From positions 32,001-96,000 of the IMG/VR virus record IMGVR_UViG_3300008735_000002: 64,000 nucleotides of DNA; one strand, written 5' to 3'. Both the position numbers and the translations under genes were made by a program. The stretch is from a virus. Under the pieces are notes generated by a model. The model worked only from the letters and a program-made list of their open reading frames with translations, did not search any database and was not told where the DNA came from. Below, piece by piece: positions 1 to 64,000 of the stretch; the first letter of the stretch is position 1, and every line of letters begins with the position of its first letter.

Positions 1-1842
1 ATCAAAGTTTTTCTTTGCGAAGCGCTTGCTCTTGATAAGAGTCTCTTCATGCTCTCCCCTCCACTTCTGTATCGCTTTTGCCACTTCTTTCTCAACAGCT
101 TTCGAAGCCCCATCCAAAGCTACATTCACCAAATCCTTCAGTCCAGTCATTCGCTTCTTAGCAGTTAAAGAACTTTGTGATGTCTTTGAAAGGCCGGCTG
201 CCCAGTTGTCTAAAGCGTTGGCAACAGCCACACTTGGTGCCTCTGGTTCTGCAGCTGCTTCTTGTGCAGCGGTCTCAAGTTCTGCCTGAGCGGTCTCTTG
301 CTCTTCTGCAGCTTCTTCTTCAGAAGCCGGCGCGCCCTCTTCACCCTCAGCGGCTTCATCCTCACCAACTGCGATCTTTTTATCTAGCAGCTCTGCATCG
401 TTAACAGCTGTTGCCCATGCTGTAACAGCCTTTTCATCAGGGGCGGCGCCAATAGGTTTTCCAACATCTGCAAATGCTGTCACAATATCTTCAATCGCAA
501 TCGCTTCCTCTTCTTGTTCAAATAGAAGCGAAGAAAGACTTGACTCGTGCATCTTGGTTCCGGTCGGTTCGTGGTGCGCAGCAAAAAGCTTGGAAGCATC
601 AGGGTCTGATAACAATGTTTTTACTAGTTCGCCACCCGTATCTCCAAGATGCTCATCACCAAGATCTGCTAAAGCGTCTAAATTCTTAAAGGCGCTAGCG
701 ACCCTCTCATCAGCTGCTTCTTCTGCTGTGTTTGCCATATCAGCGACTTGTTCAGGAGTAGCACCATCTGGTCCAGAAGTGTAAAGAGCAAGAATCTGTG
801 CAACAATTTCCTGCTGTCTAACAGCCAGGTCAGCTAATTTTCCAGCCAAGCCTTGCTTTAAAGCTTCAGCATCAGCGGGCTCAAGCTCGCCGCTTGCTGC
901 ATCGAATACATCTTTCGCAACCTCAGGAGACTTTTGCAACGCAGCAGCTCCTTGCTCGGCTGCCTTCATGTCTACCTTACCGCTCTTTGCTTGCTCAGCG
1001 CCAGCTTGTGCAGCAGCAGCTGCGGCAGACGCCTCACCTGTCTCTTCACCAACCTGCTCGACCGCACCGGTCAGTTTCTGCTGAGCTGTTGACATATTGA
1101 GAGCAACAAACTCTTCGAAGGGAGAAGCCATGATAGCTTCGACCACAAGATCACCCTCAACAAGATTCCCGGTTTTGTCACCGCTGAATAATGCAGCGAT
1201 GAATCCGACTACCTTACTAAAGAACCCGCCGCCCTCAGCTTCGGCAGCTTTAGTTCCAGCTTCCCATGCACCGTTGAACCAGTCTGGAACCTTATAGGTC
1301 TTCTCGACTGCTTTTGCAATATCCTCAGTTGTAGGAAAGTCAGGGGCATCATCACCGCCCTCATCAGCAGCTTTTGCCAATTCACCAATTGGCTTTGTTG
1401 AGTCTTCAGGTTTATATTTTTGTAGCTCTGCCTTCACTTGCTCTATACAAGTGATCAAAGCAGCAAACTCACCAGAGGCATCTTGAATTTGCTTAGTGAT
1501 ATCTGATGCGGTTTTTGCTCGAGCTTTTCCATCTGTCCCTTCGTCATAAAGCGAGTCAACATTTGCGGCAATATCATTGTACAGTGACTTAATCGGCTCG
1601 AGAGCTGACTGCCATTCCGACTTCGCGGCGCCCGCTGCCAGCTGGGCTTCTACTTCACCAATGGTCGCTTCAAATTCTTTAATCGTGGCGTCCATCTCCT
1701 TTGCGTCTTCATCATTTAGCTCTTCCAAAAGGAGAGCAGCCATGTTACCTTCACGAAGGAGGTCTTCAGTCAAGGCGTTGGTATATGTCCTAACAAAGGC
1801 TCGCCCGGAGGTGACACCTGCTTTATAAATAATTCCGCTCAT
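1..1842 (-). CDS. Large acidic Ala/Glu-rich protein, truncated at the left window edge; possible internal head protein
   Basis: Absent from the ORF track because it has no stop in the window. I read ATG at 1842 (AGGGGG RBS upstream), MSGIIYKAGVTSGRAFVRTYTNALTEDLLREGNMAALLLEE..., open to position 1 (614 codons). The function is inference. Confidence 0.8.
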   Translation of the reverse strand, partial: MSGIIYKAGVTSGRAFVRTYTNALTEDLLREGNMAALLLEELNDEDAKEMDATIKEFEATIGEVEAQLAAGAAKSEWQSALEPIKSLYNDIAANVDSLYDEGTDGKARAKTASDITKQIQDASGEFAALITCIEQVKAELQKYKPEDSTKPIGELAKAADEGGDDAPDFPTTEDIAKAVEKTYKVPDWFNGAWEAGTKAAEAEGGGFFSKVVGFIAALFSGDKTGNLVEGDLVVEAIMASPFEEFVALNMSTAQQKLTGAVEQVGEETGEASAAAAAAQAGAEQAKSGKVDMKAAEQGAAALQKSPEVAKDVFDAASGELEPADAEALKQGLAGKLADLAVRQQEIVAQILALYTSGPDGATPEQVADMANTAEEAADERVASAFKNLDALADLGDEHLGDTGGELVKTLLSDPDASKLFAAHHEPTGTKMHESSLSSLLFEQEEEAIAIEDIVTAFADVGKPIGAAPDEKAVTAWATAVNDAELLDKKIAVGEDEAAEGEEGAPASEEEAAEEQETAQAELETAAQEAAAEPEAPSVAVANALDNWAAGLSKTSQSSLTAKKRMTGLKDLVNVALDGASKAVEKEVAKAIQKWRGEHEETLIKSKRFAKKNFD

Positions 1843-1874
1843 TTACGAGCCCCCTAAATACTTCTGCTTAGAAC

Positions 1875-1881
1875 TAAATAT
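1875..1881 (-). promoter_or_regulatory. Candidate late-promoter motif ATATTTA
   Basis: Instance of the recurring intergenic ATAnTTA motif, 33 nt upstream of the ATG at 1842. Confidence 0.4.
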
Positions 1882-1900
1882 GGAGTAAAGACGGATGGTA

Positions 1901-2320
1901 CTACGTTGTGTAGCGCCTAACTGAAACTCCTGCTGACCGTAATAGCTCGATACCAGACAAATCGCGGTATTCTTCATCAAAAACTACCTCTTTTACGCCA
2001 CCGTTAATAATAGCCTTCGCGCACATCTTGCAAGGGCTTAAGGTAATATACATTATCTTTTTACCGCGATTATTATAGTCGCACTTAAGCAGTGCGTTAA
2101 TCTCTGCATGAATCATCCCTGAATTTCCTGGCTCAGCAGACTCAACCTCATTTGGTCCGCCTGAATAATTTCCATTATAACCGACAGCGAGTACTTGAGT
2201 ATTTTCATCTGTCACGATCACTGCACCTACCTGGTACCGTGGGTCATACGATCTACGAGCTATGGAGTGAGCAAAACCCATCCATATTTCATCCCAATGT
2301 GGTCTACCATCCGAGCTCAT
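1901..2320 (-). CDS. cd: dCMP deaminase
   Basis: Zinc deaminase motifs HAE (MIHAEINAL) and PCxxC (SPCKMC); GYNG motif. Confidence 0.92.
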   Translation of the reverse strand: MSSDGRPHWDEIWMGFAHSIARRSYDPRYQVGAVIVTDENTQVLAVGYNGNYSGGPNEVESAEPGNSGMIHAEINALLKCDYNNRGKKIMYITLSPCKMCAKAIINGGVKEVVFDEEYRDLSGIELLRSAGVSVRRYTT

Positions 2321-2897
2321 TCAAGTACCCCTTAAGGCTATCACAGCTTTCGACTTCATCTCCCCAAACTGACCATCCAGGTAACTGGTGGCGAGCAAAC
2401 AGTTCAACCTTCGTCTGGTCTGGAAACATCTGCTCAATGCGAGTTCGAACTTCATCTGGTTTCTTACTATGCTCTTCACGGAGGTGCTCTAAATATTGTC
2501 GTACATTTCTGGCACCTCGAGGTCGAGGAATTTTTCCATTTTTTCCAACAAGACAAAGCTCACACTGCGACATGGTATAAAATCCGGGATTAACTCTCAT
2601 CTTATTCCAAACGAATGCAACGGTAGAATATTTTAGCCCCCAGCTTTTTAGAAGCTCAATCCCCTGATCAAGATGAGGGTTTGTTACCCACATAAAGACA
2701 AGAGAATCTTCGTTGAGAAGCTTCTGCATTGGAAACTGCTTTAGCTGCTTTAGCTTGAGTGTACCATAATGCTTGCGAGCCCCACCTGTATCACCCATTC
2801 CAGGTTTAGAATGTTGTAGCTGGCCCTTGTAATCCCATGGTGGATCCAAATAGACAATGTCAAACCTCGGCTTCGGTTGTGTCAAAAAGTTCTTCAA
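2304..2897 (-). CDS. MT-A70 family N6-adenine methyltransferase
   Basis: DPPW catalytic motif (VYLDPPWDY), FMWVTNP, HSKKP and ELFAR motifs. The start is probably the TTG at 2897 (AAGGAG RBS 7 nt upstream), not 2990. Confidence 0.88.
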   Translation of the reverse strand: MKNFLTQPKPRFDIVYLDPPWDYKGQLQHSKPGMGDTGGARKHYGTLKLKQLKQFPMQKLLNEDSLVFMWVTNPHLDQGIELLKSWGLKYSTVAFVWNKMRVNPGFYTMSQCELCLVGKNGKIPRPRGARNVRQYLEHLREEHSKKPDEVRTRIEQMFPDQTKVELFARHQLPGWSVWGDEVESCDSLKGYLNELGW

Positions 2898-3714
2898 TGT
2901 GTTTCTCCTTAGGTAAAGTAAATCCAGCAGCTTTCTTGTGGCCACCGCCACCAAAGCTCTTAGCAATTTCTGATACGTCAACGCTCTCATGAAAAGCTCG
3001 TAAGCTGACTTTCGTTATTTCATCTTCATGATCCCAATACCAGATCAAAGCAAAATCGCAATCAGGAGAAAGCCGTGCTCCGATTTCTGACATCCAGTGA
3101 GAAGCATTTACTACCAGCACTTCCTTCCCATCCATCATGCGGGGCTGCGCTTTTTCACAGACCTTTTTGACAACAGTCTTACTGTACGCCAGGATGTAAG
3201 ATCCTCGCTTACATGCATCATCAAACACAGAGTCATCTTCAAACTTTTCGAACTCTTCAAACTCAAACGGTACCATATCGAATGCTGCACTAAACTCTTT
3301 TGAATACTCAAGTTCCCACTTCCACAGGTCTCGATCCTGAATATATTTGATAAACTTCGGTGGCTCCTTACCCGGGTGGAAATATTCCCACGCCAGTATT
3401 GCACCGCTCTTTGTCATATCAAAATGAGTGTTAGAGATATCATGAAGTTCAACCATCGCAGACTTGTGATGATCGATAATCATAAGATTTTTGGCTTTCT
3501 TTATCATCTTCTTCGTTGTAGATTTATCATAAGAGAAATCCAGAATAACTACATTTTTTCCTTTAACATCGGGTGGCGGGGTACCATGCTTACAAGCGTA
3601 ATACTCTGCTCTATTCCCTAACTGCTTCCATGCAGAATATGCCGCCCCGAAACCGTCTGTGCAGTCAGCATGATAGATTACGACATTAACTGAATTTGGG
3701 TCCATTGTACTCAT
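2860..3714 (-). CDS. DHH/DHHA1 phosphoesterase (NrnB-like nanoRNase/oligoribonuclease)
   Basis: HADCTDG, ILDFS, IIDHHKS, QDRDLW and GGGGHKKAAG motifs. Confidence 0.85.
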   Translation of the reverse strand: MSTMDPNSVNVVIYHADCTDGFGAAYSAWKQLGNRAEYYACKHGTPPPDVKGKNVVILDFSYDKSTTKKMIKKAKNLMIIDHHKSAMVELHDISNTHFDMTKSGAILAWEYFHPGKEPPKFIKYIQDRDLWKWELEYSKEFSAAFDMVPFEFEEFEKFEDDSVFDDACKRGSYILAYSKTVVKKVCEKAQPRMMDGKEVLVVNASHWMSEIGARLSPDCDFALIWYWDHEDEITKVSLRAFHESVDVSEIAKSFGGGGHKKAAGFTLPKEKHIEELFDTTEAEV

Positions 3715-3734
3715 TATACCCTCGCGATAGAAAT

Positions 3735-4175
3735 TTAATTATGTTTTTTCGGATGAACAAAAGTATATTTTTTGTCCTCTGTTGTGTCCCTTCCATAATC
3801 ATCTTCCAGCCGTATCGGTTCGCCACAATTGCCATCAGAAATTTCAAATACCACACTATCATCTTGAGCAGTCAATCGATACGCGCAACCTGCCTGAATA
3901 TTCAGAATGTCTCCCTTTTTTAGGGTGACCAAGCGCGCTGGCTCTTGAATTGAATTATGAAAGTGTCTTTCATCTGCGATTTCTGCAAGGATCTCTCCAT
4001 GTTGAATATACAGAACTTCATTTTTAGTAGGATGGAACTTAAGACTCGTGCGATGACCTGCTCGAAGGTGAATTTCTTTTCCATGAAACAAGCCGTTCCA
4101 CTGAATTTCATAGCCCCAAGGCTTCTCTTCTGAAGAAGATGTACTGGCCCATACGCATCTATTCATCTGTCTCAA
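3735..4175 (-). CDS. Cupin protein resembling the mannose-6-phosphate isomerase type II C-terminal domain
   Basis: KPWG, SLKFHPTKNE, FEIS and RLEDDYGR pattern. Confidence 0.7.
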   Translation of the reverse strand: MRQMNRCVWASTSSSEEKPWGYEIQWNGLFHGKEIHLRAGHRTSLKFHPTKNEVLYIQHGEILAEIADERHFHNSIQEPARLVTLKKGDILNIQAGCAYRLTAQDDSVVFEISDGNCGEPIRLEDDYGRDTTEDKKYTFVHPKKHN

Positions 4176-5184
4176 TCAACTCCCACCATCTTAATGTTTG
4201 ATTTAGACCATCCCAGAATTTAACCTGAGGGATCCATCCAAGTTCTTCACTAATCTTATTTATACACCCGAGAGTGTGCTTGACATCGCCCTGTCTTTCT
4301 GGTGCGTGAGCAATGGAAAGTTCAGAAAATTGCTCATTAAGTGTTGCAAGAATTTGGTTATTCGAAACAGCTGTGCCAGTTGCGACGTTGTACATCTCAA
4401 ATCCCAGAATAGCCGGGTAATCAGCAGCAACTAACATCGCATTTGCTACGTCTTTTACATACACCATGTCCCTAGTTTGTTCACCATCACCATCACTTCG
4501 AAGCGGTTCACCGTTCTTTAGTCGTGTACACCACGCAGCAACAGCAGTTGAATAGGGAGAATCCCCCAACTGTCCCGGACCGTACACATTAAAGAACCTT
4601 AGCGCAACAAAATCCATCCCATACAGGCGATTGTACATTTCTCCAAACTGCTCTACCACCAACTTCTGCAACCCGTAGGGAGATGTCGGATCTTCTGCTT
4701 CATTCTCATTTGTGGGAAGTCTAGAAACTTCGCCATAACATGCAGACGAGGACGCGAAAACAAAACGATCGATCTTATCAATGGCAGCAGACATTAATTC
4801 AATTGTTTTTTGAACATTCGTATGCGTCGTAAGAGCTGGAAATTTAACTGAATACTCTACACGAGGATTTGCGGCCAGGTGAAAAATCACATCATACCTT
4901 CCGGCTGCGACGCGCTGTAGAATGGGTCCTGCAGCGAAATCTGATGTAATAACAAGCAATGAACCCGGTTCTTCTACTATCGACGGACCAGTATTGTTTT
5001 GATCATACAGGTGTAGAACGTGCTCAGTAACCGTTCTAAATTCAAGTCCGCTTAAAGTTGCCAGGTCTCCATTCGATAAATCATCAACCCCCTCGACACT
5101 CCATCCGGCAGCAACAAGCTGACGTGTTACATGACTACCAATAAAGCCACAGCAACCTGTGACTAATGCTTTACGTGTATGCAC
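4159..5184 (-). CDS. NAD-dependent nucleotide-sugar epimerase/dehydratase (extended SDR, GalE/WbpP-like)
   Basis: GxxGFIG (TGCCGFIGSH), ASSSACYG, catalytic YxxxK (YGLQK), RFFNVYGP and RDMVYVKDVA. Confidence 0.9.
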   Translation of the reverse strand: MHTRKALVTGCCGFIGSHVTRQLVAAGWSVEGVDDLSNGDLATLSGLEFRTVTEHVLHLYDQNNTGPSIVEEPGSLLVITSDFAAGPILQRVAAGRYDVIFHLAANPRVEYSVKFPALTTHTNVQKTIELMSAAIDKIDRFVFASSSACYGEVSRLPTNENEAEDPTSPYGLQKLVVEQFGEMYNRLYGMDFVALRFFNVYGPGQLGDSPYSTAVAAWCTRLKNGEPLRSDGDGEQTRDMVYVKDVANAMLVAADYPAILGFEMYNVATGTAVSNNQILATLNEQFSELSIAHAPERQGDVKHTLGCINKISEELGWIPQVKFWDGLNQTLRWWELIETDE

Positions 5185-5728
5185 AAAAATCCTCCGCGTT
5201 TAAGTCTTTACTGATTCCTAAAAACATTTTAATCTTCTTTACCTGTTTGTTCAAGTCCATATCATCGGTTTCCAAAATAAGACATTCACATGTCGTCGTT
5301 TCATAAAACGTTCGATAATGTTTATCCAGGACTTTCAGCATTTCCGGTGGTAACTGATCTGGATACTGGTCATCAACCAAACCAGAGTAATCTTTTCGTA
5401 AACAAAGAATGAATTTGCCGTTTACCTCTGCAAACTTATCATCCATCCATGTAATTGCGTCAAGATCAGTAGGACGCTCGAATGCGCTAGCATAAACAAG
5501 CTCACAAGGATAAAAGCGGTCTAAGATAACTGACGCATCTGTTTGGTGCATGAAATCCATCAAAAACGGACCGCCGTACCGCAAAAGGTTAAGAAAGTAA
5601 TCTGGGCTGTCCAATTGTGTTTTCCATTCCCCGGAATTCTTAAAAACAGGAATACCAGTCTGGCGAGAAAGCTCAGCAGCGATATTCGACTTTCCAGTCA
5701 TATCAGGTCCGATGAATGCTATCTTCAT
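5171..5728 (-). CDS. Deoxynucleoside monophosphate kinase (thymidylate-kinase family)
   Basis: P-loop GPDMTGKS and the ILDRF motif; ATGA overlap with the upstream glycosyltransferase. Confidence 0.8.
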   Translation of the reverse strand: MKIAFIGPDMTGKSNIAAELSRQTGIPVFKNSGEWKTQLDSPDYFLNLLRYGGPFLMDFMHQTDASVILDRFYPCELVYASAFERPTDLDAITWMDDKFAEVNGKFILCLRKDYSGLVDDQYPDQLPPEMLKVLDKHYRTFYETTTCECLILETDDMDLNKQVKKIKMFLGISKDLNAEDFCAYT

Positions 5729-6780
5729 GCCCTATAATCACTCAGAATGTGTTCAAGCAAATCAGTCCTATATTCAGGCCTGGGATCGATCACGGTCCTC
5801 AGAGCCTCCTCTTGTGCATCAACAAGAGCTTTCCGTTCGGTAGCGTCCAGCGTCGCGATCCACTTAGTTTTTTCTACAACATCCAACCAGGTTTCAACCA
5901 GCAAAGACTTATCAGCAAGTCCTACCGGAATAGCGTGCTGAAACTCGATCGGAACGAGAGCAGGTACATTACTCTTAATCGCTTCAAAGAATCGACCAGT
6001 GATATTTCCGTAAGGAGTGTAAGCCGGCTTTGTAATATGAGTTACAGTAATTGATTCGTTCAGCACTTTGAAGATATCTTTATAAGCCAGCCGGGGACCG
6101 AATGCCACATTCGGTGTCTGAGCCAGCAAAACGGCGGGATCGATTCTCTCAGGTGATTTATTCAACCAGTTTCCATAAATCATAGTCTGAATACCAGCTT
6201 CTCTGAGGACAGGGCTGGGGGTCGTATAGTATTTCGCGAATTGCTCTTCACGCTCGTAGTTATTCCCAACGTAAGTATAGTTGTAAGAGTACTCGACTGG
6301 CTCGAAATACCTCTTCATATAATTGCACCATGGAATCGTAATTCGCTTACGGGTCTGATGACGAGGAGAAACACACGCGTCTGCTAAGACGGCGTTAGGC
6401 CAACGAAGCTCTTCTTCGGGAGTCATCTTAAGGTCACCATCGACAATAACAATTGGAATACCCTGCCCATGGTAATAATCAAGAACCTCACACTGACGAT
6501 TGTAGTCCGGCTCAGCGGGATTTTCTCCGCTATTTTTCCAAGTTGGCCAACGCCATTCGACATACAAGATATCACCATCCGGAAATCCAGCGTCATCATA
6601 TTCTACGCCGGGATATTGCTCATCATCCCGCATACGCTGTAGCTGAACAGGGGTATGACCACGCTTTAGTAATTCATTTACCCAATCCACACGATTGCCA
6701 CGCTCACCGTCTGGTGTGTTGACAACGCTGTTCTTTTCAAGGGGAGTAATAAACCCCCAAAAACTGTAAAGTACTCTCAT
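5725..6780 (-). CDS. GT-B glycosyltransferase resembling T4 DNA beta-glucosyltransferase
   Basis: 351 aa. The C-terminal half matches T4 BGT by eye: NITGRFFEAIKSNVPALVPIEF vs FITLRVWETMASDAVMLIDEEF; TYVGN vs VIYGGS; IYGN vs FFGN; QEEAL vs QHDIL. Confidence 0.72.
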   Translation of the reverse strand: MRVLYSFWGFITPLEKNSVVNTPDGERGNRVDWVNELLKRGHTPVQLQRMRDDEQYPGVEYDDAGFPDGDILYVEWRWPTWKNSGENPAEPDYNRQCEVLDYYHGQGIPIVIVDGDLKMTPEEELRWPNAVLADACVSPRHQTRKRITIPWCNYMKRYFEPVEYSYNYTYVGNNYEREEQFAKYYTTPSPVLREAGIQTMIYGNWLNKSPERIDPAVLLAQTPNVAFGPRLAYKDIFKVLNESITVTHITKPAYTPYGNITGRFFEAIKSNVPALVPIEFQHAIPVGLADKSLLVETWLDVVEKTKWIATLDATERKALVDAQEEALRTVIDPRPEYRTDLLEHILSDYRA

Positions 6781-6801
6781 TATTTCTCCGAGTTACTATT
6801 C

Positions 6802-6830
6802 ATTATAGCAAGTCTAAGCATTGTTTTCAA
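6802..6830 (-). promoter_or_regulatory. Sigma70-type promoter for the glycosyltransferase gene
   Basis: TTGAAA - 17 nt - TATAAT with TG at the extended -10 position; GGAG RBS before the ATG at 6780. Confidence 0.75.
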
Positions 6831-7932
6831 GCTCACGCTTAGCTTTTACAAGAGCAGAACCAATCACCTGATGCATATCATAGTACTTGTACTCTGCCAA
6901 TCTTCCACCAAAAATTATCCCATCTTGTTCAGCAGCGAGGGCTGCATACTTCTTAAACATAGCACCGTTCTTCTCATCATTGATCGGATAATAGGGCGTC
7001 TTACCCCTGCTATATTCGTCAGAGTACTCTCTTGTAATGATTGTATTCTTAAGCTTACCCGCTGTTGCTGGTAAAAAATGCTTGTGCTCTACAATTCTTG
7101 TGAATGGAACATCTGGGTGTGTATAGTTCACTACAGCGTTTCCTTGAAAATCACCCTCGAGCTCTTCATGCTCAAACCGCAACGTCCGATACTCTAGCTC
7201 ACCATAGCGAAATCCGAAGTATTCATCGATCTTTCCAGTAAACACAACCTTGTCAGCAAGAGAATCAAACTCCTCCTTATCTGAAAAGTAATCAACACCC
7301 GTCCATACTGAAACACCTTTCAGCATATTTGCCACCATTGAAGTATAACCGTCAATCGGGATACCCTGATATTTGTCAAAGAAATAATTCTCTTCAAATA
7401 CCATCCTAATCGGTAGACGCTTAATAATAGAAGCCGGTAGTTCTTTCGGATCACGCTGCCACTGCTTCATTGTATAACCCTTGATAAACGTCTCATACAC
7501 CTCACGTCCAACCTGGGATAAGATCCAGTCCTCAAGGTTGTCTGGATTCTCGCATGGGATCCTGACTTCTTCTAACTTCTTCTCAGCTTCTGCTGGTGTC
7601 ATAACACCCCAAAGCTGGTGTAGAGTCATCAGATTAATTGGGAATGAAAAGATCCGATCATTGAAGCGAATTTTTGGCTTGTTTACATAATTGTTAAACG
7701 TAGCAAAACGATTAACATAATCCCAGATCCTCTCATTATTCGTGTGAAAAATATGAGCACCATAGACATGAACGTCTACACCGTTCCGCTTTTCGGAATA
7801 AACGTTCCCACCGATGTGAGGGCGTTTATCAATTACCAGACACTCTTTACCAGCATCAGTCATCTCTCTAGCGAATGTCGCTCCAAAGATGCCTGCTCCT
7901 ACAATCAGATAGTCGTACTTTCGACGGCTCAT
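6814..7932 (-). CDS. glf: UDP-galactopyranose mutase
   Basis: FAD-binding IVGAGIFG, HIGGN, YGAHIFHT, YTMKQW, YQGIP.DGY, YRTL.FE, PYYP and GRLAEYKYYDMHQ. Confidence 0.95.
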   Translation of the reverse strand: MSRRKYDYLIVGAGIFGATFAREMTDAGKECLVIDKRPHIGGNVYSEKRNGVDVHVYGAHIFHTNNERIWDYVNRFATFNNYVNKPKIRFNDRIFSFPINLMTLHQLWGVMTPAEAEKKLEEVRIPCENPDNLEDWILSQVGREVYETFIKGYTMKQWQRDPKELPASIIKRLPIRMVFEENYFFDKYQGIPIDGYTSMVANMLKGVSVWTGVDYFSDKEEFDSLADKVVFTGKIDEYFGFRYGELEYRTLRFEHEELEGDFQGNAVVNYTHPDVPFTRIVEHKHFLPATAGKLKNTIITREYSDEYSRGKTPYYPINDEKNGAMFKKYAALAAEQDGIIFGGRLAEYKYYDMHQVIGSALVKAKRELENNA

Positions 7933-8960
7933 TGCCTTCTCCTAATATTGAAACGATAACCGCTAAATTTCAAATTTTCAAGCATTTCTTTAGCTAACTC
8001 TTTATCTCCAAGCTTTCTCATTCTATCAGCCGCTAAGATAATACCCCAATCGTGCCACATAAATGCGTCCCTTGACGAATACGCAAAGGCTCTTCGAAAG
8101 CCATGCTCAACGGCAGATGAGCTGTTGCACTTACGAAGGTCTTCTTCAAAACTCATCAGCTTCTCAATAAAGAAATTTCTTTGATCTGAACAGTCACACT
8201 CAATCGGTGGCATCGGTCCATTCCGCTTGTACAGCTCAAACTGTGATCGATTTACATTCGATGTTTTAAGAATCGTCTCGGCCATCTCAAAATGTCGTTC
8301 ATAGATATGCAGAGAATTGCTCATATGAGTGTACGACCCGAGCTCGACCCCGAGTTCATTGGCAAGAAGCTCTTGAAAAAGAGTAAAAGCTGGAATGTCA
8401 TAAGCGATTCCAAAAATTACATCAGAACTTCTCATATTAACAATCTGGTGCAGCTTTCCATCACGGATAAAAAATTGAAGTGCAAGTGTACAGGGGACAT
8501 CTAGCTTCGCATCTACGCTATCATCAGGAACACGAAGATGCATGACTGCCCGACGCGAATCAGGATCCCTCTGCAATTCTTCTATGATATATTCCCACTG
8601 ACTAAATCGTCCTTGAGCGATTTTGTGGTGAGGCTGAAACAGTCTTGCGCCGTACGCAGAGTTTGCTGTTACTCCATCATCAGAAATATCGCGCCAAAAA
8701 TTAGAATAATTCGCAATCCACTCCGTCTTATTGCTTCCTGACAAATACCAGATAAGCTCGGCGACCATATAAGTCATGCTAAACTTTCTACCGGTAACGT
8801 AAGGAATACGATCACGTGGATTTGTAATCGTAAAAGAAGCTCCTAAGAGTTCTTTGACCCTCTGCCCGCGTGGAGCAGATTCGTAAGTCGGATTTTCATA
8901 AACATGTCTTACCAAAGACAAGTAACAGTGAGTGAATGATTGATATGTGCCAATATGCAT
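7929..8960 (-). CDS. Thymidylate-synthase-fold enzyme, probable dCMP hydroxymethylase (T4 gp42-like)
   Basis: SRR, catalytic Cys in DVPCT, and MRSSDVIFGIAYD with Asp where dUMP-specific ThyA has Asn; NSAYG and SLHIYERH also resemble gp42. Confidence 0.8.
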   Translation of the reverse strand: MHIGTYQSFTHCYLSLVRHVYENPTYESAPRGQRVKELLGASFTITNPRDRIPYVTGRKFSMTYMVAELIWYLSGSNKTEWIANYSNFWRDISDDGVTANSAYGARLFQPHHKIAQGRFSQWEYIIEELQRDPDSRRAVMHLRVPDDSVDAKLDVPCTLALQFFIRDGKLHQIVNMRSSDVIFGIAYDIPAFTLFQELLANELGVELGSYTHMSNSLHIYERHFEMAETILKTSNVNRSQFELYKRNGPMPPIECDCSDQRNFFIEKLMSFEEDLRKCNSSSAVEHGFRRAFAYSSRDAFMWHDWGIILAADRMRKLGDKELAKEMLENLKFSGYRFNIRRRQ

Positions 8961-9013
8961 GTTACAAATTTACTCCAATTAGGTTTAGATGTAGACTTTT
9001 TGTACCAAGCTAA

Positions 9014-12000
9014 TCATATACGAAGAAGCTTAATTTTTCTCATAGAAGTTTGATATCCGAAATCATTTTTCTTGATCTCAGCAACGCAAAGGCTGTACAA
9101 CGGTAGATCCGTCTCCCCATCCCAACCCCAACAGAACATTCTATAATTCTTACCATCGAGCCCTGTAGCTGTCACAAGCAGATAAGGACGCTTATTCTTC
9201 GTAAGCTTCGGCTTAACATCTGACACCAAGAACCAGTAGAGATCATGTCCCCTGGCATCGATTTCATCAATGCATCTGATTTCTTTTGAAGCAAGCCGTT
9301 CCTGCACGTCTTCGCTAATCAATGTCGAGGCGTTGAACGACCCAAAGTGCTTTACACTGTTTTCGACCATCTCTCGCCGGGACCACCCACCAATACCTGC
9401 TGTATCGAGCAGCGCTTCGTTGAAGTTATTACGGCCCCGATTAGGGTCACGCTTGGTCCACTTTTTAATGTCTGTGTTGTGGTTAATCAGTACTTCATGC
9501 ATGTGCTTGTAGCTTTCGAACATTTTATCCGAACCGACAACGTCCATCGATTTGAACGCACGAATGTTAATTAACGCTTCAAGCGCCCGCTTGTTGAACT
9601 TCGAATGCTTCCACTTACCGTCCTCATCCCAGAGCAAGTCTTCAATGGACTGATATGGCCTGTTCCTAACTAGCTCATCAATAGCAGCTTCACCGATCCC
9701 CTTACAAGAAAGCAGAGATGGCATAAACTTCTTGCCCTCAAGAATCGTCCACTTCTTAGTAGCGTAGTTGATATCAATGGGAACAACCCGATGACCAAGC
9801 GCCTTCACTTCTGCAAATGCTTTTGCGCGCTTCTTATCGTTACCAGACATAGCCTCCAAATAAGCGCAAAGCCACTCTTCCTCGAAATATGTCAGCAGCC
9901 ACGCGCAGTAGTACGAGTCAATAGCATAACAGACTGCATGAGATTTATTGAAGCCGTAACCAGCGAAAAACAAGATCTTTTCGTATAGGTCATCGGCCAA
10001 CTGGCGATCGACGCCATTCTTAACCGAGCCAGCAACAAACTGCTCCTTAATAGCTCTCGCTTTCGCGAGACTTTCCGCGGCTTCCGAAGCTTTTCGCTTC
10101 ATAATGCTACGACGGACAGTGTCTGTTTCTTCTTCCGGGAAACCCGCGACCACAGAACAGAGCTTCATGATCTGCTCCTGGAAGACGATTAGACCGTATG
10201 TCTCCTCCAGCACTTCCTTGATCAAGGGGTGACCGTAGTCAACAGCTTCAGGATTATTCTTTGCCTTAATATAGAGACGGTCAACTTTCGCAGTTAACGG
10301 TCCAGGGCGATAAATAGACGTCAGCGTTGCAATGTCAACAATACTCTTTGGCTTAGCTTTCTTAAAAAGATTTTGAGCGCCGCGTCCCGCCAACTGAAAA
10401 ATGCCAGCCCATCGACCAGAAGCATAAACATGTTCGTAGACATGTTGATCATCCATATCCAAAACTTTAGGGTTCATATTATTGTCAAACCACTCGTAAA
10501 CCTGCGAGAACGTGGGCTCTTCAATTCCTTCTCTCCGCTGGAGAATCAGCTCAATAGTTCGTTGGATAATACGAAGCGTTTCAAGACCGAGAAGATCGAA
10601 CTTGATCCACCCGAAGGTCTCAAGGTGCTTATAGTTCATGCCTTCGACCCATGGGGTCTGGAGCTCACCACGAGCTTTGATCAACGGCATCCTTTCCGCA
10701 ATATCCTCTGCGACAATACAACCCCCAGCATGACGACCAAGAGCCTTGTTCTGCTTGAACAAAACCTGAATCGGCGCAGCTACTTCTGGATGGGCTTCGA
10801 TAAACGCCCTGAATGTCTTTGAGTGAGCTAGGGCATCTTCGTAAAGTAAAACAAACAGATTTTTATCTGTCCCCTGCTTAAACACAGCACGCTTTACATC
10901 TTCTTCAACAGGAGCCAACGCCTTATTTACCTCGTTAAACGGGATACCATAAAAGCGAGAAATATCCTTGACAAGAGACTTTAACTTGAAAGTGTTGTAA
11001 TTCGAGATGGGAACAATATTTTCGTCACCCCACTTATCTTTCATCATATTGATAAGTAAATCACGATCACCTACGTCAGTATCGATATCGGGAGCACCCT
11101 CACGAGACGGATTCAGAAAACGGCCGAACATAAGATCGTATTCAAACGGATCAACGTCTGTTAACTTAAGAACATAAGCGACCAAGCTTCCGGCGGCAGA
11201 ACCGCGACCGGGACCGACAAGCATTGCTTTTTTTGCAATACCGATAATCGCAGCCATAGTCAAGAAATAACGAGAGAAATTCTTGTCTTTGATAATCTTT
11301 AGCTCGTACTTTAGCCTCTCAATGTACTTAGGGTCGTTCGCCAAACCGCGTTCGACAAGCCCCTTCTTACAAGCTTCAAGAAGCGCTTTATCATCTGTCT
11401 GTCCCTCGGGAACGACGTAAGATGGAAGCTTCATGGTACGATCAGGAATAATTTCACTGATTTCTTCATGCACAATCTGGTGCGGCCGCTCAATCGCTGC
11501 CTTCATAACCTCATCATTGTAGAAGTCCATGCCTTCAGTGCTTTCTAGATATGTATCCCATACCTGCTGGGCGTTCTTAGGATATAGCTCGCACTTAAGC
11601 TCTTCTTTCGACTGTGGAAGCTTTGACGGATCAAAATCACGGTAGTTCAGCCACCCAAGCTTCTTATAAAGCTCACGCTCGCGCCAATGTTCTGGGCGAG
11701 CATAATGAGAATCAGTCGTTACGACAAGCTTATCATTCAAACCGTTGTTGTTGGCAAATTCAATAATTGCACGATTAACGAGATGTTGAGCAGGAAGCTT
11801 ATTAAATTGAAGCTCAAGATGCACATCATCAATACCGACTGCATCGACCAGACCCTGGTACGCATTTCCAACACCAGTCATAACGCTATTTCGAAATGAC
11901 GGGTCATTCATGAGCTTATAACTCAAATCATCAAATTCTACCTGCTGAGCATGTCTAAACACCTCATAAGCAATCGGGCCACCGATACAAGCTGTTGAGA

Positions 12001-12634
12001 CCATCAAGTGGCCACCCTCAGCTGCTTCCCTTAGCATTTTATAATCGATTCGTGGGAAGCGATAGAAGCCCTCTCTGTAACCACGGCTGACAAGATGAAA
12101 TAAACGCTGAAGGCCTTCGCTTGTCTTGGGAAGAACAACTAGATGATGGCGGCGCTTGATCGGATCATAGAATTTTGATGACTTCGTTTCCTCTTCATTT
12201 TCGATAGTCAACCCTGCTTCTTCTTTTCCAATATCGATAATCTCATCATCACCATCCACAACAGCAGTCAGCGGGGTCGCAATCGCTTCACGACGAGTCC
12301 GAAGATCGAATAGAGCTTCTTTATCACCCTTCTTCGCAGCTTGACGAATCTCATAGTCTAATTGCCATGCATCCAAATCTGGGTGCACATACATCTCACA
12401 ACCGGGAACAAACCTAAATTTTCCTCCCCGCTTTTGAACTTTTTCAGCATGCAAAAAAGCATGACCAAAAGAATTCATGTGACCATGATTCGTGAGGCAC
12501 CAACCATCCATACCATTTTCAATAACAAAATCTATATGTTCTTGAGGGTAGCCAAGGCCATCGAATGTGCTAAACCCATCATGTGAATGAAGGGAAATAA
12601 ACTTACTGGGTGGAGCAAGTGAGGTCTTTCGCAT
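9014..12634 (-). CDS. dnaE: DNA polymerase III alpha subunit (family C)
   Basis: PHP domain (SLHSH, TNHG, GCEMY, TTDSHY), GPGRGSAAGSLVAY, PDIDTD, RHAGG, KFDLLGL, YGFNKSHA and a C-terminal OB-like domain; no intein seen. Confidence 0.96.
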   Translation of the reverse strand: MRKTSLAPPSKFISLHSHDGFSTFDGLGYPQEHIDFVIENGMDGWCLTNHGHMNSFGHAFLHAEKVQKRGGKFRFVPGCEMYVHPDLDAWQLDYEIRQAAKKGDKEALFDLRTRREAIATPLTAVVDGDDEIIDIGKEEAGLTIENEEETKSSKFYDPIKRRHHLVVLPKTSEGLQRLFHLVSRGYREGFYRFPRIDYKMLREAAEGGHLMVSTACIGGPIAYEVFRHAQQVEFDDLSYKLMNDPSFRNSVMTGVGNAYQGLVDAVGIDDVHLELQFNKLPAQHLVNRAIIEFANNNGLNDKLVVTTDSHYARPEHWRERELYKKLGWLNYRDFDPSKLPQSKEELKCELYPKNAQQVWDTYLESTEGMDFYNDEVMKAAIERPHQIVHEEISEIIPDRTMKLPSYVVPEGQTDDKALLEACKKGLVERGLANDPKYIERLKYELKIIKDKNFSRYFLTMAAIIGIAKKAMLVGPGRGSAAGSLVAYVLKLTDVDPFEYDLMFGRFLNPSREGAPDIDTDVGDRDLLINMMKDKWGDENIVPISNYNTFKLKSLVKDISRFYGIPFNEVNKALAPVEEDVKRAVFKQGTDKNLFVLLYEDALAHSKTFRAFIEAHPEVAAPIQVLFKQNKALGRHAGGCIVAEDIAERMPLIKARGELQTPWVEGMNYKHLETFGWIKFDLLGLETLRIIQRTIELILQRREGIEEPTFSQVYEWFDNNMNPKVLDMDDQHVYEHVYASGRWAGIFQLAGRGAQNLFKKAKPKSIVDIATLTSIYRPGPLTAKVDRLYIKAKNNPEAVDYGHPLIKEVLEETYGLIVFQEQIMKLCSVVAGFPEEETDTVRRSIMKRKASEAAESLAKARAIKEQFVAGSVKNGVDRQLADDLYEKILFFAGYGFNKSHAVCYAIDSYYCAWLLTYFEEEWLCAYLEAMSGNDKKRAKAFAEVKALGHRVVPIDINYATKKWTILEGKKFMPSLLSCKGIGEAAIDELVRNRPYQSIEDLLWDEDGKWKHSKFNKRALEALINIRAFKSMDVVGSDKMFESYKHMHEVLINHNTDIKKWTKRDPNRGRNNFNEALLDTAGIGGWSRREMVENSVKHFGSFNASTLISEDVQERLASKEIRCIDEIDARGHDLYWFLVSDVKPKLTKNKRPYLLVTATGLDGKNYRMFCWGWDGETDLPLYSLCVAEIKKNDFGYQTSMRKIKLLRI

Positions 12635-12656
12635 AGAGTCTCCAGATTAGTTTATT

Positions 12657-12872
12657 CTAAAGGAAATCTGGAATATTTTCAGGATGGGTGGGCATTTTCT
12701 GTAAAGAAAGTGTTTCTACGTAGACTATTGTATTTGATATTAAAAGGGCAGTTGTTTCATGGTCTACAGAAATAACCAGACCAGAATCGCCAGGGGTCAA
12801 CACATAGCTTCGCATCTCATCATCTATGCCTACATGCGAATCCATTATCACAGCAATATCACCCGGTAACAT
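12657..12872 (-). CDS. Small hypothetical protein
   Basis: 71 aa ORF filling the gap between genes and overlapping the upstream stop. Confidence 0.5.
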   Translation of the reverse strand: MLPGDIAVIMDSHVGIDDEMRSYVLTPGDSGLVISVDHETTALLISNTIVYVETLSLQKMPTHPENIPDFL

Positions 12873-13581
12873 TTAGCTTTTCTCTTTCAGAAATTAACGC
12901 GATTAGATCTTCCTTAGAAAAAGTATACCCTCTTTGCTTCAAGACACGATCAAGCATATGGACGCGGACTCCGGGGAGACCTAACGATTCTCCCCAAGTC
13001 CACTCGACAGTATTTTCTATAGTCGCGATATCATACTTTATCTTTCTTACACGCGTTTCAAGCAAGGGGATCAATGCTCGATCCTCTAAACCAGAATCCA
13101 ATTTAAGCTCAACTGCGGCGCCGACGAGGTCTTCAAAATTTCCAGATTCAAGAGCTGTACTAGCCCTAAGAAAAATCTTCTGTAATTCTTCTCTCATACC
13201 TTCATCGCTTACTCGATCAGGATGGGTCATCAACGCAATCTTTTTGAATAATTTTTTTGCCCACTCTGGTATCTCTTGTTTTGTATCTTCGGATTGACCG
13301 ATTTCATCTTCAACTTCTTCGAATCCGTCTTGCGTCTTCGTATATTCTTGAAATTTCTTAGCTAGATCAATCTCAAGCGAATCGGGGGCTGGTGGGGTTT
13401 TGTCTTCAATTTGTGAAAAAAACTCTTCAGCTTTCGTAGTAAAAAAATCTAAATCTTTAGAATACTCGTGTTGATAATCGTCAAATAATTCAGAAATCTC
13501 AAAATAATAATGTTGCAACATCTGTAGCTCAGATTGCAATATTCGAATTTTTCGGCGAGTTATTCTTGAAGGCACGTGCAT
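12859..13581 (-). CDS. Coiled-coil protein with a partial J-domain (HPD motif)
   Basis: KKLFKKIALMTHPDRV resembles J-domain helix II plus HPD. Confidence 0.6.
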   Translation of the reverse strand: MHVPSRITRRKIRILQSELQMLQHYYFEISELFDDYQHEYSKDLDFFTTKAEEFFSQIEDKTPPAPDSLEIDLAKKFQEYTKTQDGFEEVEDEIGQSEDTKQEIPEWAKKLFKKIALMTHPDRVSDEGMREELQKIFLRASTALESGNFEDLVGAAVELKLDSGLEDRALIPLLETRVRKIKYDIATIENTVEWTWGESLGLPGVRVHMLDRVLKQRGYTFSKEDLIALISEREKLNVTG

Positions 13582-13592
13582 AGTGTTACTAA

Positions 13593-13979
13593 CTATGCAT
13601 TAAGACGCTCACAAATAATCCCATGTTTCTTTACATAGGCATCAAAAAATTCCTTATGATCCACGCCAGCCAAAACAACAATCGCCAAAAAATAATTGAA
13701 CGCATCAATCATTTCTTCTAAAAATTCCTCACGATCGAATTCTGGCACACCGTAAGTCGCTTCACGATGATTCTTCCAATTCTTTAAGTGAAGTAAGGCC
13801 TCAAACAGTTCTTCCATTCCCCGGAATGCAAATTCCCGAATAGCCTGTTGGTTCTTTTTCTTGCTAAGATCCACTGGCCAGGGAGGATACGCATCAGGAA
13901 TGCGCTCGTTGATTAAGCTCATGAATTCTTCTCGTAATGAGAATACTTCTTCCAGCTTATTGTTCGACAACTTCTTCAT
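13593..13979 (-). CDS. All-alpha NTP pyrophosphatase, T4 gp56-like dCTPase/dUTPase
   Basis: MEELFEAL...NWKNH and EEMIDAFNYFLAIVVLAGVDHKEFFDAYVKKH..ERL resemble gp56 FELVDIFHFVLNMFVGLGMNAEEIFKLYYLKN..ERQ. The start at 13979 (MKKLS) is inferred. Confidence 0.72.
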   Translation of the reverse strand: MKKLSNNKLEEVFSLREEFMSLINERIPDAYPPWPVDLSKKKNQQAIREFAFRGMEELFEALLHLKNWKNHREATYGVPEFDREEFLEEMIDAFNYFLAIVVLAGVDHKEFFDAYVKKHGIICERLNA

Positions 13980-14247
13980 CCGTTGCGTTCGTAATATTCT
14001 CGTTAACCTCAGCCAACATACGCTCAAGATTATTATTAAAATTTTCCGCGTACTGGGGGTGAACTTCTATTTTGCCATCATTCGCATTAATCGTAAAACT
14101 CACTGCTCGAAAATGATCAATGATATCAGTCCCTGTAAGAATGGCAAGCTGTAGTAGTTGCGCGACATGACCGATCGCATTGTCGGATAGATTGTGAACG
14201 ACCCCGGTAACATCCAGGTCATCTGATACTTCAGAAGTAATTTCCAT
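13957..14247 (-). CDS. Hypothetical acidic protein
   Basis: 96 aa ORF with an AAGGAG RBS and an upstream promoter. Confidence 0.7.
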   Translation of the reverse strand: MEITSEVSDDLDVTGVVHNLSDNAIGHVAQLLQLAILTGTDIIDHFRAVSFTINANDGKIEVHPQYAENFNNNLERMLAEVNENITNATDEEVVEQ

Positions 14248-14277
14248 TTTCTTTCTCCTTGTAGAAATTCATTAAGC

Positions 14278-14306
14278 ATTATAGTTCTATGAACGCTAGG
14301 TGTACA
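14278..14306 (-). promoter_or_regulatory. Sigma70-type promoter
   Basis: TGTACA - 17 nt - TATAAT upstream of the ORF starting at 14247. Confidence 0.6.
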
Positions 14307-14314
14307 CTAAAAAA

Positions 14315-14743
14315 TCAGCCATACTCTTTAGTCAATAAAAAACCATAATAATCATTAAGAGCATGATCTTCAGGGTAAGTGCTCTTCCACTTTCCCTTTA
14401 TAAAAATTTCATAGGTGTCATCGGCATATTTCCCGCAACCATAAAGCTCTGCGGCTCTATCCCATTTTTTAGTTACAAATTCCTCGCTAAATCTTTTAAG
14501 CGTCTTTGCGCGGCGATTTGCTAGCCCAAGAGGTCGGATCAAATTCTTCAAATCATTTTCATCACACTCAACCAGGGATTCCGGATTTGGGAACTTTTCG
14601 AAAAATTCCGCTATGATGGGTTCCACTTGTTTACGAGATGTTTGATTCAAAAGTAAACAGACAATGAGTATCTTCCACCCGTCAGGCCAGAACCGCTCTT
14701 GTAATAAATCATACGGAGACTCGGGAGGGATCCATGTTACCAT
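14315..14743 (-). CDS. HhH-GPD DNA glycosylase resembling the MBD4 catalytic domain
   Basis: WIPPESPYDLLQE, LLNQT, RPLGL..RRAKTL..FS.EF, LYGCGKYADDTYEIF and PEDHALNDY parallel human MBD4 WTPPRSPFNLVQE, LHGIGKYGNDSYRIF and PEDHKLNKY. Confidence 0.85.
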   Translation of the reverse strand: MVTWIPPESPYDLLQERFWPDGWKILIVCLLLNQTSRKQVEPIIAEFFEKFPNPESLVECDENDLKNLIRPLGLANRRAKTLKRFSEEFVTKKWDRAAELYGCGKYADDTYEIFIKGKWKSTYPEDHALNDYYGFLLTKEYG

Positions 14744-14771
14744 ATGTTATGATAACAGTTTTCTCTGTTTT

Positions 14772-15092
14772 TTACAGATAATTCATAGCCCAAGCAAAGG
14801 CAGCCATAGCAAATTGGACCACTGCAAAAACAGTGACTGCCTTCGTCTTAAAAACCTTGAGGTCTTCCACTTCTCTGACCATTGTGCTCAGCTGCGTTGG
14901 GGACGCCACTTCGTCGATCTTCTCTTTCCAAGCCTTGAGATCATCAACACGATCTTCTCTTTCACGCATTCTAGCAATTTCTTGCTTAAGCTCTTGAATT
15001 TCGGAATTTAGTGCCGTAATACTGGTAGCTAGCGTCTCGAGCTCTTTAAGGACTAATCGCGAGTATTCACTCCATCCACTATCTTCAGGCAT
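14772..15092 (-). CDS. Coiled-coil protein with a single C-terminal transmembrane segment
   Basis: Start at 15092 (GGAG RBS, MPEDSG); heptad-like middle; hydrophobic C-terminus AVTVFAVVQFAMAAFAWAM. Confidence 0.65.
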   Translation of the reverse strand: MPEDSGWSEYSRLVLKELETLATSITALNSEIQELKQEIARMREREDRVDDLKAWKEKIDEVASPTQLSTMVREVEDLKVFKTKAVTVFAVVQFAMAAFAWAMNYL

Positions 15093-15093
15093 A

Positions 15094-15348
15094 TCATTCT
15101 CCAGTTGGTTCGATTTCAGGAACAGATAAAAGCTCACCAAGAATATGCTCTACCTTTTCCTTACACCACTCTGGAGTTGCAGATGAATCGGGCTTACTTA
15201 AGTGTTCATGCATGTTCTGTAATTCACAAACCACAAAATCCCTCACTTCAAATCCAACTTTCCATTCAGCAGAGTTGCTACATAATTTATCTCTTAAACT
15301 ACGAAGCTTCGCCACCCTAACTTGAAAACAATCAGAATCACTAGACAT
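15094..15348 (-). CDS. Small hypothetical protein
   Basis: 84 aa ORF with a GGGGTG RBS-like sequence; abuts the next gene. Confidence 0.5.
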   Translation of the reverse strand: MSSDSDCFQVRVAKLRSLRDKLCSNSAEWKVGFEVRDFVVCELQNMHEHLSKPDSSATPEWCKEKVEHILGELLSVPEIEPTGE

Positions 15349-15406
15349 ACAGGCACCCCAAACAAACGCTAAGCAGAATGTGCATTTTTAATTATGCATT
15401 TATCCG

Positions 15407-15862
15407 CTATTTTCTCGATGTACCCTCTAAAATACGCTGTTTAATTTCAGTTGTGCTTATGCCGCCTGTGTAGGGAATATAGACAAGCACCATCCCGTTT
15501 TTTTCAATCCATTCTTGTGTAAATTGCATTTGAGAATAATAGTCTTTTTTTGCCCAATCATCACCAATCGCGATGATGTGCGGATTAACTTTCATGATTG
15601 TCTGCTTGCTGTCTTCCCCAGACAAATTGGGAACAACTGCTGATACATACTCGCAATTTAATAGCGACTTTTCTCTTTCTTCGTACGTCATGATAGGGGG
15701 TGAGCCCTTAAACTTGGCGATAAAACCATCTAGATTAAGCGCCACAATAACTTCATCTGCGAGATGACTACATTGTCTCAAAAAATTAATGTGTCCATAA
15801 TGGAATAAATCGAATGTTCCACCCGTGTACAACACTCTTTTTTTCGCTGGCTCATCACTCAT
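15407..15862 (-). CDS. Cytidylyltransferase-family nucleotidyltransferase (TagD / HldE domain II-like)
   Basis: GGTFDLFHYGH (HxGH), YEER, IGDDW and ISTTEI motifs; the start at 15862 overlaps the upstream stop (ATGA). Confidence 0.85.
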   Translation of the reverse strand: MSDEPAKKRVLYTGGTFDLFHYGHINFLRQCSHLADEVIVALNLDGFIAKFKGSPPIMTYEEREKSLLNCEYVSAVVPNLSGEDSKQTIMKVNPHIIAIGDDWAKKDYYSQMQFTQEWIEKNGMVLVYIPYTGGISTTEIKQRILEGTSRK

Positions 15863-16620
15863 CTTACCACCGTATATTTGAAACAGAACGCAACCATTTC
15901 TGAGAGTGGTTTGTTGGGTCGACACAGCATTCGAAACCACTCGCCAGTGACTGCCTCTCCATAACACCTGGTAACGCCAAGTGCCGATGCTATTTCTTTT
16001 TCGTGATCGTGTTGGCTACATATCTCATGAAAATTCTTGCCTGTGCTCAACCAAACCATCTCGTTCATAGGTTGGTTTCGTCGCAGCTGTTTCTCGCCAT
16101 GCTGTAATCGAGCTGGGCCCACGGGACATTGGTGTTGGTGCGTCTCAATAATCGCAATCGAATCGCTTAATCCTGATAACGTATCGCTTGCAGGAAAATC
16201 ATCGAACGTTACATCGGACCGCATTCGAACATAAATGCCGTCCGTGGTTGCGGGAGGGTATTGATCAACTACCCTTTTTATTTTATAGTATTGACAACTT
16301 AGATTCGTTTTCGAAGATGTAAAAGGAGTGGCCTTGTCGACCTTCGGCTCTACCTCTCCAAGTACTGAAACTGCTCCAAGCGACAGAAAAAAAGCATCAA
16401 TATTCTTAAGGCTGACATCTTCTTTTGAAAGCTCATAATCCTCAGCACGAATTTCATTTGGAAAGAATCGCGTTGAACGCTCTATAGAGTCCCAAAATGA
16501 ATACCGAACATGGATCGAACAATCAGGTAATTGATTTTTTATTGTTTCGAAAACCTTGGGCGTCGTAACGAATAGAGTTCGTACATCACCCGAATAATAC
16601 AAAAATATTTCTTCAGACAT
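15859..16620 (-). CDS. Hypothetical protein, possible glycosyltransferase
   Basis: N-terminal hydrophobic-SGDVR and central YVRMRSD resemble uncharacterised glycosyltransferase-like phage proteins (from memory); coupled to the nucleotidyltransferase. Confidence 0.5.
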   Translation of the reverse strand: MSEEIFLYYSGDVRTLFVTTPKVFETIKNQLPDCSIHVRYSFWDSIERSTRFFPNEIRAEDYELSKEDVSLKNIDAFFLSLGAVSVLGEVEPKVDKATPFTSSKTNLSCQYYKIKRVVDQYPPATTDGIYVRMRSDVTFDDFPASDTLSGLSDSIAIIETHQHQCPVGPARLQHGEKQLRRNQPMNEMVWLSTGKNFHEICSQHDHEKEIASALGVTRCYGEAVTGEWFRMLCRPNKPLSEMVAFCFKYTVVR

Positions 16621-16651
16621 ATCAGTATTTCTCCAGAGTGTGAAGCTTTAC

Positions 16652-16658
16652 TAAGTAT
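16652..16658 (-). promoter_or_regulatory. Candidate late-promoter motif ATACTTA
   Basis: Intergenic ATAnTTA instance 32 nt upstream of the ATG at 16620. Confidence 0.35.
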
Positions 16659-16660
16659 GT

Positions 16661-17368
16661 CTACGTCATTTTACGTTCTCGATAAGCCGATATTGTTTCA
16701 GGCCAGATTTCTTCGGCAATTTGTAAGCACGCTTTAGCTAGCTGCTGTATCTCCCACTGGGCACTTTCATGCAAACGCAGCTCGATAAATTTTAATAAAT
16801 TATTGAGATTAACGGTTCCGTAATACTCTGTATATAAACTTTGCGGAAGCACAGCACGAGCCTGTTCACGACACACTCCGGAAGACATTAGTCTATGGTA
16901 AAGAGTAAGACATGTCTTGTTATGCGTCCTGACCACGCTTGACGCAGAAGTGCCATAATCGGGATCGCTTAAATCAGGGATCATCACAGGATCAATTTTC
17001 TTATTTAAATTAGAGGCTTGACGATTGGACTTGTGCTGTGTTCTAAACTCTTGAGGTTCATAAAAGCGAATGTCTACGTCAGTGTATCTTCGAGATATCT
17101 CATTATAAGACCAAGTTCTATGACGATGGTGCTGGCTACGCACAAAGAGAGGTACAGTAAAGCGAAAAGTGATAACGTTGTGCTCAAGCGTTGACGTATG
17201 CTTGTGATTGATGAGATAACGAATAAGCTTCTTATCTTTTCCATCTAACTCTTCCCTAACTTTTCCAAAAGAAACCCTAGCGCTGTTCACCACTGTTAAA
17301 TCGGATCCCATATGCTCCACGTATTCGACTGCGCCAATGGCGTCATCATAAAGTTCGATTCTTTTCAC
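16661..17368 (-). CDS. thyX: Flavin-dependent thymidylate synthase
   Basis: NSARVSF, HTSTLEH, the RHRx7SxR signature (RHRTWSYNEISRRY), EQARAVLP and AQWEI. Confidence 0.95.
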   Translation of the reverse strand: MKRIELYDDAIGAVEYVEHMGSDLTVVNSARVSFGKVREELDGKDKKLIRYLINHKHTSTLEHNVITFRFTVPLFVRSQHHRHRTWSYNEISRRYTDVDIRFYEPQEFRTQHKSNRQASNLNKKIDPVMIPDLSDPDYGTSASSVVRTHNKTCLTLYHRLMSSGVCREQARAVLPQSLYTEYYGTVNLNNLLKFIELRLHESAQWEIQQLAKACLQIAEEIWPETISAYRERKMT

Positions 17369-17800
17369 TCAGTACTCCATGTCTTTTCGAATTTCTTCTT
17401 CGCTCTTCGTTCTTTTATCTTGGTACTCTTTCTTTATATTGATAATTGGAACGGGTTCACCGTCACCATCTATTCTTACAAACGTCATTTCAACTTCACA
17501 TACCGGGCGTTGAGAACCGTTCACAACGCTGTGTCGTCTGGCTTGAAGCGCCACTGTGATAGAAGAGCTCCCAATTTTGACAACATCACCGTACACCTTT
17601 ATAATCTGACCTGGGCGGACTGGACGCTGAAACACTACTTGCGAAATGCATTTAGTCACCATCCTTGGAGAACCACACACTTGAGCAGTAAATGCAGCGC
17701 CGGCTTCGTCCAGCCAAGAGAGCATAACACCCCCAAAGAGATTACCATGCACCCCGATATTCTGTCCTTTGCAAATATGAGTAGAGATTAATTGCATCAT
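17369..17800 (-). CDS. Hotdog-fold acyl-CoA thioesterase (YciA-like)
   Basis: HGNLFGGVMLSWLDEA, F..PV..G, G.SS and MTFVRID..G.P.PI. Confidence 0.85.
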   Translation of the reverse strand: MMQLISTHICKGQNIGVHGNLFGGVMLSWLDEAGAAFTAQVCGSPRMVTKCISQVVFQRPVRPGQIIKVYGDVVKIGSSSITVALQARRHSVVNGSQRPVCEVEMTFVRIDGDGEPVPIINIKKEYQDKRTKSEEEIRKDMEY

Positions 17801-17811
17801 TTTATTTTTCT

Positions 17812-18822
17812 CTACAAAATAAATCTACAAATTTGTAGCGCAACTCGATATGGATCACAACCCGATGATGGACGCCGGTCCTCAAGATATCCGCGCCATC
17901 CAGCTGTTGGAACTGAATTAGGGATCCGGACTGACGCTCCCCTGGAGGCGATTCCGCAACTAAATTCTTCCATGCTTGCTGTCTCAAATCCGCCTGTTAA
18001 CCTCAAGGCGTTATCTGGTCCATACTCACGAATCGATTCATCATGATATTTTTCCATGTTGGCGATAACCCTATCAAAGATTTCTTTTTCACCGGATTCG
18101 CGCATTGATTTTGTAGAAAAATTAGTATGACATCCTGACCCATTCCATCCAGCATGTGGCTTAGGGTGCCAATCTATCCCGAGTACTAAGTCTTCTGCCA
18201 TTAGCTCCAGCAAATAGCGGCTTACCCAAAGGGCGTCTGATGCTTCTAGCGGATCTGCGCCAAAACACTGGTATTCCCATTGACCTGGCGAAACCTCTGC
18301 GTTGTAACCCACAACTCGAATCCCTAGTGAATTACAAAAAGATGCATGTTCGCGAACGAGCTTCCGATACTTCACACTTCCACCCGATGAGCAGTAATAG
18401 CGAGAATCTTTTATAGGCTCACCCTGGTCTGGCCAAAAAACGTTCTTGCCTTCTGACGTGATAAAGTACTCTTGCTCAAACCCTATCCACAACTCTTTTG
18501 TAGCAATGCCATCTTCGACCAATTTACGTAGCTTGGCTCGATAATTTGTTTCATGTGGTGTTCTTTCCTCATCTGGTAAACACACTTCACAAATAGCCAC
18601 GTAATGATTATCTGCTACTTGATATACTCGGTGAGGCTTTAAAATTCTTTCTGAATCTTCTGTCGGAGCCTGTCCTGTGGAAGAACCGTCAAAATTCCAC
18701 TCAGGTACTTTTAGCTCTACTTCACCACCCTCATTAGGCGTAAGCTGGACCATTTTTGTTTTTGACCGGAGTGCGGGATGATCAAACCCGTCAACCCAGA
18801 GATAATCTAGATGAACTAACAA
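17812..18822 (-). CDS. glnII: Glutamine synthetase type II
   Basis: WNFDGSSTGQA, GFEQEY, NAEV.PGQWEYQ, WNGSGCHTNFST, RLTG..ET, RGASVRIP and YLEDRRP. Confidence 0.92.
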   Translation of the reverse strand: MLVHLDYLWVDGFDHPALRSKTKMVQLTPNEGGEVELKVPEWNFDGSSTGQAPTEDSERILKPHRVYQVADNHYVAICEVCLPDEERTPHETNYRAKLRKLVEDGIATKELWIGFEQEYFITSEGKNVFWPDQGEPIKDSRYYCSSGGSVKYRKLVREHASFCNSLGIRVVGYNAEVSPGQWEYQCFGADPLEASDALWVSRYLLELMAEDLVLGIDWHPKPHAGWNGSGCHTNFSTKSMRESGEKEIFDRVIANMEKYHDESIREYGPDNALRLTGGFETASMEEFSCGIASRGASVRIPNSVPTAGWRGYLEDRRPSSGCDPYRVALQICRFIL

Positions 18823-18824
18823 AG

Positions 18825-19736
18825 CTATTCCTCCATCTCTTTTAGCATCTTGGCGATATCAAGATTCGCGCAATCAATCTTCTTTGACGTTTGGTGATAA
18901 TGGCTTACAAACCCGTTGAACCTGCCATTTCTAACAGAGGAATCTTGCTCCCTACTTGTCATGAAATCCTCATCACCTGATTCAGGGGCCTCGAATGGAA
19001 TCCCATAAGCTTCATGACACGCAACCCAAAGCGCTTTAAGCGCTTCCATCTGAACGTCATAAAACCCCAGAAAATCTTCCATTTCACGCCCATGACATTC
19101 TCCATCTGTCACCACAGGCCTTTCACCAAACCCGTGTTTAATATACCAACTCTGGTATTTCGTATAATAAGCGTTACTAATTTCAACACCAACAGCACAG
19201 CGGTTAACAGCCCCGGCATGCCATGCGCCGTGTTGAGTGTCTAACATCTGATATATTGTGCCGTCATTATCAATCAAAAAATGGACCGATATACCGCGGC
19301 GATTGAGTACTTTCGCGCAGGACTCTGAGCTTAGACAAACATCCCAATGGTTCACAAACATAGTTGGCTTACGATCAGGCTTCCCTGAGTAATCATAGTA
19401 CGTTCCAGAATTCGACTTAAATCCGCCCTCTTCATCCCATAAAACAACCTTTGGCCAATTAATTGTAATCGGGTGACCATTACAGATGATATAGCTTTGG
19501 TCTTTCTCTTGAGGGCATGTATAAATGAAATCGCTTATTTCCGATTCTCTTTCAGTCCATATACGACGATACGTTGTTGGTCCGCAAAGTCCGTCCGCAG
19601 TTAGACCCCTCTCTTTCTGCCATTTTCTAATAGCACTGACTAGCTTCTCATCGTGATATATCGCGCCGAACCATTCGGGTGTCCACCCCAATGAATCAGC
19701 CGAGCTCTTGTTATAAAAAACCTTGTCAATTGGCAT
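18825..19736 (-). CDS. N-acetylmuramoyl-L-alanine amidase (Amidase_2) with an N-terminal peptidoglycan-binding domain; probable endolysin
   Basis: WQKERGLTADGLCGPTT (PG-binding), VNHW, SVHFLIDNDGTIYQ, AWHAG, VGVEI, VSHY and KIDC. Confidence 0.85.
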   Translation of the reverse strand: MPIDKVFYNKSSADSLGWTPEWFGAIYHDEKLVSAIRKWQKERGLTADGLCGPTTYRRIWTERESEISDFIYTCPQEKDQSYIICNGHPITINWPKVVLWDEEGGFKSNSGTYYDYSGKPDRKPTMFVNHWDVCLSSESCAKVLNRRGISVHFLIDNDGTIYQMLDTQHGAWHAGAVNRCAVGVEISNAYYTKYQSWYIKHGFGERPVVTDGECHGREMEDFLGFYDVQMEALKALWVACHEAYGIPFEAPESGDEDFMTSREQDSSVRNGRFNGFVSHYHQTSKKIDCANLDIAKMLKEMEE

Positions 19737-19744
19737 TTGCCTTC

Positions 19745-20347
19745 CTACTCAAAATCTATGTCAACGCTTACTTTAATAGACAGCTTTGGGACGCGGAGTT
19801 GATTAGCCAGCCCGTGCTTTTTTGCTGCAGGAGCATCTAAAAACCAGTCAGCATGTCCCTTCTTGTGCACGAGTTTTAGAAAGTAGTCATCCTTCTTTCC
19901 ACAGTTTCTAGCCATCATTGTATACACAATCTGGTTGAGTCTATCAGTTTCTTCCGCGCTGACTTTCACTTCTTCAACTTTACCCCATGCCATACTTGAA
20001 ACATCATGAATCATAATGGTCGCATCAGGATCCATAAATCGAAGCCCTTGCTCGCCAAAAGAAAAAAGAATTGCACCGCACGACATAGCTTTTCCCTCTA
20101 CTATCGTAGCGACCGGGAGTTCTGCATGTTTTATCGCAGAGATCATAGCCATTAAGCTGTATACTTGTCCCCCATACGAGTCAATGATTACGGGGATAAC
20201 TTTTTGTCCTGTATTGTGAGCTGTTCCCATTTCAAGCATAAACTTCTTCGCCGAATCTTCGTCAAACTTATTTACCCTAATAATCACAGGCGGCTTTCTC
20301 AGCTCAACCTCTTTTAACTTGGGATCTAATTCAGATGTCCAGTGCAT
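19745..20347 (-). CDS. clpP: ClpP-like serine protease
   Basis: IDSYGG, AMSCG (Ser), IMIHD (His) and DWFLDA...HGL (Asp). Confidence 0.85.
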   Translation of the reverse strand: MHWTSELDPKLKEVELRKPPVIIRVNKFDEDSAKKFMLEMGTAHNTGQKVIPVIIDSYGGQVYSLMAMISAIKHAELPVATIVEGKAMSCGAILFSFGEQGLRFMDPDATIMIHDVSSMAWGKVEEVKVSAEETDRLNQIVYTMMARNCGKKDDYFLKLVHKKGHADWFLDAPAAKKHGLANQLRVPKLSIKVSVDIDFE

Positions 20348-20362
20348 TTTTTCTCCTGTAGA

Positions 20363-22858
20363 TTATCCACATTTCGCCATTCCGCAGTTCACACAAGTTG
20401 CGCAACCTTCCTGATATATGATATTCGGATTGTCGCAACATGCTGTATCGAAAACTCCGTTGCTCGCTTTTGTTCCATCAGCTATATACTTCTTGAGACA
20501 ACGAGCTGTTACTTTTGCAAAACTAAATAGGTCGGCATCTTTATCTTTTTGTAATTGCTCGACCATATATTGAACGGGAACTCCATGTCGAAGCGCCAAC
20601 GAAATTGTTCTAGTGAATGCAGAATGATTTGGGTTATCAAAAACTTTCACGATATCCTTGATCACAAATTCGTCTCCATTGGTACCAACAATAAGATCAT
20701 ATTTAGAAGGAACAGACTTTCGAGATCGACGCCTTATCATACCAGACTGGTGCTTTCGTGGAATTTCTACATACTCAGACAATCCCCCAATAACCTCATA
20801 AGGCTTTCCGTCCATCAGACCTACTAGAATTGTCCAGGCTTCGCCCTTGATGTTCGCCTGATGAATATCACACTCCATAACTTCTGGACGACGCGGAGCT
20901 GACCTTGTAATAATCTCACCAGATTCTCGAGGGTTTGCTTCTTTCTTATTAGAAACCAGAACTCCTGTTCTGCTTCCATCTCGATAAACAGTAATTCCCT
21001 TACAACCCAATTCCCAGCCTGTCATATAAACTTGCTTTACTGTCTCAACATCAATATCTGAAGGAAGGTTGGTCGTATTTGATATTGCGTGGCACACCCA
21101 TTCTTGCGCCGCTGCTTGCATCTTCACTTTTGCGACCCAATCGATCTCCTTAGCAGTGGAATATTTATACGGACTTAATTCAACCATCTCGTCGATGGGA
21201 TTAGTATTTTGAAATATCGATTGCTCGATCCACTTTCTAAAACCATGGTGATAGACTGTATATTCCTGCCATCGATCGCCACTCTCGTCAACAAAGTCTA
21301 CCCTAGCATCTTCATCCTGACCCGTTAATTTTTTTCTACGAGTATAGTGGAGCATAAATGCGGGCTCAATACCAGATGTGGTCTGGGTCAATACTGACAC
21401 GGACCCAGCTGGGGCAGTCGTCGTTAATGCAATGTTTCTACGACCGTACTTTTTATTCATGCTCTTCAACTCTGGATCTTCACTCCATATCCGCTCCAGA
21501 AACGGGTGATCTTTTTCTTTTGAAGCGTCAAAAATTTCAAAAGCACCACGCTCTTTCGCCATTACGATTGAAGACCGATAAGCGTTTAACGCAAGAGCCC
21601 TGTATATCTTCCCTGTTAATTCAACACTCGCATCAGAACCATACTGAATATTCAACATTGCAAGAGCGTCGCCAAGTCCTGTTATTCCAAGACCAGTTCT
21701 ACGCCCAAGAAGTGCTTGTTGTTTTATTTTCGTCCATAACCCAAGCTCGATCGCCTTTGTGGAGGTAGACTCAGGATCTGTCTCAATTTTAGAAATAATC
21801 TTGTCTACTTGCTCAATCTCAAGATCAATCATATTGTCCATAAGGCGCTGCGCTTTCTGCGTCATCTCACCAAATTTCTTAAAATTAAATTTGCCCTTTT
21901 TCCAAGGTGACTTAACGAAACTCGTAAGATTAAGAAGCATAAGCCTGCAGCTATCGTACGGTGAAAGAATAATTTCCCCGCAAGGGTTAGTTGAAACAGA
22001 TCCAAAGCCGTCGCTTGAATAAGCATCCGTTGGTGTATATTTCTTTGCTGTATCCCAAAATAACACGCCTGGCTCAGCTGCTGCATGCGCTCCCTCGATA
22101 ATCTCGTGCCAAATATCTGAAGCAGAAACGCGTTCACTAATCGCCGGGTCGCTGGAGTCAACTGGCCAGCGCAGCTCGACATCTTCATCCTCACGAACTG
22201 CATTCATAAATTCATCAGAAACCCTAACAGAAATATTGGCCCCTGTTACTCTTGCAAGATTCTGTTTAATCTTAATAAAATCTCTAATCTGCGGATGATG
22301 GATGGATATCGTTAACATCAGGGCTCCCCGGCGGCCGCCCTGAGCTACTTCTCTACATGAATTAGAGAACCTATCCATAAACACTTCGATACCGTCTGTC
22401 GTACGAGCAGCGTTCGCGGTGGAAAGACCCTTCGGGCGGATAGTACTTAAGTCAAATCCGACGCCGCCGCGGCGCTTGGCGATCTGCACAAGCTCTTGGT
22501 CGGCTTTCAAGATCCCACCGTAACTATCCTCCGGTGCCGGAATAACAAAACAGTTCGAAAGACTTTGCACTCTCTCTTTATTACCGATTCCAGACATAGG
22601 AGACCCTTGAGGGACTACGTACTTAAAGCGATCAAGCATCTCAAAGATTTCATCATATGACATTGGATTGGGATACTTTTGCTCTATGCGGTAGAGCTCA
22701 GATGCGATTCTTTCGTGCATTTCACTTGGCGATTTTTCTAGATAATTGCCGTGCTTATCAGTTAAAAGATATTTCGTCGTCACCACGTTAGCAGCTAATT
22801 CATCACCCGAAAAATATTCTAGTGATGCGTTATATGCATCCTGATAATCATACTTCAT
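20363..22858 (-). CDS. nrdJ: Class II (adenosylcobalamin-dependent) ribonucleotide reductase
   Basis: SNCFV, GGGVG.DLS.IRP.G, RRGA.M, TNPCGEI, RRTGLG, APAGSVS, GCKGITVYRDGSR and a C-terminal Cys-rich end; no small-subunit gene nearby. Confidence 0.9.
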   Translation of the reverse strand: MKYDYQDAYNASLEYFSGDELAANVVTTKYLLTDKHGNYLEKSPSEMHERIASELYRIEQKYPNPMSYDEIFEMLDRFKYVVPQGSPMSGIGNKERVQSLSNCFVIPAPEDSYGGILKADQELVQIAKRRGGVGFDLSTIRPKGLSTANAARTTDGIEVFMDRFSNSCREVAQGGRRGALMLTISIHHPQIRDFIKIKQNLARVTGANISVRVSDEFMNAVREDEDVELRWPVDSSDPAISERVSASDIWHEIIEGAHAAAEPGVLFWDTAKKYTPTDAYSSDGFGSVSTNPCGEIILSPYDSCRLMLLNLTSFVKSPWKKGKFNFKKFGEMTQKAQRLMDNMIDLEIEQVDKIISKIETDPESTSTKAIELGLWTKIKQQALLGRRTGLGITGLGDALAMLNIQYGSDASVELTGKIYRALALNAYRSSIVMAKERGAFEIFDASKEKDHPFLERIWSEDPELKSMNKKYGRRNIALTTTAPAGSVSVLTQTTSGIEPAFMLHYTRRKKLTGQDEDARVDFVDESGDRWQEYTVYHHGFRKWIEQSIFQNTNPIDEMVELSPYKYSTAKEIDWVAKVKMQAAAQEWVCHAISNTTNLPSDIDVETVKQVYMTGWELGCKGITVYRDGSRTGVLVSNKKEANPRESGEIITRSAPRRPEVMECDIHQANIKGEAWTILVGLMDGKPYEVIGGLSEYVEIPRKHQSGMIRRRSRKSVPSKYDLIVGTNGDEFVIKDIVKVFDNPNHSAFTRTISLALRHGVPVQYMVEQLQKDKDADLFSFAKVTARCLKKYIADGTKASNGVFDTACCDNPNIIYQEGCATCVNCGMAKCG

Positions 22859-22878
22859 CCGATCCCCAATTCTTAAGC

Positions 22879-24282
22879 TTATACGCTTCTTAATTCATTC
22901 CACTTTTTTCTTATCAACGCTTTTGTCTCTTTCTCTTCATCTTCTAAAGCCTCTGACAAAGTCGACATATCTTCATCTAACACCTTAATAGTAGAACATG
23001 CGGTGTCGATGTGAATAGGAAAAACGATACCATCCTTGCCAGCCCTGTTTTTTGCGATGTAAAGTCTACCTGCACCGGTAGCTTTTTCTGTAGCTTTTCT
23101 AGATATCGAAACAACAAGGTCAGCGACCATCGCCTTTCCATACGCCTCTGACATATTCTCTAGACCAACGATATCCGAATTCGCAGAATCTCTATTGGCT
23201 TGAGAAGCTGTCCAAATTGGAATTCGAATCTCCATCGCAAGATTTCTTAGCTCTTCATAGATCAACTTTAATTCATGACGTAAAGAATCATATGACCTTG
23301 TTGAGCGCATAATGTCTGCATAATCGATGATCAACACGCTCGGCTTAAATCCTCTTAAAGCTAATTTCTCGATGTGGTTTCTAAGCGTCGTAACAGACGG
23401 ATATCCTGTAGGATATTCTTTGATAATCAACCTACCAAGATCAGAATTTCCTTCATAAAATTTCTTTACCTGTTCCTTATTACTCACGACGTCAGACGAA
23501 GAAATCCCGCACAGATTTGAATCATATCTAATTCCCACAGCTTGTTCTGTTAATTCAAATGTATAATGCAAGACGTTCTTTCCTCGTCGCATCGCATTCG
23601 CACCCATCTGAACTAAATAATGGGATTTACCGACACCGGTATTCGCGGTGACGACACCAATCTCTCCCCTGCCCAATCCACCAGCTAAAACATCTTTTGC
23701 ATCCAGCTCTGGTATTCCAGTAGGGCAAACGCAACGATTTGCGACGACAAAGCGCGCCTCCATGTCTTCAAAGAAATCATGACCAACAGTGTTTGAAAGC
23801 CCGATTGAAACAGCGTTTTTCATAAGAGAAATAACCGATTCGAAATTATCACCCGCTATTAATTCTACAGACTTTTCTAATGCTTCTTTAAAAGCCTGCC
23901 TCTTACAAAAGTCTAAAGACTTCTCTTTAACATACGCAATATCACCGGGGTGGGGATTCTCTTTTGCTCGAATAAGATAGCTTACGATCTGATCACGCAA
24001 TAAAACATCTCCATCTTCGCTTAAAGAATCTTTGATAATGCTGATCAGCAAACCCTGCGTAGGGAAACATCGATATTCTAAAAAATACTTGAAATATTTC
24101 TCGCATAGATACTCAAGATATCGCAACTCAAAAAAATCAGGCCTCATCACCTCGACCATTTGAGCGGCCCATTGATGATCAGTTAAAAGTCCTTGTAAGA
24201 TTTTCTCTTGAAAAGACTTGTTATATTGTCGAAATTGCCCTCCCGGGATTTCGTTTAGTATGTCGTGGCTAAGAGCGCCCAT
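22879..24282 (-). CDS. dnaB: DnaB/gp41-like replicative helicase
   Basis: Walker A ANTGVGKS, Walker B IIDYAD, WTASQANR and AKNRAG; start at 24282 (GAGG RBS) or 24288. Confidence 0.9.
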   Translation of the reverse strand: MGALSHDILNEIPGGQFRQYNKSFQEKILQGLLTDHQWAAQMVEVMRPDFFELRYLEYLCEKYFKYFLEYRCFPTQGLLISIIKDSLSEDGDVLLRDQIVSYLIRAKENPHPGDIAYVKEKSLDFCKRQAFKEALEKSVELIAGDNFESVISLMKNAVSIGLSNTVGHDFFEDMEARFVVANRCVCPTGIPELDAKDVLAGGLGRGEIGVVTANTGVGKSHYLVQMGANAMRRGKNVLHYTFELTEQAVGIRYDSNLCGISSSDVVSNKEQVKKFYEGNSDLGRLIIKEYPTGYPSVTTLRNHIEKLALRGFKPSVLIIDYADIMRSTRSYDSLRHELKLIYEELRNLAMEIRIPIWTASQANRDSANSDIVGLENMSEAYGKAMVADLVVSISRKATEKATGAGRLYIAKNRAGKDGIVFPIHIDTACSTIKVLDEDMSTLSEALEDEEKETKALIRKKWNELRSV

Positions 24283-24289
24283 TCTCACC

Positions 24290-25246
24290 TCATCCTAATG
24301 CTCGTAGTGTCATGAACAATTTATCATAATCAAAATTGCGAATTCCAAGTTTCATCAAAGACCGAATAAATCCTAGTTTGTCTCTCTTTGTATCTTCCAG
24401 TTCTAGCGCGCCATCGATTTTCTGGACCTGGGTTCCAGATAAGTTTCCGTGTCCTAGATACATAAGCTTCCAATTTCTGCGAATCGTGACTTCGTGATTG
24501 ATGATGCTATCATAAAGCTTCAAGCTCTTTTGTTTTCGAAGTTTTCTACATTTTGTAAGTATGTCGTCGACAGCCAGACTTTCTGGTTCTTTCAGGGTAC
24601 CGAAGCGCTTTGCAAGACTCTTAAACCCAGCGCCAGGGACACCTTTTAGCCCGTCTGATCCGTCACCAACAAAGCATCTGGCTAAACAAAAATTTTTGGG
24701 ATGAATGTTAAACTCATCGACAACTTTTGTAGCAGTCCACTCCCTTTTGCTACCGGGGGACCACACCGAAATTCGATCATCGATCAATTGGTAAAAATCT
24801 TTGTCTGTGGAAATTATAACACATCTCTCATCGCTGAAGTTAACGCTAACAAGTCTCGCTATAACATCATCAGCTTCACAATCTGATATATAAATTTGCG
24901 GAACACTTGCTTTCCTCAATAGGCTCACGAGCTGGGCTACTTGCTCGTTTCTATTTGAAACAGTGTTTGGTAAATCATCACCGGAATAAAATCGGTTTAG
25001 TTTCTCAGGACGTCTACCTGCCTTATACGTCGGGTCAATCGATCGCCTCCGAGGAGAGCCGCCACCCTCCCAAACAACAACGATATCCTGTGGTGTATAC
25101 CTCTCAGAAAGTAACTGTAGACCTTTCAAGAATCCAACAATTCCTCCCACAGCATTTCCATTTTCCCCCATTGAAGGATTTGCGGCAAAGTGTCTATAGA
25201 AGCAATTCAGTCCATCGATTATTAGAACGGGCTTAACTGGCATCAT
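24290..25246 (-). CDS. 5'-3' exonuclease / flap endonuclease (Pol I N-terminal or T4 RNase H-like)
   Basis: LIIDGLN, YKAGR, EADDVIA, STDKDFYQL and GDGSDGLKGVPGAG. Confidence 0.9.
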   Translation of the reverse strand: MMPVKPVLIIDGLNCFYRHFAANPSMGENGNAVGGIVGFLKGLQLLSERYTPQDIVVVWEGGGSPRRRSIDPTYKAGRRPEKLNRFYSGDDLPNTVSNRNEQVAQLVSLLRKASVPQIYISDCEADDVIARLVSVNFSDERCVIISTDKDFYQLIDDRISVWSPGSKREWTATKVVDEFNIHPKNFCLARCFVGDGSDGLKGVPGAGFKSLAKRFGTLKEPESLAVDDILTKCRKLRKQKSLKLYDSIINHEVTIRRNWKLMYLGHGNLSGTQVQKIDGALELEDTKRDKLGFIRSLMKLGIRNFDYDKLFMTLRALG

Positions 25247-26433
25247 TCATTTAGATCAGGCAGATCATCAAGGTTAATTTCCATTGCAGCTGCTCGCACC
25301 TCTTCGTAAGACTCAGTGTCAAGCGTCGCATGCTCATCATCAGACATTTTTCTAATCATACACGCGCTAAGAAGAGAATCGATATAACGTCTATATGCAG
25401 TGTCTTTCCACACACCACCAAAATCAGCCTTGTAGAATTTCTTTTCTATCTCTATTTCACCAGTCTTTGTGTCGGTCACTGTTAGATTCTTCCACGCGCT
25501 GGTTCCCTTTACACAAATTTCTTTTCCATCGATAATTTCAGGACCGTGTTTTCTTAGCTCGTCAAATACTTGCTCATGTTCCACAATCCCTTTGCCGAAG
25601 TGTATCTCGAAATTACACTCTCTGAAGGGCGGCGCAACCTTATTCTTAATAGTCTTAGCACGAACGTGAATGCCAATAACCTCTTTATTTTTATTGGTGA
25701 TCTGCTGTCCTGCTCCCAGCTTGATTCGTACTGATGAATGGAAAGGTATCGCCTTACCACCGGGGGTTGTAGTGGGGTCACCGTACATGACTCCGATCTT
25801 TGTTCGAATTTGGTTTAGACAAATGAATAGCACGTTCTGGTTCGCAATAACCCCCGTAATTTTTCGCATTCCCTTAGAAATAGCTCTAGCCTGTAGGCCT
25901 ATAGAATTTTGTTCATAAGTTCCATCTAGCTCAGCCTTTGGAGATGAAGCCGCAACAGAATCCCAAATAATCGTAACGGGAACGTCTTTATCCATCGCTT
26001 TTGCTTTTAGTATCGTTGATTCCGCGATGCCTAAAACCTCTTCTGTGCAGTGCGTGTCGACATACACAAAACGCTTTGTGATGTCAACCCCAAGCAACCC
26101 AAGATTTTCAACAGACGTTGCATTTTCAGTATCGATGTAAACAACAATACCGCCCAACTGTTGGGTTGAGCGAGCTATCTGAATTGCAATATGAGATTTT
26201 CCTATTGAAGGAGGACCGAATATCTCTATGATTCTTCCTTCTGGTAAGCCGCCATCACTGCGATTTGCGATGATGTAATCAAGCTGTTCTGAGCCAGTGC
26301 TAATCCATCGATTAACATGAGTTGGTGACTCATCGGTTGAAAGATTATACGCCACTCTAGAACCATGCTCTTTATTAAGAGACTTGATTAGGTCAGAAGT
26401 GAAATCATCGCCGCCACCTTTTTTCTTTGCCAT
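25243..26433 (-). CDS. recA: RecA/UvsX recombinase
   Basis: GRIIEIFGPPSIGKS, YIDTE, IWDSVAA, NQIR, PGGKAIPFHSSVRI and KNKVAPPFR; start at 26433 (GAGGT RBS). Confidence 0.93.
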   Translation of the reverse strand: MAKKKGGGDDFTSDLIKSLNKEHGSRVAYNLSTDESPTHVNRWISTGSEQLDYIIANRSDGGLPEGRIIEIFGPPSIGKSHIAIQIARSTQQLGGIVVYIDTENATSVENLGLLGVDITKRFVYVDTHCTEEVLGIAESTILKAKAMDKDVPVTIIWDSVAASSPKAELDGTYEQNSIGLQARAISKGMRKITGVIANQNVLFICLNQIRTKIGVMYGDPTTTPGGKAIPFHSSVRIKLGAGQQITNKNKEVIGIHVRAKTIKNKVAPPFRECNFEIHFGKGIVEHEQVFDELRKHGPEIIDGKEICVKGTSAWKNLTVTDTKTGEIEIEKKFYKADFGGVWKDTAYRRYIDSLLSACMIRKMSDDEHATLDTESYEEVRAAAMEINLDDLPDLNE

Positions 26434-26451
26434 ATTATTACCTCGTAAAAG

Positions 26452-26480
26452 ATTATAGGAAAAAAAGCTGTAGTGTTCAA
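26452..26480 (-). promoter_or_regulatory. Sigma70-type promoter for recA
   Basis: TTGAAC - 17 nt - TATAAT, immediately after a terminator. Confidence 0.7.
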
Positions 26481-26482
26481 AT

Positions 26483-26512
26483 AAAAAGGGAAGAGGCAAC
26501 GCCTCTTCCCTT
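26483..26512 (-). terminator. Rho-independent terminator after ssb
   Basis: Stem AAGGGAAGAGGC/GCCTCTTCCCTT with a 3-nt loop, followed by a T-tract on the minus strand. Confidence 0.8.
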
Positions 26513-26539
26513 GGGTGAGATGATCTCGTAGACTACAGA

Positions 26540-27334
26540 CTAAAAGTCGTCATCCTCAAGATCGGCGAACGCGTCATCAAGGCTCTTGAACTTAGACTCG
26601 ATATTTTTTGGTGCGGAGCTAGTGGTAGTATTACCGTTGAATCCGCGGCTCGTTCCACCCTCATCTGTTTCAGCGTCATCACCTTCTAGCCAATCGTTGA
26701 TAATCTTCGCTAGCGCTTCATACGCCTTCGCTTCATAAAGATCGTCGATTACTGGAATCGATTCTGTCCATGTTGCAGCCTGCTTATTATCCTTAGAAAG
26801 AGGTGATTGCTTTCCTCGTGGACGGACTTCAGTCGTCGCCCACATGCGTCCCGGCGCCTTGGTACAGATTACCTTAACATCACGACCATCAGTCGGGTCA
26901 GTAATATCGCCGTAATCTTCATCGAGCATAATGTTCAGCAAGGACTGATAAACTGTCTTACCGAAAGACCAGACTCGAACACCCTTATCTTCTTCGCCGC
27001 GAACGATTACCGGGGCATAATAGCGAGCCTTAGGATATAGCTTCTTACAAAGCTCGTAAGACTCCTTTGTGCCCTCATCCCTAAGCTTGGTAATCAACTC
27101 CTGAACAGGGTCTGGATTACCGAACTGGTAAGGTGCTAGAAGACCGGGATTATTTCCGATGTTATAATAAAACCAACGCTCTGAGAATGGAAGTCCATCA
27201 TCATTATCGCTGAATGCCATAAGACGAACTACGCTTTCTTCGCCTTCTTGGGGACGCCAAAGTACATTTCGACGTGAGTTATTGCCAGATAGCTGGCCAA
27301 GCTTCTTACGAAGCGCTTCCATATCAATTGCCAT
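26540..27334 (-). CDS. Single-stranded DNA-binding protein (T4 gp32-like)
   Basis: WRPQEG....VRL, YYAPVIVRGEEDKGVRVWSFGKTVY, DITDPTDGRD and an acidic tail ending DAFADLEDDDF. Confidence 0.85.
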   Translation of the reverse strand: MAIDMEALRKKLGQLSGNNSRRNVLWRPQEGEESVVRLMAFSDNDDGLPFSERWFYYNIGNNPGLLAPYQFGNPDPVQELITKLRDEGTKESYELCKKLYPKARYYAPVIVRGEEDKGVRVWSFGKTVYQSLLNIMLDEDYGDITDPTDGRDVKVICTKAPGRMWATTEVRPRGKQSPLSKDNKQAATWTESIPVIDDLYEAKAYEALAKIINDWLEGDDAETDEGGTSRGFNGNTTTSSAPKNIESKFKSLDDAFADLEDDDF

Positions 27335-27394
27335 TTTTTCTCCAAATGTTTAGTGTGCAATGTTTAATTGTCATGTGTCCGTAAGGACATTTAT

Positions 27395-27423
27395 AGTATA
27401 ATAGTTGGTAGTCAGTTTTTCAA
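27395..27423 (-). promoter_or_regulatory. Sigma70-type promoter for ssb
   Basis: TTGAAA - 17 nt - TATACT. Confidence 0.65.
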
Positions 27424-27424
27424 A

Positions 27425-27673
27425 TTATTTTTTAGCTATTTTTGCGCCGCCAAAAGCTGAAGCGTTTGCCTTCTCGGCATCCTTACGCCTTTTCCTTCTT
27501 TCTCCAGAAGGACCGCGACCTAAGGGAACCATAGGCCCCGGGACGCCACCAGAACTTTGCTCATCATGGTGGCTCTCATCATCATCTTCCCTCTCATCCT
27601 CTGCACTTAGATCAGGTTCACCCAGAACTTCTTCTTCAATCAAGAGTCGTATGTATTCCCGAAGGCTATCCAT
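27425..27673 (-). CDS. Small protein with an N-terminal LREYIRLLIEEE motif; possible head-associated protein
   Basis: 82 aa; acidic then basic segments; the motif is shared with other ORFs in this window. Confidence 0.6.
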   Translation of the reverse strand: MDSLREYIRLLIEEEVLGEPDLSAEDEREDDDESHHDEQSSGGVPGPMVPLGRGPSGERRKRRKDAEKANASAFGGAKIAKK

Positions 27674-27681
27674 ACTTTTAA

Positions 27682-28521
27682 TTATTCAGAAAAACGATGT
27701 TTGGGCTCTATTTCGAAATATTGCGGCTCAACTTTAGAAAGATTTTCAACGAGCCATTGACACTCACGTTCTGCGGCGTCTTTCGTGTTCGTGGCTTTCC
27801 ACCAACAAACAAGATCAGGATTCCAACGATATCGACCCTGCTTTAAGATTACATTCTCTTCCCGCAAAGATCCAGCTGCAAATACATGATAATCTGGAGC
27901 TACAGCATTCTCAAGAAGCTCTTTCATGTAATGTTTCTTTCGTAGGAGATGAAGAGTCGCATCAACATCTGACTCTGCGTTATGGGAATCGTAATAGAAG
28001 CCGTGCCATGCACACAAGACCTCTAAAGCCTTAGAGCACCGAACCGTACCAGTCCAATCAACTTGAGACATCGAACAACCCCAGATGGCATCTTCGGGCA
28101 CGGAGCATCCGTTATTTCTTATGGCTTGCTCTATCCACTTTCTATCAAAAGAAGCATTATGAGCGATGATGAATTGACACCGTCCAAGGATAGATGAAAT
28201 GCGATCCCATGGGATTGACTTACCCTCCAAGTCTTCATCCACAAACCCGGTTATCTCTGTAATAATCGAAGGTAGTGGAGAGGAGGGCTGTTGCATTTCG
28301 ACGAGCGTTTTCTTTAGTCCGGAGACTTCACCCGTTTTAAGGCTTACAAAAAATGGACGGACCGCAATTTGGATCACTTCATCTTTCTGGTGGTTAAGCC
28401 CGGTTGTCTCAACATCTACAATAGCAGCAACTACGTCACCATCTTCCGGGGTTCGATCTGGTGGCCTTAAAGCATCCAGCTTACTTAAGATAATCTGTCC
28501 GTCTTGTTCTAAATGCTTCAT
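27682..28521 (-). CDS. DEDDh 3'-5' exonuclease (Pol III epsilon-like)
   Basis: IVDVETTG, IAHNASFD and HNAESD. Confidence 0.9.
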   Translation of the reverse strand: MKHLEQDGQIILSKLDALRPPDRTPEDGDVVAAIVDVETTGLNHQKDEVIQIAVRPFFVSLKTGEVSGLKKTLVEMQQPSSPLPSIITEITGFVDEDLEGKSIPWDRISSILGRCQFIIAHNASFDRKWIEQAIRNNGCSVPEDAIWGCSMSQVDWTGTVRCSKALEVLCAWHGFYYDSHNAESDVDATLHLLRKKHYMKELLENAVAPDYHVFAAGSLREENVILKQGRYRWNPDLVCWWKATNTKDAAERECQWLVENLSKVEPQYFEIEPKHRFSE

Positions 28522-28545
28522 TAACGCTCCACAAATGCTATTAAA

Positions 28546-28574
28546 ATAATAGAGCCAACTTGCAAAGTGTACAA
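28546..28574 (-). promoter_or_regulatory. Sigma70-type promoter for the DEDDh exonuclease
   Basis: TTGTAC - 17 nt - TATTAT. Confidence 0.6.
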
Positions 28575-28581
28575 CCTAAAG

Positions 28582-29091
28582 TTACCAGCTCCCCTTTATT
28601 TCTGAAGCGTAAACAACTACACCTTCACCGTCCACTTGGATCTGAAGCGGTTCATTCGATTTTAGTAAGCCAGCTTTCATAGCTCCCATCAAAGTATGGT
28701 GAAGAAACTTCGCTCCATTCCGGGCGTTTAATTCGCCCATTGAAATACGAAGGCCAGGATTACCACCCTTCGAAACTTTCTTAACGCCGCCGTAGGCTAA
28801 CTGCATTACCTCTGCACCCCCGATGGCTTGCTGGATAATCTTTCCAGCACCGTCGAAGTTAGAACCACCGCTCGATACCTCGAGGTTCTTCATCAACTGC
28901 TTGGGGTCCTTTGTCGCCAACGCACCAGCATCCGCGACAGCTTTGGTGAACGCGCCTCCGCCAACTGACAAACCGATCTCACCCGCTTTTATCTTTACAA
29001 CTTTCTTCTTATTACCACGCCCTTTCGGTTTTTCTTCTTCACCCTCGGTGAGGACTTGTTGAATAATTTGTCTTATCTGTTGCTCATTCAT
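28582..29091 (-). CDS. Hypothetical protein with an N-terminal IRQIIQQVLTE motif
   Basis: 169 aa ORF overlapping the upstream stop. Confidence 0.65.
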   Translation of the reverse strand: MNEQQIRQIIQQVLTEGEEEKPKGRGNKKKVVKIKAGEIGLSVGGGAFTKAVADAGALATKDPKQLMKNLEVSSGGSNFDGAGKIIQQAIGGAEVMQLAYGGVKKVSKGGNPGLRISMGELNARNGAKFLHHTLMGAMKAGLLKSNEPLQIQVDGEGVVVYASEIKGSW

Positions 29092-30280
29092 AATGGTTAA
29101 ACTCTTTTATCTTAAGTGGAAAATTTCCTAATCCCGGTACGCTGTACCCTATATCTACATATCTTTTAATATCGTCTAAATGCTCATTATTAACATCAAT
29201 AATCAACGCATCGTGAATTACGAAAAGTGGACGGCACTGTTTCGAAAACTTCTGCACAAAATGACTAAACCCCGCAATCGCGACATCAGCAGCAGTCGAC
29301 TGAAGATAATTATTGATTAGAATACTTTCTCTTGCATTATCGACATCAATTGGCCGACCAAAATAATTCTGTATAATACCTTCTTTTGCTTGCTGAAACA
29401 AATGCCTCTTTAACGCTGATAGCTTGAAATATTCACTCACAGCACGTACAAGTTGTCTAGCAGTTATATCGACAGTCTCGGTAGCCAACAGTTTATTAAG
29501 CCTGGAATTACCTGCCCCATAAAGCGAACAAAGCACCGCGAGCTTCGCAGTGTCCCTTGATACTTTGACCCCCGTAGTTTCGAGGAAAGAAAGATACACG
29601 TCATTTGACGCATGCACATTCGCAAAGTTTAAAGCGACTCTTGGTTCGAGAGAAACAAAGTCAATTTCGAATAATCTCGAATTAGATTTTCTTGGTGCGA
29701 AAATACTTCGAAATTCTTTCTTAAGCGTCAAAACTTGCGGACCTGATTTGATGGTCAACCTGCCCGTCTTTGTAGAAACCCTATCATAGAATGGTACGTT
29801 TAGCAAGGAATCATGAGAACCAGACAACATATGACGAAGCACATGAGAATCGTTAGTTCGAATGAGTTTCTGTAATAAGACTTTGTCCACCTTCGCGCGC
29901 TCAAGTCTTGAAAACAATCGATTCGAATCTACAAAGAACGATGGATATTTGCTTTCAACAAAAAGCTCTTCTATCTTCGCCAGGTCTTCGACATAACTCC
30001 TAAAATTTTCCTTAAAGACTTCCCGCGGTAGAACAAATCTCCATGGAATTATCTTGGGGCCGTTTAGGTCTAAAAAGCTCTTTCGAAATTTTGCAGGTAC
30101 AAAGTCTGGCATTTCTATACCATACAAACGTAATAGCGGCTCAAGAGAATCTGGTCGACCCTCACATCCCAGCACAAAATACTCACCGACCCCAATATCG
30201 CTAGTCCACCTAACCTGATTACCGCTAATGACCATGTGAGTCTCGGTCCCTAGATAATTTTTATGTAAGAGAATCGGCAT
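29084..30280 (-). CDS. Compact family A DNA polymerase (polymerase domain only)
   Basis: TKTGRL, motif A DFVSLEPR, motif B RDTAKLAVLCSLYG, NYFGR, NNYLQSTAAD and motif C VIHDA; no exonuclease domains. Confidence 0.85.
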   Translation of the reverse strand: MPILLHKNYLGTETHMVISGNQVRWTSDIGVGEYFVLGCEGRPDSLEPLLRLYGIEMPDFVPAKFRKSFLDLNGPKIIPWRFVLPREVFKENFRSYVEDLAKIEELFVESKYPSFFVDSNRLFSRLERAKVDKVLLQKLIRTNDSHVLRHMLSGSHDSLLNVPFYDRVSTKTGRLTIKSGPQVLTLKKEFRSIFAPRKSNSRLFEIDFVSLEPRVALNFANVHASNDVYLSFLETTGVKVSRDTAKLAVLCSLYGAGNSRLNKLLATETVDITARQLVRAVSEYFKLSALKRHLFQQAKEGIIQNYFGRPIDVDNARESILINNYLQSTAADVAIAGFSHFVQKFSKQCRPLFVIHDALIIDVNNEHLDDIKRYVDIGYSVPGLGNFPLKIKEFNHYE

Positions 30281-30314
30281 CCTTTAATTTAAGAAGAAGA
30301 ATGCTATTGTTCAG

Positions 30315-33300
30315 CTAATCAGCTTCGGAAAGAGCCGACAAGGCAGTTTTCACATTTCCAAACATACTGATGTATTTACCAAACGCATCAACCTGAGTCA
30401 TCTTCAATTTCGTCTCAAATTTCCCTTGCTCTATAGTATGATCGATACCTGTCACAACAAACACGTTGTCGATTGTCGTGCCAGTTCCAAAATCGACAAA
30501 AAACTGCTGGCCATAACTCACCATCGGACAGCCATACGTCGACAATGAAAGCGAAACAGGGGTTGTCTGCAACGGAAGTCCTGCATCACGCGATCCTTGT
30601 GGACCATCGCCACCACCCTGACCGGCGCGCAGCATATTAACAGAAGCTAATTTAGAATTATTCATTGATGATAGATCAGCGCTCAATACAGCAGAGTTTG
30701 AACTACCGTAAATTATCGACGGCATGCTACTCATCATAAAGTTTTTCAAGGCTGGAAAACCACCTTTCATCCTAAAATATGTTTCATCTAAATCAATGTC
30801 TGATAGCTGTGGAGGATCTGTTGTTGTAGTCGGAACTGGCTCCATAATACCCGCATCCATTGCGGCCTGTAGGCCTTCGTAGAAAGCTGTCGTGTGATCC
30901 ACACTCGCTCCTTCAGTACTAGAATCCGCATCCTCAACTTCGCCTGGGACGCCGCCGGCGGCTGATGAAAGCAAACCGATAGAATCGCTCCTTGCAGCGG
31001 TCATCATTTTCATGAGGGACGGATAGGCACCACAAGTGGTGTCATAAACATGGATGCGTAATATCGTGCCCCTCTTTCCTCGGGGATGAGTACCGACTTT
31101 ACAAGGTACCGCTTGCATCTCCATCTTGATACGTGGCATCTTGAATTCAATGTCTGCATCTTCTCCATAGGCATCTTCTAAACGCTTTTTCTTTTCATCA
31201 TTTAGCGCAGTAGCATCCTCTGAAAATTCTTCCTTCATCGACGTCTCGCCCTCATCATCAGTTTCATAAAGGGCCGTGAGACCGTAAACATAAGATGCCT
31301 GATTGTGAATAAATTCTTTCGAAACAAAGCTCAAAAAAGCGCTAAGAGGAATATTGACAGTCGTCTGTGTCCGCTCTTCGAACTTTGCCTCAAAATCTTC
31401 AATTCTTATCGGGATCTGGGCAATATTCAATATTGATAAATAACTTGATTTATCGTTGACAGGATAAAAGACAAACTGAATCTCGTCAAAGCGCCTGGTC
31501 GATGCCAGCGGTTTTCCAACCATATACAACAACATTGCCCCAAAAGAAACAAATTTTGGATCGTTATATCTCGCATTCACATACTTGGTACTACCATGAG
31601 CGCCCCGAACAGTGAAGGCAAATGGATCCTTACCGTTTTGGCGCATACTCTTTAAGTGCTGGATCTTTGACGCGACGGCATCTGCAATTGTTTGTTTTGC
31701 TGCTTCCGCTACACCACCCGTCCCGCTAGACCCGAACATTTCTTCTAAAGTGTCTCGTAGATCCGCTGTCGCTGGATCAGTTGTATTTCTCTTGGCAGCA
31801 ATAAAGGCTTTTATGGCGTCAGCAGTCTCTTGATCAACAGTCATTGCAGAACTAGTATCAGAAGCTGCTGTCATAAAAGACGACCCAAACATGTCTTTAG
31901 CTGCCGCTGTATCACCCGTTGCTTCAGCATCATCCATAATCTGCTCTTTAATAACCGCAATCGCTTCAGTCAACTCTTTCATAACCTCTAATACGTTATC
32001 AACATCTTCTCCCTGGCTAAGGTTCGCAGTATCAACATTAGCAGAGCCCTTCATAGAAAGCTTAAGCTTGATCTTAACCTGACCCACTTCATCAAATGAA
32101 AATGAGCTATTAACGACCATATATTTTTTAGTGACCTTCATTAAGTCTAGGAACGCGCCGTAGAAATTACCAGAAAGCTGGCCCGCATTTGGGCCGGCTG
32201 CTATTGTATGACCAGAAGGATCGGGATGAGACCACCCGTAGGTTATCAAGAGTTCAGTATGTCCGTATAAGTCTGGTTTAACAAATTCAGATATTTCTGA
32301 TATTCGAGACCTGTCATGCATGGTCAGAGACAATTCAGCTGTTTCATGAGACATCATTCCTGAGGAGGGTGTGACAGAAACACTAAACCCCTCAATCGAC
32401 ATCATGGGCCTAAAAGGATCTATGATCCCTGCGCCACGACGTCCACCGACAGATGGAAGATCTTCTACATCACCACTTGACCCTCCAGAAGCTGCCTGGA
32501 AAGGCTCATAATCTTCATAACGCTCCATTCGAGCATCGGGCCCTGTACCGATAACTGGTACAAGGGTTTGTGGCGCAGTAAACATCTCCATACCAGATGT
32601 TGCGATAGCTGGATCCGGGTCTTCCTCTTCATCTGCATCTTCACCAGGAGGGTACGCGGCATCATACGCGTCAGCCGCTTGTTGTTGTTGTTCAAATTCA
32701 TAAAGCGCGGACTCGTCTAAAGCAGATGCCATAAAATAATCTGCTGTATCCTCTTCAATCTGACTACTACCTAGCAAAAATTGCATCAGTCCCATAGTCT
32801 GAATTCGATTGTCATCCCCAAGAGAACGCCTATTAGTGATCACCGTTATGTCAAGATAAGGTTGGCATCTCGAAATTTCTAAAGTCGGTAATGAAGTCAT
32901 GAAAAGCGCAACAGCACCAGTGTCTCTTTTTGCGGGGGTCAACTTAGGACTCAAGATCTGAAGTGCACCAAGACTGGGGGTGAATTTCGTTGGTGAAGCA
33001 AACGCACCATTGATTGCGCCTTCACCTTCGTCAGTGATTTTGCAACAGTCTTTTACTGAATATCTACTGACTATCCACTCCCCCGCACCGGTGGGGACTC
33101 CCGAAGGTAAAGATACGCTTTCAAAAGCTTCCGGCTCACCCACAAAACGATAAAGTTTCTTTGACAACGCAGTCATGTCTGAAACTTCTCCAGACGTAGA
33201 ACCATTCATCAAATCCACAAGTCCCTGAAATCCCTGCATCAGAGTAACGCCACCCTCTGTTGTATTGGTAAACGCCCGTATAACCTTGGCCATCTCAGGG

Positions 33301-33449
33301 TTGGGGTCTAGATTCACAGTTCCGAAATCGCTGATAGAGTCATCATCACCAAAAGCAAGAAGTGACATAAAGTCTTCTTTAGAAACTATACTGAAATAGC
33401 GTCCTAGCTTGTCAACAATGTCTCCTAATCTATCATCATATACTGCCAT
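30315..33449 (-). CDS. Large baseplate hub-like structural protein
   Basis: Position after the LysM/gpX-like gene; the C-terminus (SLSTYGCP...VTGIDHTIEQGKFETKLKM) resembles gp27/gpD-type hub proteins. Confidence 0.55.
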   Translation of the reverse strand: MAVYDDRLGDIVDKLGRYFSIVSKEDFMSLLAFGDDDSISDFGTVNLDPNPEMAKVIRAFTNTTEGGVTLMQGFQGLVDLMNGSTSGEVSDMTALSKKLYRFVGEPEAFESVSLPSGVPTGAGEWIVSRYSVKDCCKITDEGEGAINGAFASPTKFTPSLGALQILSPKLTPAKRDTGAVALFMTSLPTLEISRCQPYLDITVITNRRSLGDDNRIQTMGLMQFLLGSSQIEEDTADYFMASALDESALYEFEQQQQAADAYDAAYPPGEDADEEEDPDPAIATSGMEMFTAPQTLVPVIGTGPDARMERYEDYEPFQAASGGSSGDVEDLPSVGGRRGAGIIDPFRPMMSIEGFSVSVTPSSGMMSHETAELSLTMHDRSRISEISEFVKPDLYGHTELLITYGWSHPDPSGHTIAAGPNAGQLSGNFYGAFLDLMKVTKKYMVVNSSFSFDEVGQVKIKLKLSMKGSANVDTANLSQGEDVDNVLEVMKELTEAIAVIKEQIMDDAEATGDTAAAKDMFGSSFMTAASDTSSAMTVDQETADAIKAFIAAKRNTTDPATADLRDTLEEMFGSSGTGGVAEAAKQTIADAVASKIQHLKSMRQNGKDPFAFTVRGAHGSTKYVNARYNDPKFVSFGAMLLYMVGKPLASTRRFDEIQFVFYPVNDKSSYLSILNIAQIPIRIEDFEAKFEERTQTTVNIPLSAFLSFVSKEFIHNQASYVYGLTALYETDDEGETSMKEEFSEDATALNDEKKKRLEDAYGEDADIEFKMPRIKMEMQAVPCKVGTHPRGKRGTILRIHVYDTTCGAYPSLMKMMTAARSDSIGLLSSAAGGVPGEVEDADSSTEGASVDHTTAFYEGLQAAMDAGIMEPVPTTTTDPPQLSDIDLDETYFRMKGGFPALKNFMMSSMPSIIYGSSNSAVLSADLSSMNNSKLASVNMLRAGQGGGDGPQGSRDAGLPLQTTPVSLSLSTYGCPMVSYGQQFFVDFGTGTTIDNVFVVTGIDHTIEQGKFETKLKMTQVDAFGKYISMFGNVKTALSALSEAD

Positions 33450-33454
33450 TAGGT

Positions 33455-33751
33455 CTATCCAATGAGTGCCACAATCTGACCGATGTCTGTGGGAATTTTA
33501 AGATATATTCCTGCCGGCACCTGTAAACTCCACCCAATTCCACTCGCACCTGCGATTACCCACCACAAAGAACCATCACCATAAAAATCTCCAGCGATAA
33601 CATCTAATCGTTGAGCTTCTTTCGTTATGTGACCTTTCCAAGCTATCGAACCAGCCGCGACAGCGGATGCCACGATATAACATGCATCAAAAGTCCCATA
33701 AAACTTTCCATTAGCTAACTTTGGTGCTCTCTGATATCTGTTAATAGGCAT
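33455..33751 (-). CDS. LysM/gpX-like baseplate wedge protein
   Basis: RLDVIAGDFYGDGSLWWVIAGAS....QVPAG..LKIP. Confidence 0.8.
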   Translation of the reverse strand: MPINRYQRAPKLANGKFYGTFDACYIVASAVAAGSIAWKGHITKEAQRLDVIAGDFYGDGSLWWVIAGASGIGWSLQVPAGIYLKIPTDIGQIVALIG

Positions 33752-36700
33752 TAGACTTCTCCCTCAGTTGAACCATAGCCTTTAGAGATGCTGTCTGCAA
33801 AGCCCTCGAGGGTATCGGCATTGGTATCGGTGTTCTCGAAGCCTTGGACGTGAGAAGACCTTCTGTCACCGCCTGTAGCGGGTCTACCTGCACCACGTGA
33901 ATAATAATCTTGGCCAAGACCGCCAGCGATTCCACCGACTGGATAGTTGTAGGCCCGCATTGCTCCATTATTATCAAGACCCGGTACAATATCATGAATC
34001 GGACTAAAGGATACGCTACACTTTATGAACTGCGGTGCTCTTCGGCCTATGCCGCGCATATCCCACATGGCTTCGCCCCAGTCCATGTCAAAGCTAGTTA
34101 TAACCCCTGCTAAACCCCTTCCGCCAGCTGCCTCGAATGAACGCACAATCGCGTTGTTGTTAGGATTAAAGAAATTGTAGATATCAGTTACTTGATCTTC
34201 TAACGTTATCTCAGTCGTTGCTTCAGCTTCCGCAGGTGCCGGATAAACGGGAGATAAATCCGCGCTTGTAACAACATAAGCATGTGTGTGCCCCTTCGCG
34301 GTCACCGGACCATACGGATCTGCTGGATCATCCACGTCTGATAGCGTTACAAGATACTCAGTGTAGATACCTTCATCTCTTAGATCTTCATTTGCATCAG
34401 TCTCCATATTAATTTCACCACCAGCAAAATTACCTGAAGAATCTGACACTCTTCTAGCTAGAACCCGGACTAGCGCCTCGGAATAAAATCGCGACCGAAA
34501 CGGAGTCGACTCAATATGGTCACCAGATGTAGGTGGAGGTGGAGGAAACATCGACGCCCAATCACCAGAGTTGTAGTATCCCGCGGGATCCGCTGGGTTG
34601 CTCTTGTCTGCGTCCATATCATAAGTAGTATAACCTTCCCCGTTAGCTTTCATGATAGCGATACCGCGCATATCACTACCTGGATCAGAAATGCTTCCGG
34701 GCCAATACCCAAAGTTTGGATCGTCATATACCACAGGTTGTTCTGCAATGGCGTCATTTATCGCGGCGATAGTGGCGGCATGCTCAGAAGCGGCTTCATC
34801 TTCCGCTATCTGCTGTTGCGCTTCTGCCTCGGCGGCATAAGTCAGATCAAACGGAGCACCTGCCCAATCGTTCCCAGCGGAATCTACTCCGCCAGCCGGT
34901 ACTGAGGTACCTCCTGCAGATGCTGGCAGAGCAGGAATTGCTTCGGACATTCCAAAAATACGAGCAAGATCAAAGCGACTGTAATTGCTGCGAATAACGT
35001 CACCGACACGCAAGCGTATAACGGGAGATGCAGTGGGTATTTGAGAAAATGGCATAACGAATTTCTTGTTACCGGCCTTAACGGGCTTACCCATAGAAAA
35101 TTGTGGGTAACACATCGAAACTAGCTTATTGACGCTCCACCACATTGAATCAAAGTCTTCGGGGTCAGTTGCAACCAGCGTCCATGTTAATGAAATAGAG
35201 CGAGAAGTATTTTGATAAATCTTAACAGGATCAATACGTCCATAACCCGCTGACTCAGCATAACTGACAGAATATGAGTCTGAGAGAGACTCTAGAAATG
35301 CGTGGAAGGAAATCACTTCATTAGTTCTTAAATCATGAAAATAAAACGGACAATATTCAGAATCAAGCTCATCTTCAACTGCGTCTAAATACTCTTTGGG
35401 TAATCGATGAGATGCCACCAGAGCAACTTTTCGGCGCTGGCTGGAGACGTTTGAACCATCCGGATACCGTGGGGCACCTTTAGTATTCCAATATTGACTC
35501 GGAGAATTAGTCTCCGCATCACCGAGCTTCACCATATTGCCAAGAGCATAACCTGCCCTATAACCGTATAAAAGAAAAGCATTTGAGTACTTCTGTGGTA
35601 ATAGGATGAGGGACGGTGATGATCGGTGGCGCCATGCCAGCATCTTACCTGCTGCTCGACTTTTTCCCTGTCGTGTTTGGCCATTGTTCGGCATGTCATC
35701 AATCGAATCAACGATCGCAAACTCTCTCCTGTGCATGCCCAAGAATGTACTACCCATTTGCGCAAGGGTGCAATAAAAACGCCAAGAGCGATATCGGTTC
35801 AACGCTGTTATTAGGTTGAAGAGGATTACAGCAGGATCAGGTGAAGTGGGTACAAGGTCTATAAGGTTGTTAAGCAATTGCTTCATATCTATTCTGATCG
35901 AACGTAAAATTGTTGCATAATACCCAGAAGAATATTGCATGTTACGGAAATTTGGGATCGGGTCAGGAAACAGCAGCCCCGCAAACCAGACTGCTAGCAC
36001 AAGCGGAGCAGGAGTCGATGGAAACGGAGGTGACGGGAGCCCAGAGGGAGGCGGTGCGGCAGAATCACCGGGAGCAATCTGCATCTTGAAGAAAGCGACC
36101 ACTCCCCAACATACGCATGTATGGAAATCATCATTCAAGCCACCTGGGATTGATAATTTTTTAAGAAGCTTTGCGCTACCGACAACTTTACGATGTTGGC
36201 CCTTCCTCATATTTTGAGGATTTGTGGGATCTGGTATCGTACTCGCGGATGCAACGCTCTCTATAATCGTCATAACTGCGCCGAATACTGTACACAGCGC
36301 TGCCATCTCAGCCAGCGCGGTGACGCCTGTCAAAACCTGCGGGACGGTCGCAAATTCAAATTTTTCATATGGGTTATTTAGCGTACCCACGCTCTTCTGC
36401 GGAAGTAGAGGTGATCCATCTATGTCGTCGTAACGTAGCTCTGCGTTGTCGATAGAGGGTCGGTCAGGCGCATGATAAGCATTCTCTGCTCGAATGTCTT
36501 CAGTAGAAACCTCTTGTGCACCAGTCTGTACGAATGTGGGCAGTATACTCTCTGCCATCGCAGCGACACCTACAGGATCCTGATTTCCCATTCTATGTCC
36601 AGAAGCCCTCATGAGCATTGAGTAGGCGACCTTTTGCATATCATCAATGCTAGTTCTATTGGCATATTGATTATATACACCGTACGCGCCCTGCTCTACA

Positions 36701-37308
36701 GGAATTCCTGGTTCGGTGAATTCACCGTGCTCAATATAGGGAGAACTAGTGGGCATGGGATCAAAACGATTTCTGCCCAATAGTGAAGAAATTTTGTGCT
36801 GGACGGGTGTCGCACCAGCAGGGTTATCAAAGGCGGTCTGACCAGACGTACCACCTATACCGGGAACATCATTTTCCTGGGTTGAGACAATATCGCGATA
36901 AAGAAAGTGGCCGTCATTTTGTGAATTTTTGTCTATGATATCTTGAAGACCGCTAGAGCTACCCTCGAATTGTCCAGAGTTACTTAACGTTTCAAATTTT
37001 CTAACAGCAGCTTCAGAAGCGTGGTCACCCGTTGGGAATGTGTCCGTAAACCCAGCAGTCTCATCTTGACCACCAGTCACAAATTCAGCTGGGGTACCGT
37101 CAGGATTCACAAGCGAAAATTCACTACGCGGATTGTTGGGGGAAATCGGAAACTTGTTCCCCATCATCGCGTCGGTTGTTATTGAGCTTAAATACGAAGC
37201 AAGGGTATCCTTGGCAGGGATTGATAAATCATCCCCAACTACAAAAGTATCACCATCACCAGTCGGTTCTGGAATAAAATCACTTGATGTAGGATCGTCA
37301 GCGCTCAT
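33751..37308 (-). CDS. Large tail/baseplate protein containing a tube-initiator-like domain
   Basis: Follows the tape measure gene; the segment PFYFHDL...FHAFLESLSDSYS.SY....GYGR.DPV.IYQNT.R.ISL.W resembles gp48/gp54/gpU-type proteins. Confidence 0.55.
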   Translation of the reverse strand: MSADDPTSSDFIPEPTGDGDTFVVGDDLSIPAKDTLASYLSSITTDAMMGNKFPISPNNPRSEFSLVNPDGTPAEFVTGGQDETAGFTDTFPTGDHASEAAVRKFETLSNSGQFEGSSSGLQDIIDKNSQNDGHFLYRDIVSTQENDVPGIGGTSGQTAFDNPAGATPVQHKISSLLGRNRFDPMPTSSPYIEHGEFTEPGIPVEQGAYGVYNQYANRTSIDDMQKVAYSMLMRASGHRMGNQDPVGVAAMAESILPTFVQTGAQEVSTEDIRAENAYHAPDRPSIDNAELRYDDIDGSPLLPQKSVGTLNNPYEKFEFATVPQVLTGVTALAEMAALCTVFGAVMTIIESVASASTIPDPTNPQNMRKGQHRKVVGSAKLLKKLSIPGGLNDDFHTCVCWGVVAFFKMQIAPGDSAAPPPSGLPSPPFPSTPAPLVLAVWFAGLLFPDPIPNFRNMQYSSGYYATILRSIRIDMKQLLNNLIDLVPTSPDPAVILFNLITALNRYRSWRFYCTLAQMGSTFLGMHRREFAIVDSIDDMPNNGQTRQGKSRAAGKMLAWRHRSSPSLILLPQKYSNAFLLYGYRAGYALGNMVKLGDAETNSPSQYWNTKGAPRYPDGSNVSSQRRKVALVASHRLPKEYLDAVEDELDSEYCPFYFHDLRTNEVISFHAFLESLSDSYSVSYAESAGYGRIDPVKIYQNTSRSISLTWTLVATDPEDFDSMWWSVNKLVSMCYPQFSMGKPVKAGNKKFVMPFSQIPTASPVIRLRVGDVIRSNYSRFDLARIFGMSEAIPALPASAGGTSVPAGGVDSAGNDWAGAPFDLTYAAEAEAQQQIAEDEAASEHAATIAAINDAIAEQPVVYDDPNFGYWPGSISDPGSDMRGIAIMKANGEGYTTYDMDADKSNPADPAGYYNSGDWASMFPPPPPTSGDHIESTPFRSRFYSEALVRVLARRVSDSSGNFAGGEINMETDANEDLRDEGIYTEYLVTLSDVDDPADPYGPVTAKGHTHAYVVTSADLSPVYPAPAEAEATTEITLEDQVTDIYNFFNPNNNAIVRSFEAAGGRGLAGVITSFDMDWGEAMWDMRGIGRRAPQFIKCSVSFSPIHDIVPGLDNNGAMRAYNYPVGGIAGGLGQDYYSRGAGRPATGGDRRSSHVQGFENTDTNADTLEGFADSISKGYGSTEGEV

Positions 37309-37314
37309 AAGACC

Positions 37315-37539
37315 TTATTCTCTATCTTCCTTAAGTATTCGCTCTTTTAACTTTTCCATAACAGCTTCATCGTTAAAAGCATTCTTCAGAACATCAAGAG
37401 CTTTTTGAAGCTGCGGGTATAAATCTGTCCCCAATATCTTTTTTGCTTCCTCTGACAGATCTGCTTTCTCATTATCCGTTAATTCATCAAGAGATTTCTC
37501 ACGCATAGTTTTAGTTTTGTCTTCTTTGCTCATTTTCAT
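37315..37539 (-). CDS. Small hypothetical protein
   Basis: 74 aa, charged and helical; AAGGAG RBS. Confidence 0.6.
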   Translation of the reverse strand: MKMSKEDKTKTMREKSLDELTDNEKADLSEEAKKILGTDLYPQLQKALDVLKNAFNDEAVMEKLKERILKEDRE

Positions 37540-37547
37540 AGTCTCCT

Positions 37548-40500
37548 TTATTCACCGCCGGCGGCTGCTAGCGGGGTTGTCATAACTGATTTATCTACCA
37601 ACACCTTTCCTACCTTGTTGGCGTCCATAGTTACCTGAACGTTTAAAGTTATATTAACCGGTTCGTTTGTAATTGTGAAGGACCCATCGCCTGTTCCGAT
37701 CGCTGAAGCGAAGTTGTCAAGCGCAACTGCAGCGCTTACTTCGCCTATGCTGTTTAGCGCTTCGATTGAAGCCACAACCTCAGCGACCATCTCAGTGACT
37801 GCTGCTGCCATTCCGCCACCCTCGAACATCGCCATATAACCAGATAACTCATTAATCTTCTCGCCAAAAGTTACCATCTTGGTTAGAGCCTCTATCCCAA
37901 GGTCAAACTTCGTTAATAGCGCGGCATCCCAGGTACCTGTGTTATCTGCTAGGGCTTCGAAGACATCTCCGATATCGTAATAACCATCCCAATAAATCAG
38001 GTGCTTCACAGCACTCATCATATTTGCAATCGCCATGCTTGCGCCGCCCTCAAAGTTACTCCCCTCAAGAGAACCTATAACATCTGCAAACTTCGTCACC
38101 GCGTCCATGGCCAAACCAACCACTTCAAGCTTCTTCACCGCTGCATCGGGATTGGCGATCTTAACAGAAAGAACTGCTTCGATTAGCGACGGTAAGTGCA
38201 TCTTAACAGCCTGTACAATACGTGCTATCATTTGCATCAATTCGCCCAAGCTTTCCTGTAGGGTTTTGCCTGCAGAAAACCAACCAGCTGTTTTGGTGGG
38301 TGGCATTAGTTCTCCAATCGCACCGATGGATTCACCAAATTTGGCCACGGCTTCCATAGCCATTGCGACAAGCTTAACCTTGACTTCTGCTGCTTTCGCA
38401 TCAATATTGTCTGGTACTGCTTCTATAACTGCCTTTATAATCTGCGGTAGATTACCCTTGATCATGTTGAATATTGAGGTAAATATTGGCTTCATTTCGC
38501 TAAGCGTTTGACCCATCGATGGGCCCGACTTGACAAACCAGCCAGACTGTTGGCTTGCATTTCTATCCATGAACATCTGCGCTATCGAACCAACAGCCTC
38601 GATTAGTTTCGCTACAGCTGATACTGCTGCTCCTATAACCTCAGCCTTCACTCTTGCCATCTCAGGATTATCCCCGATGTTAATCTTTAAGATGTCGGCG
38701 ATCATTGGAGGAATGTGTTCCTTGACTGCGCCCATAATGGTTCCCATCATGTCGCCATACGTCTTCATAAGACTGGCAGCACCTTCAGGATCTCCAGACC
38801 TCATAAATCCACCACCAGCCAGATCGGCAATCGCATCCATCAATCCAGGCGGGGGCTGCATGGCTTGAATCAGGTTCCCAATCGCAGCCAAAACTCCACC
38901 AATCGCTTCGAGTTTTGCAATATCACCCTCTTTCATCACAGATAACATCTTTACAAGCGCAAAGATAAGTTCCTTTGCTCCACCGAAAATAGCATTGATA
39001 AAGCCAGCTGCGCCTTCTAATATCGCACCAGACTCTCCACCACCTGAGCTTGCCAAAACATCAAGCATCGCGATCTTATAAACAAGGTCACCCATCTGCT
39101 TAACGGCATCAAAGACTTTCAGCAACGCATTGATTTTTAATATGAATAATTTCGGATCCCCGATTGGCATATCAGCGATTATACGCAGAGCAGGAACTAA
39201 CGAGTCCAGCATAGCATCTGCCATCTTCTTTACGACCCTAAAGCCCGCTTCGATCGGTTTCATCATACCCGGGAAAAGATACTTCACTAATGACTTCGCA
39301 GATATCGACATCTCGATAATCGCGTCCATGGCCATCTGCATGCCTATCGCTATCCACATTAATTCTTTGCCATCAATACCCGACATCGATGACATTAATT
39401 CTTGCAGCGCCGGTGCAAACGTCTTTGAGACTACAAAGGTGAACGCAGCCGCGGCGATCAGGCCGACACCACCGACAATCATAATAGGAATCATCAGTGC
39501 CACCAGGGCGCTGGTTCCAGCAAGAAGTACAAGCGCTAACATGGCCAGCGTTAACTGTAACATCGTGACAATAACACCCGGTAAATCAACAGAACTATAA
39601 ACAGACTGGAATAACTGGAACGCCAGGCCGAGCACAGATAAACCAACCGCCACAAATAATGCACCCAACAACGCACCGACTGTGTCCATACCGGCATAAA
39701 GATTGAAGAGCAGTGCCGTCGCACCGATAGCAGCTGTTAACAAAACAATTCCAAGAAGGAAAAGCATGCTCATCGCTATGGTACCCATATCAAGTGAATT
39801 TATTATCATCGATGCCACCCACAAGGCGCCCAAAAATGCTACCACACCAACAAGCATGAAAAGAGCGCCCATAAGCATGGGCCCGATTGCAGAGCCGGCT
39901 TTCTGCATTGGCTTAGAAGCCTTAATTAGCAATACCGTAGCGCCAACTGCGAGCAGCATAACCACCAAGCCCATAAGGCCCTTCATAATATTACCAAAAC
40001 CAACTTCGCCAACTACGACGCCAACAGCACCGATGCCTAAGGCAAATGCGCTACCACCGATAACCAGTAACGCCCCAGCTTTCACCAAATTCTGAGTACG
40101 CTTCTTTGTCACGTTCAGCTTGGATGCTGCTTTTATCATCGGTACCATCGCAAAGATTGCGGCCGCCATTAGAATTACGCCGAATGTTCCAGCTAGTATT
40201 TTTCCGAAACCGACCTGTGAGACCACTTCACCGACGACCCCCAAGCCAACTACGAAAGCAGCTCCACCGACTGTCATCATTAGAGCTGCGGCGAGGAGTT
40301 TTCCGATAGACTTTGTAATTTGGCCTTCTTGCATCTCGTTAGCAGTTTCGACCATGAACTTAGTTGCCCATATCCCTCCTACCAACGCAATGACAGCGGC
40401 GACGACAGCCATAAATGGAACAGAAGACAAGATCTTCGCCATCAATGTTATCCCTATGGCGAACAAGATCATTGCGGGAATCATTGCAGCTGCCAGCAAC

Positions 40501-42920
40501 GTTAAATTGATCGCTGCCTTTCCGATATCTTTTTTATCTATTCCGCCAACTTTCTCTATAAAGCACTTCAGGCCGTCGGCCAGCCCACCCATACCTTCTC
40601 TAATACCATCACCGGTGGATTTAGCATTCCCTTGATTGGCTCTGCCGGCGTCGTCGGTAACACCGCCCATCAGTCCGATAAGTTTATCTGTCGCCATCTT
40701 TATGAGCGCGCCCTTGGCGGCAGTAAGAGCACCTGTCAAAATCATTTTTCCAAACACAAACGCAGCCATGGCACCACCGACCATGAGGATCTTATCTCCA
40801 TGCTTCTCAAAAACTGCGCTAAGAAGATCCAGTATCGCGTCTAAAAGAACTGGAGCTGCCTCTATTAGCGCTGACCCAATTCCAGAAAGCGCTTCGACTA
40901 GAGCTCCGCCAATGCCCTTCTCACCAGCATTTTTAACTGCATCTGGGTTTCTAATATAGTCTGCGATTCCCTTAATCATGTCCGCAAACTTTCCAACGAT
41001 CCACGGTATCATCCCGGCGATAAACGCCCCGACCATCTCGATACCTTTGATGAGCGCGTTCTTAAGCTTCTGCATGGCTGGACCTTTTTTGCCAAAGAAC
41101 TTCTCGAATTCTTTGCCCATATCTTCAGCCATGTTCTGAGGACTGTACGTCCCTTTTCCGGTCAGCGAATCCTTGAATCGTTTGAATATCCCCAAAAGAC
41201 CAGTACCGGTTAGGCCGCCCTTCTCGTTAATACCCAAAAGGTCTCTCAAGTCTTTGGGATCGAACAGATCTTTAAGGCCGTCCCACACTCCTAAATCGCC
41301 CATAAGATCAGCAAACATCTTTCCAAGCTGTTCACCGAACTGAAACACAACCTTTAAGGAATCACGAATCTGCTGGATAACTGCCTGAAATTCCTCGGAA
41401 GACGCCAGGCCTTTCATGAACCCCTTAGCGAACGAATCAAAGAAGCCCTCGACTCCGCCGCCGCCGCCTTCTGTCATTTTCTCAATAGAGTCAGCAAGCT
41501 TAGACATCGCTTCTTCTTGCGACATAGCGTTCTCTTCAGCGTCTTCAGCTCCAGCCTCAAGATCCTCATAAGATACGCCCTGGTTTTCTGCGGCTAACGC
41601 ATTCTCCATAGCGGATACAGATAGACCCATTTGCTCAGCAAGGAGTGCCTTCTCTTGTCGAGTCATATCTTCGACTGACTTGCCAGCCTCGTGGAACGCA
41701 TCACGCATCATGTCAATTCGCTCAGCAGGATTCTCAGCGTTCATCATCTCCATAGTATCAAGCTGCATTCCGAAAGCTTGGTTCAATTGAGAAACAGAAC
41801 CAGCAGCATCTTCAAAGTTGTCGAACTTGCTGATAACGCCCTGGAGGTCTTTTGCCTCTAGCCCTAATTTCGCCATATAGGTTGCAGTTGCACCAAGCTG
41901 CTTAACACTCATATTACCGAAGTTCGCAACATCTTCAGTAAGAGCAGACATATTCGCACCGATTATCTTGCTCGAAACCCCAAACTTGTCGCCCATCTGA
42001 ATTGCCATACTCGCGGTGGCGGTTAACATATCACCGACATCTTCGCCGGCGTTTTGAGCTTTTCTTGTCATTTCAGCAAGGGCTTCATTGGTCATTCCCA
42101 AGCCCTTGTTCATCGTAACCATCATCGCAGCATTTTCAGCAATGGAATCTGAAAGCATACTGAATGCAGCCCCAGCTGCTCTAGCGACTTCAGCAACAGC
42201 CTCTAGTGCTGCTGCCATCCCAGCGCTTCCCCGACCAAAAACCTCACTAACACTAAGGCCGGTCTGCGCGAGGGCACCAGTCGATGACGTAAGGTCATCA
42301 AAGCCATCCATTATGGCCTTACCCTCATTAGACGCTAACGAACCGAACTCACCCCTGAGTTTTTCCATAGCTTGAGTTAGTGCGCTAACTCCGCCGCCGC
42401 CGGTCGTCGCCATATCCACCAAGCCGCCAAGCATCTTGAATGGCATCGAAATAATCGCTGTACCAACACTCATGAATCCACTAGCCATGGAACTTAACGT
42501 ACCCACAACCATGGTTAGCGTTGCCTTGGCGCTATTGAATCCTTTGATTATTCCGCTAGCAGCCGATGCGGCAGCAACGTCTGCTGTCTTGATCTCCTTG
42601 ACCATTTCGCCAAAGCTTTTGGTAGTCCCATCGGCGGCGCCCCCAGCTTCATCTATAGCGCCGGCGACGTCTCGCTGACCGTCTGCTGCGGCTTGTGCAT
42701 TTGAGGCAGCATCTTGAAGACCGCTATTTATTTCGTCGAGCCTTGCGGCGACCTGGTCTAAATCTTTGCACTCTAAAGCTTTGCACAATTGTATTGCTAG
42801 CTGCGTTTGGCTGGTCAGCTTTTTCGCTTGGGCATCCATCAGCGCAGCGCGCTCATTCAGCAGTTTATTGATCTGCTGCTGGATTCCTAATTGGTTCTGT
42901 AGCTCTTTTGAGTCAGGCAT
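37548..42920 (-). CDS. Tail tape measure protein
   Basis: 1790 aa, Ala/Gly/Met-rich and helical with a long hydrophobic central region; downstream of the tube and chaperone genes. Confidence 0.88.
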   Translation of the reverse strand: MPDSKELQNQLGIQQQINKLLNERAALMDAQAKKLTSQTQLAIQLCKALECKDLDQVAARLDEINSGLQDAASNAQAAADGQRDVAGAIDEAGGAADGTTKSFGEMVKEIKTADVAAASAASGIIKGFNSAKATLTMVVGTLSSMASGFMSVGTAIISMPFKMLGGLVDMATTGGGGVSALTQAMEKLRGEFGSLASNEGKAIMDGFDDLTSSTGALAQTGLSVSEVFGRGSAGMAAALEAVAEVARAAGAAFSMLSDSIAENAAMMVTMNKGLGMTNEALAEMTRKAQNAGEDVGDMLTATASMAIQMGDKFGVSSKIIGANMSALTEDVANFGNMSVKQLGATATYMAKLGLEAKDLQGVISKFDNFEDAAGSVSQLNQAFGMQLDTMEMMNAENPAERIDMMRDAFHEAGKSVEDMTRQEKALLAEQMGLSVSAMENALAAENQGVSYEDLEAGAEDAEENAMSQEEAMSKLADSIEKMTEGGGGGVEGFFDSFAKGFMKGLASSEEFQAVIQQIRDSLKVVFQFGEQLGKMFADLMGDLGVWDGLKDLFDPKDLRDLLGINEKGGLTGTGLLGIFKRFKDSLTGKGTYSPQNMAEDMGKEFEKFFGKKGPAMQKLKNALIKGIEMVGAFIAGMIPWIVGKFADMIKGIADYIRNPDAVKNAGEKGIGGALVEALSGIGSALIEAAPVLLDAILDLLSAVFEKHGDKILMVGGAMAAFVFGKMILTGALTAAKGALIKMATDKLIGLMGGVTDDAGRANQGNAKSTGDGIREGMGGLADGLKCFIEKVGGIDKKDIGKAAINLTLLAAAMIPAMILFAIGITLMAKILSSVPFMAVVAAVIALVGGIWATKFMVETANEMQEGQITKSIGKLLAAALMMTVGGAAFVVGLGVVGEVVSQVGFGKILAGTFGVILMAAAIFAMVPMIKAASKLNVTKKRTQNLVKAGALLVIGGSAFALGIGAVGVVVGEVGFGNIMKGLMGLVVMLLAVGATVLLIKASKPMQKAGSAIGPMLMGALFMLVGVVAFLGALWVASMIINSLDMGTIAMSMLFLLGIVLLTAAIGATALLFNLYAGMDTVGALLGALFVAVGLSVLGLAFQLFQSVYSSVDLPGVIVTMLQLTLAMLALVLLAGTSALVALMIPIMIVGGVGLIAAAAFTFVVSKTFAPALQELMSSMSGIDGKELMWIAIGMQMAMDAIIEMSISAKSLVKYLFPGMMKPIEAGFRVVKKMADAMLDSLVPALRIIADMPIGDPKLFILKINALLKVFDAVKQMGDLVYKIAMLDVLASSGGGESGAILEGAAGFINAIFGGAKELIFALVKMLSVMKEGDIAKLEAIGGVLAAIGNLIQAMQPPPGLMDAIADLAGGGFMRSGDPEGAASLMKTYGDMMGTIMGAVKEHIPPMIADILKINIGDNPEMARVKAEVIGAAVSAVAKLIEAVGSIAQMFMDRNASQQSGWFVKSGPSMGQTLSEMKPIFTSIFNMIKGNLPQIIKAVIEAVPDNIDAKAAEVKVKLVAMAMEAVAKFGESIGAIGELMPPTKTAGWFSAGKTLQESLGELMQMIARIVQAVKMHLPSLIEAVLSVKIANPDAAVKKLEVVGLAMDAVTKFADVIGSLEGSNFEGGASMAIANMMSAVKHLIYWDGYYDIGDVFEALADNTGTWDAALLTKFDLGIEALTKMVTFGEKINELSGYMAMFEGGGMAAAVTEMVAEVVASIEALNSIGEVSAAVALDNFASAIGTGDGSFTITNEPVNITLNVQVTMDANKVGKVLVDKSVMTTPLAAAGGE

Positions 42921-42953
42921 CTAACAAACCACCCTGTATACCATTGCATACAC

Positions 42954-42960
42954 TAAATAT
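42954..42960 (-). promoter_or_regulatory. Candidate late-promoter motif ATATTTA
   Basis: 34 nt upstream of the tape-measure ATG. Confidence 0.45.
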
Positions 42961-42993
42961 GGTAAACAGAATTCTACAAACAATAAATTGATA

Positions 42994-43242
42994 TTAGAAG
43001 GGCCAAACAAACCCTGTCTTCGCATGTAGAAGTTTTGCAGCTTTTTTCTTCGACTCTAAGACGGGAATAACATCGCTTATATTCTTCTTCGTCTCGAGAA
43101 CCACATAAAGCGCTCTAGACTCTCTTAGCGTCCGCGCGAACAAATCAATCGTTTTTTCAGATCCGCTCAATTTTATTTCAGCGATTTCACCGCTGATGTA
43201 TCTGGCGCAATCTTTTAGAAACTGTCTTTTAGCTGCATTCAT
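42994..43242 (-). CDS. Small hypothetical protein
   Basis: ATG at 43242 with a GAGGTG RBS; ends GFVWPF. Confidence 0.65.
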   Translation of the reverse strand: MNAAKRQFLKDCARYISGEIAEIKLSGSEKTIDLFARTLRESRALYVVLETKKNISDVIPVLESKKKAAKLLHAKTGFVWPF

Positions 43243-43262
43243 TTCCAACACCTCTAAGATAA

Positions 43263-43469
43263 CTATGTGAATCTACGTAATTTTGCTGGAACTTGTGACC
43301 TATATCTTCCCATCATCGCTCTTGCGTCAGGGGAATTTTGGTGTGCCGCGTGGGTTGATTGGTTCTTGTTAGATTTCTTTATCTCATCGTTGAGTCGCCG
43401 AATGAACCAATGTCGAATCCACACGGGGACGTTGTAGGCTTCTATATACGAGAAGCCCATATAGTACAT
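43263..43469 (-). CDS. Probable frameshift-accessed C-terminal extension of the tail assembly chaperone (GT-like)
   Basis: No SD before the ATG at 43469; the frame is open upstream through the T7 run at 43521-43527 in the chaperone 3' end. Confidence 0.6.
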   Translation of the reverse strand: MYYMGFSYIEAYNVPVWIRHWFIRRLNDEIKKSNKNQSTHAAHQNSPDARAMMGRYRSQVPAKLRRFT

Positions 43470-43506
43470 CAGCAGAAATATCTGCTCTAAATAGAACTCT
43501 TTTGTA

Positions 43507-44358
43507 CTATGAGTCAGGCCAAAAAAACGCCGCCCCCAGGGGCAGTCTAACCTCCGAGTGCTCTAGACATGCTGGACAATCCATCCAGGCCTTCATATCT
43601 ATACCCGGCTCGTTTTTATCAATATGCTTGCGCAAAAACAACGAATCTCTTGCGGGCAGACTAGAGGCGAACATATCGAGCTTCGTGCGATCTGTCACGC
43701 CATTTACAGCGACAATGGAGTATCTCAATCTTTGTGTTACAAGATTCTCTGAACGTTGTCCCTGCTTCTTACGGCGCTCTGACGCCGTCATAATATCTTG
43801 TTCATCAGTACCAGTAAGAAGCTTAAAACGGCACTTCGCTTTAGTCACAGGAAGCTTAACCTCAAAAATATTCGTTCCATTTGTAATTGGATCAATTTCC
43901 AACCGCTTAATCGGAAGTTCACCCAGATTAAAAGATTGCTTTGAGCGCTCACTGCATGCTGGACAATCAACCTCTACGTTATAATCAGCGCCGTAGCCTG
44001 TCACACGTAGAGCAACCATCAGGGCATTTCTATCCCCAGCGAGCATTGAGTCTGGATCGACTCTCTTATCAATCATACACGACTTGATGAGATGACTTAT
44101 TACTGTCCCTTTCTTGATTAGGGCTTTTGAAGTAAGAATATCTTCTTCTCGAGCCGTCATCGCTCGAATCTCAACAGTATTTTTTCCGGAGAGGGGGTGA
44201 TCAGCATCATAACACTTTCCACCCGACGGTAGCGGTACCGTCTCTACAGGAATTTCAAAGCCAAAATCATCTTTCATAACATTTCTGGCTGGCATGTGCT
44301 CTTTCATCGAACCAAATATTTCACTTCGTTCGGTGGGACCACCTTTTTCAGTTGACAT
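43507..44358 (-). CDS. Tail/baseplate assembly chaperone
   Basis: Between the tube and tape measure genes; LPSGG..Y, IRAMTAREEDILT, two CPAC motifs; ends AFFWPDS. Confidence 0.7.
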   Translation of the reverse strand: MSTEKGGPTERSEIFGSMKEHMPARNVMKDDFGFEIPVETVPLPSGGKCYDADHPLSGKNTVEIRAMTAREEDILTSKALIKKGTVISHLIKSCMIDKRVDPDSMLAGDRNALMVALRVTGYGADYNVEVDCPACSERSKQSFNLGELPIKRLEIDPITNGTNIFEVKLPVTKAKCRFKLLTGTDEQDIMTASERRKKQGQRSENLVTQRLRYSIVAVNGVTDRTKLDMFASSLPARDSLFLRKHIDKNEPGIDMKAWMDCPACLEHSEVRLPLGAAFFWPDS

Positions 44359-44432
44359 ACGTACACCTCATATTAGTTTCCAACATTATGATTATCTTAA
44401 ACCGGGGAGGTGGGGTGTAAAACAAACCACAT

Positions 44433-44463
44433 AAAAAAAGAGCGCGGTAAACCGCGCTCTTTA
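44433..44463 (-). terminator. Rho-independent terminator after the tail tube gene
   Basis: Stem AAAGAGCGCGG/CCGCGCTCTTT with a 4-nt loop, followed by a T-tract. Confidence 0.82.
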
Positions 44464-44483
44464 ATAGGAAGTAAATGTAATGA

Positions 44484-44972
44484 TCAGTATTGAAGCACGC
44501 AATTATCAAAACGGATTGACAATGCAATTTCAGCAGGGTCTTCCGAGCCGTAATCCAAATCACCGAAACCGGCTGATGTGAGGAAACAACCCTTCATATC
44601 CCAGAGTTCTACCACGGTCCCTACGGGATCGAGAAGCTTTAACTGGCAGTCGCGCTTGTAAAAGTCAGCATAACCACCGCGACCTGATACAGACTCATAG
44701 TGGGTACGAACCCATTCCATGACCTGCTGTGCGCCCGAAGGAGCAATAGGATCGTGTAGTGTTACTGACAGAGCGTCGAACTTCGTCTTACCTGCAATAA
44801 AGCGGGTAGAGTTAATAAAGGGAATTTCAACCTCAGCGGTGTTCATTGTGGGACGAGCGGCCGTCTTGATCAAAAATGCGTCAATACCTTCGATTGCGAA
44901 CACCCATCTGAATTTTCTTTTGGGCTCAAACTTGTTCGGCAACATATCGGTAACTGATAGTGTTTCTGGCAT
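44484..44972 (-). CDS. Tail tube protein (gp19-like)
   Basis: FEPKRKFRW, IPFINSTR.IAGK, VTLHDPI.PS.AQ.VMEW, GY.DFYK.D and SIRFD.C.LQY; follows the sheath genes. Confidence 0.88.
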   Translation of the reverse strand: MPETLSVTDMLPNKFEPKRKFRWVFAIEGIDAFLIKTAARPTMNTAEVEIPFINSTRFIAGKTKFDALSVTLHDPIAPSGAQQVMEWVRTHYESVSGRGGYADFYKRDCQLKLLDPVGTVVELWDMKGCFLTSAGFGDLDYGSEDPAEIALSIRFDNCVLQY

Positions 44973-44996
44973 TTTATCTTACTCCTTGTTCTTATC

Positions 44997-45003
44997 TAAC
45001 TAT
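44997..45003 (-). promoter_or_regulatory. Candidate late-promoter motif ATAGTTA
   Basis: 25 nt upstream of the tail-tube ATG, before an AAGGAG RBS. Confidence 0.5.
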
Positions 45004-45015
45004 ATAGTTCTTGGA

Positions 45016-48000
45016 TTAAATGTCCATACCGGCGTTAGTTACCACAAAATCTAGTGATATAAACTCGACTGAACGAACAGGCTGTAAGAAGATCTTACCT
45101 CGTACCGTGTTATTTTCCACGTCAGCCTGGGTGGTTGTGGTTGCATCAATCTGCACCTTGAATCTTTCAAGACCCTGCTGCTGCTGAATTCTACCTAATA
45201 TTGGATTAACAGCAGCTGAGAATCTTGCTAGGGTAGCTTCTCTATTCGGCTCGAAGAGGAATGTGTTTCCAATCGCTCTTACCTGACGACGAATGTCGAT
45301 GAGTAGTCTTCGAACATTAACTCGGTCCAACGCGCTCTGCGCGGCGAGTAATGTTTTCTGGCCGAATACCATAACTTCCTTAGATTGTGGGAACGCTGTG
45401 ATAGGATTGATATCAGCATCATAAAGAGCGTCGAGGTTAGTCCTATTAAGCTTTACTTGACTTTCGGTAACATTCTTTAGTGCTCCTCGGGTGAAGCCAG
45501 CGGGGGCAAACCAAGGATACGCAACCTGATCATTGAGACCAAATGCCCCGAGAACCGCAACACTTGGGGGTGCAACAACAGTCTGTCCGGTTGCAACCTC
45601 TGTCATCAGTACATCAGGAAAGTACGCTGCTGCGAATGAAGAATCCAAGTTTCTACTCGTGAATGCAGTCACAGTATTTGTCACGCTAATCAGGTCGGAA
45701 GAACCAGTCACAATATTACCTAGATTATTCTGCGCTTCAATATCCATTAGATACATCGCATCAAAGCGATCCTCAACAGTCGTAATCGCGTAATCAGTAA
45801 CAGACGAATGACGGATACCTGGAATAGCAAGAAGCTGGATATTCACGTCTGAGCGCTCTTCAAGGATGTCTAGAGCCTTACGATACGCTGCAACTGTAGG
45901 TCCATTTGTCTCGCCCTGGTTGGAATCGTCCATCTCTCTCTTGCAGGCAGTTGAAGACATTGTTGCCTTTTCTTTATCGAGGATATTCAACCCATCGAAA
46001 CCGCCCTGAGCGATAAACGTATATTTCAAGAATCTTCTTGCTGAGGATAGACCGAAGTCCTTCGATACAGAAAGCAACCTTGTAGAAGACGAAGAGCTTC
46101 CGTCAATATCATTCATCGTGCTGGCGGCCACACCCGTTCTCTTGTAGGTAGCAGCTGCCCACTGATTCGCATCAGCTTGGTCAGACGTGGTGGTAATAAC
46201 CTGGATATTCTCTAAGGTAAACTTATTGTTGTTGAATCTATCAGAGTCAAGAATGGTGCCACCGCTATCAGCTGTTCCAGCATTGTCTCCGACCATCGCA
46301 GGACGATAAGTCTGGTGATAGTTGGGGAAGTACTTCGAGAATGAATCCATCTGAGCATCGTTCACTGTACTCTCATTCGGAGTTGCGACGCGCATCTTCT
46401 TTTCAAACTGAACTCCCCAGTAAAGATTACCAGCCAGTTTCTTCTTAGGTGCTTCACCCTTAGAAACGCTAGCACGGAATGGAACAGGGGGCTGCACAAT
46501 ACCAAGCGAAGGATATGATCCAATTCCTACCGCGAAGTCCGCAGAGTCTACCTTGAAGATTGCAGAAGCCGATGTGACCAAGTGTTGAATTCCACGGAAA
46601 CCGCATGGGAGAGCAGTCGCTGGAATCTGTCCCTTATCAAGAGCATCAACTGGATCGATTCGGATGTAGTTAGACTTATTGGGGTATGATCCCTCAACAA
46701 CGAGCTTCTGTGAACCGGCACGCTTGTCGAAATCGTAGAAAAGATAATAATCACCGATCACTCTAGCGACATACCTCTCATCTAGAGGATTAAGAGAAAG
46801 CTTGGGGAACTTCTCAATAACTTGTGGAAGGTCGTCTGTGTCGTTATAGTCACGTACAAGTAGATCGAACGTTCCAAATTTGTTGTTAATGTTGGTAGAC
46901 TTGACGATATTCTCAATAGAGATCTTAATTCTCTTATTTCCTATCGCACCATCATCAAGGCAGTGCACAGAAAATAGGTCCTTCGGCTTACCACCGAACG
47001 CTTGAGATATAACCTTCGGAGTCTTAGCAGTCCGGAAACGATCACTAAACCCTTCAAAGTCAGGGATCGTTGCAGACCCAGCTCCACGTCCTGCTGACGA
47101 AGTTACGAGGAATGCGATATCTTCATACTTTATACTCTTCCCAGCAATAGTTCCATTAACGGTGGGGTTGTAATTGTAGGACATTAGCGCCGAACCTGTC
47201 GGGACTGCCATGTTGGGGAAGATGTCGTAGTGAGCGTATAGAAGGTGACCAGCTTTCTGGGATAACGTCGGATCAGTATTTAATACGTTCGCAAAATAGT
47301 TGGGGGCAAGAGGATCAAAAGACGCAGTTATTACTGTAGGATATGAATCAGTGTGAGTATGACCATTTAATAGAAGCACAAACTCCTGCTTTCCACCAGC
47401 GATATCAACAGCACCCAGAGTTGAACCCGCATCGTCTCCTGCCGCGGAACCGAATGATTCTCTGCAAGCGTAATTAAGAGCCGTAGGAGATCCAAGCGGA
47501 GTGTTATTACCACTGAAATTTCCGCCGCCATGAAAACCAGTTGTTGTCGCTCTTGAAGCGCTTAACGCTGGTAGTACTCCAGAAGGAGCCATAAGGACCC
47601 CTCGAAGGACGGGTTGTGATGCCTTAAGACCAGCGTTTGTGAAGAGGCCCGAACTGTTCTGTTCTGCCATACAAACCGCGAGGAACGAAGTTCTTCCCAA
47701 GCCGCCGTTCTGCGTCGCCGCTGGTGCTGTTCCAGCAAAAGCATTTTGTCCAAGGATTCCATTCGCCTTTGGCAGCTGCTGACCGACGGTGAAGCCGGCA
47801 TTAGTAACAGAACCGTTTGTATTACGCTTCTTACCGTCACCGATACCAAGCGTACGCAAGTAGGTTCCAGCCTGAGCATATGTCAGCCATTGCCTCATAG
47901 CCATCGGCCCAAATTTTGTACCGTCTGTATTGCCGAATTCAGCAATAAAATCGGCAAAAGTTGCCATTGTAATCGGAACGAAAGCACGTCCCTGATCAGC

Positions 48001-48108
48001 CATGCCAATGACTCCGGCAGGTGTTCCCGAGGGTCCCACTGATGTTGGACCGGAAAGGTCTATTTCTCTGGTAGAAACGCCCGGGCTCTTAAATGTAAGT
48101 TCAGCCAT
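45016..48108 (-). CDS. Tail sheath protein, paralogue 2
   Basis: N-terminal FKSPGVSTREID; C-terminal PWFAPAGFTRG, INPI, GQKT, DRVNVRRLL, FEPN and EFISLDF. Confidence 0.92.
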   Translation of the reverse strand: MAELTFKSPGVSTREIDLSGPTSVGPSGTPAGVIGMADQGRAFVPITMATFADFIAEFGNTDGTKFGPMAMRQWLTYAQAGTYLRTLGIGDGKKRNTNGSVTNAGFTVGQQLPKANGILGQNAFAGTAPAATQNGGLGRTSFLAVCMAEQNSSGLFTNAGLKASQPVLRGVLMAPSGVLPALSASRATTTGFHGGGNFSGNNTPLGSPTALNYACRESFGSAAGDDAGSTLGAVDIAGGKQEFVLLLNGHTHTDSYPTVITASFDPLAPNYFANVLNTDPTLSQKAGHLLYAHYDIFPNMAVPTGSALMSYNYNPTVNGTIAGKSIKYEDIAFLVTSSAGRGAGSATIPDFEGFSDRFRTAKTPKVISQAFGGKPKDLFSVHCLDDGAIGNKRIKISIENIVKSTNINNKFGTFDLLVRDYNDTDDLPQVIEKFPKLSLNPLDERYVARVIGDYYLFYDFDKRAGSQKLVVEGSYPNKSNYIRIDPVDALDKGQIPATALPCGFRGIQHLVTSASAIFKVDSADFAVGIGSYPSLGIVQPPVPFRASVSKGEAPKKKLAGNLYWGVQFEKKMRVATPNESTVNDAQMDSFSKYFPNYHQTYRPAMVGDNAGTADSGGTILDSDRFNNNKFTLENIQVITTTSDQADANQWAAATYKRTGVAASTMNDIDGSSSSSTRLLSVSKDFGLSSARRFLKYTFIAQGGFDGLNILDKEKATMSSTACKREMDDSNQGETNGPTVAAYRKALDILEERSDVNIQLLAIPGIRHSSVTDYAITTVEDRFDAMYLMDIEAQNNLGNIVTGSSDLISVTNTVTAFTSRNLDSSFAAAYFPDVLMTEVATGQTVVAPPSVAVLGAFGLNDQVAYPWFAPAGFTRGALKNVTESQVKLNRTNLDALYDADINPITAFPQSKEVMVFGQKTLLAAQSALDRVNVRRLLIDIRRQVRAIGNTFLFEPNREATLARFSAAVNPILGRIQQQQGLERFKVQIDATTTTQADVENNTVRGKIFLQPVRSVEFISLDFVVTNAGMDI

Positions 48109-48135
48109 TTGAAATAATCTCCTGTATTCTTTTCC

Positions 48136-48142
48136 TAACTAT
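48136..48142 (-). promoter_or_regulatory. Candidate late-promoter motif ATAGTTA
   Basis: 28 nt upstream of the sheath-2 ATG. Confidence 0.5.
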
Positions 48143-48143
48143 A

Positions 48144-51100
48144 TTAGTCAAACGATACGCCGCTGTTTGTTATGATAAAATCAATCGCAATAAATTCGAT
48201 TGCTCTTGTCGGTACGACGACGATGCGACCATTCAAGCGATTGTTCTCAACATCTTCCACTGAATTATTTGAACCATCCATGACCACCTGGAAGGATTCA
48301 ATCCCTTGTTGTGATTGGATCGTGGCAAGTAGCGGAGTAACTTGATTGATAAAACGTGCCCTTGTAGCATCTGTGTTGGGCTCAAACAATAATCTGTCTG
48401 CAACGCCCACAACTTGTCTCTTGACTTCAAGTAGCATTCTTCTAACATTCACTCTGTCAAGAGCAGACTTCGCCATTTGACATGTCTTCTGACCAAAGAT
48501 AACGAAGCTTCCATCCGAGAAGTTAGCAATCGGATTAATTCGTGCATCATAAAGATCATCTCTGTCAGCCGCTGAAAGTCTTACCTCAGTATTACTTACA
48601 ATCCCTAGACCGCCTCGATTGAAGCCGGCGGGTGCGAACCATGGATAAGCTACCTTATCGTTATATCCAAGCGCCTGCATAACCGCGACGGAAGCGGGAA
48701 CCTGAACCTTCGAGCTTGTATTAGAGTCTGTAATAAAGACGTCAGGGAAGTATGTCGCAGTGTAGTTGTTGTCGAACACTCTGCTCTCGAACTGTTCTGC
48801 TGTTTCTCTAACATCAGGTACAGAGTAAGACGCGCTAGCGATCAATGAACTATCTTCCATACCGAAGAGGCGTGTTTCGCTCTCTGTCCATGCAGGAATA
48901 TCCATAACATACATCGCCATAGAATAGTCTCTAGTCTTCTCAGCCGCCCAATCTGTAACGAATGAATCTCTGATTCCAGGAATCGCAAGAATATTAATTC
49001 TAGTAGTCGTAGCGTCCGTCATAATCTCGGCAGCTTTACGATATGCAGCGATGCTATTGTTAAGTCGACCATCACCAGCTGGGTTAGATGCCATTCCGAT
49101 TGTAGAGGCCTTGAACTCATCAGAAGCCTTTCCAGTAAGACCACCAGAGCTAGCGTCGGTGGAGCTGGCCCTATCTGTCATATAGTACATGTCTTTATCA
49201 AGAATATTCACACCATCAAATCCGCCGTAGAACGGAACGTTGAACGCAGTATACGAAGTAAACCTGTTGAACTTAACCGAGCTAGACTGAATTAGGGTCG
49301 CAAGTGAAACGCGATAGTAATTCGACTTATCAGGATCTAGAATAGAATAATTCTGAGAATCGGGAACAGCTTCTCTTAAGTAGCAAGCTTCCTTGATGCT
49401 ATCGGTAGCAGAAGCAGTTATATATTGGAGAAGTGTTGCGGCATTAGAGCCAATCTCTGCCAGAGCAACTCTTGCGAGCGTGAACTTATTACCATTGAAC
49501 GCATCGGCCCCAGAACCAGAAACCAACGTATCCAACTTCATGATGCCCTGGAACTTACCGTATGACTTAATCAACGGGTTAGGGATCGACGAAGCGTTAA
49601 CATCAAGATTAGCATTAGTCATGCTTCCAGTCTCTGGACATCTAGACCACTTAACACCCCAGTTCAATCGTTTATCAACAATTTCCGTAGAGCTGGGGTC
49701 GCCACTGAACCCAGAGTAATTGTTCTTTACAGCTCCACGTGTAAGCTTAAAGCGATACGGCAGTGGAGGAACAATCGATCCCGTTAATGGGGAGCGAACC
49801 CCGTCACCCCAAAGTCGTCCAGGGTTGGGGTCAGCAGCAGAGGCGTCTGTTGTTTTTGTGTTACCATATATGACGCCATTAACCTCAAGTCGAGAAAGAC
49901 CATCAGTCAAGGTATCATTTGTCTTAATAACTGGTACACCATTGAAGCCGAAAGGACATGCGTTCTTTGGAACATCACGCTTGTAGACCTTATCAGCGAT
50001 CACAACTCTAACGAAGTTTGAAAGATTGGGATAACGACCTGTTACGACAATTCTCTTTTCAGCGTCATTATCAGCGTCAAAGTTATAACGAGCTTTGTAA
50101 TCGCCAATTTTTCTTGCAACGAAGTTCTCGGATGAAGGATCAAGATTACACGCGGGATACGTCTCTAAAACCTGAGGCTGTAAGTCGGAATCATCAAATC
50201 TTCGTACCTGGACTTCAAACTCAGGATAAGGATAATTGTCATTCGTGGAAGCCCGCAGGTTACCAATGGTGATCTTTACCTTATCATTTCCATATGTTCC
50301 ATCGGAAAGAGACTCAAAGTACATAAGAGCGTATTCTTGCCCACCGTAAGGCTGCGAGAATATCTGGGGTGTTCGTGCTGTGGCGTATCTCGTGTCAAAG
50401 CGGCCGAATGAAGATAGTGCATATCTATCGGCGCCGGCTAGCGCATTCGCCAGATTAGAGGTAGAACCAGAAAGTAATCCAACGGGATACACATCCGGAC
50501 TTGAACTTTGATCGATACTAGCTAGCTCATCTTCAACAGCAAAGTCAAGATACAGCAGATGCTGGTGCTCATAAAACTTAAGGGGATCGGTATTCAGGAC
50601 ATTTGTAATATACGCTTCATCAGAAGGATCAAGCGATGCTGTCATGATTCGAACACCAGGAAGACTATTAATTTCGTTTGTGTAAGCTCCGCCTCGTGAG
50701 GAAGAAACGACCAGCCCAAAATACTTGTTGTTCGTAGATCTCTGAACTCTGGCAAGAGAATCAAGCGTGTTAGACCAGGCCTCTGCTGTATTCGAAGTAT
50801 TCGGTACATCCATAATCTGCATCCGGCTACCAGACGCGGTGAACATGACTGCTCGAACAAGGTTTACTGTGTCTCCACCGCTCGAATTGAATGATGGGTT
50901 ATCCACGAACTGTGGGAAGGAATAGTCAGCTGATGCTGATACGTAGTGCCTCGCAACAAGGAATTGGACACAACTATCTGAATATTGTCCGTCTGTAACT
51001 GCTCCAAGTTTGTCAATGTTCCATTGAGAAAGCTTGGGTGCTATCTTAAACCCTGCGTTCTTTACTGTTCCATACTTGAGGGTATTGTTAAGATCGGTAG

Positions 51101-51380
51101 TTGTTTCATTAGCGCCAGCGCCCAACACTCTCATGTATGTTAGGGCAGTCTTGTTGCTCAAGAAAGCCTGGACTGCGTATGGACCGAATCTGTTCGTATC
51201 AATATCACCAAACTTGTTAATGAAGTCAGTCATGCTCCCTACCGTTACTGGTACGAAGGCAGGACCTTTTTCTGCTGTACCAACAACACCTGCTGGTACA
51301 CCTACTATTTCGGTTGTTCTCGCTGTAGCGTCAATTTCACGCTCGAAAAAACCTGGGGATCTAAATGTTTGCTCTGCCAT
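48144..51380 (-). CDS. Tail sheath protein, paralogue 1
   Basis: Start at 51380 (AGGAG RBS; MAEQTFRSPGFFEREID); C-terminal PWFAPAGFNRG, GQKT, DRVNVRRML and EFIAIDF. Confidence 0.92.
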   Translation of the reverse strand: MAEQTFRSPGFFEREIDATARTTEIVGVPAGVVGTAEKGPAFVPVTVGSMTDFINKFGDIDTNRFGPYAVQAFLSNKTALTYMRVLGAGANETTTDLNNTLKYGTVKNAGFKIAPKLSQWNIDKLGAVTDGQYSDSCVQFLVARHYVSASADYSFPQFVDNPSFNSSGGDTVNLVRAVMFTASGSRMQIMDVPNTSNTAEAWSNTLDSLARVQRSTNNKYFGLVVSSSRGGAYTNEINSLPGVRIMTASLDPSDEAYITNVLNTDPLKFYEHQHLLYLDFAVEDELASIDQSSSPDVYPVGLLSGSTSNLANALAGADRYALSSFGRFDTRYATARTPQIFSQPYGGQEYALMYFESLSDGTYGNDKVKITIGNLRASTNDNYPYPEFEVQVRRFDDSDLQPQVLETYPACNLDPSSENFVARKIGDYKARYNFDADNDAEKRIVVTGRYPNLSNFVRVVIADKVYKRDVPKNACPFGFNGVPVIKTNDTLTDGLSRLEVNGVIYGNTKTTDASAADPNPGRLWGDGVRSPLTGSIVPPLPYRFKLTRGAVKNNYSGFSGDPSSTEIVDKRLNWGVKWSRCPETGSMTNANLDVNASSIPNPLIKSYGKFQGIMKLDTLVSGSGADAFNGNKFTLARVALAEIGSNAATLLQYITASATDSIKEACYLREAVPDSQNYSILDPDKSNYYRVSLATLIQSSSVKFNRFTSYTAFNVPFYGGFDGVNILDKDMYYMTDRASSTDASSGGLTGKASDEFKASTIGMASNPAGDGRLNNSIAAYRKAAEIMTDATTTRINILAIPGIRDSFVTDWAAEKTRDYSMAMYVMDIPAWTESETRLFGMEDSSLIASASYSVPDVRETAEQFESRVFDNNYTATYFPDVFITDSNTSSKVQVPASVAVMQALGYNDKVAYPWFAPAGFNRGGLGIVSNTEVRLSAADRDDLYDARINPIANFSDGSFVIFGQKTCQMAKSALDRVNVRRMLLEVKRQVVGVADRLLFEPNTDATRARFINQVTPLLATIQSQQGIESFQVVMDGSNNSVEDVENNRLNGRIVVVPTRAIEFIAIDFIITNSGVSFD

Positions 51381-51413
51381 GAGTTGGGTCTCCTGGATCT
51401 TCTTTGTCACAAA

Positions 51414-51420
51414 TAACTAT
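51414..51420 (-). promoter_or_regulatory. Candidate late-promoter motif ATAGTTA
   Basis: 34 nt upstream of the sheath-1 ATG. Confidence 0.5.
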
Positions 51421-51454
51421 TTCGTACGATGCCTAAATGTCTTATATCGACCTA

Positions 51455-52777
51455 TCAATCTTTAAGGAGTTTTCCAAGATCAATAGCAATGCCACTTGGG
51501 GACTTCTTACTAAACTTAAAAACAGCCTCTCCGTTCTTCGGGTCTGCACTAGAAATTATAATTTCGATGTGCTCCTTCTCCCCTGTAAAAGGGTTGATAT
51601 TTGTAATTATAGTCGTCGGACGCGTTAAACTCGTTGAGCCAGCAATATTGGCTGCAGACTGTCCTCCGATCTCTAATGTGGGAGTACCTGGAAAGCCAGT
51701 AATTATTCCGGTTCCTACGCCAATTCCCGCTGGGGGCACTCCCTCATCTAAAGGCATGATGTCTGTTAAAATCCAGTCAGCAGGGTTTCCGGAAGGAATT
51801 CCAGCGGGTGGGGGACCAGTAGGAACACCACCGATGGTTTGAGAAGCGTCGAACGAAACGTCTGGAGACGAAACGGTTCGCCTGAATGGCACGGGCATGC
51901 CGGGCTCTTGGGCAGCCACCATATAAGCAGCAACGCTCATCGAGAAGCTATACTTGACTAATCTTTCTACGTCTGTAAAATCATCAAAATTATTCTGCGG
52001 TGTTAACGCGGCGTCGACAAATGCAGTAAATCGATAGCCGTCTTCAGTCTCAATCACGAATGTTCTTCTTCTATTTTCGACATATCCGTTCATCATTACA
52101 TTAATGAGAGAATTCATTTCTTGCGTGTACTGTGTCCAGAAAGTTATTTCATATGATGCCGTGTATTGCTTGATCGGTGGAATTTGAATGGTTTCGATTA
52201 GGTTACTTGATATTGACGGCGTTAATACAGTCCCAAGACGACTAGATACAGAAACAGGTGGAGCTGCTCTTCTTGTAGCCAGGCGGCCGCCTGTAGTTCC
52301 GCCACCGTCTCCATCAGCAAGTTTATCGTATGCACTAATAACTATTTCATCCGAATTCTTAAATAGATGATTATTTTTAAGACGCTGATATCTTAAATCG
52401 TCTTTGCTTAACCTAACTTTTACTGTTATCGGTCCACCCTGAAATTGTGCGGCTCCCTTTGCACTTTCTTGATCGATACCAGTTCTAATCACAGATATGA
52501 GTGGTAGTATCAATGCACCAGCCTTATCTCTAAGGGGCCTATTTCTAGCTAATAACGCAAAACGTTCACCTGTTGCGAAAATAACTGGAACTCGTTTAAG
52601 CTGGTCTTTGCGCTTATAAAATAATGGAAGCTCTTTATTGAAGAGATTAAAAACTCCTCTATCTACATCTTCGATCGTACATGACGGCATAAAGAAATCA
52701 TCGGCAACATCCTCATTCGTGTAGCCAGTTTCAACTCTCTCGTACGCACCCTTGGTTATAGAATATCGTGTTGCCAT
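51455..52777 (-). CDS. Tail completion/terminator protein (gp15-like) with a Pro/Gly-rich C-terminus
   Basis: Position after the neck genes; VPVIFATGERF..., LPLISVIRTGI and YEITFWT.Y.QEMN.L. Confidence 0.6.
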   Translation of the reverse strand: MATRYSITKGAYERVETGYTNEDVADDFFMPSCTIEDVDRGVFNLFNKELPLFYKRKDQLKRVPVIFATGERFALLARNRPLRDKAGALILPLISVIRTGIDQESAKGAAQFQGGPITVKVRLSKDDLRYQRLKNNHLFKNSDEIVISAYDKLADGDGGGTTGGRLATRRAAPPVSVSSRLGTVLTPSISSNLIETIQIPPIKQYTASYEITFWTQYTQEMNSLINVMMNGYVENRRRTFVIETEDGYRFTAFVDAALTPQNNFDDFTDVERLVKYSFSMSVAAYMVAAQEPGMPVPFRRTVSSPDVSFDASQTIGGVPTGPPPAGIPSGNPADWILTDIMPLDEGVPPAGIGVGTGIITGFPGTPTLEIGGQSAANIAGSTSLTRPTTIITNINPFTGEKEHIEIIISSADPKNGEAVFKFSKKSPSGIAIDLGKLLKD

Positions 52778-52778
52778 A

Positions 52779-53453
52779 TTAACTCTCGTCGTAGAATGAA
52801 GAACTTATTTCACCGGGGGATCCCTCTGGAGAAACCTCAGCCGGTGCCGGTTCGGGTGGTAATTGGAGTTTTCCCTGCTCAATCAAAGCCCTGGTGTCTC
52901 CTGTCGCTTCTCCATCAATTTCAGCGAAGCCCCTCTGCTGAATAAACGTTCTCTGAATCGCATCTGGATCTCCAGGATAATATCCCTCATCTGTCGGGCC
53001 GTGTGGTTCCTTATCAATAAGACCTTTTCTGGCTTGCTTCCCAAGCAGCTTCACCCCAGTCATATATTCAATCTCGCCATAAATATTGGACTGCCATGTG
53101 ATTGAAGTAATTTCGAAGAATGTTTCACCGTATGAAAAATAATCACCCTCCTGAACATCAATGTCTTTGTCGATCAAATCTTTGTAGTGCAGATATGCTT
53201 CTGTTGTATAAAGATTTTCACTCCCAAATCGACCGGTTGATACTGCTTGGGGTTCCCAAGCTACCTGCGCGTCAATCTCGATCGGTGGATTGAAATATTT
53301 GTCTACTGCTTCTTCGTATATATCGTGAATCTTAGTAACGTCGGTGCGAATAGAGTAGTAGTATATCTTTTGACCGACAACGTCTTTTATCAGCTCTTTT
53401 GTAATATCTGATATCAGGTCTTGCTCTCGAGGAGTTATGAAAAGTCGTGCCAT
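52779..53453 (-). CDS. Neck / head-closure protein (gp14-like)
   Basis: Synteny; GQKIYYY, IYEEAVDK.F..PIEI.A.V and D.DV.EGD.F.YG..FFEI. Confidence 0.65.
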   Translation of the reverse strand: MARLFITPREQDLISDITKELIKDVVGQKIYYYSIRTDVTKIHDIYEEAVDKYFNPPIEIDAQVAWEPQAVSTGRFGSENLYTTEAYLHYKDLIDKDIDVQEGDYFSYGETFFEITSITWQSNIYGEIEYMTGVKLLGKQARKGLIDKEPHGPTDEGYYPGDPDAIQRTFIQQRGFAEIDGEATGDTRALIEQGKLQLPPEPAPAEVSPEGSPGEISSSFYDES

Positions 53454-53463
53454 CTTATACTAC

Positions 53464-54636
53464 TCACTTTATGATTATTGATTTGCCTAGCGGCATCGGC
53501 ATGTGCTTTAACGCCCTCATGATATTTTCTGCGTCTGTTGCTTGACCCTCAAGCAATGCGCTGTATGTTAAACTATCTAACAGCTCAACCAACTGGTCTC
53601 TTAAACGTGTCTGGTCTTCTCTTCCCTGTGACACCAAATCTGAGCCATTTAACTGCAGATCGCCAGACGGGATAGGGACCGTAGCAAACTTTGAACGGAC
53701 TGCGCCCAATAATTCTGTACATAATGCAAGACAGTACTGACGAATCCATTGTCTGCCAACAGAATTTGTTTTGCTATATTTCATGCGACCGAACGGAACA
53801 TTCGACAAATTAGAGACGCCATAAATCGTGTCATCTTTAATGTCTGGGTCGTACGGGTCGGGAGCAAACGCAACTCGTATCCATAATTTCATCGCGCTAG
53901 AACCAGTTGTTTGAGTTGGCATTGGATAAATACGAATATTCTCACCAATCACTCGATAAGAATAATTCGATTTCCTAACACGATTAGAAATGTCCATTTG
54001 ACCAGCTCTTAAAACATCTTCGAAAACCGGAAGAACGTAAAAAATAGTCTCTGGTGTAAAAGACTCAAAGCTAAATTCGTTATTAAGATAATTGACAGCT
54101 GATGTGGTATCAAAAAACCTATACGCAGCTTGCGGACTGAAGTGAAATACTTCTTTAATCCTCATCTTCGTTCGGGGAGAATTTTTACTGCTTGAGACGA
54201 TAAGATTCCCAGCAGAGTCTTTCAGACTATTGTAGATGTTGTAGTCTTGCTTCTTATATGCAAGCTGAATCGAGCCGGAAACCTCGTTATAAGAACCTCC
54301 AATACCAGCCTCCATAGAATAAGGTTCTGCCATTCGGAGCAAAAATTCAAGATTCTGCTTGGGGAAAAGGCCGGTCTTGTTACTTCCGGTGGCGTACCCT
54401 AAAAGATTGCTTAATTGAGATTTAGCGTCTGCTTGATTGATTATGCGACCGTATTCTAGGAATGACTCTTCTAGACAAGCCCACATCTGTTTCTTTGTCA
54501 ACTCAACGCTTAGAATATCATCACCTAATTTCCTCTTAACAAAGGAAACTACAGCATCAGCTTCTTGCTGAAAATCTGTATCAGTATCGAAGAAACTAAA
54601 CGGAGTTGGATTTTTGGTATAAGCAAAAGAAGACAT
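53464..54636 (-). CDS. Neck / head-tail adaptor protein (gp13-like)
   Basis: KRKLG..I..VEL...Q...CLEE, WIRQY.LAL..E.LG.VRSKF..VP.P.G...LNG..L. Confidence 0.75.
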   Translation of the reverse strand: MSSFAYTKNPTPFSFFDTDTDFQQEADAVVSFVKRKLGDDILSVELTKKQMWACLEESFLEYGRIINQADAKSQLSNLLGYATGSNKTGLFPKQNLEFLLRMAEPYSMEAGIGGSYNEVSGSIQLAYKKQDYNIYNSLKDSAGNLIVSSSKNSPRTKMRIKEVFHFSPQAAYRFFDTTSAVNYLNNEFSFESFTPETIFYVLPVFEDVLRAGQMDISNRVRKSNYSYRVIGENIRIYPMPTQTTGSSAMKLWIRVAFAPDPYDPDIKDDTIYGVSNLSNVPFGRMKYSKTNSVGRQWIRQYCLALCTELLGAVRSKFATVPIPSGDLQLNGSDLVSQGREDQTRLRDQLVELLDSLTYSALLEGQATDAENIMRALKHMPMPLGKSIIIK

Positions 54637-54651
54637 ATCACACCCTAATGA

Positions 54652-54658
54652 TAACTAT
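54652..54658 (-). promoter_or_regulatory. Candidate late-promoter motif ATAGTTA
   Basis: 16 nt upstream of the neck-gene ATG. Confidence 0.45.
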
Positions 54659-54712
54659 TAAGTAGGGCGTGAAATGTCTTTCTTAACTTTCTTGAAAAAG
54701 TTGGCTTCTTAC

Positions 54713-55066
54713 TTAGAAGATGCCAAAGTCTTCCAGGGGTCCTTCACCCCACAGCCGCTTAAATAAAGCAACCATTTTATCAGATCTTCTTGTCTGCGTC
54801 TCGATATGACCAGCCAAAAGAGCCATGCTCTCATCTGCTGTCTCACATCCTGCGACCATCTGTGATAACGTGGGCGGACCGGGATCGGGTTCATCAGCAG
54901 CGGACATTTCAGCCAGCTGCCCTTTCAGCGCTGCGATTTCTTTTTGTGCCGCGGCGAGTTCAGCTGCTGATGCGCCTGTCTCTGTCGCTGGGGCTGTCTC
55001 TGTCGCAGGTGCCTTTGCTGGGGTTTTCTTTGTACTAGTACTTGTCTTTGTTGTTGATGCTGCCAT
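54713..55066 (-). CDS. Small hypothetical protein with a Thr/Lys/Ala/Pro low-complexity N-terminus and a coiled coil
   Basis: GGAGG RBS; duplicated APATET; 117 aa. Confidence 0.65.
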   Translation of the reverse strand: MAASTTKTSTSTKKTPAKAPATETAPATETGASAAELAAAQKEIAALKGQLAEMSAADEPDPGPPTLSQMVAGCETADESMALLAGHIETQTRRSDKMVALFKRLWGEGPLEDFGIF

Positions 55067-55117
55067 TGTTGGGGCCTCCTATCTACTCGCTTAATTTAAT
55101 AAGGCAGAGTCAGAAGT

Positions 55118-55148
55118 AAAAAAATGCCGCCCAAAGGACGGCATTTTT
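55118..55148 (-). terminator. Rho-independent terminator
   Basis: AAAAATGCCGTCC-TTT-GGGCGGCATTTTT with a G-U pair, followed by T's. Confidence 0.78.
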
Positions 55149-55166
55149 AGAATATAGATCTACGTA

Positions 55167-55625
55167 TCAGGCGCCAACCCAGATACCTACACCCTCAACG
55201 ATATACCATCCGGCAGAGCCGTCTCCCACTAACGTGACGCGGTCCCCCTTGTTGGCGGTTGCCTTAGTGTTAGTAAGATCACCGTCATCGGTGCCGGTGC
55301 ATACTGAATCGGCAGCAGCATTTGCAATAGTTCCCTCAATCGCATCGCTAGCGTTGGGACTGATTGTAATAAGCACTGCTTCATCAGCGCCGGTGTTAAT
55401 GAAAGTATAAGTCAGTCCAGACTTGGTAGCAGGAAGTGTTATAGTTAGAGCGTCTGTGCCGACGAGGAAAACTTTTCCACTGTCTTCTGCGTCCAGTGTC
55501 TTAGAGGCTGTTATTGTTTCAACCATTGAACGGTGACCCGAGAGTGTTCCGGCCGTACCCGTTGCACCAGTTGTTCCACCCTTTTGGTACAAACCTTTTG
55601 CACCTGTTACTAGTATTTTTGGCAT
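55167..55625 (-). CDS. Probable head decoration / virion beta-rich protein
   Basis: Directly after the capsid gene; Thr/Gly/Ala-rich beta-type sequence (TITASKTLDAEDSGKVF...ITLPA...GLTYTFIN); strong RBS. Confidence 0.55.
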   Translation of the reverse strand: MPKILVTGAKGLYQKGGTTGATGTAGTLSGHRSMVETITASKTLDAEDSGKVFLVGTDALTITLPATKSGLTYTFINTGADEAVLITISPNASDAIEGTIANAAADSVCTGTDDGDLTNTKATANKGDRVTLVGDGSAGWYIVEGVGIWVGA

Positions 55626-55720
55626 AATTTTCTCCTTTTTTTATTATAGAGTTACTTGTCCACATGATTCCCTAGCTAGCGTGTGGGGTCCGCCTTATGT
55701 CCATGCCAGGGGCTTATCAT

Positions 55721-55727
55721 TAAGTAT
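55721..55727 (-). promoter_or_regulatory. Candidate late-promoter motif ATACTTA
   Basis: Lies between the capsid terminator and a roughly 95-nt leader. Confidence 0.4.
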
Positions 55728-55748
55728 AGCACAAGCATTCGAATTACC

Positions 55749-55784
55749 AAAATAAAAGGGGCGGACCCCGAAAGGACCGCCCCT
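55749..55784 (-). terminator. Rho-independent terminator after the major capsid gene
   Basis: GGGGCGG...CCGCCCC stem with a TTCG loop and a T-tract. Confidence 0.8.
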
Positions 55785-55811
55785 GAATATTAATGACTTC
55801 GTCTAATCAGA

Positions 55812-57719
55812 TTAGATGACGTCCATACCCATGCACGTTACTGTACCGTAGAAGTCGGAACGCACCATCTTCTTGCCGTACCGAGTCATCACGCCCTTGC
55901 GGGGTGTGAAGTCTTCGGGAGCGAAGATAGTAGGCGTAACGATCAGTGGCACGTAAGGAGCGTATACGTAACCGGTCTCAAGGTAGCTACCGCCCTTGTA
56001 CCCAACAAGAATCTTGTTGCGTGGGAAGTAGGGATCCTTATAGACTGTGAAACGGTTGCTCAGTGTACCAACCTTCTCGGCACCAAGACTCATACCGGGC
56101 GCAACCTGACCGTCACCGTCGATGCTGTAAACAGGCTTGTAAAGCACGGAGGCCTCAAGGACTGTTGCAACGTCGGGGCTAACGACGATAAAGTTGGCGG
56201 ACCCACGAAGAGTCAAGCGGTGAATCTCATTTGCGACATCAATGATGGTCTCAACGAGAGTCTCGTACCACTCACGAACTGTACCGGTAAAGGCTGGACC
56301 ACCCGCGAGGGAGGAGGCCTTGACAGCAGAAGCACCAGACTTCTTATTAACGAAGTCACCGGGCTTACGGCTCCAGTAGTAGTTTGTGTCAGCCTGCATG
56401 AGGAGGTCATTCAGGATCTCGCGGTCAATCTCAAGAGCAATCTGCTCAGAGAGAATCTGAGTAAGCTCAACCTCAGCATCCAAGCTGTGGTAGGCGTTCA
56501 AATCCTGTGCGAGTTCTGGGGACCAACGTGCACGCAACTTCCGAGTCTGAGCGACAACCGAGATAGCCTCGATCTTAATGTCAATCTCAGGAATGGCGGG
56601 AGCGGGTGTACCAGTGCTAAAGTTAGACTCAAAAACGGGGACAACAAGAGTGTCAGCGTTGGAAGAGTTAACGTTCAGTGTGTTCGTCTTGGGATAACTC
56701 AAACGGAAACTTGCGAGGTCTCCACTTGCGAGAGCCGTTCCAGACATAACCATGAGAAGAGCGGAACCCGCCTTCTGTGCAGTTGCCATCGGATCCGGTG
56801 AAATCGCACCTAGTGCAGAACCAGACTTAACAAGTTGGTTAAGACGACGGATGTTATATACACCCTTACCACCCTGGAATGTCTCACCAGGAACCGCCAT
56901 GACTGAACTAGCGTTAAGAGACGAACCTGTTAATACAAGCGCAGCTTCCTTAACAGCTGTAACGTCAAAGTCTGAACCAAGCACACCAAGGTCAACAGTC
57001 AAGAAGAAGTAGCCATTGCTATCATCGTCTATCTTCTGCGTTACCTGAGGATCGAACTGTAGGAACCGGCCGTCAGCACCAGTAGAACCTACACCAGAAC
57101 TGATGGTGGTTGTACGAGTCTGTGCAGCATTGGTACCAAGAGCGAACATGGCAGATGTGCCAAGTGCGAGATTAGAACCGGTATGGACTCTGGAATAACC
57201 GGAACCAGCGAGGTCATACTGACCACCGGCGCCGAGTGAACCAGACTGAATGCCCTTACCTGCGGGGTTATTATAAATTGACTGACCGGCATCGTAGATG
57301 TTCTTGGTGGCGGACCCTAGGGAACCGTCAACAGTACCACCGACGTTTGAACCGTAAGTGTAGTCAAGATAGAAGAGCAGACCGGAAGGTAGGCTCATCG
57401 GTTGAATGGAAACCAACTCGTTTGCCACAAGGCCACCGAAGACTCGGCGAACAATGGGGAAAGCGATGTTAGTAAAACCCCGGATATCTCCGGAGCTTGC
57501 AGCGGGTGTGAGACCACCACCACCAAGGGTGTTCTGCTCACGTAGGATCTGACCTGCTTGGTTCTCGAGCAACGTTGCCATGTTTTCACGATGGACGCTC
57601 TCGAGACCTCTAAGAAGACCAGTCCTGCTCCACTTTTCTGTCAGGCGCTTGTTAGAGTCGCCTTGGTGACGCTGACGAATACCTTCCGTCAGTTGGTCAA
57701 GTGTAAACTTCTTGGACAT
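55812..57719 (-). CDS. Major capsid protein (T4 gp23-like)
   Basis: P.VRRVF..L.A.E.VS.QPM..P.G..F, RKLRA.WSPELAQDL.A.H.LDAE.EL..ILS..IALEIDREI, YAPYVPL and F.PRKG.MTRYG. Confidence 0.95.
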   Translation of the reverse strand: MSKKFTLDQLTEGIRQRHQGDSNKRLTEKWSRTGLLRGLESVHRENMATLLENQAGQILREQNTLGGGGLTPAASSGDIRGFTNIAFPIVRRVFGGLVANELVSIQPMSLPSGLLFYLDYTYGSNVGGTVDGSLGSATKNIYDAGQSIYNNPAGKGIQSGSLGAGGQYDLAGSGYSRVHTGSNLALGTSAMFALGTNAAQTRTTTISSGVGSTGADGRFLQFDPQVTQKIDDDSNGYFFLTVDLGVLGSDFDVTAVKEAALVLTGSSLNASSVMAVPGETFQGGKGVYNIRRLNQLVKSGSALGAISPDPMATAQKAGSALLMVMSGTALASGDLASFRLSYPKTNTLNVNSSNADTLVVPVFESNFSTGTPAPAIPEIDIKIEAISVVAQTRKLRARWSPELAQDLNAYHSLDAEVELTQILSEQIALEIDREILNDLLMQADTNYYWSRKPGDFVNKKSGASAVKASSLAGGPAFTGTVREWYETLVETIIDVANEIHRLTLRGSANFIVVSPDVATVLEASVLYKPVYSIDGDGQVAPGMSLGAEKVGTLSNRFTVYKDPYFPRNKILVGYKGGSYLETGYVYAPYVPLIVTPTIFAPEDFTPRKGVMTRYGKKMVRSDFYGTVTCMGMDVI

Positions 57720-57749
57720 TTTCTTTTTTCTCCTTTAAGAATTTAGCGT

Positions 57750-59240
57750 CTATTTGTTTGTAATACCAGCGAGCTTCGCCCAACGATCTGTCTGTGTCGA
57801 CTCATTTACTGTAGAGCTACCTCTACGAGTCGGCTTGCTAGAAGATCCAAGAACTCTTCTCTTGCCCTCAGAGAGGGACTTCTTGTTTAGCGAACGAGTA
57901 ATACTTTCGTATACCAGCTTTGCCTCACGGATTGTCTTGGCATTATCTAAAGCCTCGACTATGGCACGCTGCTGCTTAGAACTTACATTACGATTTTGCA
58001 TCAGTTTGTTCACATAAAGCAGTTTTGCGTTAAAAAGATTCATTTCAGTAAGCTGCTGCTTCAGGGCGCGGTTTTCGCGGACTGTAGCGGAGCCTCTTTT
58101 TGAAGTGCGGCGACTGCGACGGGTCTCAGAGACTCGGCGGCGGCGGGCACGACGGCGGGATTCAACTGTTGGAGTAGGAACTCCGGGATCGCCGAGTTCG
58201 TCAGCGAGGGCATTTAGAAGATCTTCTTCATCGACGTCGATAAAAGACTCATCTTCCACTTCTCCACCACCAAACGCATCGGCCTGATCGGTAGCTTCCG
58301 TGCTACCCTCGGTTGCTTCACGCATTCTACGAAGCTTGCGAAGCTCCATTTTTAACATACGGGGGTCAATCTCAAAAACCTCACCAAGGTCAAGAGCAAC
58401 TTCTTCCTCTTCTCCCTCGCCTTCAGCTTCTTCCTCTTCACCTTCGGCTTCTTCTTCCTCGCCTTCAGCTTCTTCCTCGCCAAGATCACTTGCGACCTCA
58501 ATATCTAAGGCCTCAACATCAGCGGCCTCGGCATCTTCAACACCAAGGGCTTCTAGGTCGTCGTCGGTGAGGACCAATTCCATTTCATCTAATTCGCCGT
58601 AGCCAGCTTCAAAAAGTTGGTTGAAGATGGCGCGGCTGCGTTTGGTAGTCATTATATTCATCTCCTTTAATGTTTCGAATATCGCTAAGCGGTTGCCCTG
58701 ACTCTTGTTGCTAGAACTAACTATTACCTCTGAACGTAAAGTTATGGCTTCGCCTAGAAGTTTTTGATATGACTTTTTAATTACAGACTTTTGCTGCCTC
58801 GATAATGCGCTCGCATTTACTTCTGACAGCAAGGCATCCATTCTCCTAACCTTCCCTCGAAGCTTTGCAATTCTTTCGGCTAGCTTATTTTGATCGGAAG
58901 ACACAGAGTTTGTAATCTGAGCTTTTTGATTTCTCAGGTTTTTCCTAATTTTAGGAAGACTTTCAGACACAGATAGGTTCACATCACCTTGCGCGTTAAC
59001 TATAATGGAAGCTTCTTCATCCGCTTCGTCATCTAGTAGCTCATCTGGAACTAGTTCTGCTACAGGGGCTTCAACATCAACGAGCTGAATCTCTTCCTGT
59101 TCTGATAATAATTGAGACTCAACCATCGCCTGAATTCGGGGGGTGAGTGCTTCGATGATTTTATTCTTGGCATTCTGCTCAGCCAGCAATTTTAATTGCT
59201 GTGCCTCTGCTATCGCCTCTCTATAAAGATTTGTCGACAT
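57750..59240 (-). CDS. Prohead core / scaffolding protein (gp22-like)
   Basis: Upstream of the capsid gene; very acidic with many LxE sites; C-terminal LTEMNLFNAKLLY.NKL, I.EALD.A.T.RE.KLVYE.I and RWAKLAGI. Confidence 0.8.
   Translation of the reverse strand: MSTNLYREAIAEAQQLKLLAEQNAKNKIIEALTPRIQAMVESQLLSEQEEIQLVDVEAPVAELVPDELLDDEADEEASIIVNAQGDVNLSVSESLPKIRKNLRNQKAQITNSVSSDQNKLAERIAKLRGKVRRMDALLSEVNASALSRQQKSVIKKSYQKLLGEAITLRSEVIVSSSNKSQGNRLAIFETLKEMNIMTTKRSRAIFNQLFEAGYGELDEMELVLTDDDLEALGVEDAEAADVEALDIEVASDLGEEEAEGEEEEAEGEEEEAEGEGEEEEVALDLGEVFEIDPRMLKMELRKLRRMREATEGSTEATDQADAFGGGEVEDESFIDVDEEDLLNALADELGDPGVPTPTVESRRRARRRRVSETRRSRRTSKRGSATVRENRALKQQLTEMNLFNAKLLYVNKLMQNRNVSSKQQRAIVEALDNAKTIREAKLVYESITRSLNKKSLSEGKRRVLGSSSKPTRRGSSTVNESTQTDRWAKLAGITNK
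58401..58479 (-). repeat. Degenerate 21-nt tandem repeat encoding EEEEAEG
   Basis: About three copies in the scaffold (EEEAEGEEEEAEGEEEEAEGEGEEEE). Confidence 0.7.
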
Positions 59241-59270
59241 GAATCCACCTTATTTGTGTGCACTTAGACT

Positions 59271-59277
59271 TAAATAT
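59271..59277 (-). promoter_or_regulatory. Candidate late-promoter motif ATATTTA
   Basis: 31 nt upstream of the scaffold ATG. Confidence 0.45.
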
Positions 59278-59318
59278 CCCGAACAAATAGAGATTACTTA
59301 CCATTTGTAGTTTTCTAT

Positions 59319-59909
59319 TCATTCTTGTTGATCTAATATCCCTCTCACAACCTTTCTAAGCTTGAGAATGTTCGCATCCTCTTCGTCATCAATATACTCG
59401 TCGAATGTAATGTCAACACCTTCCGGCCCGCCCACTTCTTCTGGCGAGTGAGCCCACCCAAGCCAAGAACCAATCTTAGGCTTAGCGTCACCTCTTGTAT
59501 ACTGCATTGATCCGCCGCCGGCTCCGCCACCCACTTGAATTCTCTTTTTGTACATAGATGGGAATGGTACCATGCCTTTTGCGACAGCCATTTCGCCCAA
59601 TGACAAAATAGGTTTATTACCATCAACTTTCGCATTATGGTCTGCTGAACGACCTATTAGCGAATCATCGGTTTTGTACGGTGTAGCGATCTTATTGATA
59701 ATATGTTGTAAGACATCAATCTCTAACCCAAGATCAACATCATCATATGGATCTTCTTCGGTATAGGGATAGCTTGATGCCTTGACTCGTGGTTCATGAT
59801 ATTTCGCAGAACTCCGGCCGTAACCCAGGTCATCCCGATAATCGAGATTCATACCTGACCTACGGCCGAGGCTTATGGGACTGTCAGGGTCGGTAGGACC
59901 AACACCCAT
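59319..59909 (-). CDS. Hypothetical head-region protein
   Basis: 196 aa; overlaps the upstream stop; C-terminal LRKVVRGILDQQE motif. Confidence 0.65.
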   Translation of the reverse strand: MGVGPTDPDSPISLGRRSGMNLDYRDDLGYGRSSAKYHEPRVKASSYPYTEEDPYDDVDLGLEIDVLQHIINKIATPYKTDDSLIGRSADHNAKVDGNKPILSLGEMAVAKGMVPFPSMYKKRIQVGGGAGGGSMQYTRGDAKPKIGSWLGWAHSPEEVGGPEGVDITFDEYIDDEEDANILKLRKVVRGILDQQE

Positions 59910-60391
59910 TAAGAGCTAGCGCCCCACGCCTTACCCATGACGTAGTCACCAAGAACTCCGCCTGACTGTTGCGTGGAACTTTCGCTGGGCTGCAGCTGCG
60001 ACCCAACACCCGTACCCCATTGTTCGGGGGGAGTTTGGCCCCACCCGTCTGGAGGATCGGCCTGGTCTGAAGCATTGATGCTTCCAGGACCGGGGGAAAC
60101 CGGGTTCGGTGTCCATGGACTTCCAGGAAGTCCGCCGCCGCCCCATTCAACTTCGTTAATATCCGGTGCATCGGGGTAATCACGACTGTAAGTTCCGAAG
60201 GTGTGACCACCATCATTAACTTCGCCATCAAGAACCAATGCCTGATATTCGTCCTTGATTCCCTGATCTGTTAAATCACCTTTATAAATAGGAGACGCTG
60301 GAAACGATGCCTGGACAGTGGCAGTATCCGACGATCCCATCCCCTTTGCTGTTGAGACTGCTTCTACCATTGTTTGTGTATGACTGGGCAT
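59909..60391 (-). CDS. Hypothetical Gly/Pro-rich head-region protein
   Basis: 160 aa; AGGAG RBS. Confidence 0.7.
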   Translation of the reverse strand: MPSHTQTMVEAVSTAKGMGSSDTATVQASFPASPIYKGDLTDQGIKDEYQALVLDGEVNDGGHTFGTYSRDYPDAPDINEVEWGGGGLPGSPWTPNPVSPGPGSINASDQADPPDGWGQTPPEQWGTGVGSQLQPSESSTQQSGGVLGDYVMGKAWGASS

Positions 60392-60426
60392 TTTTCAATT
60401 TCTCCTAGAATAAGTTAGTTAGTTGG

Positions 60427-60696
60427 TTATCGATCGTTAATTTTCTTAACAAGAATCTTCTTTGCTTTTTGCACTTTAGCGTACTTTTTCTTAAGTATAC
60501 TCTCCTGAATTTTTAATGCGGCCATCCAGTTGATATCTTTTTCAAGTGAATCAGCTTCGTCACCAGCATCTACTTCTTCAGCGTGCACATCCTCCACACT
60601 TTCTTCACCCTTTTCAAGGGCCTCTTGAATCTTCTTCTTCTCTTGAAGAACAAGTTTTCTTAAAAGAGCGGGGGTAAGTCTAATATTTTTAGCCAT
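60427..60696 (-). CDS. Small head-region protein with a LLRKLVLQE motif
   Basis: GGAGG RBS; 89 aa. Confidence 0.7.
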   Translation of the reverse strand: MAKNIRLTPALLRKLVLQEKKKIQEALEKGEESVEDVHAEEVDAGDEADSLEKDINWMAALKIQESILKKKYAKVQKAKKILVKKINDR

Positions 60697-60744
60697 GTTA
60701 TTTTCCTCCAGACTATTTCTATGTATTTCGTTGGAACCGTTTCT

Positions 60745-61191
60745 TTACTCAGATTTATCGTTAAAAGCGAGGTAAGCCCAATTTTGTGAAGCTTCTCCAA
60801 GCAAGCTGCTCGGCGAACCAGACGGACCCATACTATCTAATGAGACACCCTCGCCAAGCGGTGTCCCAGGTCTTCCTCTCTCAGCTGCAGCTTGCTCTCT
60901 AAGCGTGGTCGCTGCAGTATCTTGAAATATCGATGCCATAACCGGATCAGAAGTAATACTACTCACATCAACCGGTCGTGGCTTTGAAACTTTTGGCTTA
61001 GACCCAAAAGAAATAGAGTCTAATGCGGGACGCTTAACGCTGGTCTTATTTTTTTTAGCGCCGGTGCGTCGTGGGGGTCGAGCTCTAGACTCGACTAAAG
61101 ATTGCGTCGATTCGCCAGTAGACTCTAAAAGAATTTCAAAAAGACATTCTTTGACTAGCCCCTTCAGCATCTCGCGGGACACCTTAGCCAT
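60745..61191 (-). CDS. Hypothetical head-region protein with a LKGLVKECLFEILLE motif
   Basis: ATG at 61191 in a TAATG overlap with the upstream stop. Confidence 0.7.
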   Translation of the reverse strand: MAKVSREMLKGLVKECLFEILLESTGESTQSLVESRARPPRRTGAKKNKTSVKRPALDSISFGSKPKVSKPRPVDVSSITSDPVMASIFQDTAATTLREQAAAERGRPGTPLGEGVSLDSMGPSGSPSSLLGEASQNWAYLAFNDKSE

Positions 61192-61724
61192 TAGCCTACT
61201 CCCTGATACCCGTTCGAGCCTGTGAGCGCGAGGGATCCGACGGGAATATCTGTCAACCCCGCTACCACACAAAACCCGCTATTGTGAGCGGAGTGCATTG
61301 TCAAAAAGAGATCGGTGCACATTAATTCATACCGCATAGCTGGAGCTTCAGAAGTTTGCGAACTTGGAATAACGAAATAATTTTGGTGATTAGCAACCTG
61401 CGCCTCAGTGCTTGGTAGCGGCTGGAGCTTTCTCCACTTTTGTGTTCCGTTAGTATTGAACTCGCCAGTTGGAATAGAGCCAGTAACAGCGCCTTCGCCC
61501 TTTACACCATTCTCAGTGAAACCTATTCTAATTTCTGCAGCAGAATTACTTGCGTCTAATCCACGGACCTCAAACCATCTGGTTACTCGAGGAAAAGAAA
61601 TCTGAACTACGTTGCTAGTCGCCGTTTTTAATTCAGCTCCATTCGAAGACGTTACGAAAGGAATACCGCTTCTTTGATATTCACCAACCATTCCAAGGCC
61701 GGGGCTTGGCCACGTATTACTCAT
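61191..61724 (-). CDS. Hypothetical beta-rich protein, possibly virion-associated
   Basis: ATG at 61724 in an ATGA overlap with the protease stop; G.VGEYQ.SG.PFVTSS. Confidence 0.65.
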   Translation of the reverse strand: MSNTWPSPGLGMVGEYQRSGIPFVTSSNGAELKTATSNVVQISFPRVTRWFEVRGLDASNSAAEIRIGFTENGVKGEGAVTGSIPTGEFNTNGTQKWRKLQPLPSTEAQVANHQNYFVIPSSQTSEAPAMRYELMCTDLFLTMHSAHNSGFCVVAGLTDIPVGSLALTGSNGYQGVG

Positions 61725-62341
61725 TCTGATTCTCCTTCTTCCCAATCCAGCACTTCATTGAACAAGCGATGGATTCGATCTGATTTGTTAAAAACTTTAT
61801 TGAGGTCTTTTTCTCTAATCGACACACCCTCTCTCATCATGAATGCTCCGGGTGTGGAAGGCTCTGAAACAAAATCCCAGCATATAAGCTGGAAATCATC
61901 TTGTACAACATCTGTATCACCAGAACGCTTTGTCGATCCAACACCTCTGGAAGAAATGCCAAGAGTTACGCCGGCCTCAACCAGACTCTGAAGAATCTGT
62001 CCTGCGGGAGTATCTAACAACTCTACTGTCCCGTATACTACATCTCCATCCATATAAGCTTCCCGTATAATATGAGAAGCGTTCTTCAACTCAACTACTG
62101 AGCTGTCAGGATGATCACATTCTCCGAGAGCACGATTTTCAGCAATAAACTTTTGATAATTTCGAATCTCTCTATCTAGAATAGATCGTGGGTAAACACG
62201 CCCATTTTGATTAAGCGTATCAGCTTTTTGCAATACACCCTTCATAAGAAGCTTTCCGCCATTTTCTGCTTTTGCTTCTTCGATCATCTCCTTAGAGTAT
62301 TGCCAGGGCGACCATTCTGTTAGTAATTTTAGATCAGACAT
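61721..62341 (-). CDS. Prohead protease (T4 gp21-like)
   Basis: N.NGRVYP..IL.REI, ALGECDHP, TPAG.IL..L, GISSRGVGS and WDFVSEPST..A. Confidence 0.93.
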   Translation of the reverse strand: MSDLKLLTEWSPWQYSKEMIEEAKAENGGKLLMKGVLQKADTLNQNGRVYPRSILDREIRNYQKFIAENRALGECDHPDSSVVELKNASHIIREAYMDGDVVYGTVELLDTPAGQILQSLVEAGVTLGISSRGVGSTKRSGDTDVVQDDFQLICWDFVSEPSTPGAFMMREGVSIREKDLNKVFNKSDRIHRLFNEVLDWEEGESE

Positions 62342-63185
62342 TTAATTCTTCTCCAGAGGTCAGCTCTTCCGTGAGCTTCATTAGGGTTAAGTATTTAGAA
62401 ATCGAATCATCATCAAATCTATCCACATCTAAGTGTGCTACCTGCTCTTTAACTTTCTCCACCTGATTTGATAATACACTATTTTCGCAGATCAAAGAAA
62501 ATTCATTTAGGGACCTCGATGTGTCCCCCTTAATTTTTTGTAAATGATTTTTGAATTGCTGATCGTTTTCTTCAGAAAAAACGTACTCTCTTAACAGCAC
62601 CACTTGATTAGGCGAAAACGAGTCCCCAAATTTTTCCTCAATCTTCTTATGCATTATTTCTAAAACTAAGTGACTTGCAGATGGAGTCTTCAACTCTTCG
62701 ATATGAGCGTTACTTTTTTCTTTCAAAAGATATGTGTGTAATTCGCCCTCAAACCGAGAAGAAACTACGAGATCGGGAGAAGATGAACGCCATTGAGACA
62801 AAAGAGTTTGCACAGTCGCAAACTCTTTGTAGTCGGGGACACGCCTATTATAGAAATCTCCTTCGCCTAAAATATAATTGATGTCCTTAATAAGCGCTGA
62901 CTTTTGTTGTGTTAGAATCTTTACGTCCAAATTTCTTGCAGCTTGTTTGGCTTCTGAAATAATTGAAGACGCCAAAGCAGATGATGGAACTTCTGTTACC
63001 ATCATCGCACGAAACAAACGAAACTCTCGAAACAGCTCTGTTCCTGGACGAAAATGGCGCTGAAGTACATCAATCGCTTTCTTTGCTTTTCTTACTTTAC
63101 CCTCCACTAGAGCCTCAGAAATATATTGAGACAGCTGAGCGAAAATAAGACCGACATTTCTTTTTTTATTGTGTTTAACTTTCAT
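62334..63185 (-). CDS. Hypothetical protein between portal and protease
   Basis: 283 aa; begins KHNKKRN.GL.F; overlaps both neighbours. Confidence 0.75.
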   Translation of the reverse strand: MKVKHNKKRNVGLIFAQLSQYISEALVEGKVRKAKKAIDVLQRHFRPGTELFREFRLFRAMMVTEVPSSALASSIISEAKQAARNLDVKILTQQKSALIKDINYILGEGDFYNRRVPDYKEFATVQTLLSQWRSSSPDLVVSSRFEGELHTYLLKEKSNAHIEELKTPSASHLVLEIMHKKIEEKFGDSFSPNQVVLLREYVFSEENDQQFKNHLQKIKGDTSRSLNEFSLICENSVLSNQVEKVKEQVAHLDVDRFDDDSISKYLTLMKLTEELTSGEELNV

Positions 63186-64000
63186 CTATTTCTCCGGCAT
63201 CGTATTCATCGAGGTCGAAATTGTCTTCCCCACTTAAACCCGCTTCGCTAAGAAGCACTCCGCCTTCAGGAGCAAGGATTGAAGATAATGATCTAAATGT
63301 TCCCCTTAATTCTGGCGTGATTACCGGCTTAACGCCGACATTCTTTTTATAAGTATTCCGGTCTTCCCATTCTGTCCCCTCGAACGTTGTGCGAAGGTAA
63401 TCATCTCCAAAAGGTTTTCTCATAGAGTCTTGTGGTCGCTTATGAGTGACCATCGTACGAAAGTCTGGCATATGAGTTTTAAGTGGACCACCAGAAGATT
63501 TCTTGCTTTGATTCCTAACCGCTGACTGTGCTTTCAACGGGGCGTCTGGATCGTCGATCGATAATTTTGAAATGTCAATAATGTCATCTTCTTCATCTTC
63601 ATCCGAGTCATCTTTTATTCTGTCTCCAGTCGCGGGAAGTGCTGTTAATAGTTGACCATCTTCTGGAACGTCAGCAGAGAATAGGCCGCCGCCGCCGGCT
63701 TCTTCGCCACCACCTTCTTCGCCGCCTTCTTCAGCTCCGGCACCCTCCACTTCAGCATCTTCGATCTTATCTTTCATCTTCCCTTCATGGATATCTTCGA
63801 TCTGCTTATCAGTTAGTCCAAGAACCTGCTTTTGAACCCACCTACGATCTAACATTCCCTCGGGTACTTTACCTGCAATATCAAAGCGCTGAGATATTAA
63901 TTCCAGCTTCTGCATCTGTGCAATAGAAGATGGATTAGAAAGTTTCAGCTCAAAATCTATTAAGTCTTCAGCATCATAACCGTGCACATAAAGGTGGATC
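63175..64000 (-). CDS. Portal protein (gp20-like), C-terminal part; truncated at the right edge
   Basis: The frame is open to the window edge (IHLYVHGY..EDLIDFELKLSNPSSI); WVQKQVLGL.D; long acidic tail; synteny with protease, scaffold and capsid. Confidence 0.8.
   Translation of the reverse strand, partial: IHLYVHGYDAEDLIDFELKLSNPSSIAQMQKLELISQRFDIAGKVPEGMLDRRWVQKQVLGLTDKQIEDIHEGKMKDKIEDAEVEGAGAEEGGEEGGGEEAGGGGLFSADVPEDGQLLTALPATGDRIKDDSDEDEEDDIIDISKLSIDDPDAPLKAQSAVRNQSKKSSGGPLKTHMPDFRTMVTHKRPQDSMRKPFGDDYLRTTFEGTEWEDRNTYKKNVGVKPVITPELRGTFRSLSSILAPEGGVLLSEAGLSGEDNFDLDEYDAGEIDES

Follow-up and report, generated by a model that had tools for sequence, protein, structure and literature searches.

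The question raised by this locus is whether a phage supplies galactofuranose to its own DNA. The DNA analysed is a stretch of 64,000 nucleotides (hereafter the window) from a 119 kb IMG/VR contig, which CheckV rates as 37% complete and which must therefore belong to a jumbo phage. The original prediction described here a new hypermodification pathway, in which cytosine is replaced by hydroxymethylcytosine (hmC) or 5-hydroxycytosine (5hoC) and a UDP-galactopyranose mutase (Glf) feeds a furanose donor to a DNA glycosyltransferase. All the genes on which it was built were found, on the minus strand, as follows, together with a promoter-like site:

9014-12634, minus strand: dnaE, DnaE-type DNA polymerase III alpha (PF07733/PF17657/PHP/HHH_6), conserved upstream anchor of the module
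7929-8960, minus strand: thymidylate synthase (TS) homologue, 343 aa (PF00303, 1e-38), predicted dCMP hydroxymethylase (5hm-dCMP synthase)
6814-7932, minus strand: Glf, UDP-galactopyranose mutase (PF03275, 1.1e-77; TIGR00031, 374 bits)
6802-6830, minus strand: promoter-like element, TTGAAA-17-TATAAT plus a TG extension, shortly before the start of the glycosyltransferase gene
5725-6780, minus strand: GT-B glycosyltransferase, 351 aa, remotely like T4 beta-glucosyltransferase (BGT), predicted DNA (hmC) glycosyltransferase
5171-5728, minus strand: YorR-like P-loop nucleotide kinase (PHROG 761, 4e-6), predicted hm-dCMP kinase
4159-5184, minus strand: extended SDR, UDP-hexose 4-epimerase-like, GalE/WbpP type (PF01370, 1.6e-47)
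3735-4175, minus strand: small cupin adjoining the epimerase (Pfam Cupin_1, 8e-4; PHROG 7851, 4.8e-12)
2860-3714, minus strand: DHH/DHHA1 phosphoesterase, NrnA/RecJ-like (PF02272, 2.6e-10; PHROG 4771, 1e-78)
2304-2990, minus strand: MT-A70 family N6-adenine DNA methyltransferase (PF05063, 6e-26; PHROG 359, 1.3e-62)
1901-2320, minus strand: dCMP deaminase (PF00383, 9.8e-23; PHROG 174, 8e-50)
13593-14027, minus strand: MazG/PRA-PH-like NTP pyrophosphohydrolase, candidate dCTPase (PF01503, 2.4e-5; PHROG 12184, 1.1e-12)
14315-14743, minus strand: MBD4-type HhH-GPD DNA glycosylase (PF00730, 1.7e-14)
16661-17368, minus strand: ThyX flavin-dependent thymidylate synthase, the phage's dTMP source (PF02511, 1.6e-49)

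The identities of the enzymes were established by sequence and fold, and in this part the prediction stood; its claims of novelty, of a 5hoC option and of a step from Glf to DNA fared less well. Direct reading of the sequence confirmed the ATGA overlap between the TS stop and the Glf start. The glycosyltransferase and kinase genes overlap by 4 nt, kinase and epimerase by 14 nt, and epimerase and cupin by 17 nt. The MT-A70 and DHH reading frames overlap by 131 nt, so the true MT-A70 start is probably further downstream; this methyltransferase probably lies outside the cytosine pathway.

The TS homologue, singled out earlier for a dCMP-type Asp, is by its active site a cytosine-specific enzyme of the hydroxymethylase type. 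Its MAFFT alignment with E. coli ThyA revealed C146, the changes L143D and N177D, and the retention of D169, W80 and G173. The set C146, D143, D169, G173 and D177 is that of T4 gp42, is identical in 31 of 31 relatives and is unlike the patterns of RB69 gp48 and RL38J1 gp216. As D169 is kept and not changed to the D169N of 5-hydroxycytosine synthases, hmC is predicted and the 5hoC alternative is disfavoured. The closest solved relative is MilA, the CMP hydroxymethylase of the mildiomycin pathway (PDB 5jnh and 5b6d; 4.8e-47), whose long C-terminal extension is also present. However, MilA prefers ribonucleotides through K133 and A176, positions at which the window enzyme has Arg and Ser, as in dCMP- and dUMP-using enzymes. 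Judged by these residues, the active site is of the hydroxymethylase type, and hmC very probably takes the place of cytosine in the phage DNA, a replacement that may be complete.

The other steps of a T4-style pathway are covered by the kinase, the epimerase, ThyX and the dCMP deaminase. The best PDB match of the kinase profile (A3) was SPbeta YorR (2axp/3kb2; 1.3e-7, over the full length), and deoxynucleoside kinases came next. The dCTPase had been called gp56-like: a MazG-like NTPase gene is indeed present, with a PF01503 score above the Pfam cut-off, but it had no PDB sequence match and its likeness to T4 gp56 is weak (pairwise E 0.025), so that the name is putative. ThyX and the MBD4-like glycosylase were both confirmed elsewhere in the window. 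The latter gave a 134-residue match to the MBD4 glycosylase domain (phmmer, 2.6e-40) with the catalytic Asp region kept, and fits a role in repair of deaminated hmC. The window DnaE is at most 29% identical to that of any isolated phage.

The T4-BGT-like nature of the glycosyltransferase was borne out by profile and fold. With the family profile A1, T4 BGT was the sole significant PDB match (2e-5, residues 227-333), and a Foldseek search with the AF2 model (pLDDT 91.5) gave 1c3j as the best match (7.8e-10). Against 1nzd, with 306 residues aligned, the VIA Z was 23.1; other GT-B enzymes reached about 21.7. Neither R263 nor E266 varies. With 11 of 12 positions matching, the promoter-like site upstream of this gene was the best one in the scanned 12 kb, and the same element precedes the gene in eight of the ten distinct relatives within the clade despite differing spacers. 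Only five mild positions distinguish the transferases of the clade from all others, and none of the five is present in L054, a further lineage with Glf in the module, so there is no sign of a donor switch. DNA is the presumed acceptor, and the phage probably makes glycosylated hmC.

Regarding the sugar donor, the best NCBIfam match of the epimerase was GalE (TIGR01179), at 153.7 bits and under the cut-off of 262.3. Its best PDB matches were T. maritima GalE (4zrm, 5.9e-46) and the UDP-GlcNAc 4-epimerases WbpP and WbgU; YxxxK is present and the dehydratase TDE motif is absent. Glf scored above the TIGR00031 equivalog cut-off (303.75), shares 52% identity with E. coli K-12 Glf and keeps all conserved UGM motifs, including the HIFHT His; it is a canonical mutase, and its translation is coupled to that of the TS gene. 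The cupin model (AF2, pLDDT 90.4) matched generic cupins only, with K46 and Y99 in place of the usual His ligands.

Comparison of 46 related IMG/VR loci with 10 kb flanks revealed a conserved core of TS homologue, glycosyltransferase, kinase and epimerase. The transferase adjoins the kinase in all 46, with TS and epimerase near wherever the flanks reach them, and the dCMP deaminase lies within the flanks in most loci, again wherever these reach. In the flanks of 45 loci, all but L054, dnaE is present and runs in the same direction as the transferase gene. The cupin was restricted to the window's clade and its sister clade, and in the nearest relatives no gene of the block is better conserved than DHH, which reaches 94% identity. 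The co-occurrence of glf with an Asp-type TS and the transferase, proposed as a check, held for the window's clade and for L054, whereas most relatives with the same core had no Glf nearby; in two whose genomes are fairly complete (73% and 84%) it was absent altogether. Glf is thus an accessory to the conserved core. Within the clade the overlap of TS stop and Glf start is kept throughout, and in two loci (L023 and L024) Glf additionally overlaps the transferase start by 11 nt. G006 (92% complete), of the same clade, and G007 carry one Glf each, at the TS-transferase junction.

Among the 80 viral loci whose Glf is most similar, a TS or transferase gene lay within 10 kb in only 14, all of this clade. 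The next-closest Glf genes (61–64% identity) are located between Gmd and a PD-(D/E)XK gene plus two GT1 genes, in a fucose/amino-sugar glycan cluster. This large cluster (GT2, GT1, GT10, GT11, Gmd and aminotransferases) is syntenic with G006 at 35–55 kb and is kept in the window's clade, so UDP-galactofuranose has a second possible consumer. Another Glf (G005) lies in a GT2/GT1/carbamoyltransferase cluster also flanked by methyltransferases. The link between Glf and DNA is therefore weaker than gene order suggests, and the claim that Glf feeds the DNA transferase was not secured by comparative genomics.

Our tentative best explanation is that an uncultured jumbo phage carries a module which, in the manner of T4, replaces cytosine and glycosylates the substitute, most likely with a galactose-type sugar; the proposed product is galactofuranosyl-hmC. 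The MazG-like enzyme would release dCMP from dCTP, nucleotide salvage would provide more of it, and the TS homologue would convert it to 5-hydroxymethyl-dCMP. The YorR-like kinase would phosphorylate this product, host NDP kinase would finish the triphosphate and the DnaE replisome would insert hm-dCTP instead of dC, while dCMP deaminase and ThyX would maintain the dTTP supply. After replication, the BGT-like enzyme would move a hexose from a UDP-sugar onto the hydroxymethyl group. The phage itself may make the donor, with the GalE-like epimerase turning UDP-glucose into UDP-galactopyranose and Glf turning that into UDP-galactofuranose. Which sugar is attached, and in which ring form, is predicted from the genes.

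Systems of this kind are already known. It follows the same logic as T4 (gp42, gp1 dNMP kinase, gp56 dCTPase, Cd dCMP deaminase, alpha- and beta-glucosyltransferase), with the TS signature D143, D169 and D177, a dCMP deaminase, an NTP pyrophosphohydrolase and a transferase that has the length of T4 BGT (351 aa) and aligns its UDP-binding Arg/Glu pair. It differs in that the transferase is only remotely related, by a profile match in the C-terminal domain, the kinase is YorR-like and not gp1-like, dTMP comes from ThyX and the replicase is DnaE. Unlike T4, this phage has genes of its own for a 4-epimerase and for Glf, and glucose is therefore probably not the sugar used.

A route through phage Glf and UDP-galactofuranose has already been proposed to underlie the galactosyl-5-hydroxycytosine found in Rhizobium phage RL38J1, which encodes Glf and whose base-proximal sugar on C5 is galactose (Lee et al., NAR 2026, PMC13326640). 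RL38J1 and the Pootjesviridae also have TS homologue, transferase and kinase in a row (PMC13326640). However, gp216 of RL38J1 is a D169N 5hodCMP synthase giving an ether-linked sugar on 5hoC, whereas the retained D169, W80 and G173 of the window enzyme predict hmC. Besides, the RL38J1 Glf (45% identical to that of the window) lies about 60 kb from its TS and transferase genes, and its transferase gp215 has no detectable similarity to ours. The arabinosyl-5hoC systems of RB69 and Acinetobacter phage DLP3 likewise have a phage-encoded sugar-nucleotide supply beside the TS homologue, a YorR-like kinase (DLP3 gp78, whose structural match is also YorR; Lee et al. Table 1, PMC13326640), GT-B transferases and a furanose (Araf) on DNA, but with a 5hoC base and a pentose whose NDP-arabinose arises via kinase, nucleotidyltransferase and isomerase, not epimerase and mutase. 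Among isolated phages, Lactobacillus ATCCB and Aeromonas Tulanevirus have Glf beside TS or unknown genes. ATCCB (MK504445) shows, in order, an hmC-type TS (D143, D169, D177), a true BGT homologue and Glf, with a similar small kinase upstream; no report of its DNA chemistry was found in the published literature. Its transferase shares 31% identity with T4 BGT, a level of similarity that contrasts with the window transferase, for which BLAST detects none. The DNA of Enterococcus phages VPE25 and VFW behaves as glycosylated hmC, and a WbbI-like galactofuranosyltransferase homologue is encoded (PMC4999554). These and ATCCB are small siphoviruses of Firmicutes, whereas the window belongs to a jumbo phage.

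Galactofuranosyl-hmC as the DNA modification is possible, at rather less than even chances. A somewhat doubtful alternative is that hmC is indeed glycosylated but from a donor in pyranose form, either UDP-glucose or the UDP-galactose made by the neighbouring epimerase, with Glf serving the separate glycan cluster, for instance in virion or cell-surface glycosylation, and its position between TS and transferase reflecting a rearrangement without functional meaning for DNA. The placement of the nearest non-clade Glf genes and of the G005 Glf among glycan genes favours it, as do the transferase's own promoter, separate from TS-Glf, and its conservation with or without a nearby Glf and without donor-switch residues. 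On the other side stand the clade-wide TS/Glf coupling, the Glf-transferase overlap in L023 and L024, the independent entry of Glf into the module of L054, the Glf genes adjoining BGT-type or unknown transferases in ATCCB and the Aeromonas phages, and the galactose of RL38J1. Moreover, sister-clade Glf contigs were tied to sister-clade DNA-module contigs by shared samples and similar divergence, not by a single contig. The sole Glf of G006 at the junction can be read both ways: it places Glf with the DNA module, yet this phage keeps the glycan cluster.

Far less probable are two further readings. It is very unlikely that the transferase acts on protein or lipid, or that the TS homologue feeds a MilA-like CMP nucleotide antibiotic product instead of DNA. 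The kinship with MilA and the remote BGT similarity, with other GT-B folds nearly as good, would allow this, but Arg and Ser replace the CMP-preferring residues, T4 BGT is the transferase's only sequence-level PDB match, and the conserved neighbours (dnaE, nucleotide kinase, dCMP deaminase, ThyX, MazG-like NTPase, MBD4-type glycosylase) argue for DNA. Highly improbable too is another furanose, with the epimerase acting on UDP-GlcNAc or UDP-xylose and the mutase yielding UDP-GalfNAc or UDP-L-arabinofuranose for GalfNAc- or Araf-hmC. The epimerase is equally like UDP-GlcNAc 4-epimerases and misses the GalE cut-off, which also counts against the galactofuranosyl reading. In L054 a UXS/dehydratase-like SDR directly precedes Glf, beside the 4-epimerase; together these form the enzyme set of a UDP-L-Araf route. 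However, the window has no UXS-like second SDR, its Glf matches the E. coli mutase at each conserved motif, and UDP-glucose is a universal host precursor. If the galactofuranosyl-hmC reading is true, the module would be a variant of the known anti-restriction camouflage of phage DNA.

The window spans positions 32001-96000 of an IMG/VR viral contig 119 kb long and, because CheckV gives this contig a completeness of 37%, its source is a jumbo phage. Every gene in the set of the original prediction was confirmed with Pfam, PHROG and NCBIfam, all of them on the minus strand:

9014-12634, minus strand, dnaE
7929-8960, minus strand, TS homologue
6814-7932, minus strand, UDP-galactopyranose mutase (Glf)
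5725-6780, minus strand, glycosyltransferase (GT) of 351 aa
5171-5728, minus strand, P-loop kinase
4159-5184, minus strand, extended-SDR epimerase
3735-4175, minus strand, cupin
2860-3714, minus strand, DHH/DHHA1 phosphoesterase
2304-2990, minus strand, MT-A70
1901-2320, minus strand, dCMP deaminase

An ATGA is common to the stop of the TS homologue and the start of Glf, and the GT/kinase, kinase/epimerase and epimerase/cupin pairs also overlap. Upstream of the block are genes encoding a MazG/PRA-PH-like NTP pyrophosphohydrolase, an HhH-GPD glycosylase and ThyX. The phage belongs to a lineage without an isolated relative, its dnaE being at most 29% identical to those of isolated phages, and a megablast search with the 7 kb block against 50,697 phage records gave zero matches.

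Several other features of this region were observed. Within the block, the DHH/DHHA1 gene shows the highest conservation in the nearest relatives, with identities of up to 94% that exceed those of both GT and TS; nucleotide salvage and the hydrolysis of pAp or of cyclic dinucleotides are candidate roles. The MT-A70 ORF as listed overlaps the DHH/DHHA1 gene by 131 nt and therefore its true start is probably an internal codon; at the same position, loci L013 and L016-L019 of related phages carry a gene only about 30% identical, which suggests a replacement. Near ThyX, a cytidylyltransferase-like nucleotidyltransferase of the TagD / RfaE domain II type (15407-15967, minus strand; PHROG 7878, 1.8e-34) is a candidate for activating the phosphate of a sugar or polyol; none of the related loci has it in the 10 kb flanks, and it has no evident partner. 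In addition, a 4HBT thioesterase and a glutamine-synthetase-like protein, an odd cargo for a replication module, are encoded between ThyX and a peptidoglycan amidase (17369-18822, minus strand).

The TS homologue was aligned with E. coli ThyA (MAFFT), T4 gp42, RB69 gp48, RL38J1 gp216 and the TS of Lactobacillus phage ATCCB. The catalytic cysteine (C146) and the phosphate-binding R126/R127 of ThyA are all retained, and the residues for cytosine specificity (D177) and for water access and hydroxymethylation (D143) are shared by the window TS and each of the 31 relatives. According to the rules of Lee et al. (NAR 2026, PMC13326640), N177D directs the enzyme to cytosine and L143D/E corresponds to a non-methyl product; D169N is the hallmark of the 5-hydroxy-dCMP synthases that depend on flavin, namely those of RB69, DLP3 and RL38J1. 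This last substitution, diagnostic for RB69 gp48, DLP3 gp80 and RL38J1 gp216, does not occur in the window TS, which in addition to C146, D143 and D177 retains D169, W80 and G173, the same residues as T4 gp42; both 5-hydroxycytosine (5hoC) synthases aligned (RB69 gp48 and RL38J1 gp216) have N169, A80 and V173. The gp42-type pattern was found in all 31 distinct TS homologues of the related loci, and from it the product is predicted to be 5-hydroxymethyl-dCMP. Replacement of C by 5-hydroxymethylcytosine (hmC) in this phage is thus considered highly probable, and 5hoC, which had originally been left as an alternative, is disfavoured by the retained residues and was dropped. The nearest solved relative of the TS homologue is the CMP hydroxymethylase MilA (4.8e-47), in which K133 and A176 reportedly give the preference for ribonucleotides. 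The window TS has Arg and Ser at these positions and, being unlike MilA in this respect, was no longer considered an enzyme acting on CMP.

The GT had zero tblastn matches in the 50,697 phage records, and 172 metagenomic homologues were found. It has no BLAST-level similarity to the beta-glucosyltransferase (BGT) of T4 and does not match the Pfam BGT family; the similarity to Pfam Glyco_trans_1_2 (7e-4) is under the cut-off. A profile built from 32 homologues had T4 BGT as its sole match in the PDB (E 2e-5, C-terminal domain only), and two invariant residues, R263 and E266, are aligned to R269 and E272, which bind UDP in BGT. The AF2 model of the protein (pLDDT 91.5) is a two-domain GT-B with T4 BGT as top Foldseek match (7.8e-10), and its VIA alignment with 1nzd covers 306 residues (Z 23.1, rmsd 3.6). 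BGT entries occupied ranks 1-4 of VIA-align (Z 23.1-21.7) and unrelated GT-B enzymes were close behind with Z 21.7, so that BGT is not singled out by the fold alone. T4 BGT uses hmC in duplex DNA as acceptor and UDP-glucose as donor. The window GT is predicted to be a DNA (hmC) glycosyltransferase, the DNA acceptor being argued from genomic context. In this regard, 46 IMG/VR loci with a GT homologue were compared together with their 10 kb flanks. The GT adjoins the kinase in every one of them (46/46), and TS and epimerase, mostly also dnaE and dCMP deaminase, are inside the flanks wherever these reach. Such a conserved core is the strongest argument for an action of the GT in nucleotide or DNA metabolism, and the presence of glycosyl-hmC is regarded as probable.

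Regarding the remaining proteins, the kinase profile matched best SPbeta YorR (1.3e-7), which is the structural match for the nucleotide kinase DLP3 gp78 (Lee et al., PMC13326640). The best family for the epimerase was GalE (TIGR01179, 153.7 bits, below the equivalog cut-off of 262.3), and its similarity to the UDP-GlcNAc 4-epimerases WbpP and WbgU is about as good as that to GalE. When it was compared with 4zrm, SPYGLQK and FASSSACYGE were aligned, the Ser/YxxxK catalytic set of SDRs being present and the TDE motif of dehydratases absent. Glf reached 374 bits with the TIGR00031 equivalog (cut-off 303.75), is 52% identical to Glf of E. coli K-12 and keeps all the conserved motifs (HIFHT, GYTxKQW, KRLPxR, TRxxEHKHF, PYYPxND and RLAEYKYYDM). 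The cupin, with a confident model, has its usual metal-binding His residues replaced, and both the PDB profile search and Foldseek returned only generic cupins. The MazG-like protein scored 25.1 bits with PF01503 (cut-off 21.3) and about 1e-12 with PHROG 12184; its match to T4 gp56 was weak (E 0.025, across 41 residues only) and no sequence match was obtained in the PDB. Finally, the HhH-GPD glycosylase (14315-14743, minus strand; 142 aa) matched the mammalian MBD4 glycosylase domain over 134 residues with an E of 2.6e-40, far exceeding every bacterial HhH-GPD enzyme in the PDB.

On the basis of these assignments, the MazG-like enzyme would hydrolyze dCTP, as we infer despite its weak similarity to gp56, and the TS homologue would convert dCMP into hm-dCMP. 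The YorR-like kinase and the host NDP kinase would then give the triphosphate for incorporation by the DnaE replisome, dTTP would come from dCMP deaminase and ThyX, and the MBD4-type glycosylase could, in an hmC phage, excise hmU or U opposite G after deamination. In the last step, hmC in the DNA would be glycosylated by the BGT-like GT with UDP-galactofuranose, made from UDP-glucose by the epimerase and mutase of the phage itself. That the sugar is derived from galactose is favoured to a modest extent, and it is our tentative reading that the phage DNA carries galactofuranosyl-5-hydroxymethylcytosine, a hexofuranose on hmC supplied by phage-made UDP-galactofuranose.

Glf is outside the conserved core. 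It was found inside the module only in the clade of the window, which has one gene order and GT identities of 74% or more, and in the distant locus L054, and was absent from two fairly complete relatives (73 and 84%). TS, a GT of the same profile or the kinase was located within 10 kb in 14 of the 80 viral loci with the Glf most like that of the window, and all 14 belong to its clade. In IMG/VR, Glf is encoded on 530 contigs. Co-occurrence of glf with Asp-type TS and BGT-like genes, as raised in the original prediction, when taken as presence in one module holds for this clade and L054 and does not extend to the other relatives having the core. In more distant relatives, a second SDR adjoins the GT in place of Glf. 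The second SDR of L054 is UXS/dehydratase-like and immediately precedes Glf, the order being UXS/dehydratase-like SDR, Glf, kinase, GT, 4-epimerase and TS (L054:7379-12966). A set of UXS-like SDR, Glf and 4-epimerase could yield UDP-L-arabinofuranose, and an Araf-hmC variant is possible in L054.

The main rival, somewhat less probable, is that hmC carries a pyranosyl sugar and Glf serves a glycan cluster. The next-closest Glf genes (L073-L081, 61-64% identity) have a GDP-mannose 4,6-dehydratase on one side and a PD-(D/E)XK nuclease on the other, with two GT1 genes after the nuclease. Synteny links this region to the glycan cluster that G006, a genome from the clade of the window with 92% completeness, has at 35-55 kb. 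This cluster (L058, G006:35000-54999) encodes four GT2, GT10- and GT11-type fucosyltransferases, a GDP-fucose-synthase-like SDR, two DegT aminotransferases, Gmd, the PD-(D/E)XK nuclease and two GT1; virion proteins, the host surface or DNA are its candidate targets. The samples that yielded L073-L081 also yielded the Glf-less module contigs of the sister clade, and from the shared samples and matching divergence, not from one contig, we infer that both belong to the same genomes. G006 and G007, another related genome, have one Glf each, at the TS-GT junction; therefore Glf alternates between DNA module and glycan cluster, adjacency alone is no proof, and the cluster is a further plausible user of UDP-galactofuranose in the window's clade, which has it along with a single Glf. 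The equivalent cluster probably lies past the point where the contig of the window stops; no Pfam GT1, GT2 or GT1_4 was found in this contig, a result that is not evidence of absence as its completeness is 37% and the BGT-like GT, too, escapes these models. G005, the genome of a distant relative, points in the same direction, its Glf being 85 kb away from the TS/GT/kinase/epimerase module, amid three GT2, three GT1/GT4, a carbamoyltransferase and a SAM methyltransferase (L059, G005:134000-150000). So does a near-consensus extended -10 promoter (TTGAAA-17-TG-TATAAT; 6802-6830, minus strand) over the glf 3' end and just before the GT start, kept in 8 of 10 distinct relatives despite differing spacers; as it separates both genes, TS-Glf and GT-kinase-epimerase may be separate transcription units.

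Against a pyranosyl sugar, the TS-Glf start/stop overlap is kept across the whole clade, Glf overlaps the GT start by 11 nt in two of its loci (L023 and L024), and a second lineage, that of L054, also acquired Glf in the module. Among cultured phages, ATCCB has an hmC-type TS, a true homologue of BGT (31% identity with the T4 enzyme) and Glf in this order, in Tulanevirus phages of Aeromonas the genes after Glf encode two uncharacterised proteins of about 350 aa, and in the Glf-encoding RL38J1 the base-proximal sugar is galactose. A donor-switch signature was also sought by comparing the GT of the Glf-linked clade with that of Glf-less relatives, and the five mild positions fixed in that clade and absent in the others, none of them shared by L054, support neither reading.

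The galactofuranosyl-hmC system proposed here would operate in the manner of the T4 glucosyl-hmC pathway and of the corresponding pathways in RL38J1, RB69 and DLP3, although the glycosylated base of these three is 5hoC and that predicted in the window is hmC. To our knowledge, galactofuranosyl-hmC has not been chemically demonstrated in any DNA. The pathway was originally predicted as new; nevertheless, a Glf-supplied donor for DNA glycosylation was already proposed for RL38J1 (preprint 2025; NAR 2026, PMC13326640), and enterococcal glycosyl-hmC phages encode a galactofuranosyltransferase-like protein (PMC4999554). What would be new is the combination of Glf with hmC rather than 5hoC, the strong divergence of the BGT-like enzyme and, as host lineage, a jumbo phage that is uncultured and of the DnaE type. 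In the T4-like Tulanevirus Aes508 of Aeromonas (L057, NC_019543:147159-158205), the proteins that follow Glf are gp220 and gp218, which showed no similarity to T4 BGT by BLAST and are candidate DNA glycosyltransferases of a cultured system.

Cultured phages with the same gene triad, such as ATCCB, are the best place to settle the link between Glf and DNA. Sugars on the cytosines of a phage shield its DNA from both restriction enzymes and the nucleases of CRISPR systems, the known forms being glucosyl, gentiobiosyl and arabinosyl. If true, galactofuranosyl-hmC would add a furanose hexose to these forms, and the same donor enzyme would have been recruited independently by the hmC and 5hoC branches. 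Each new sugar leads to new targets of type IV restriction and to new reagents for epigenetic chemistry.
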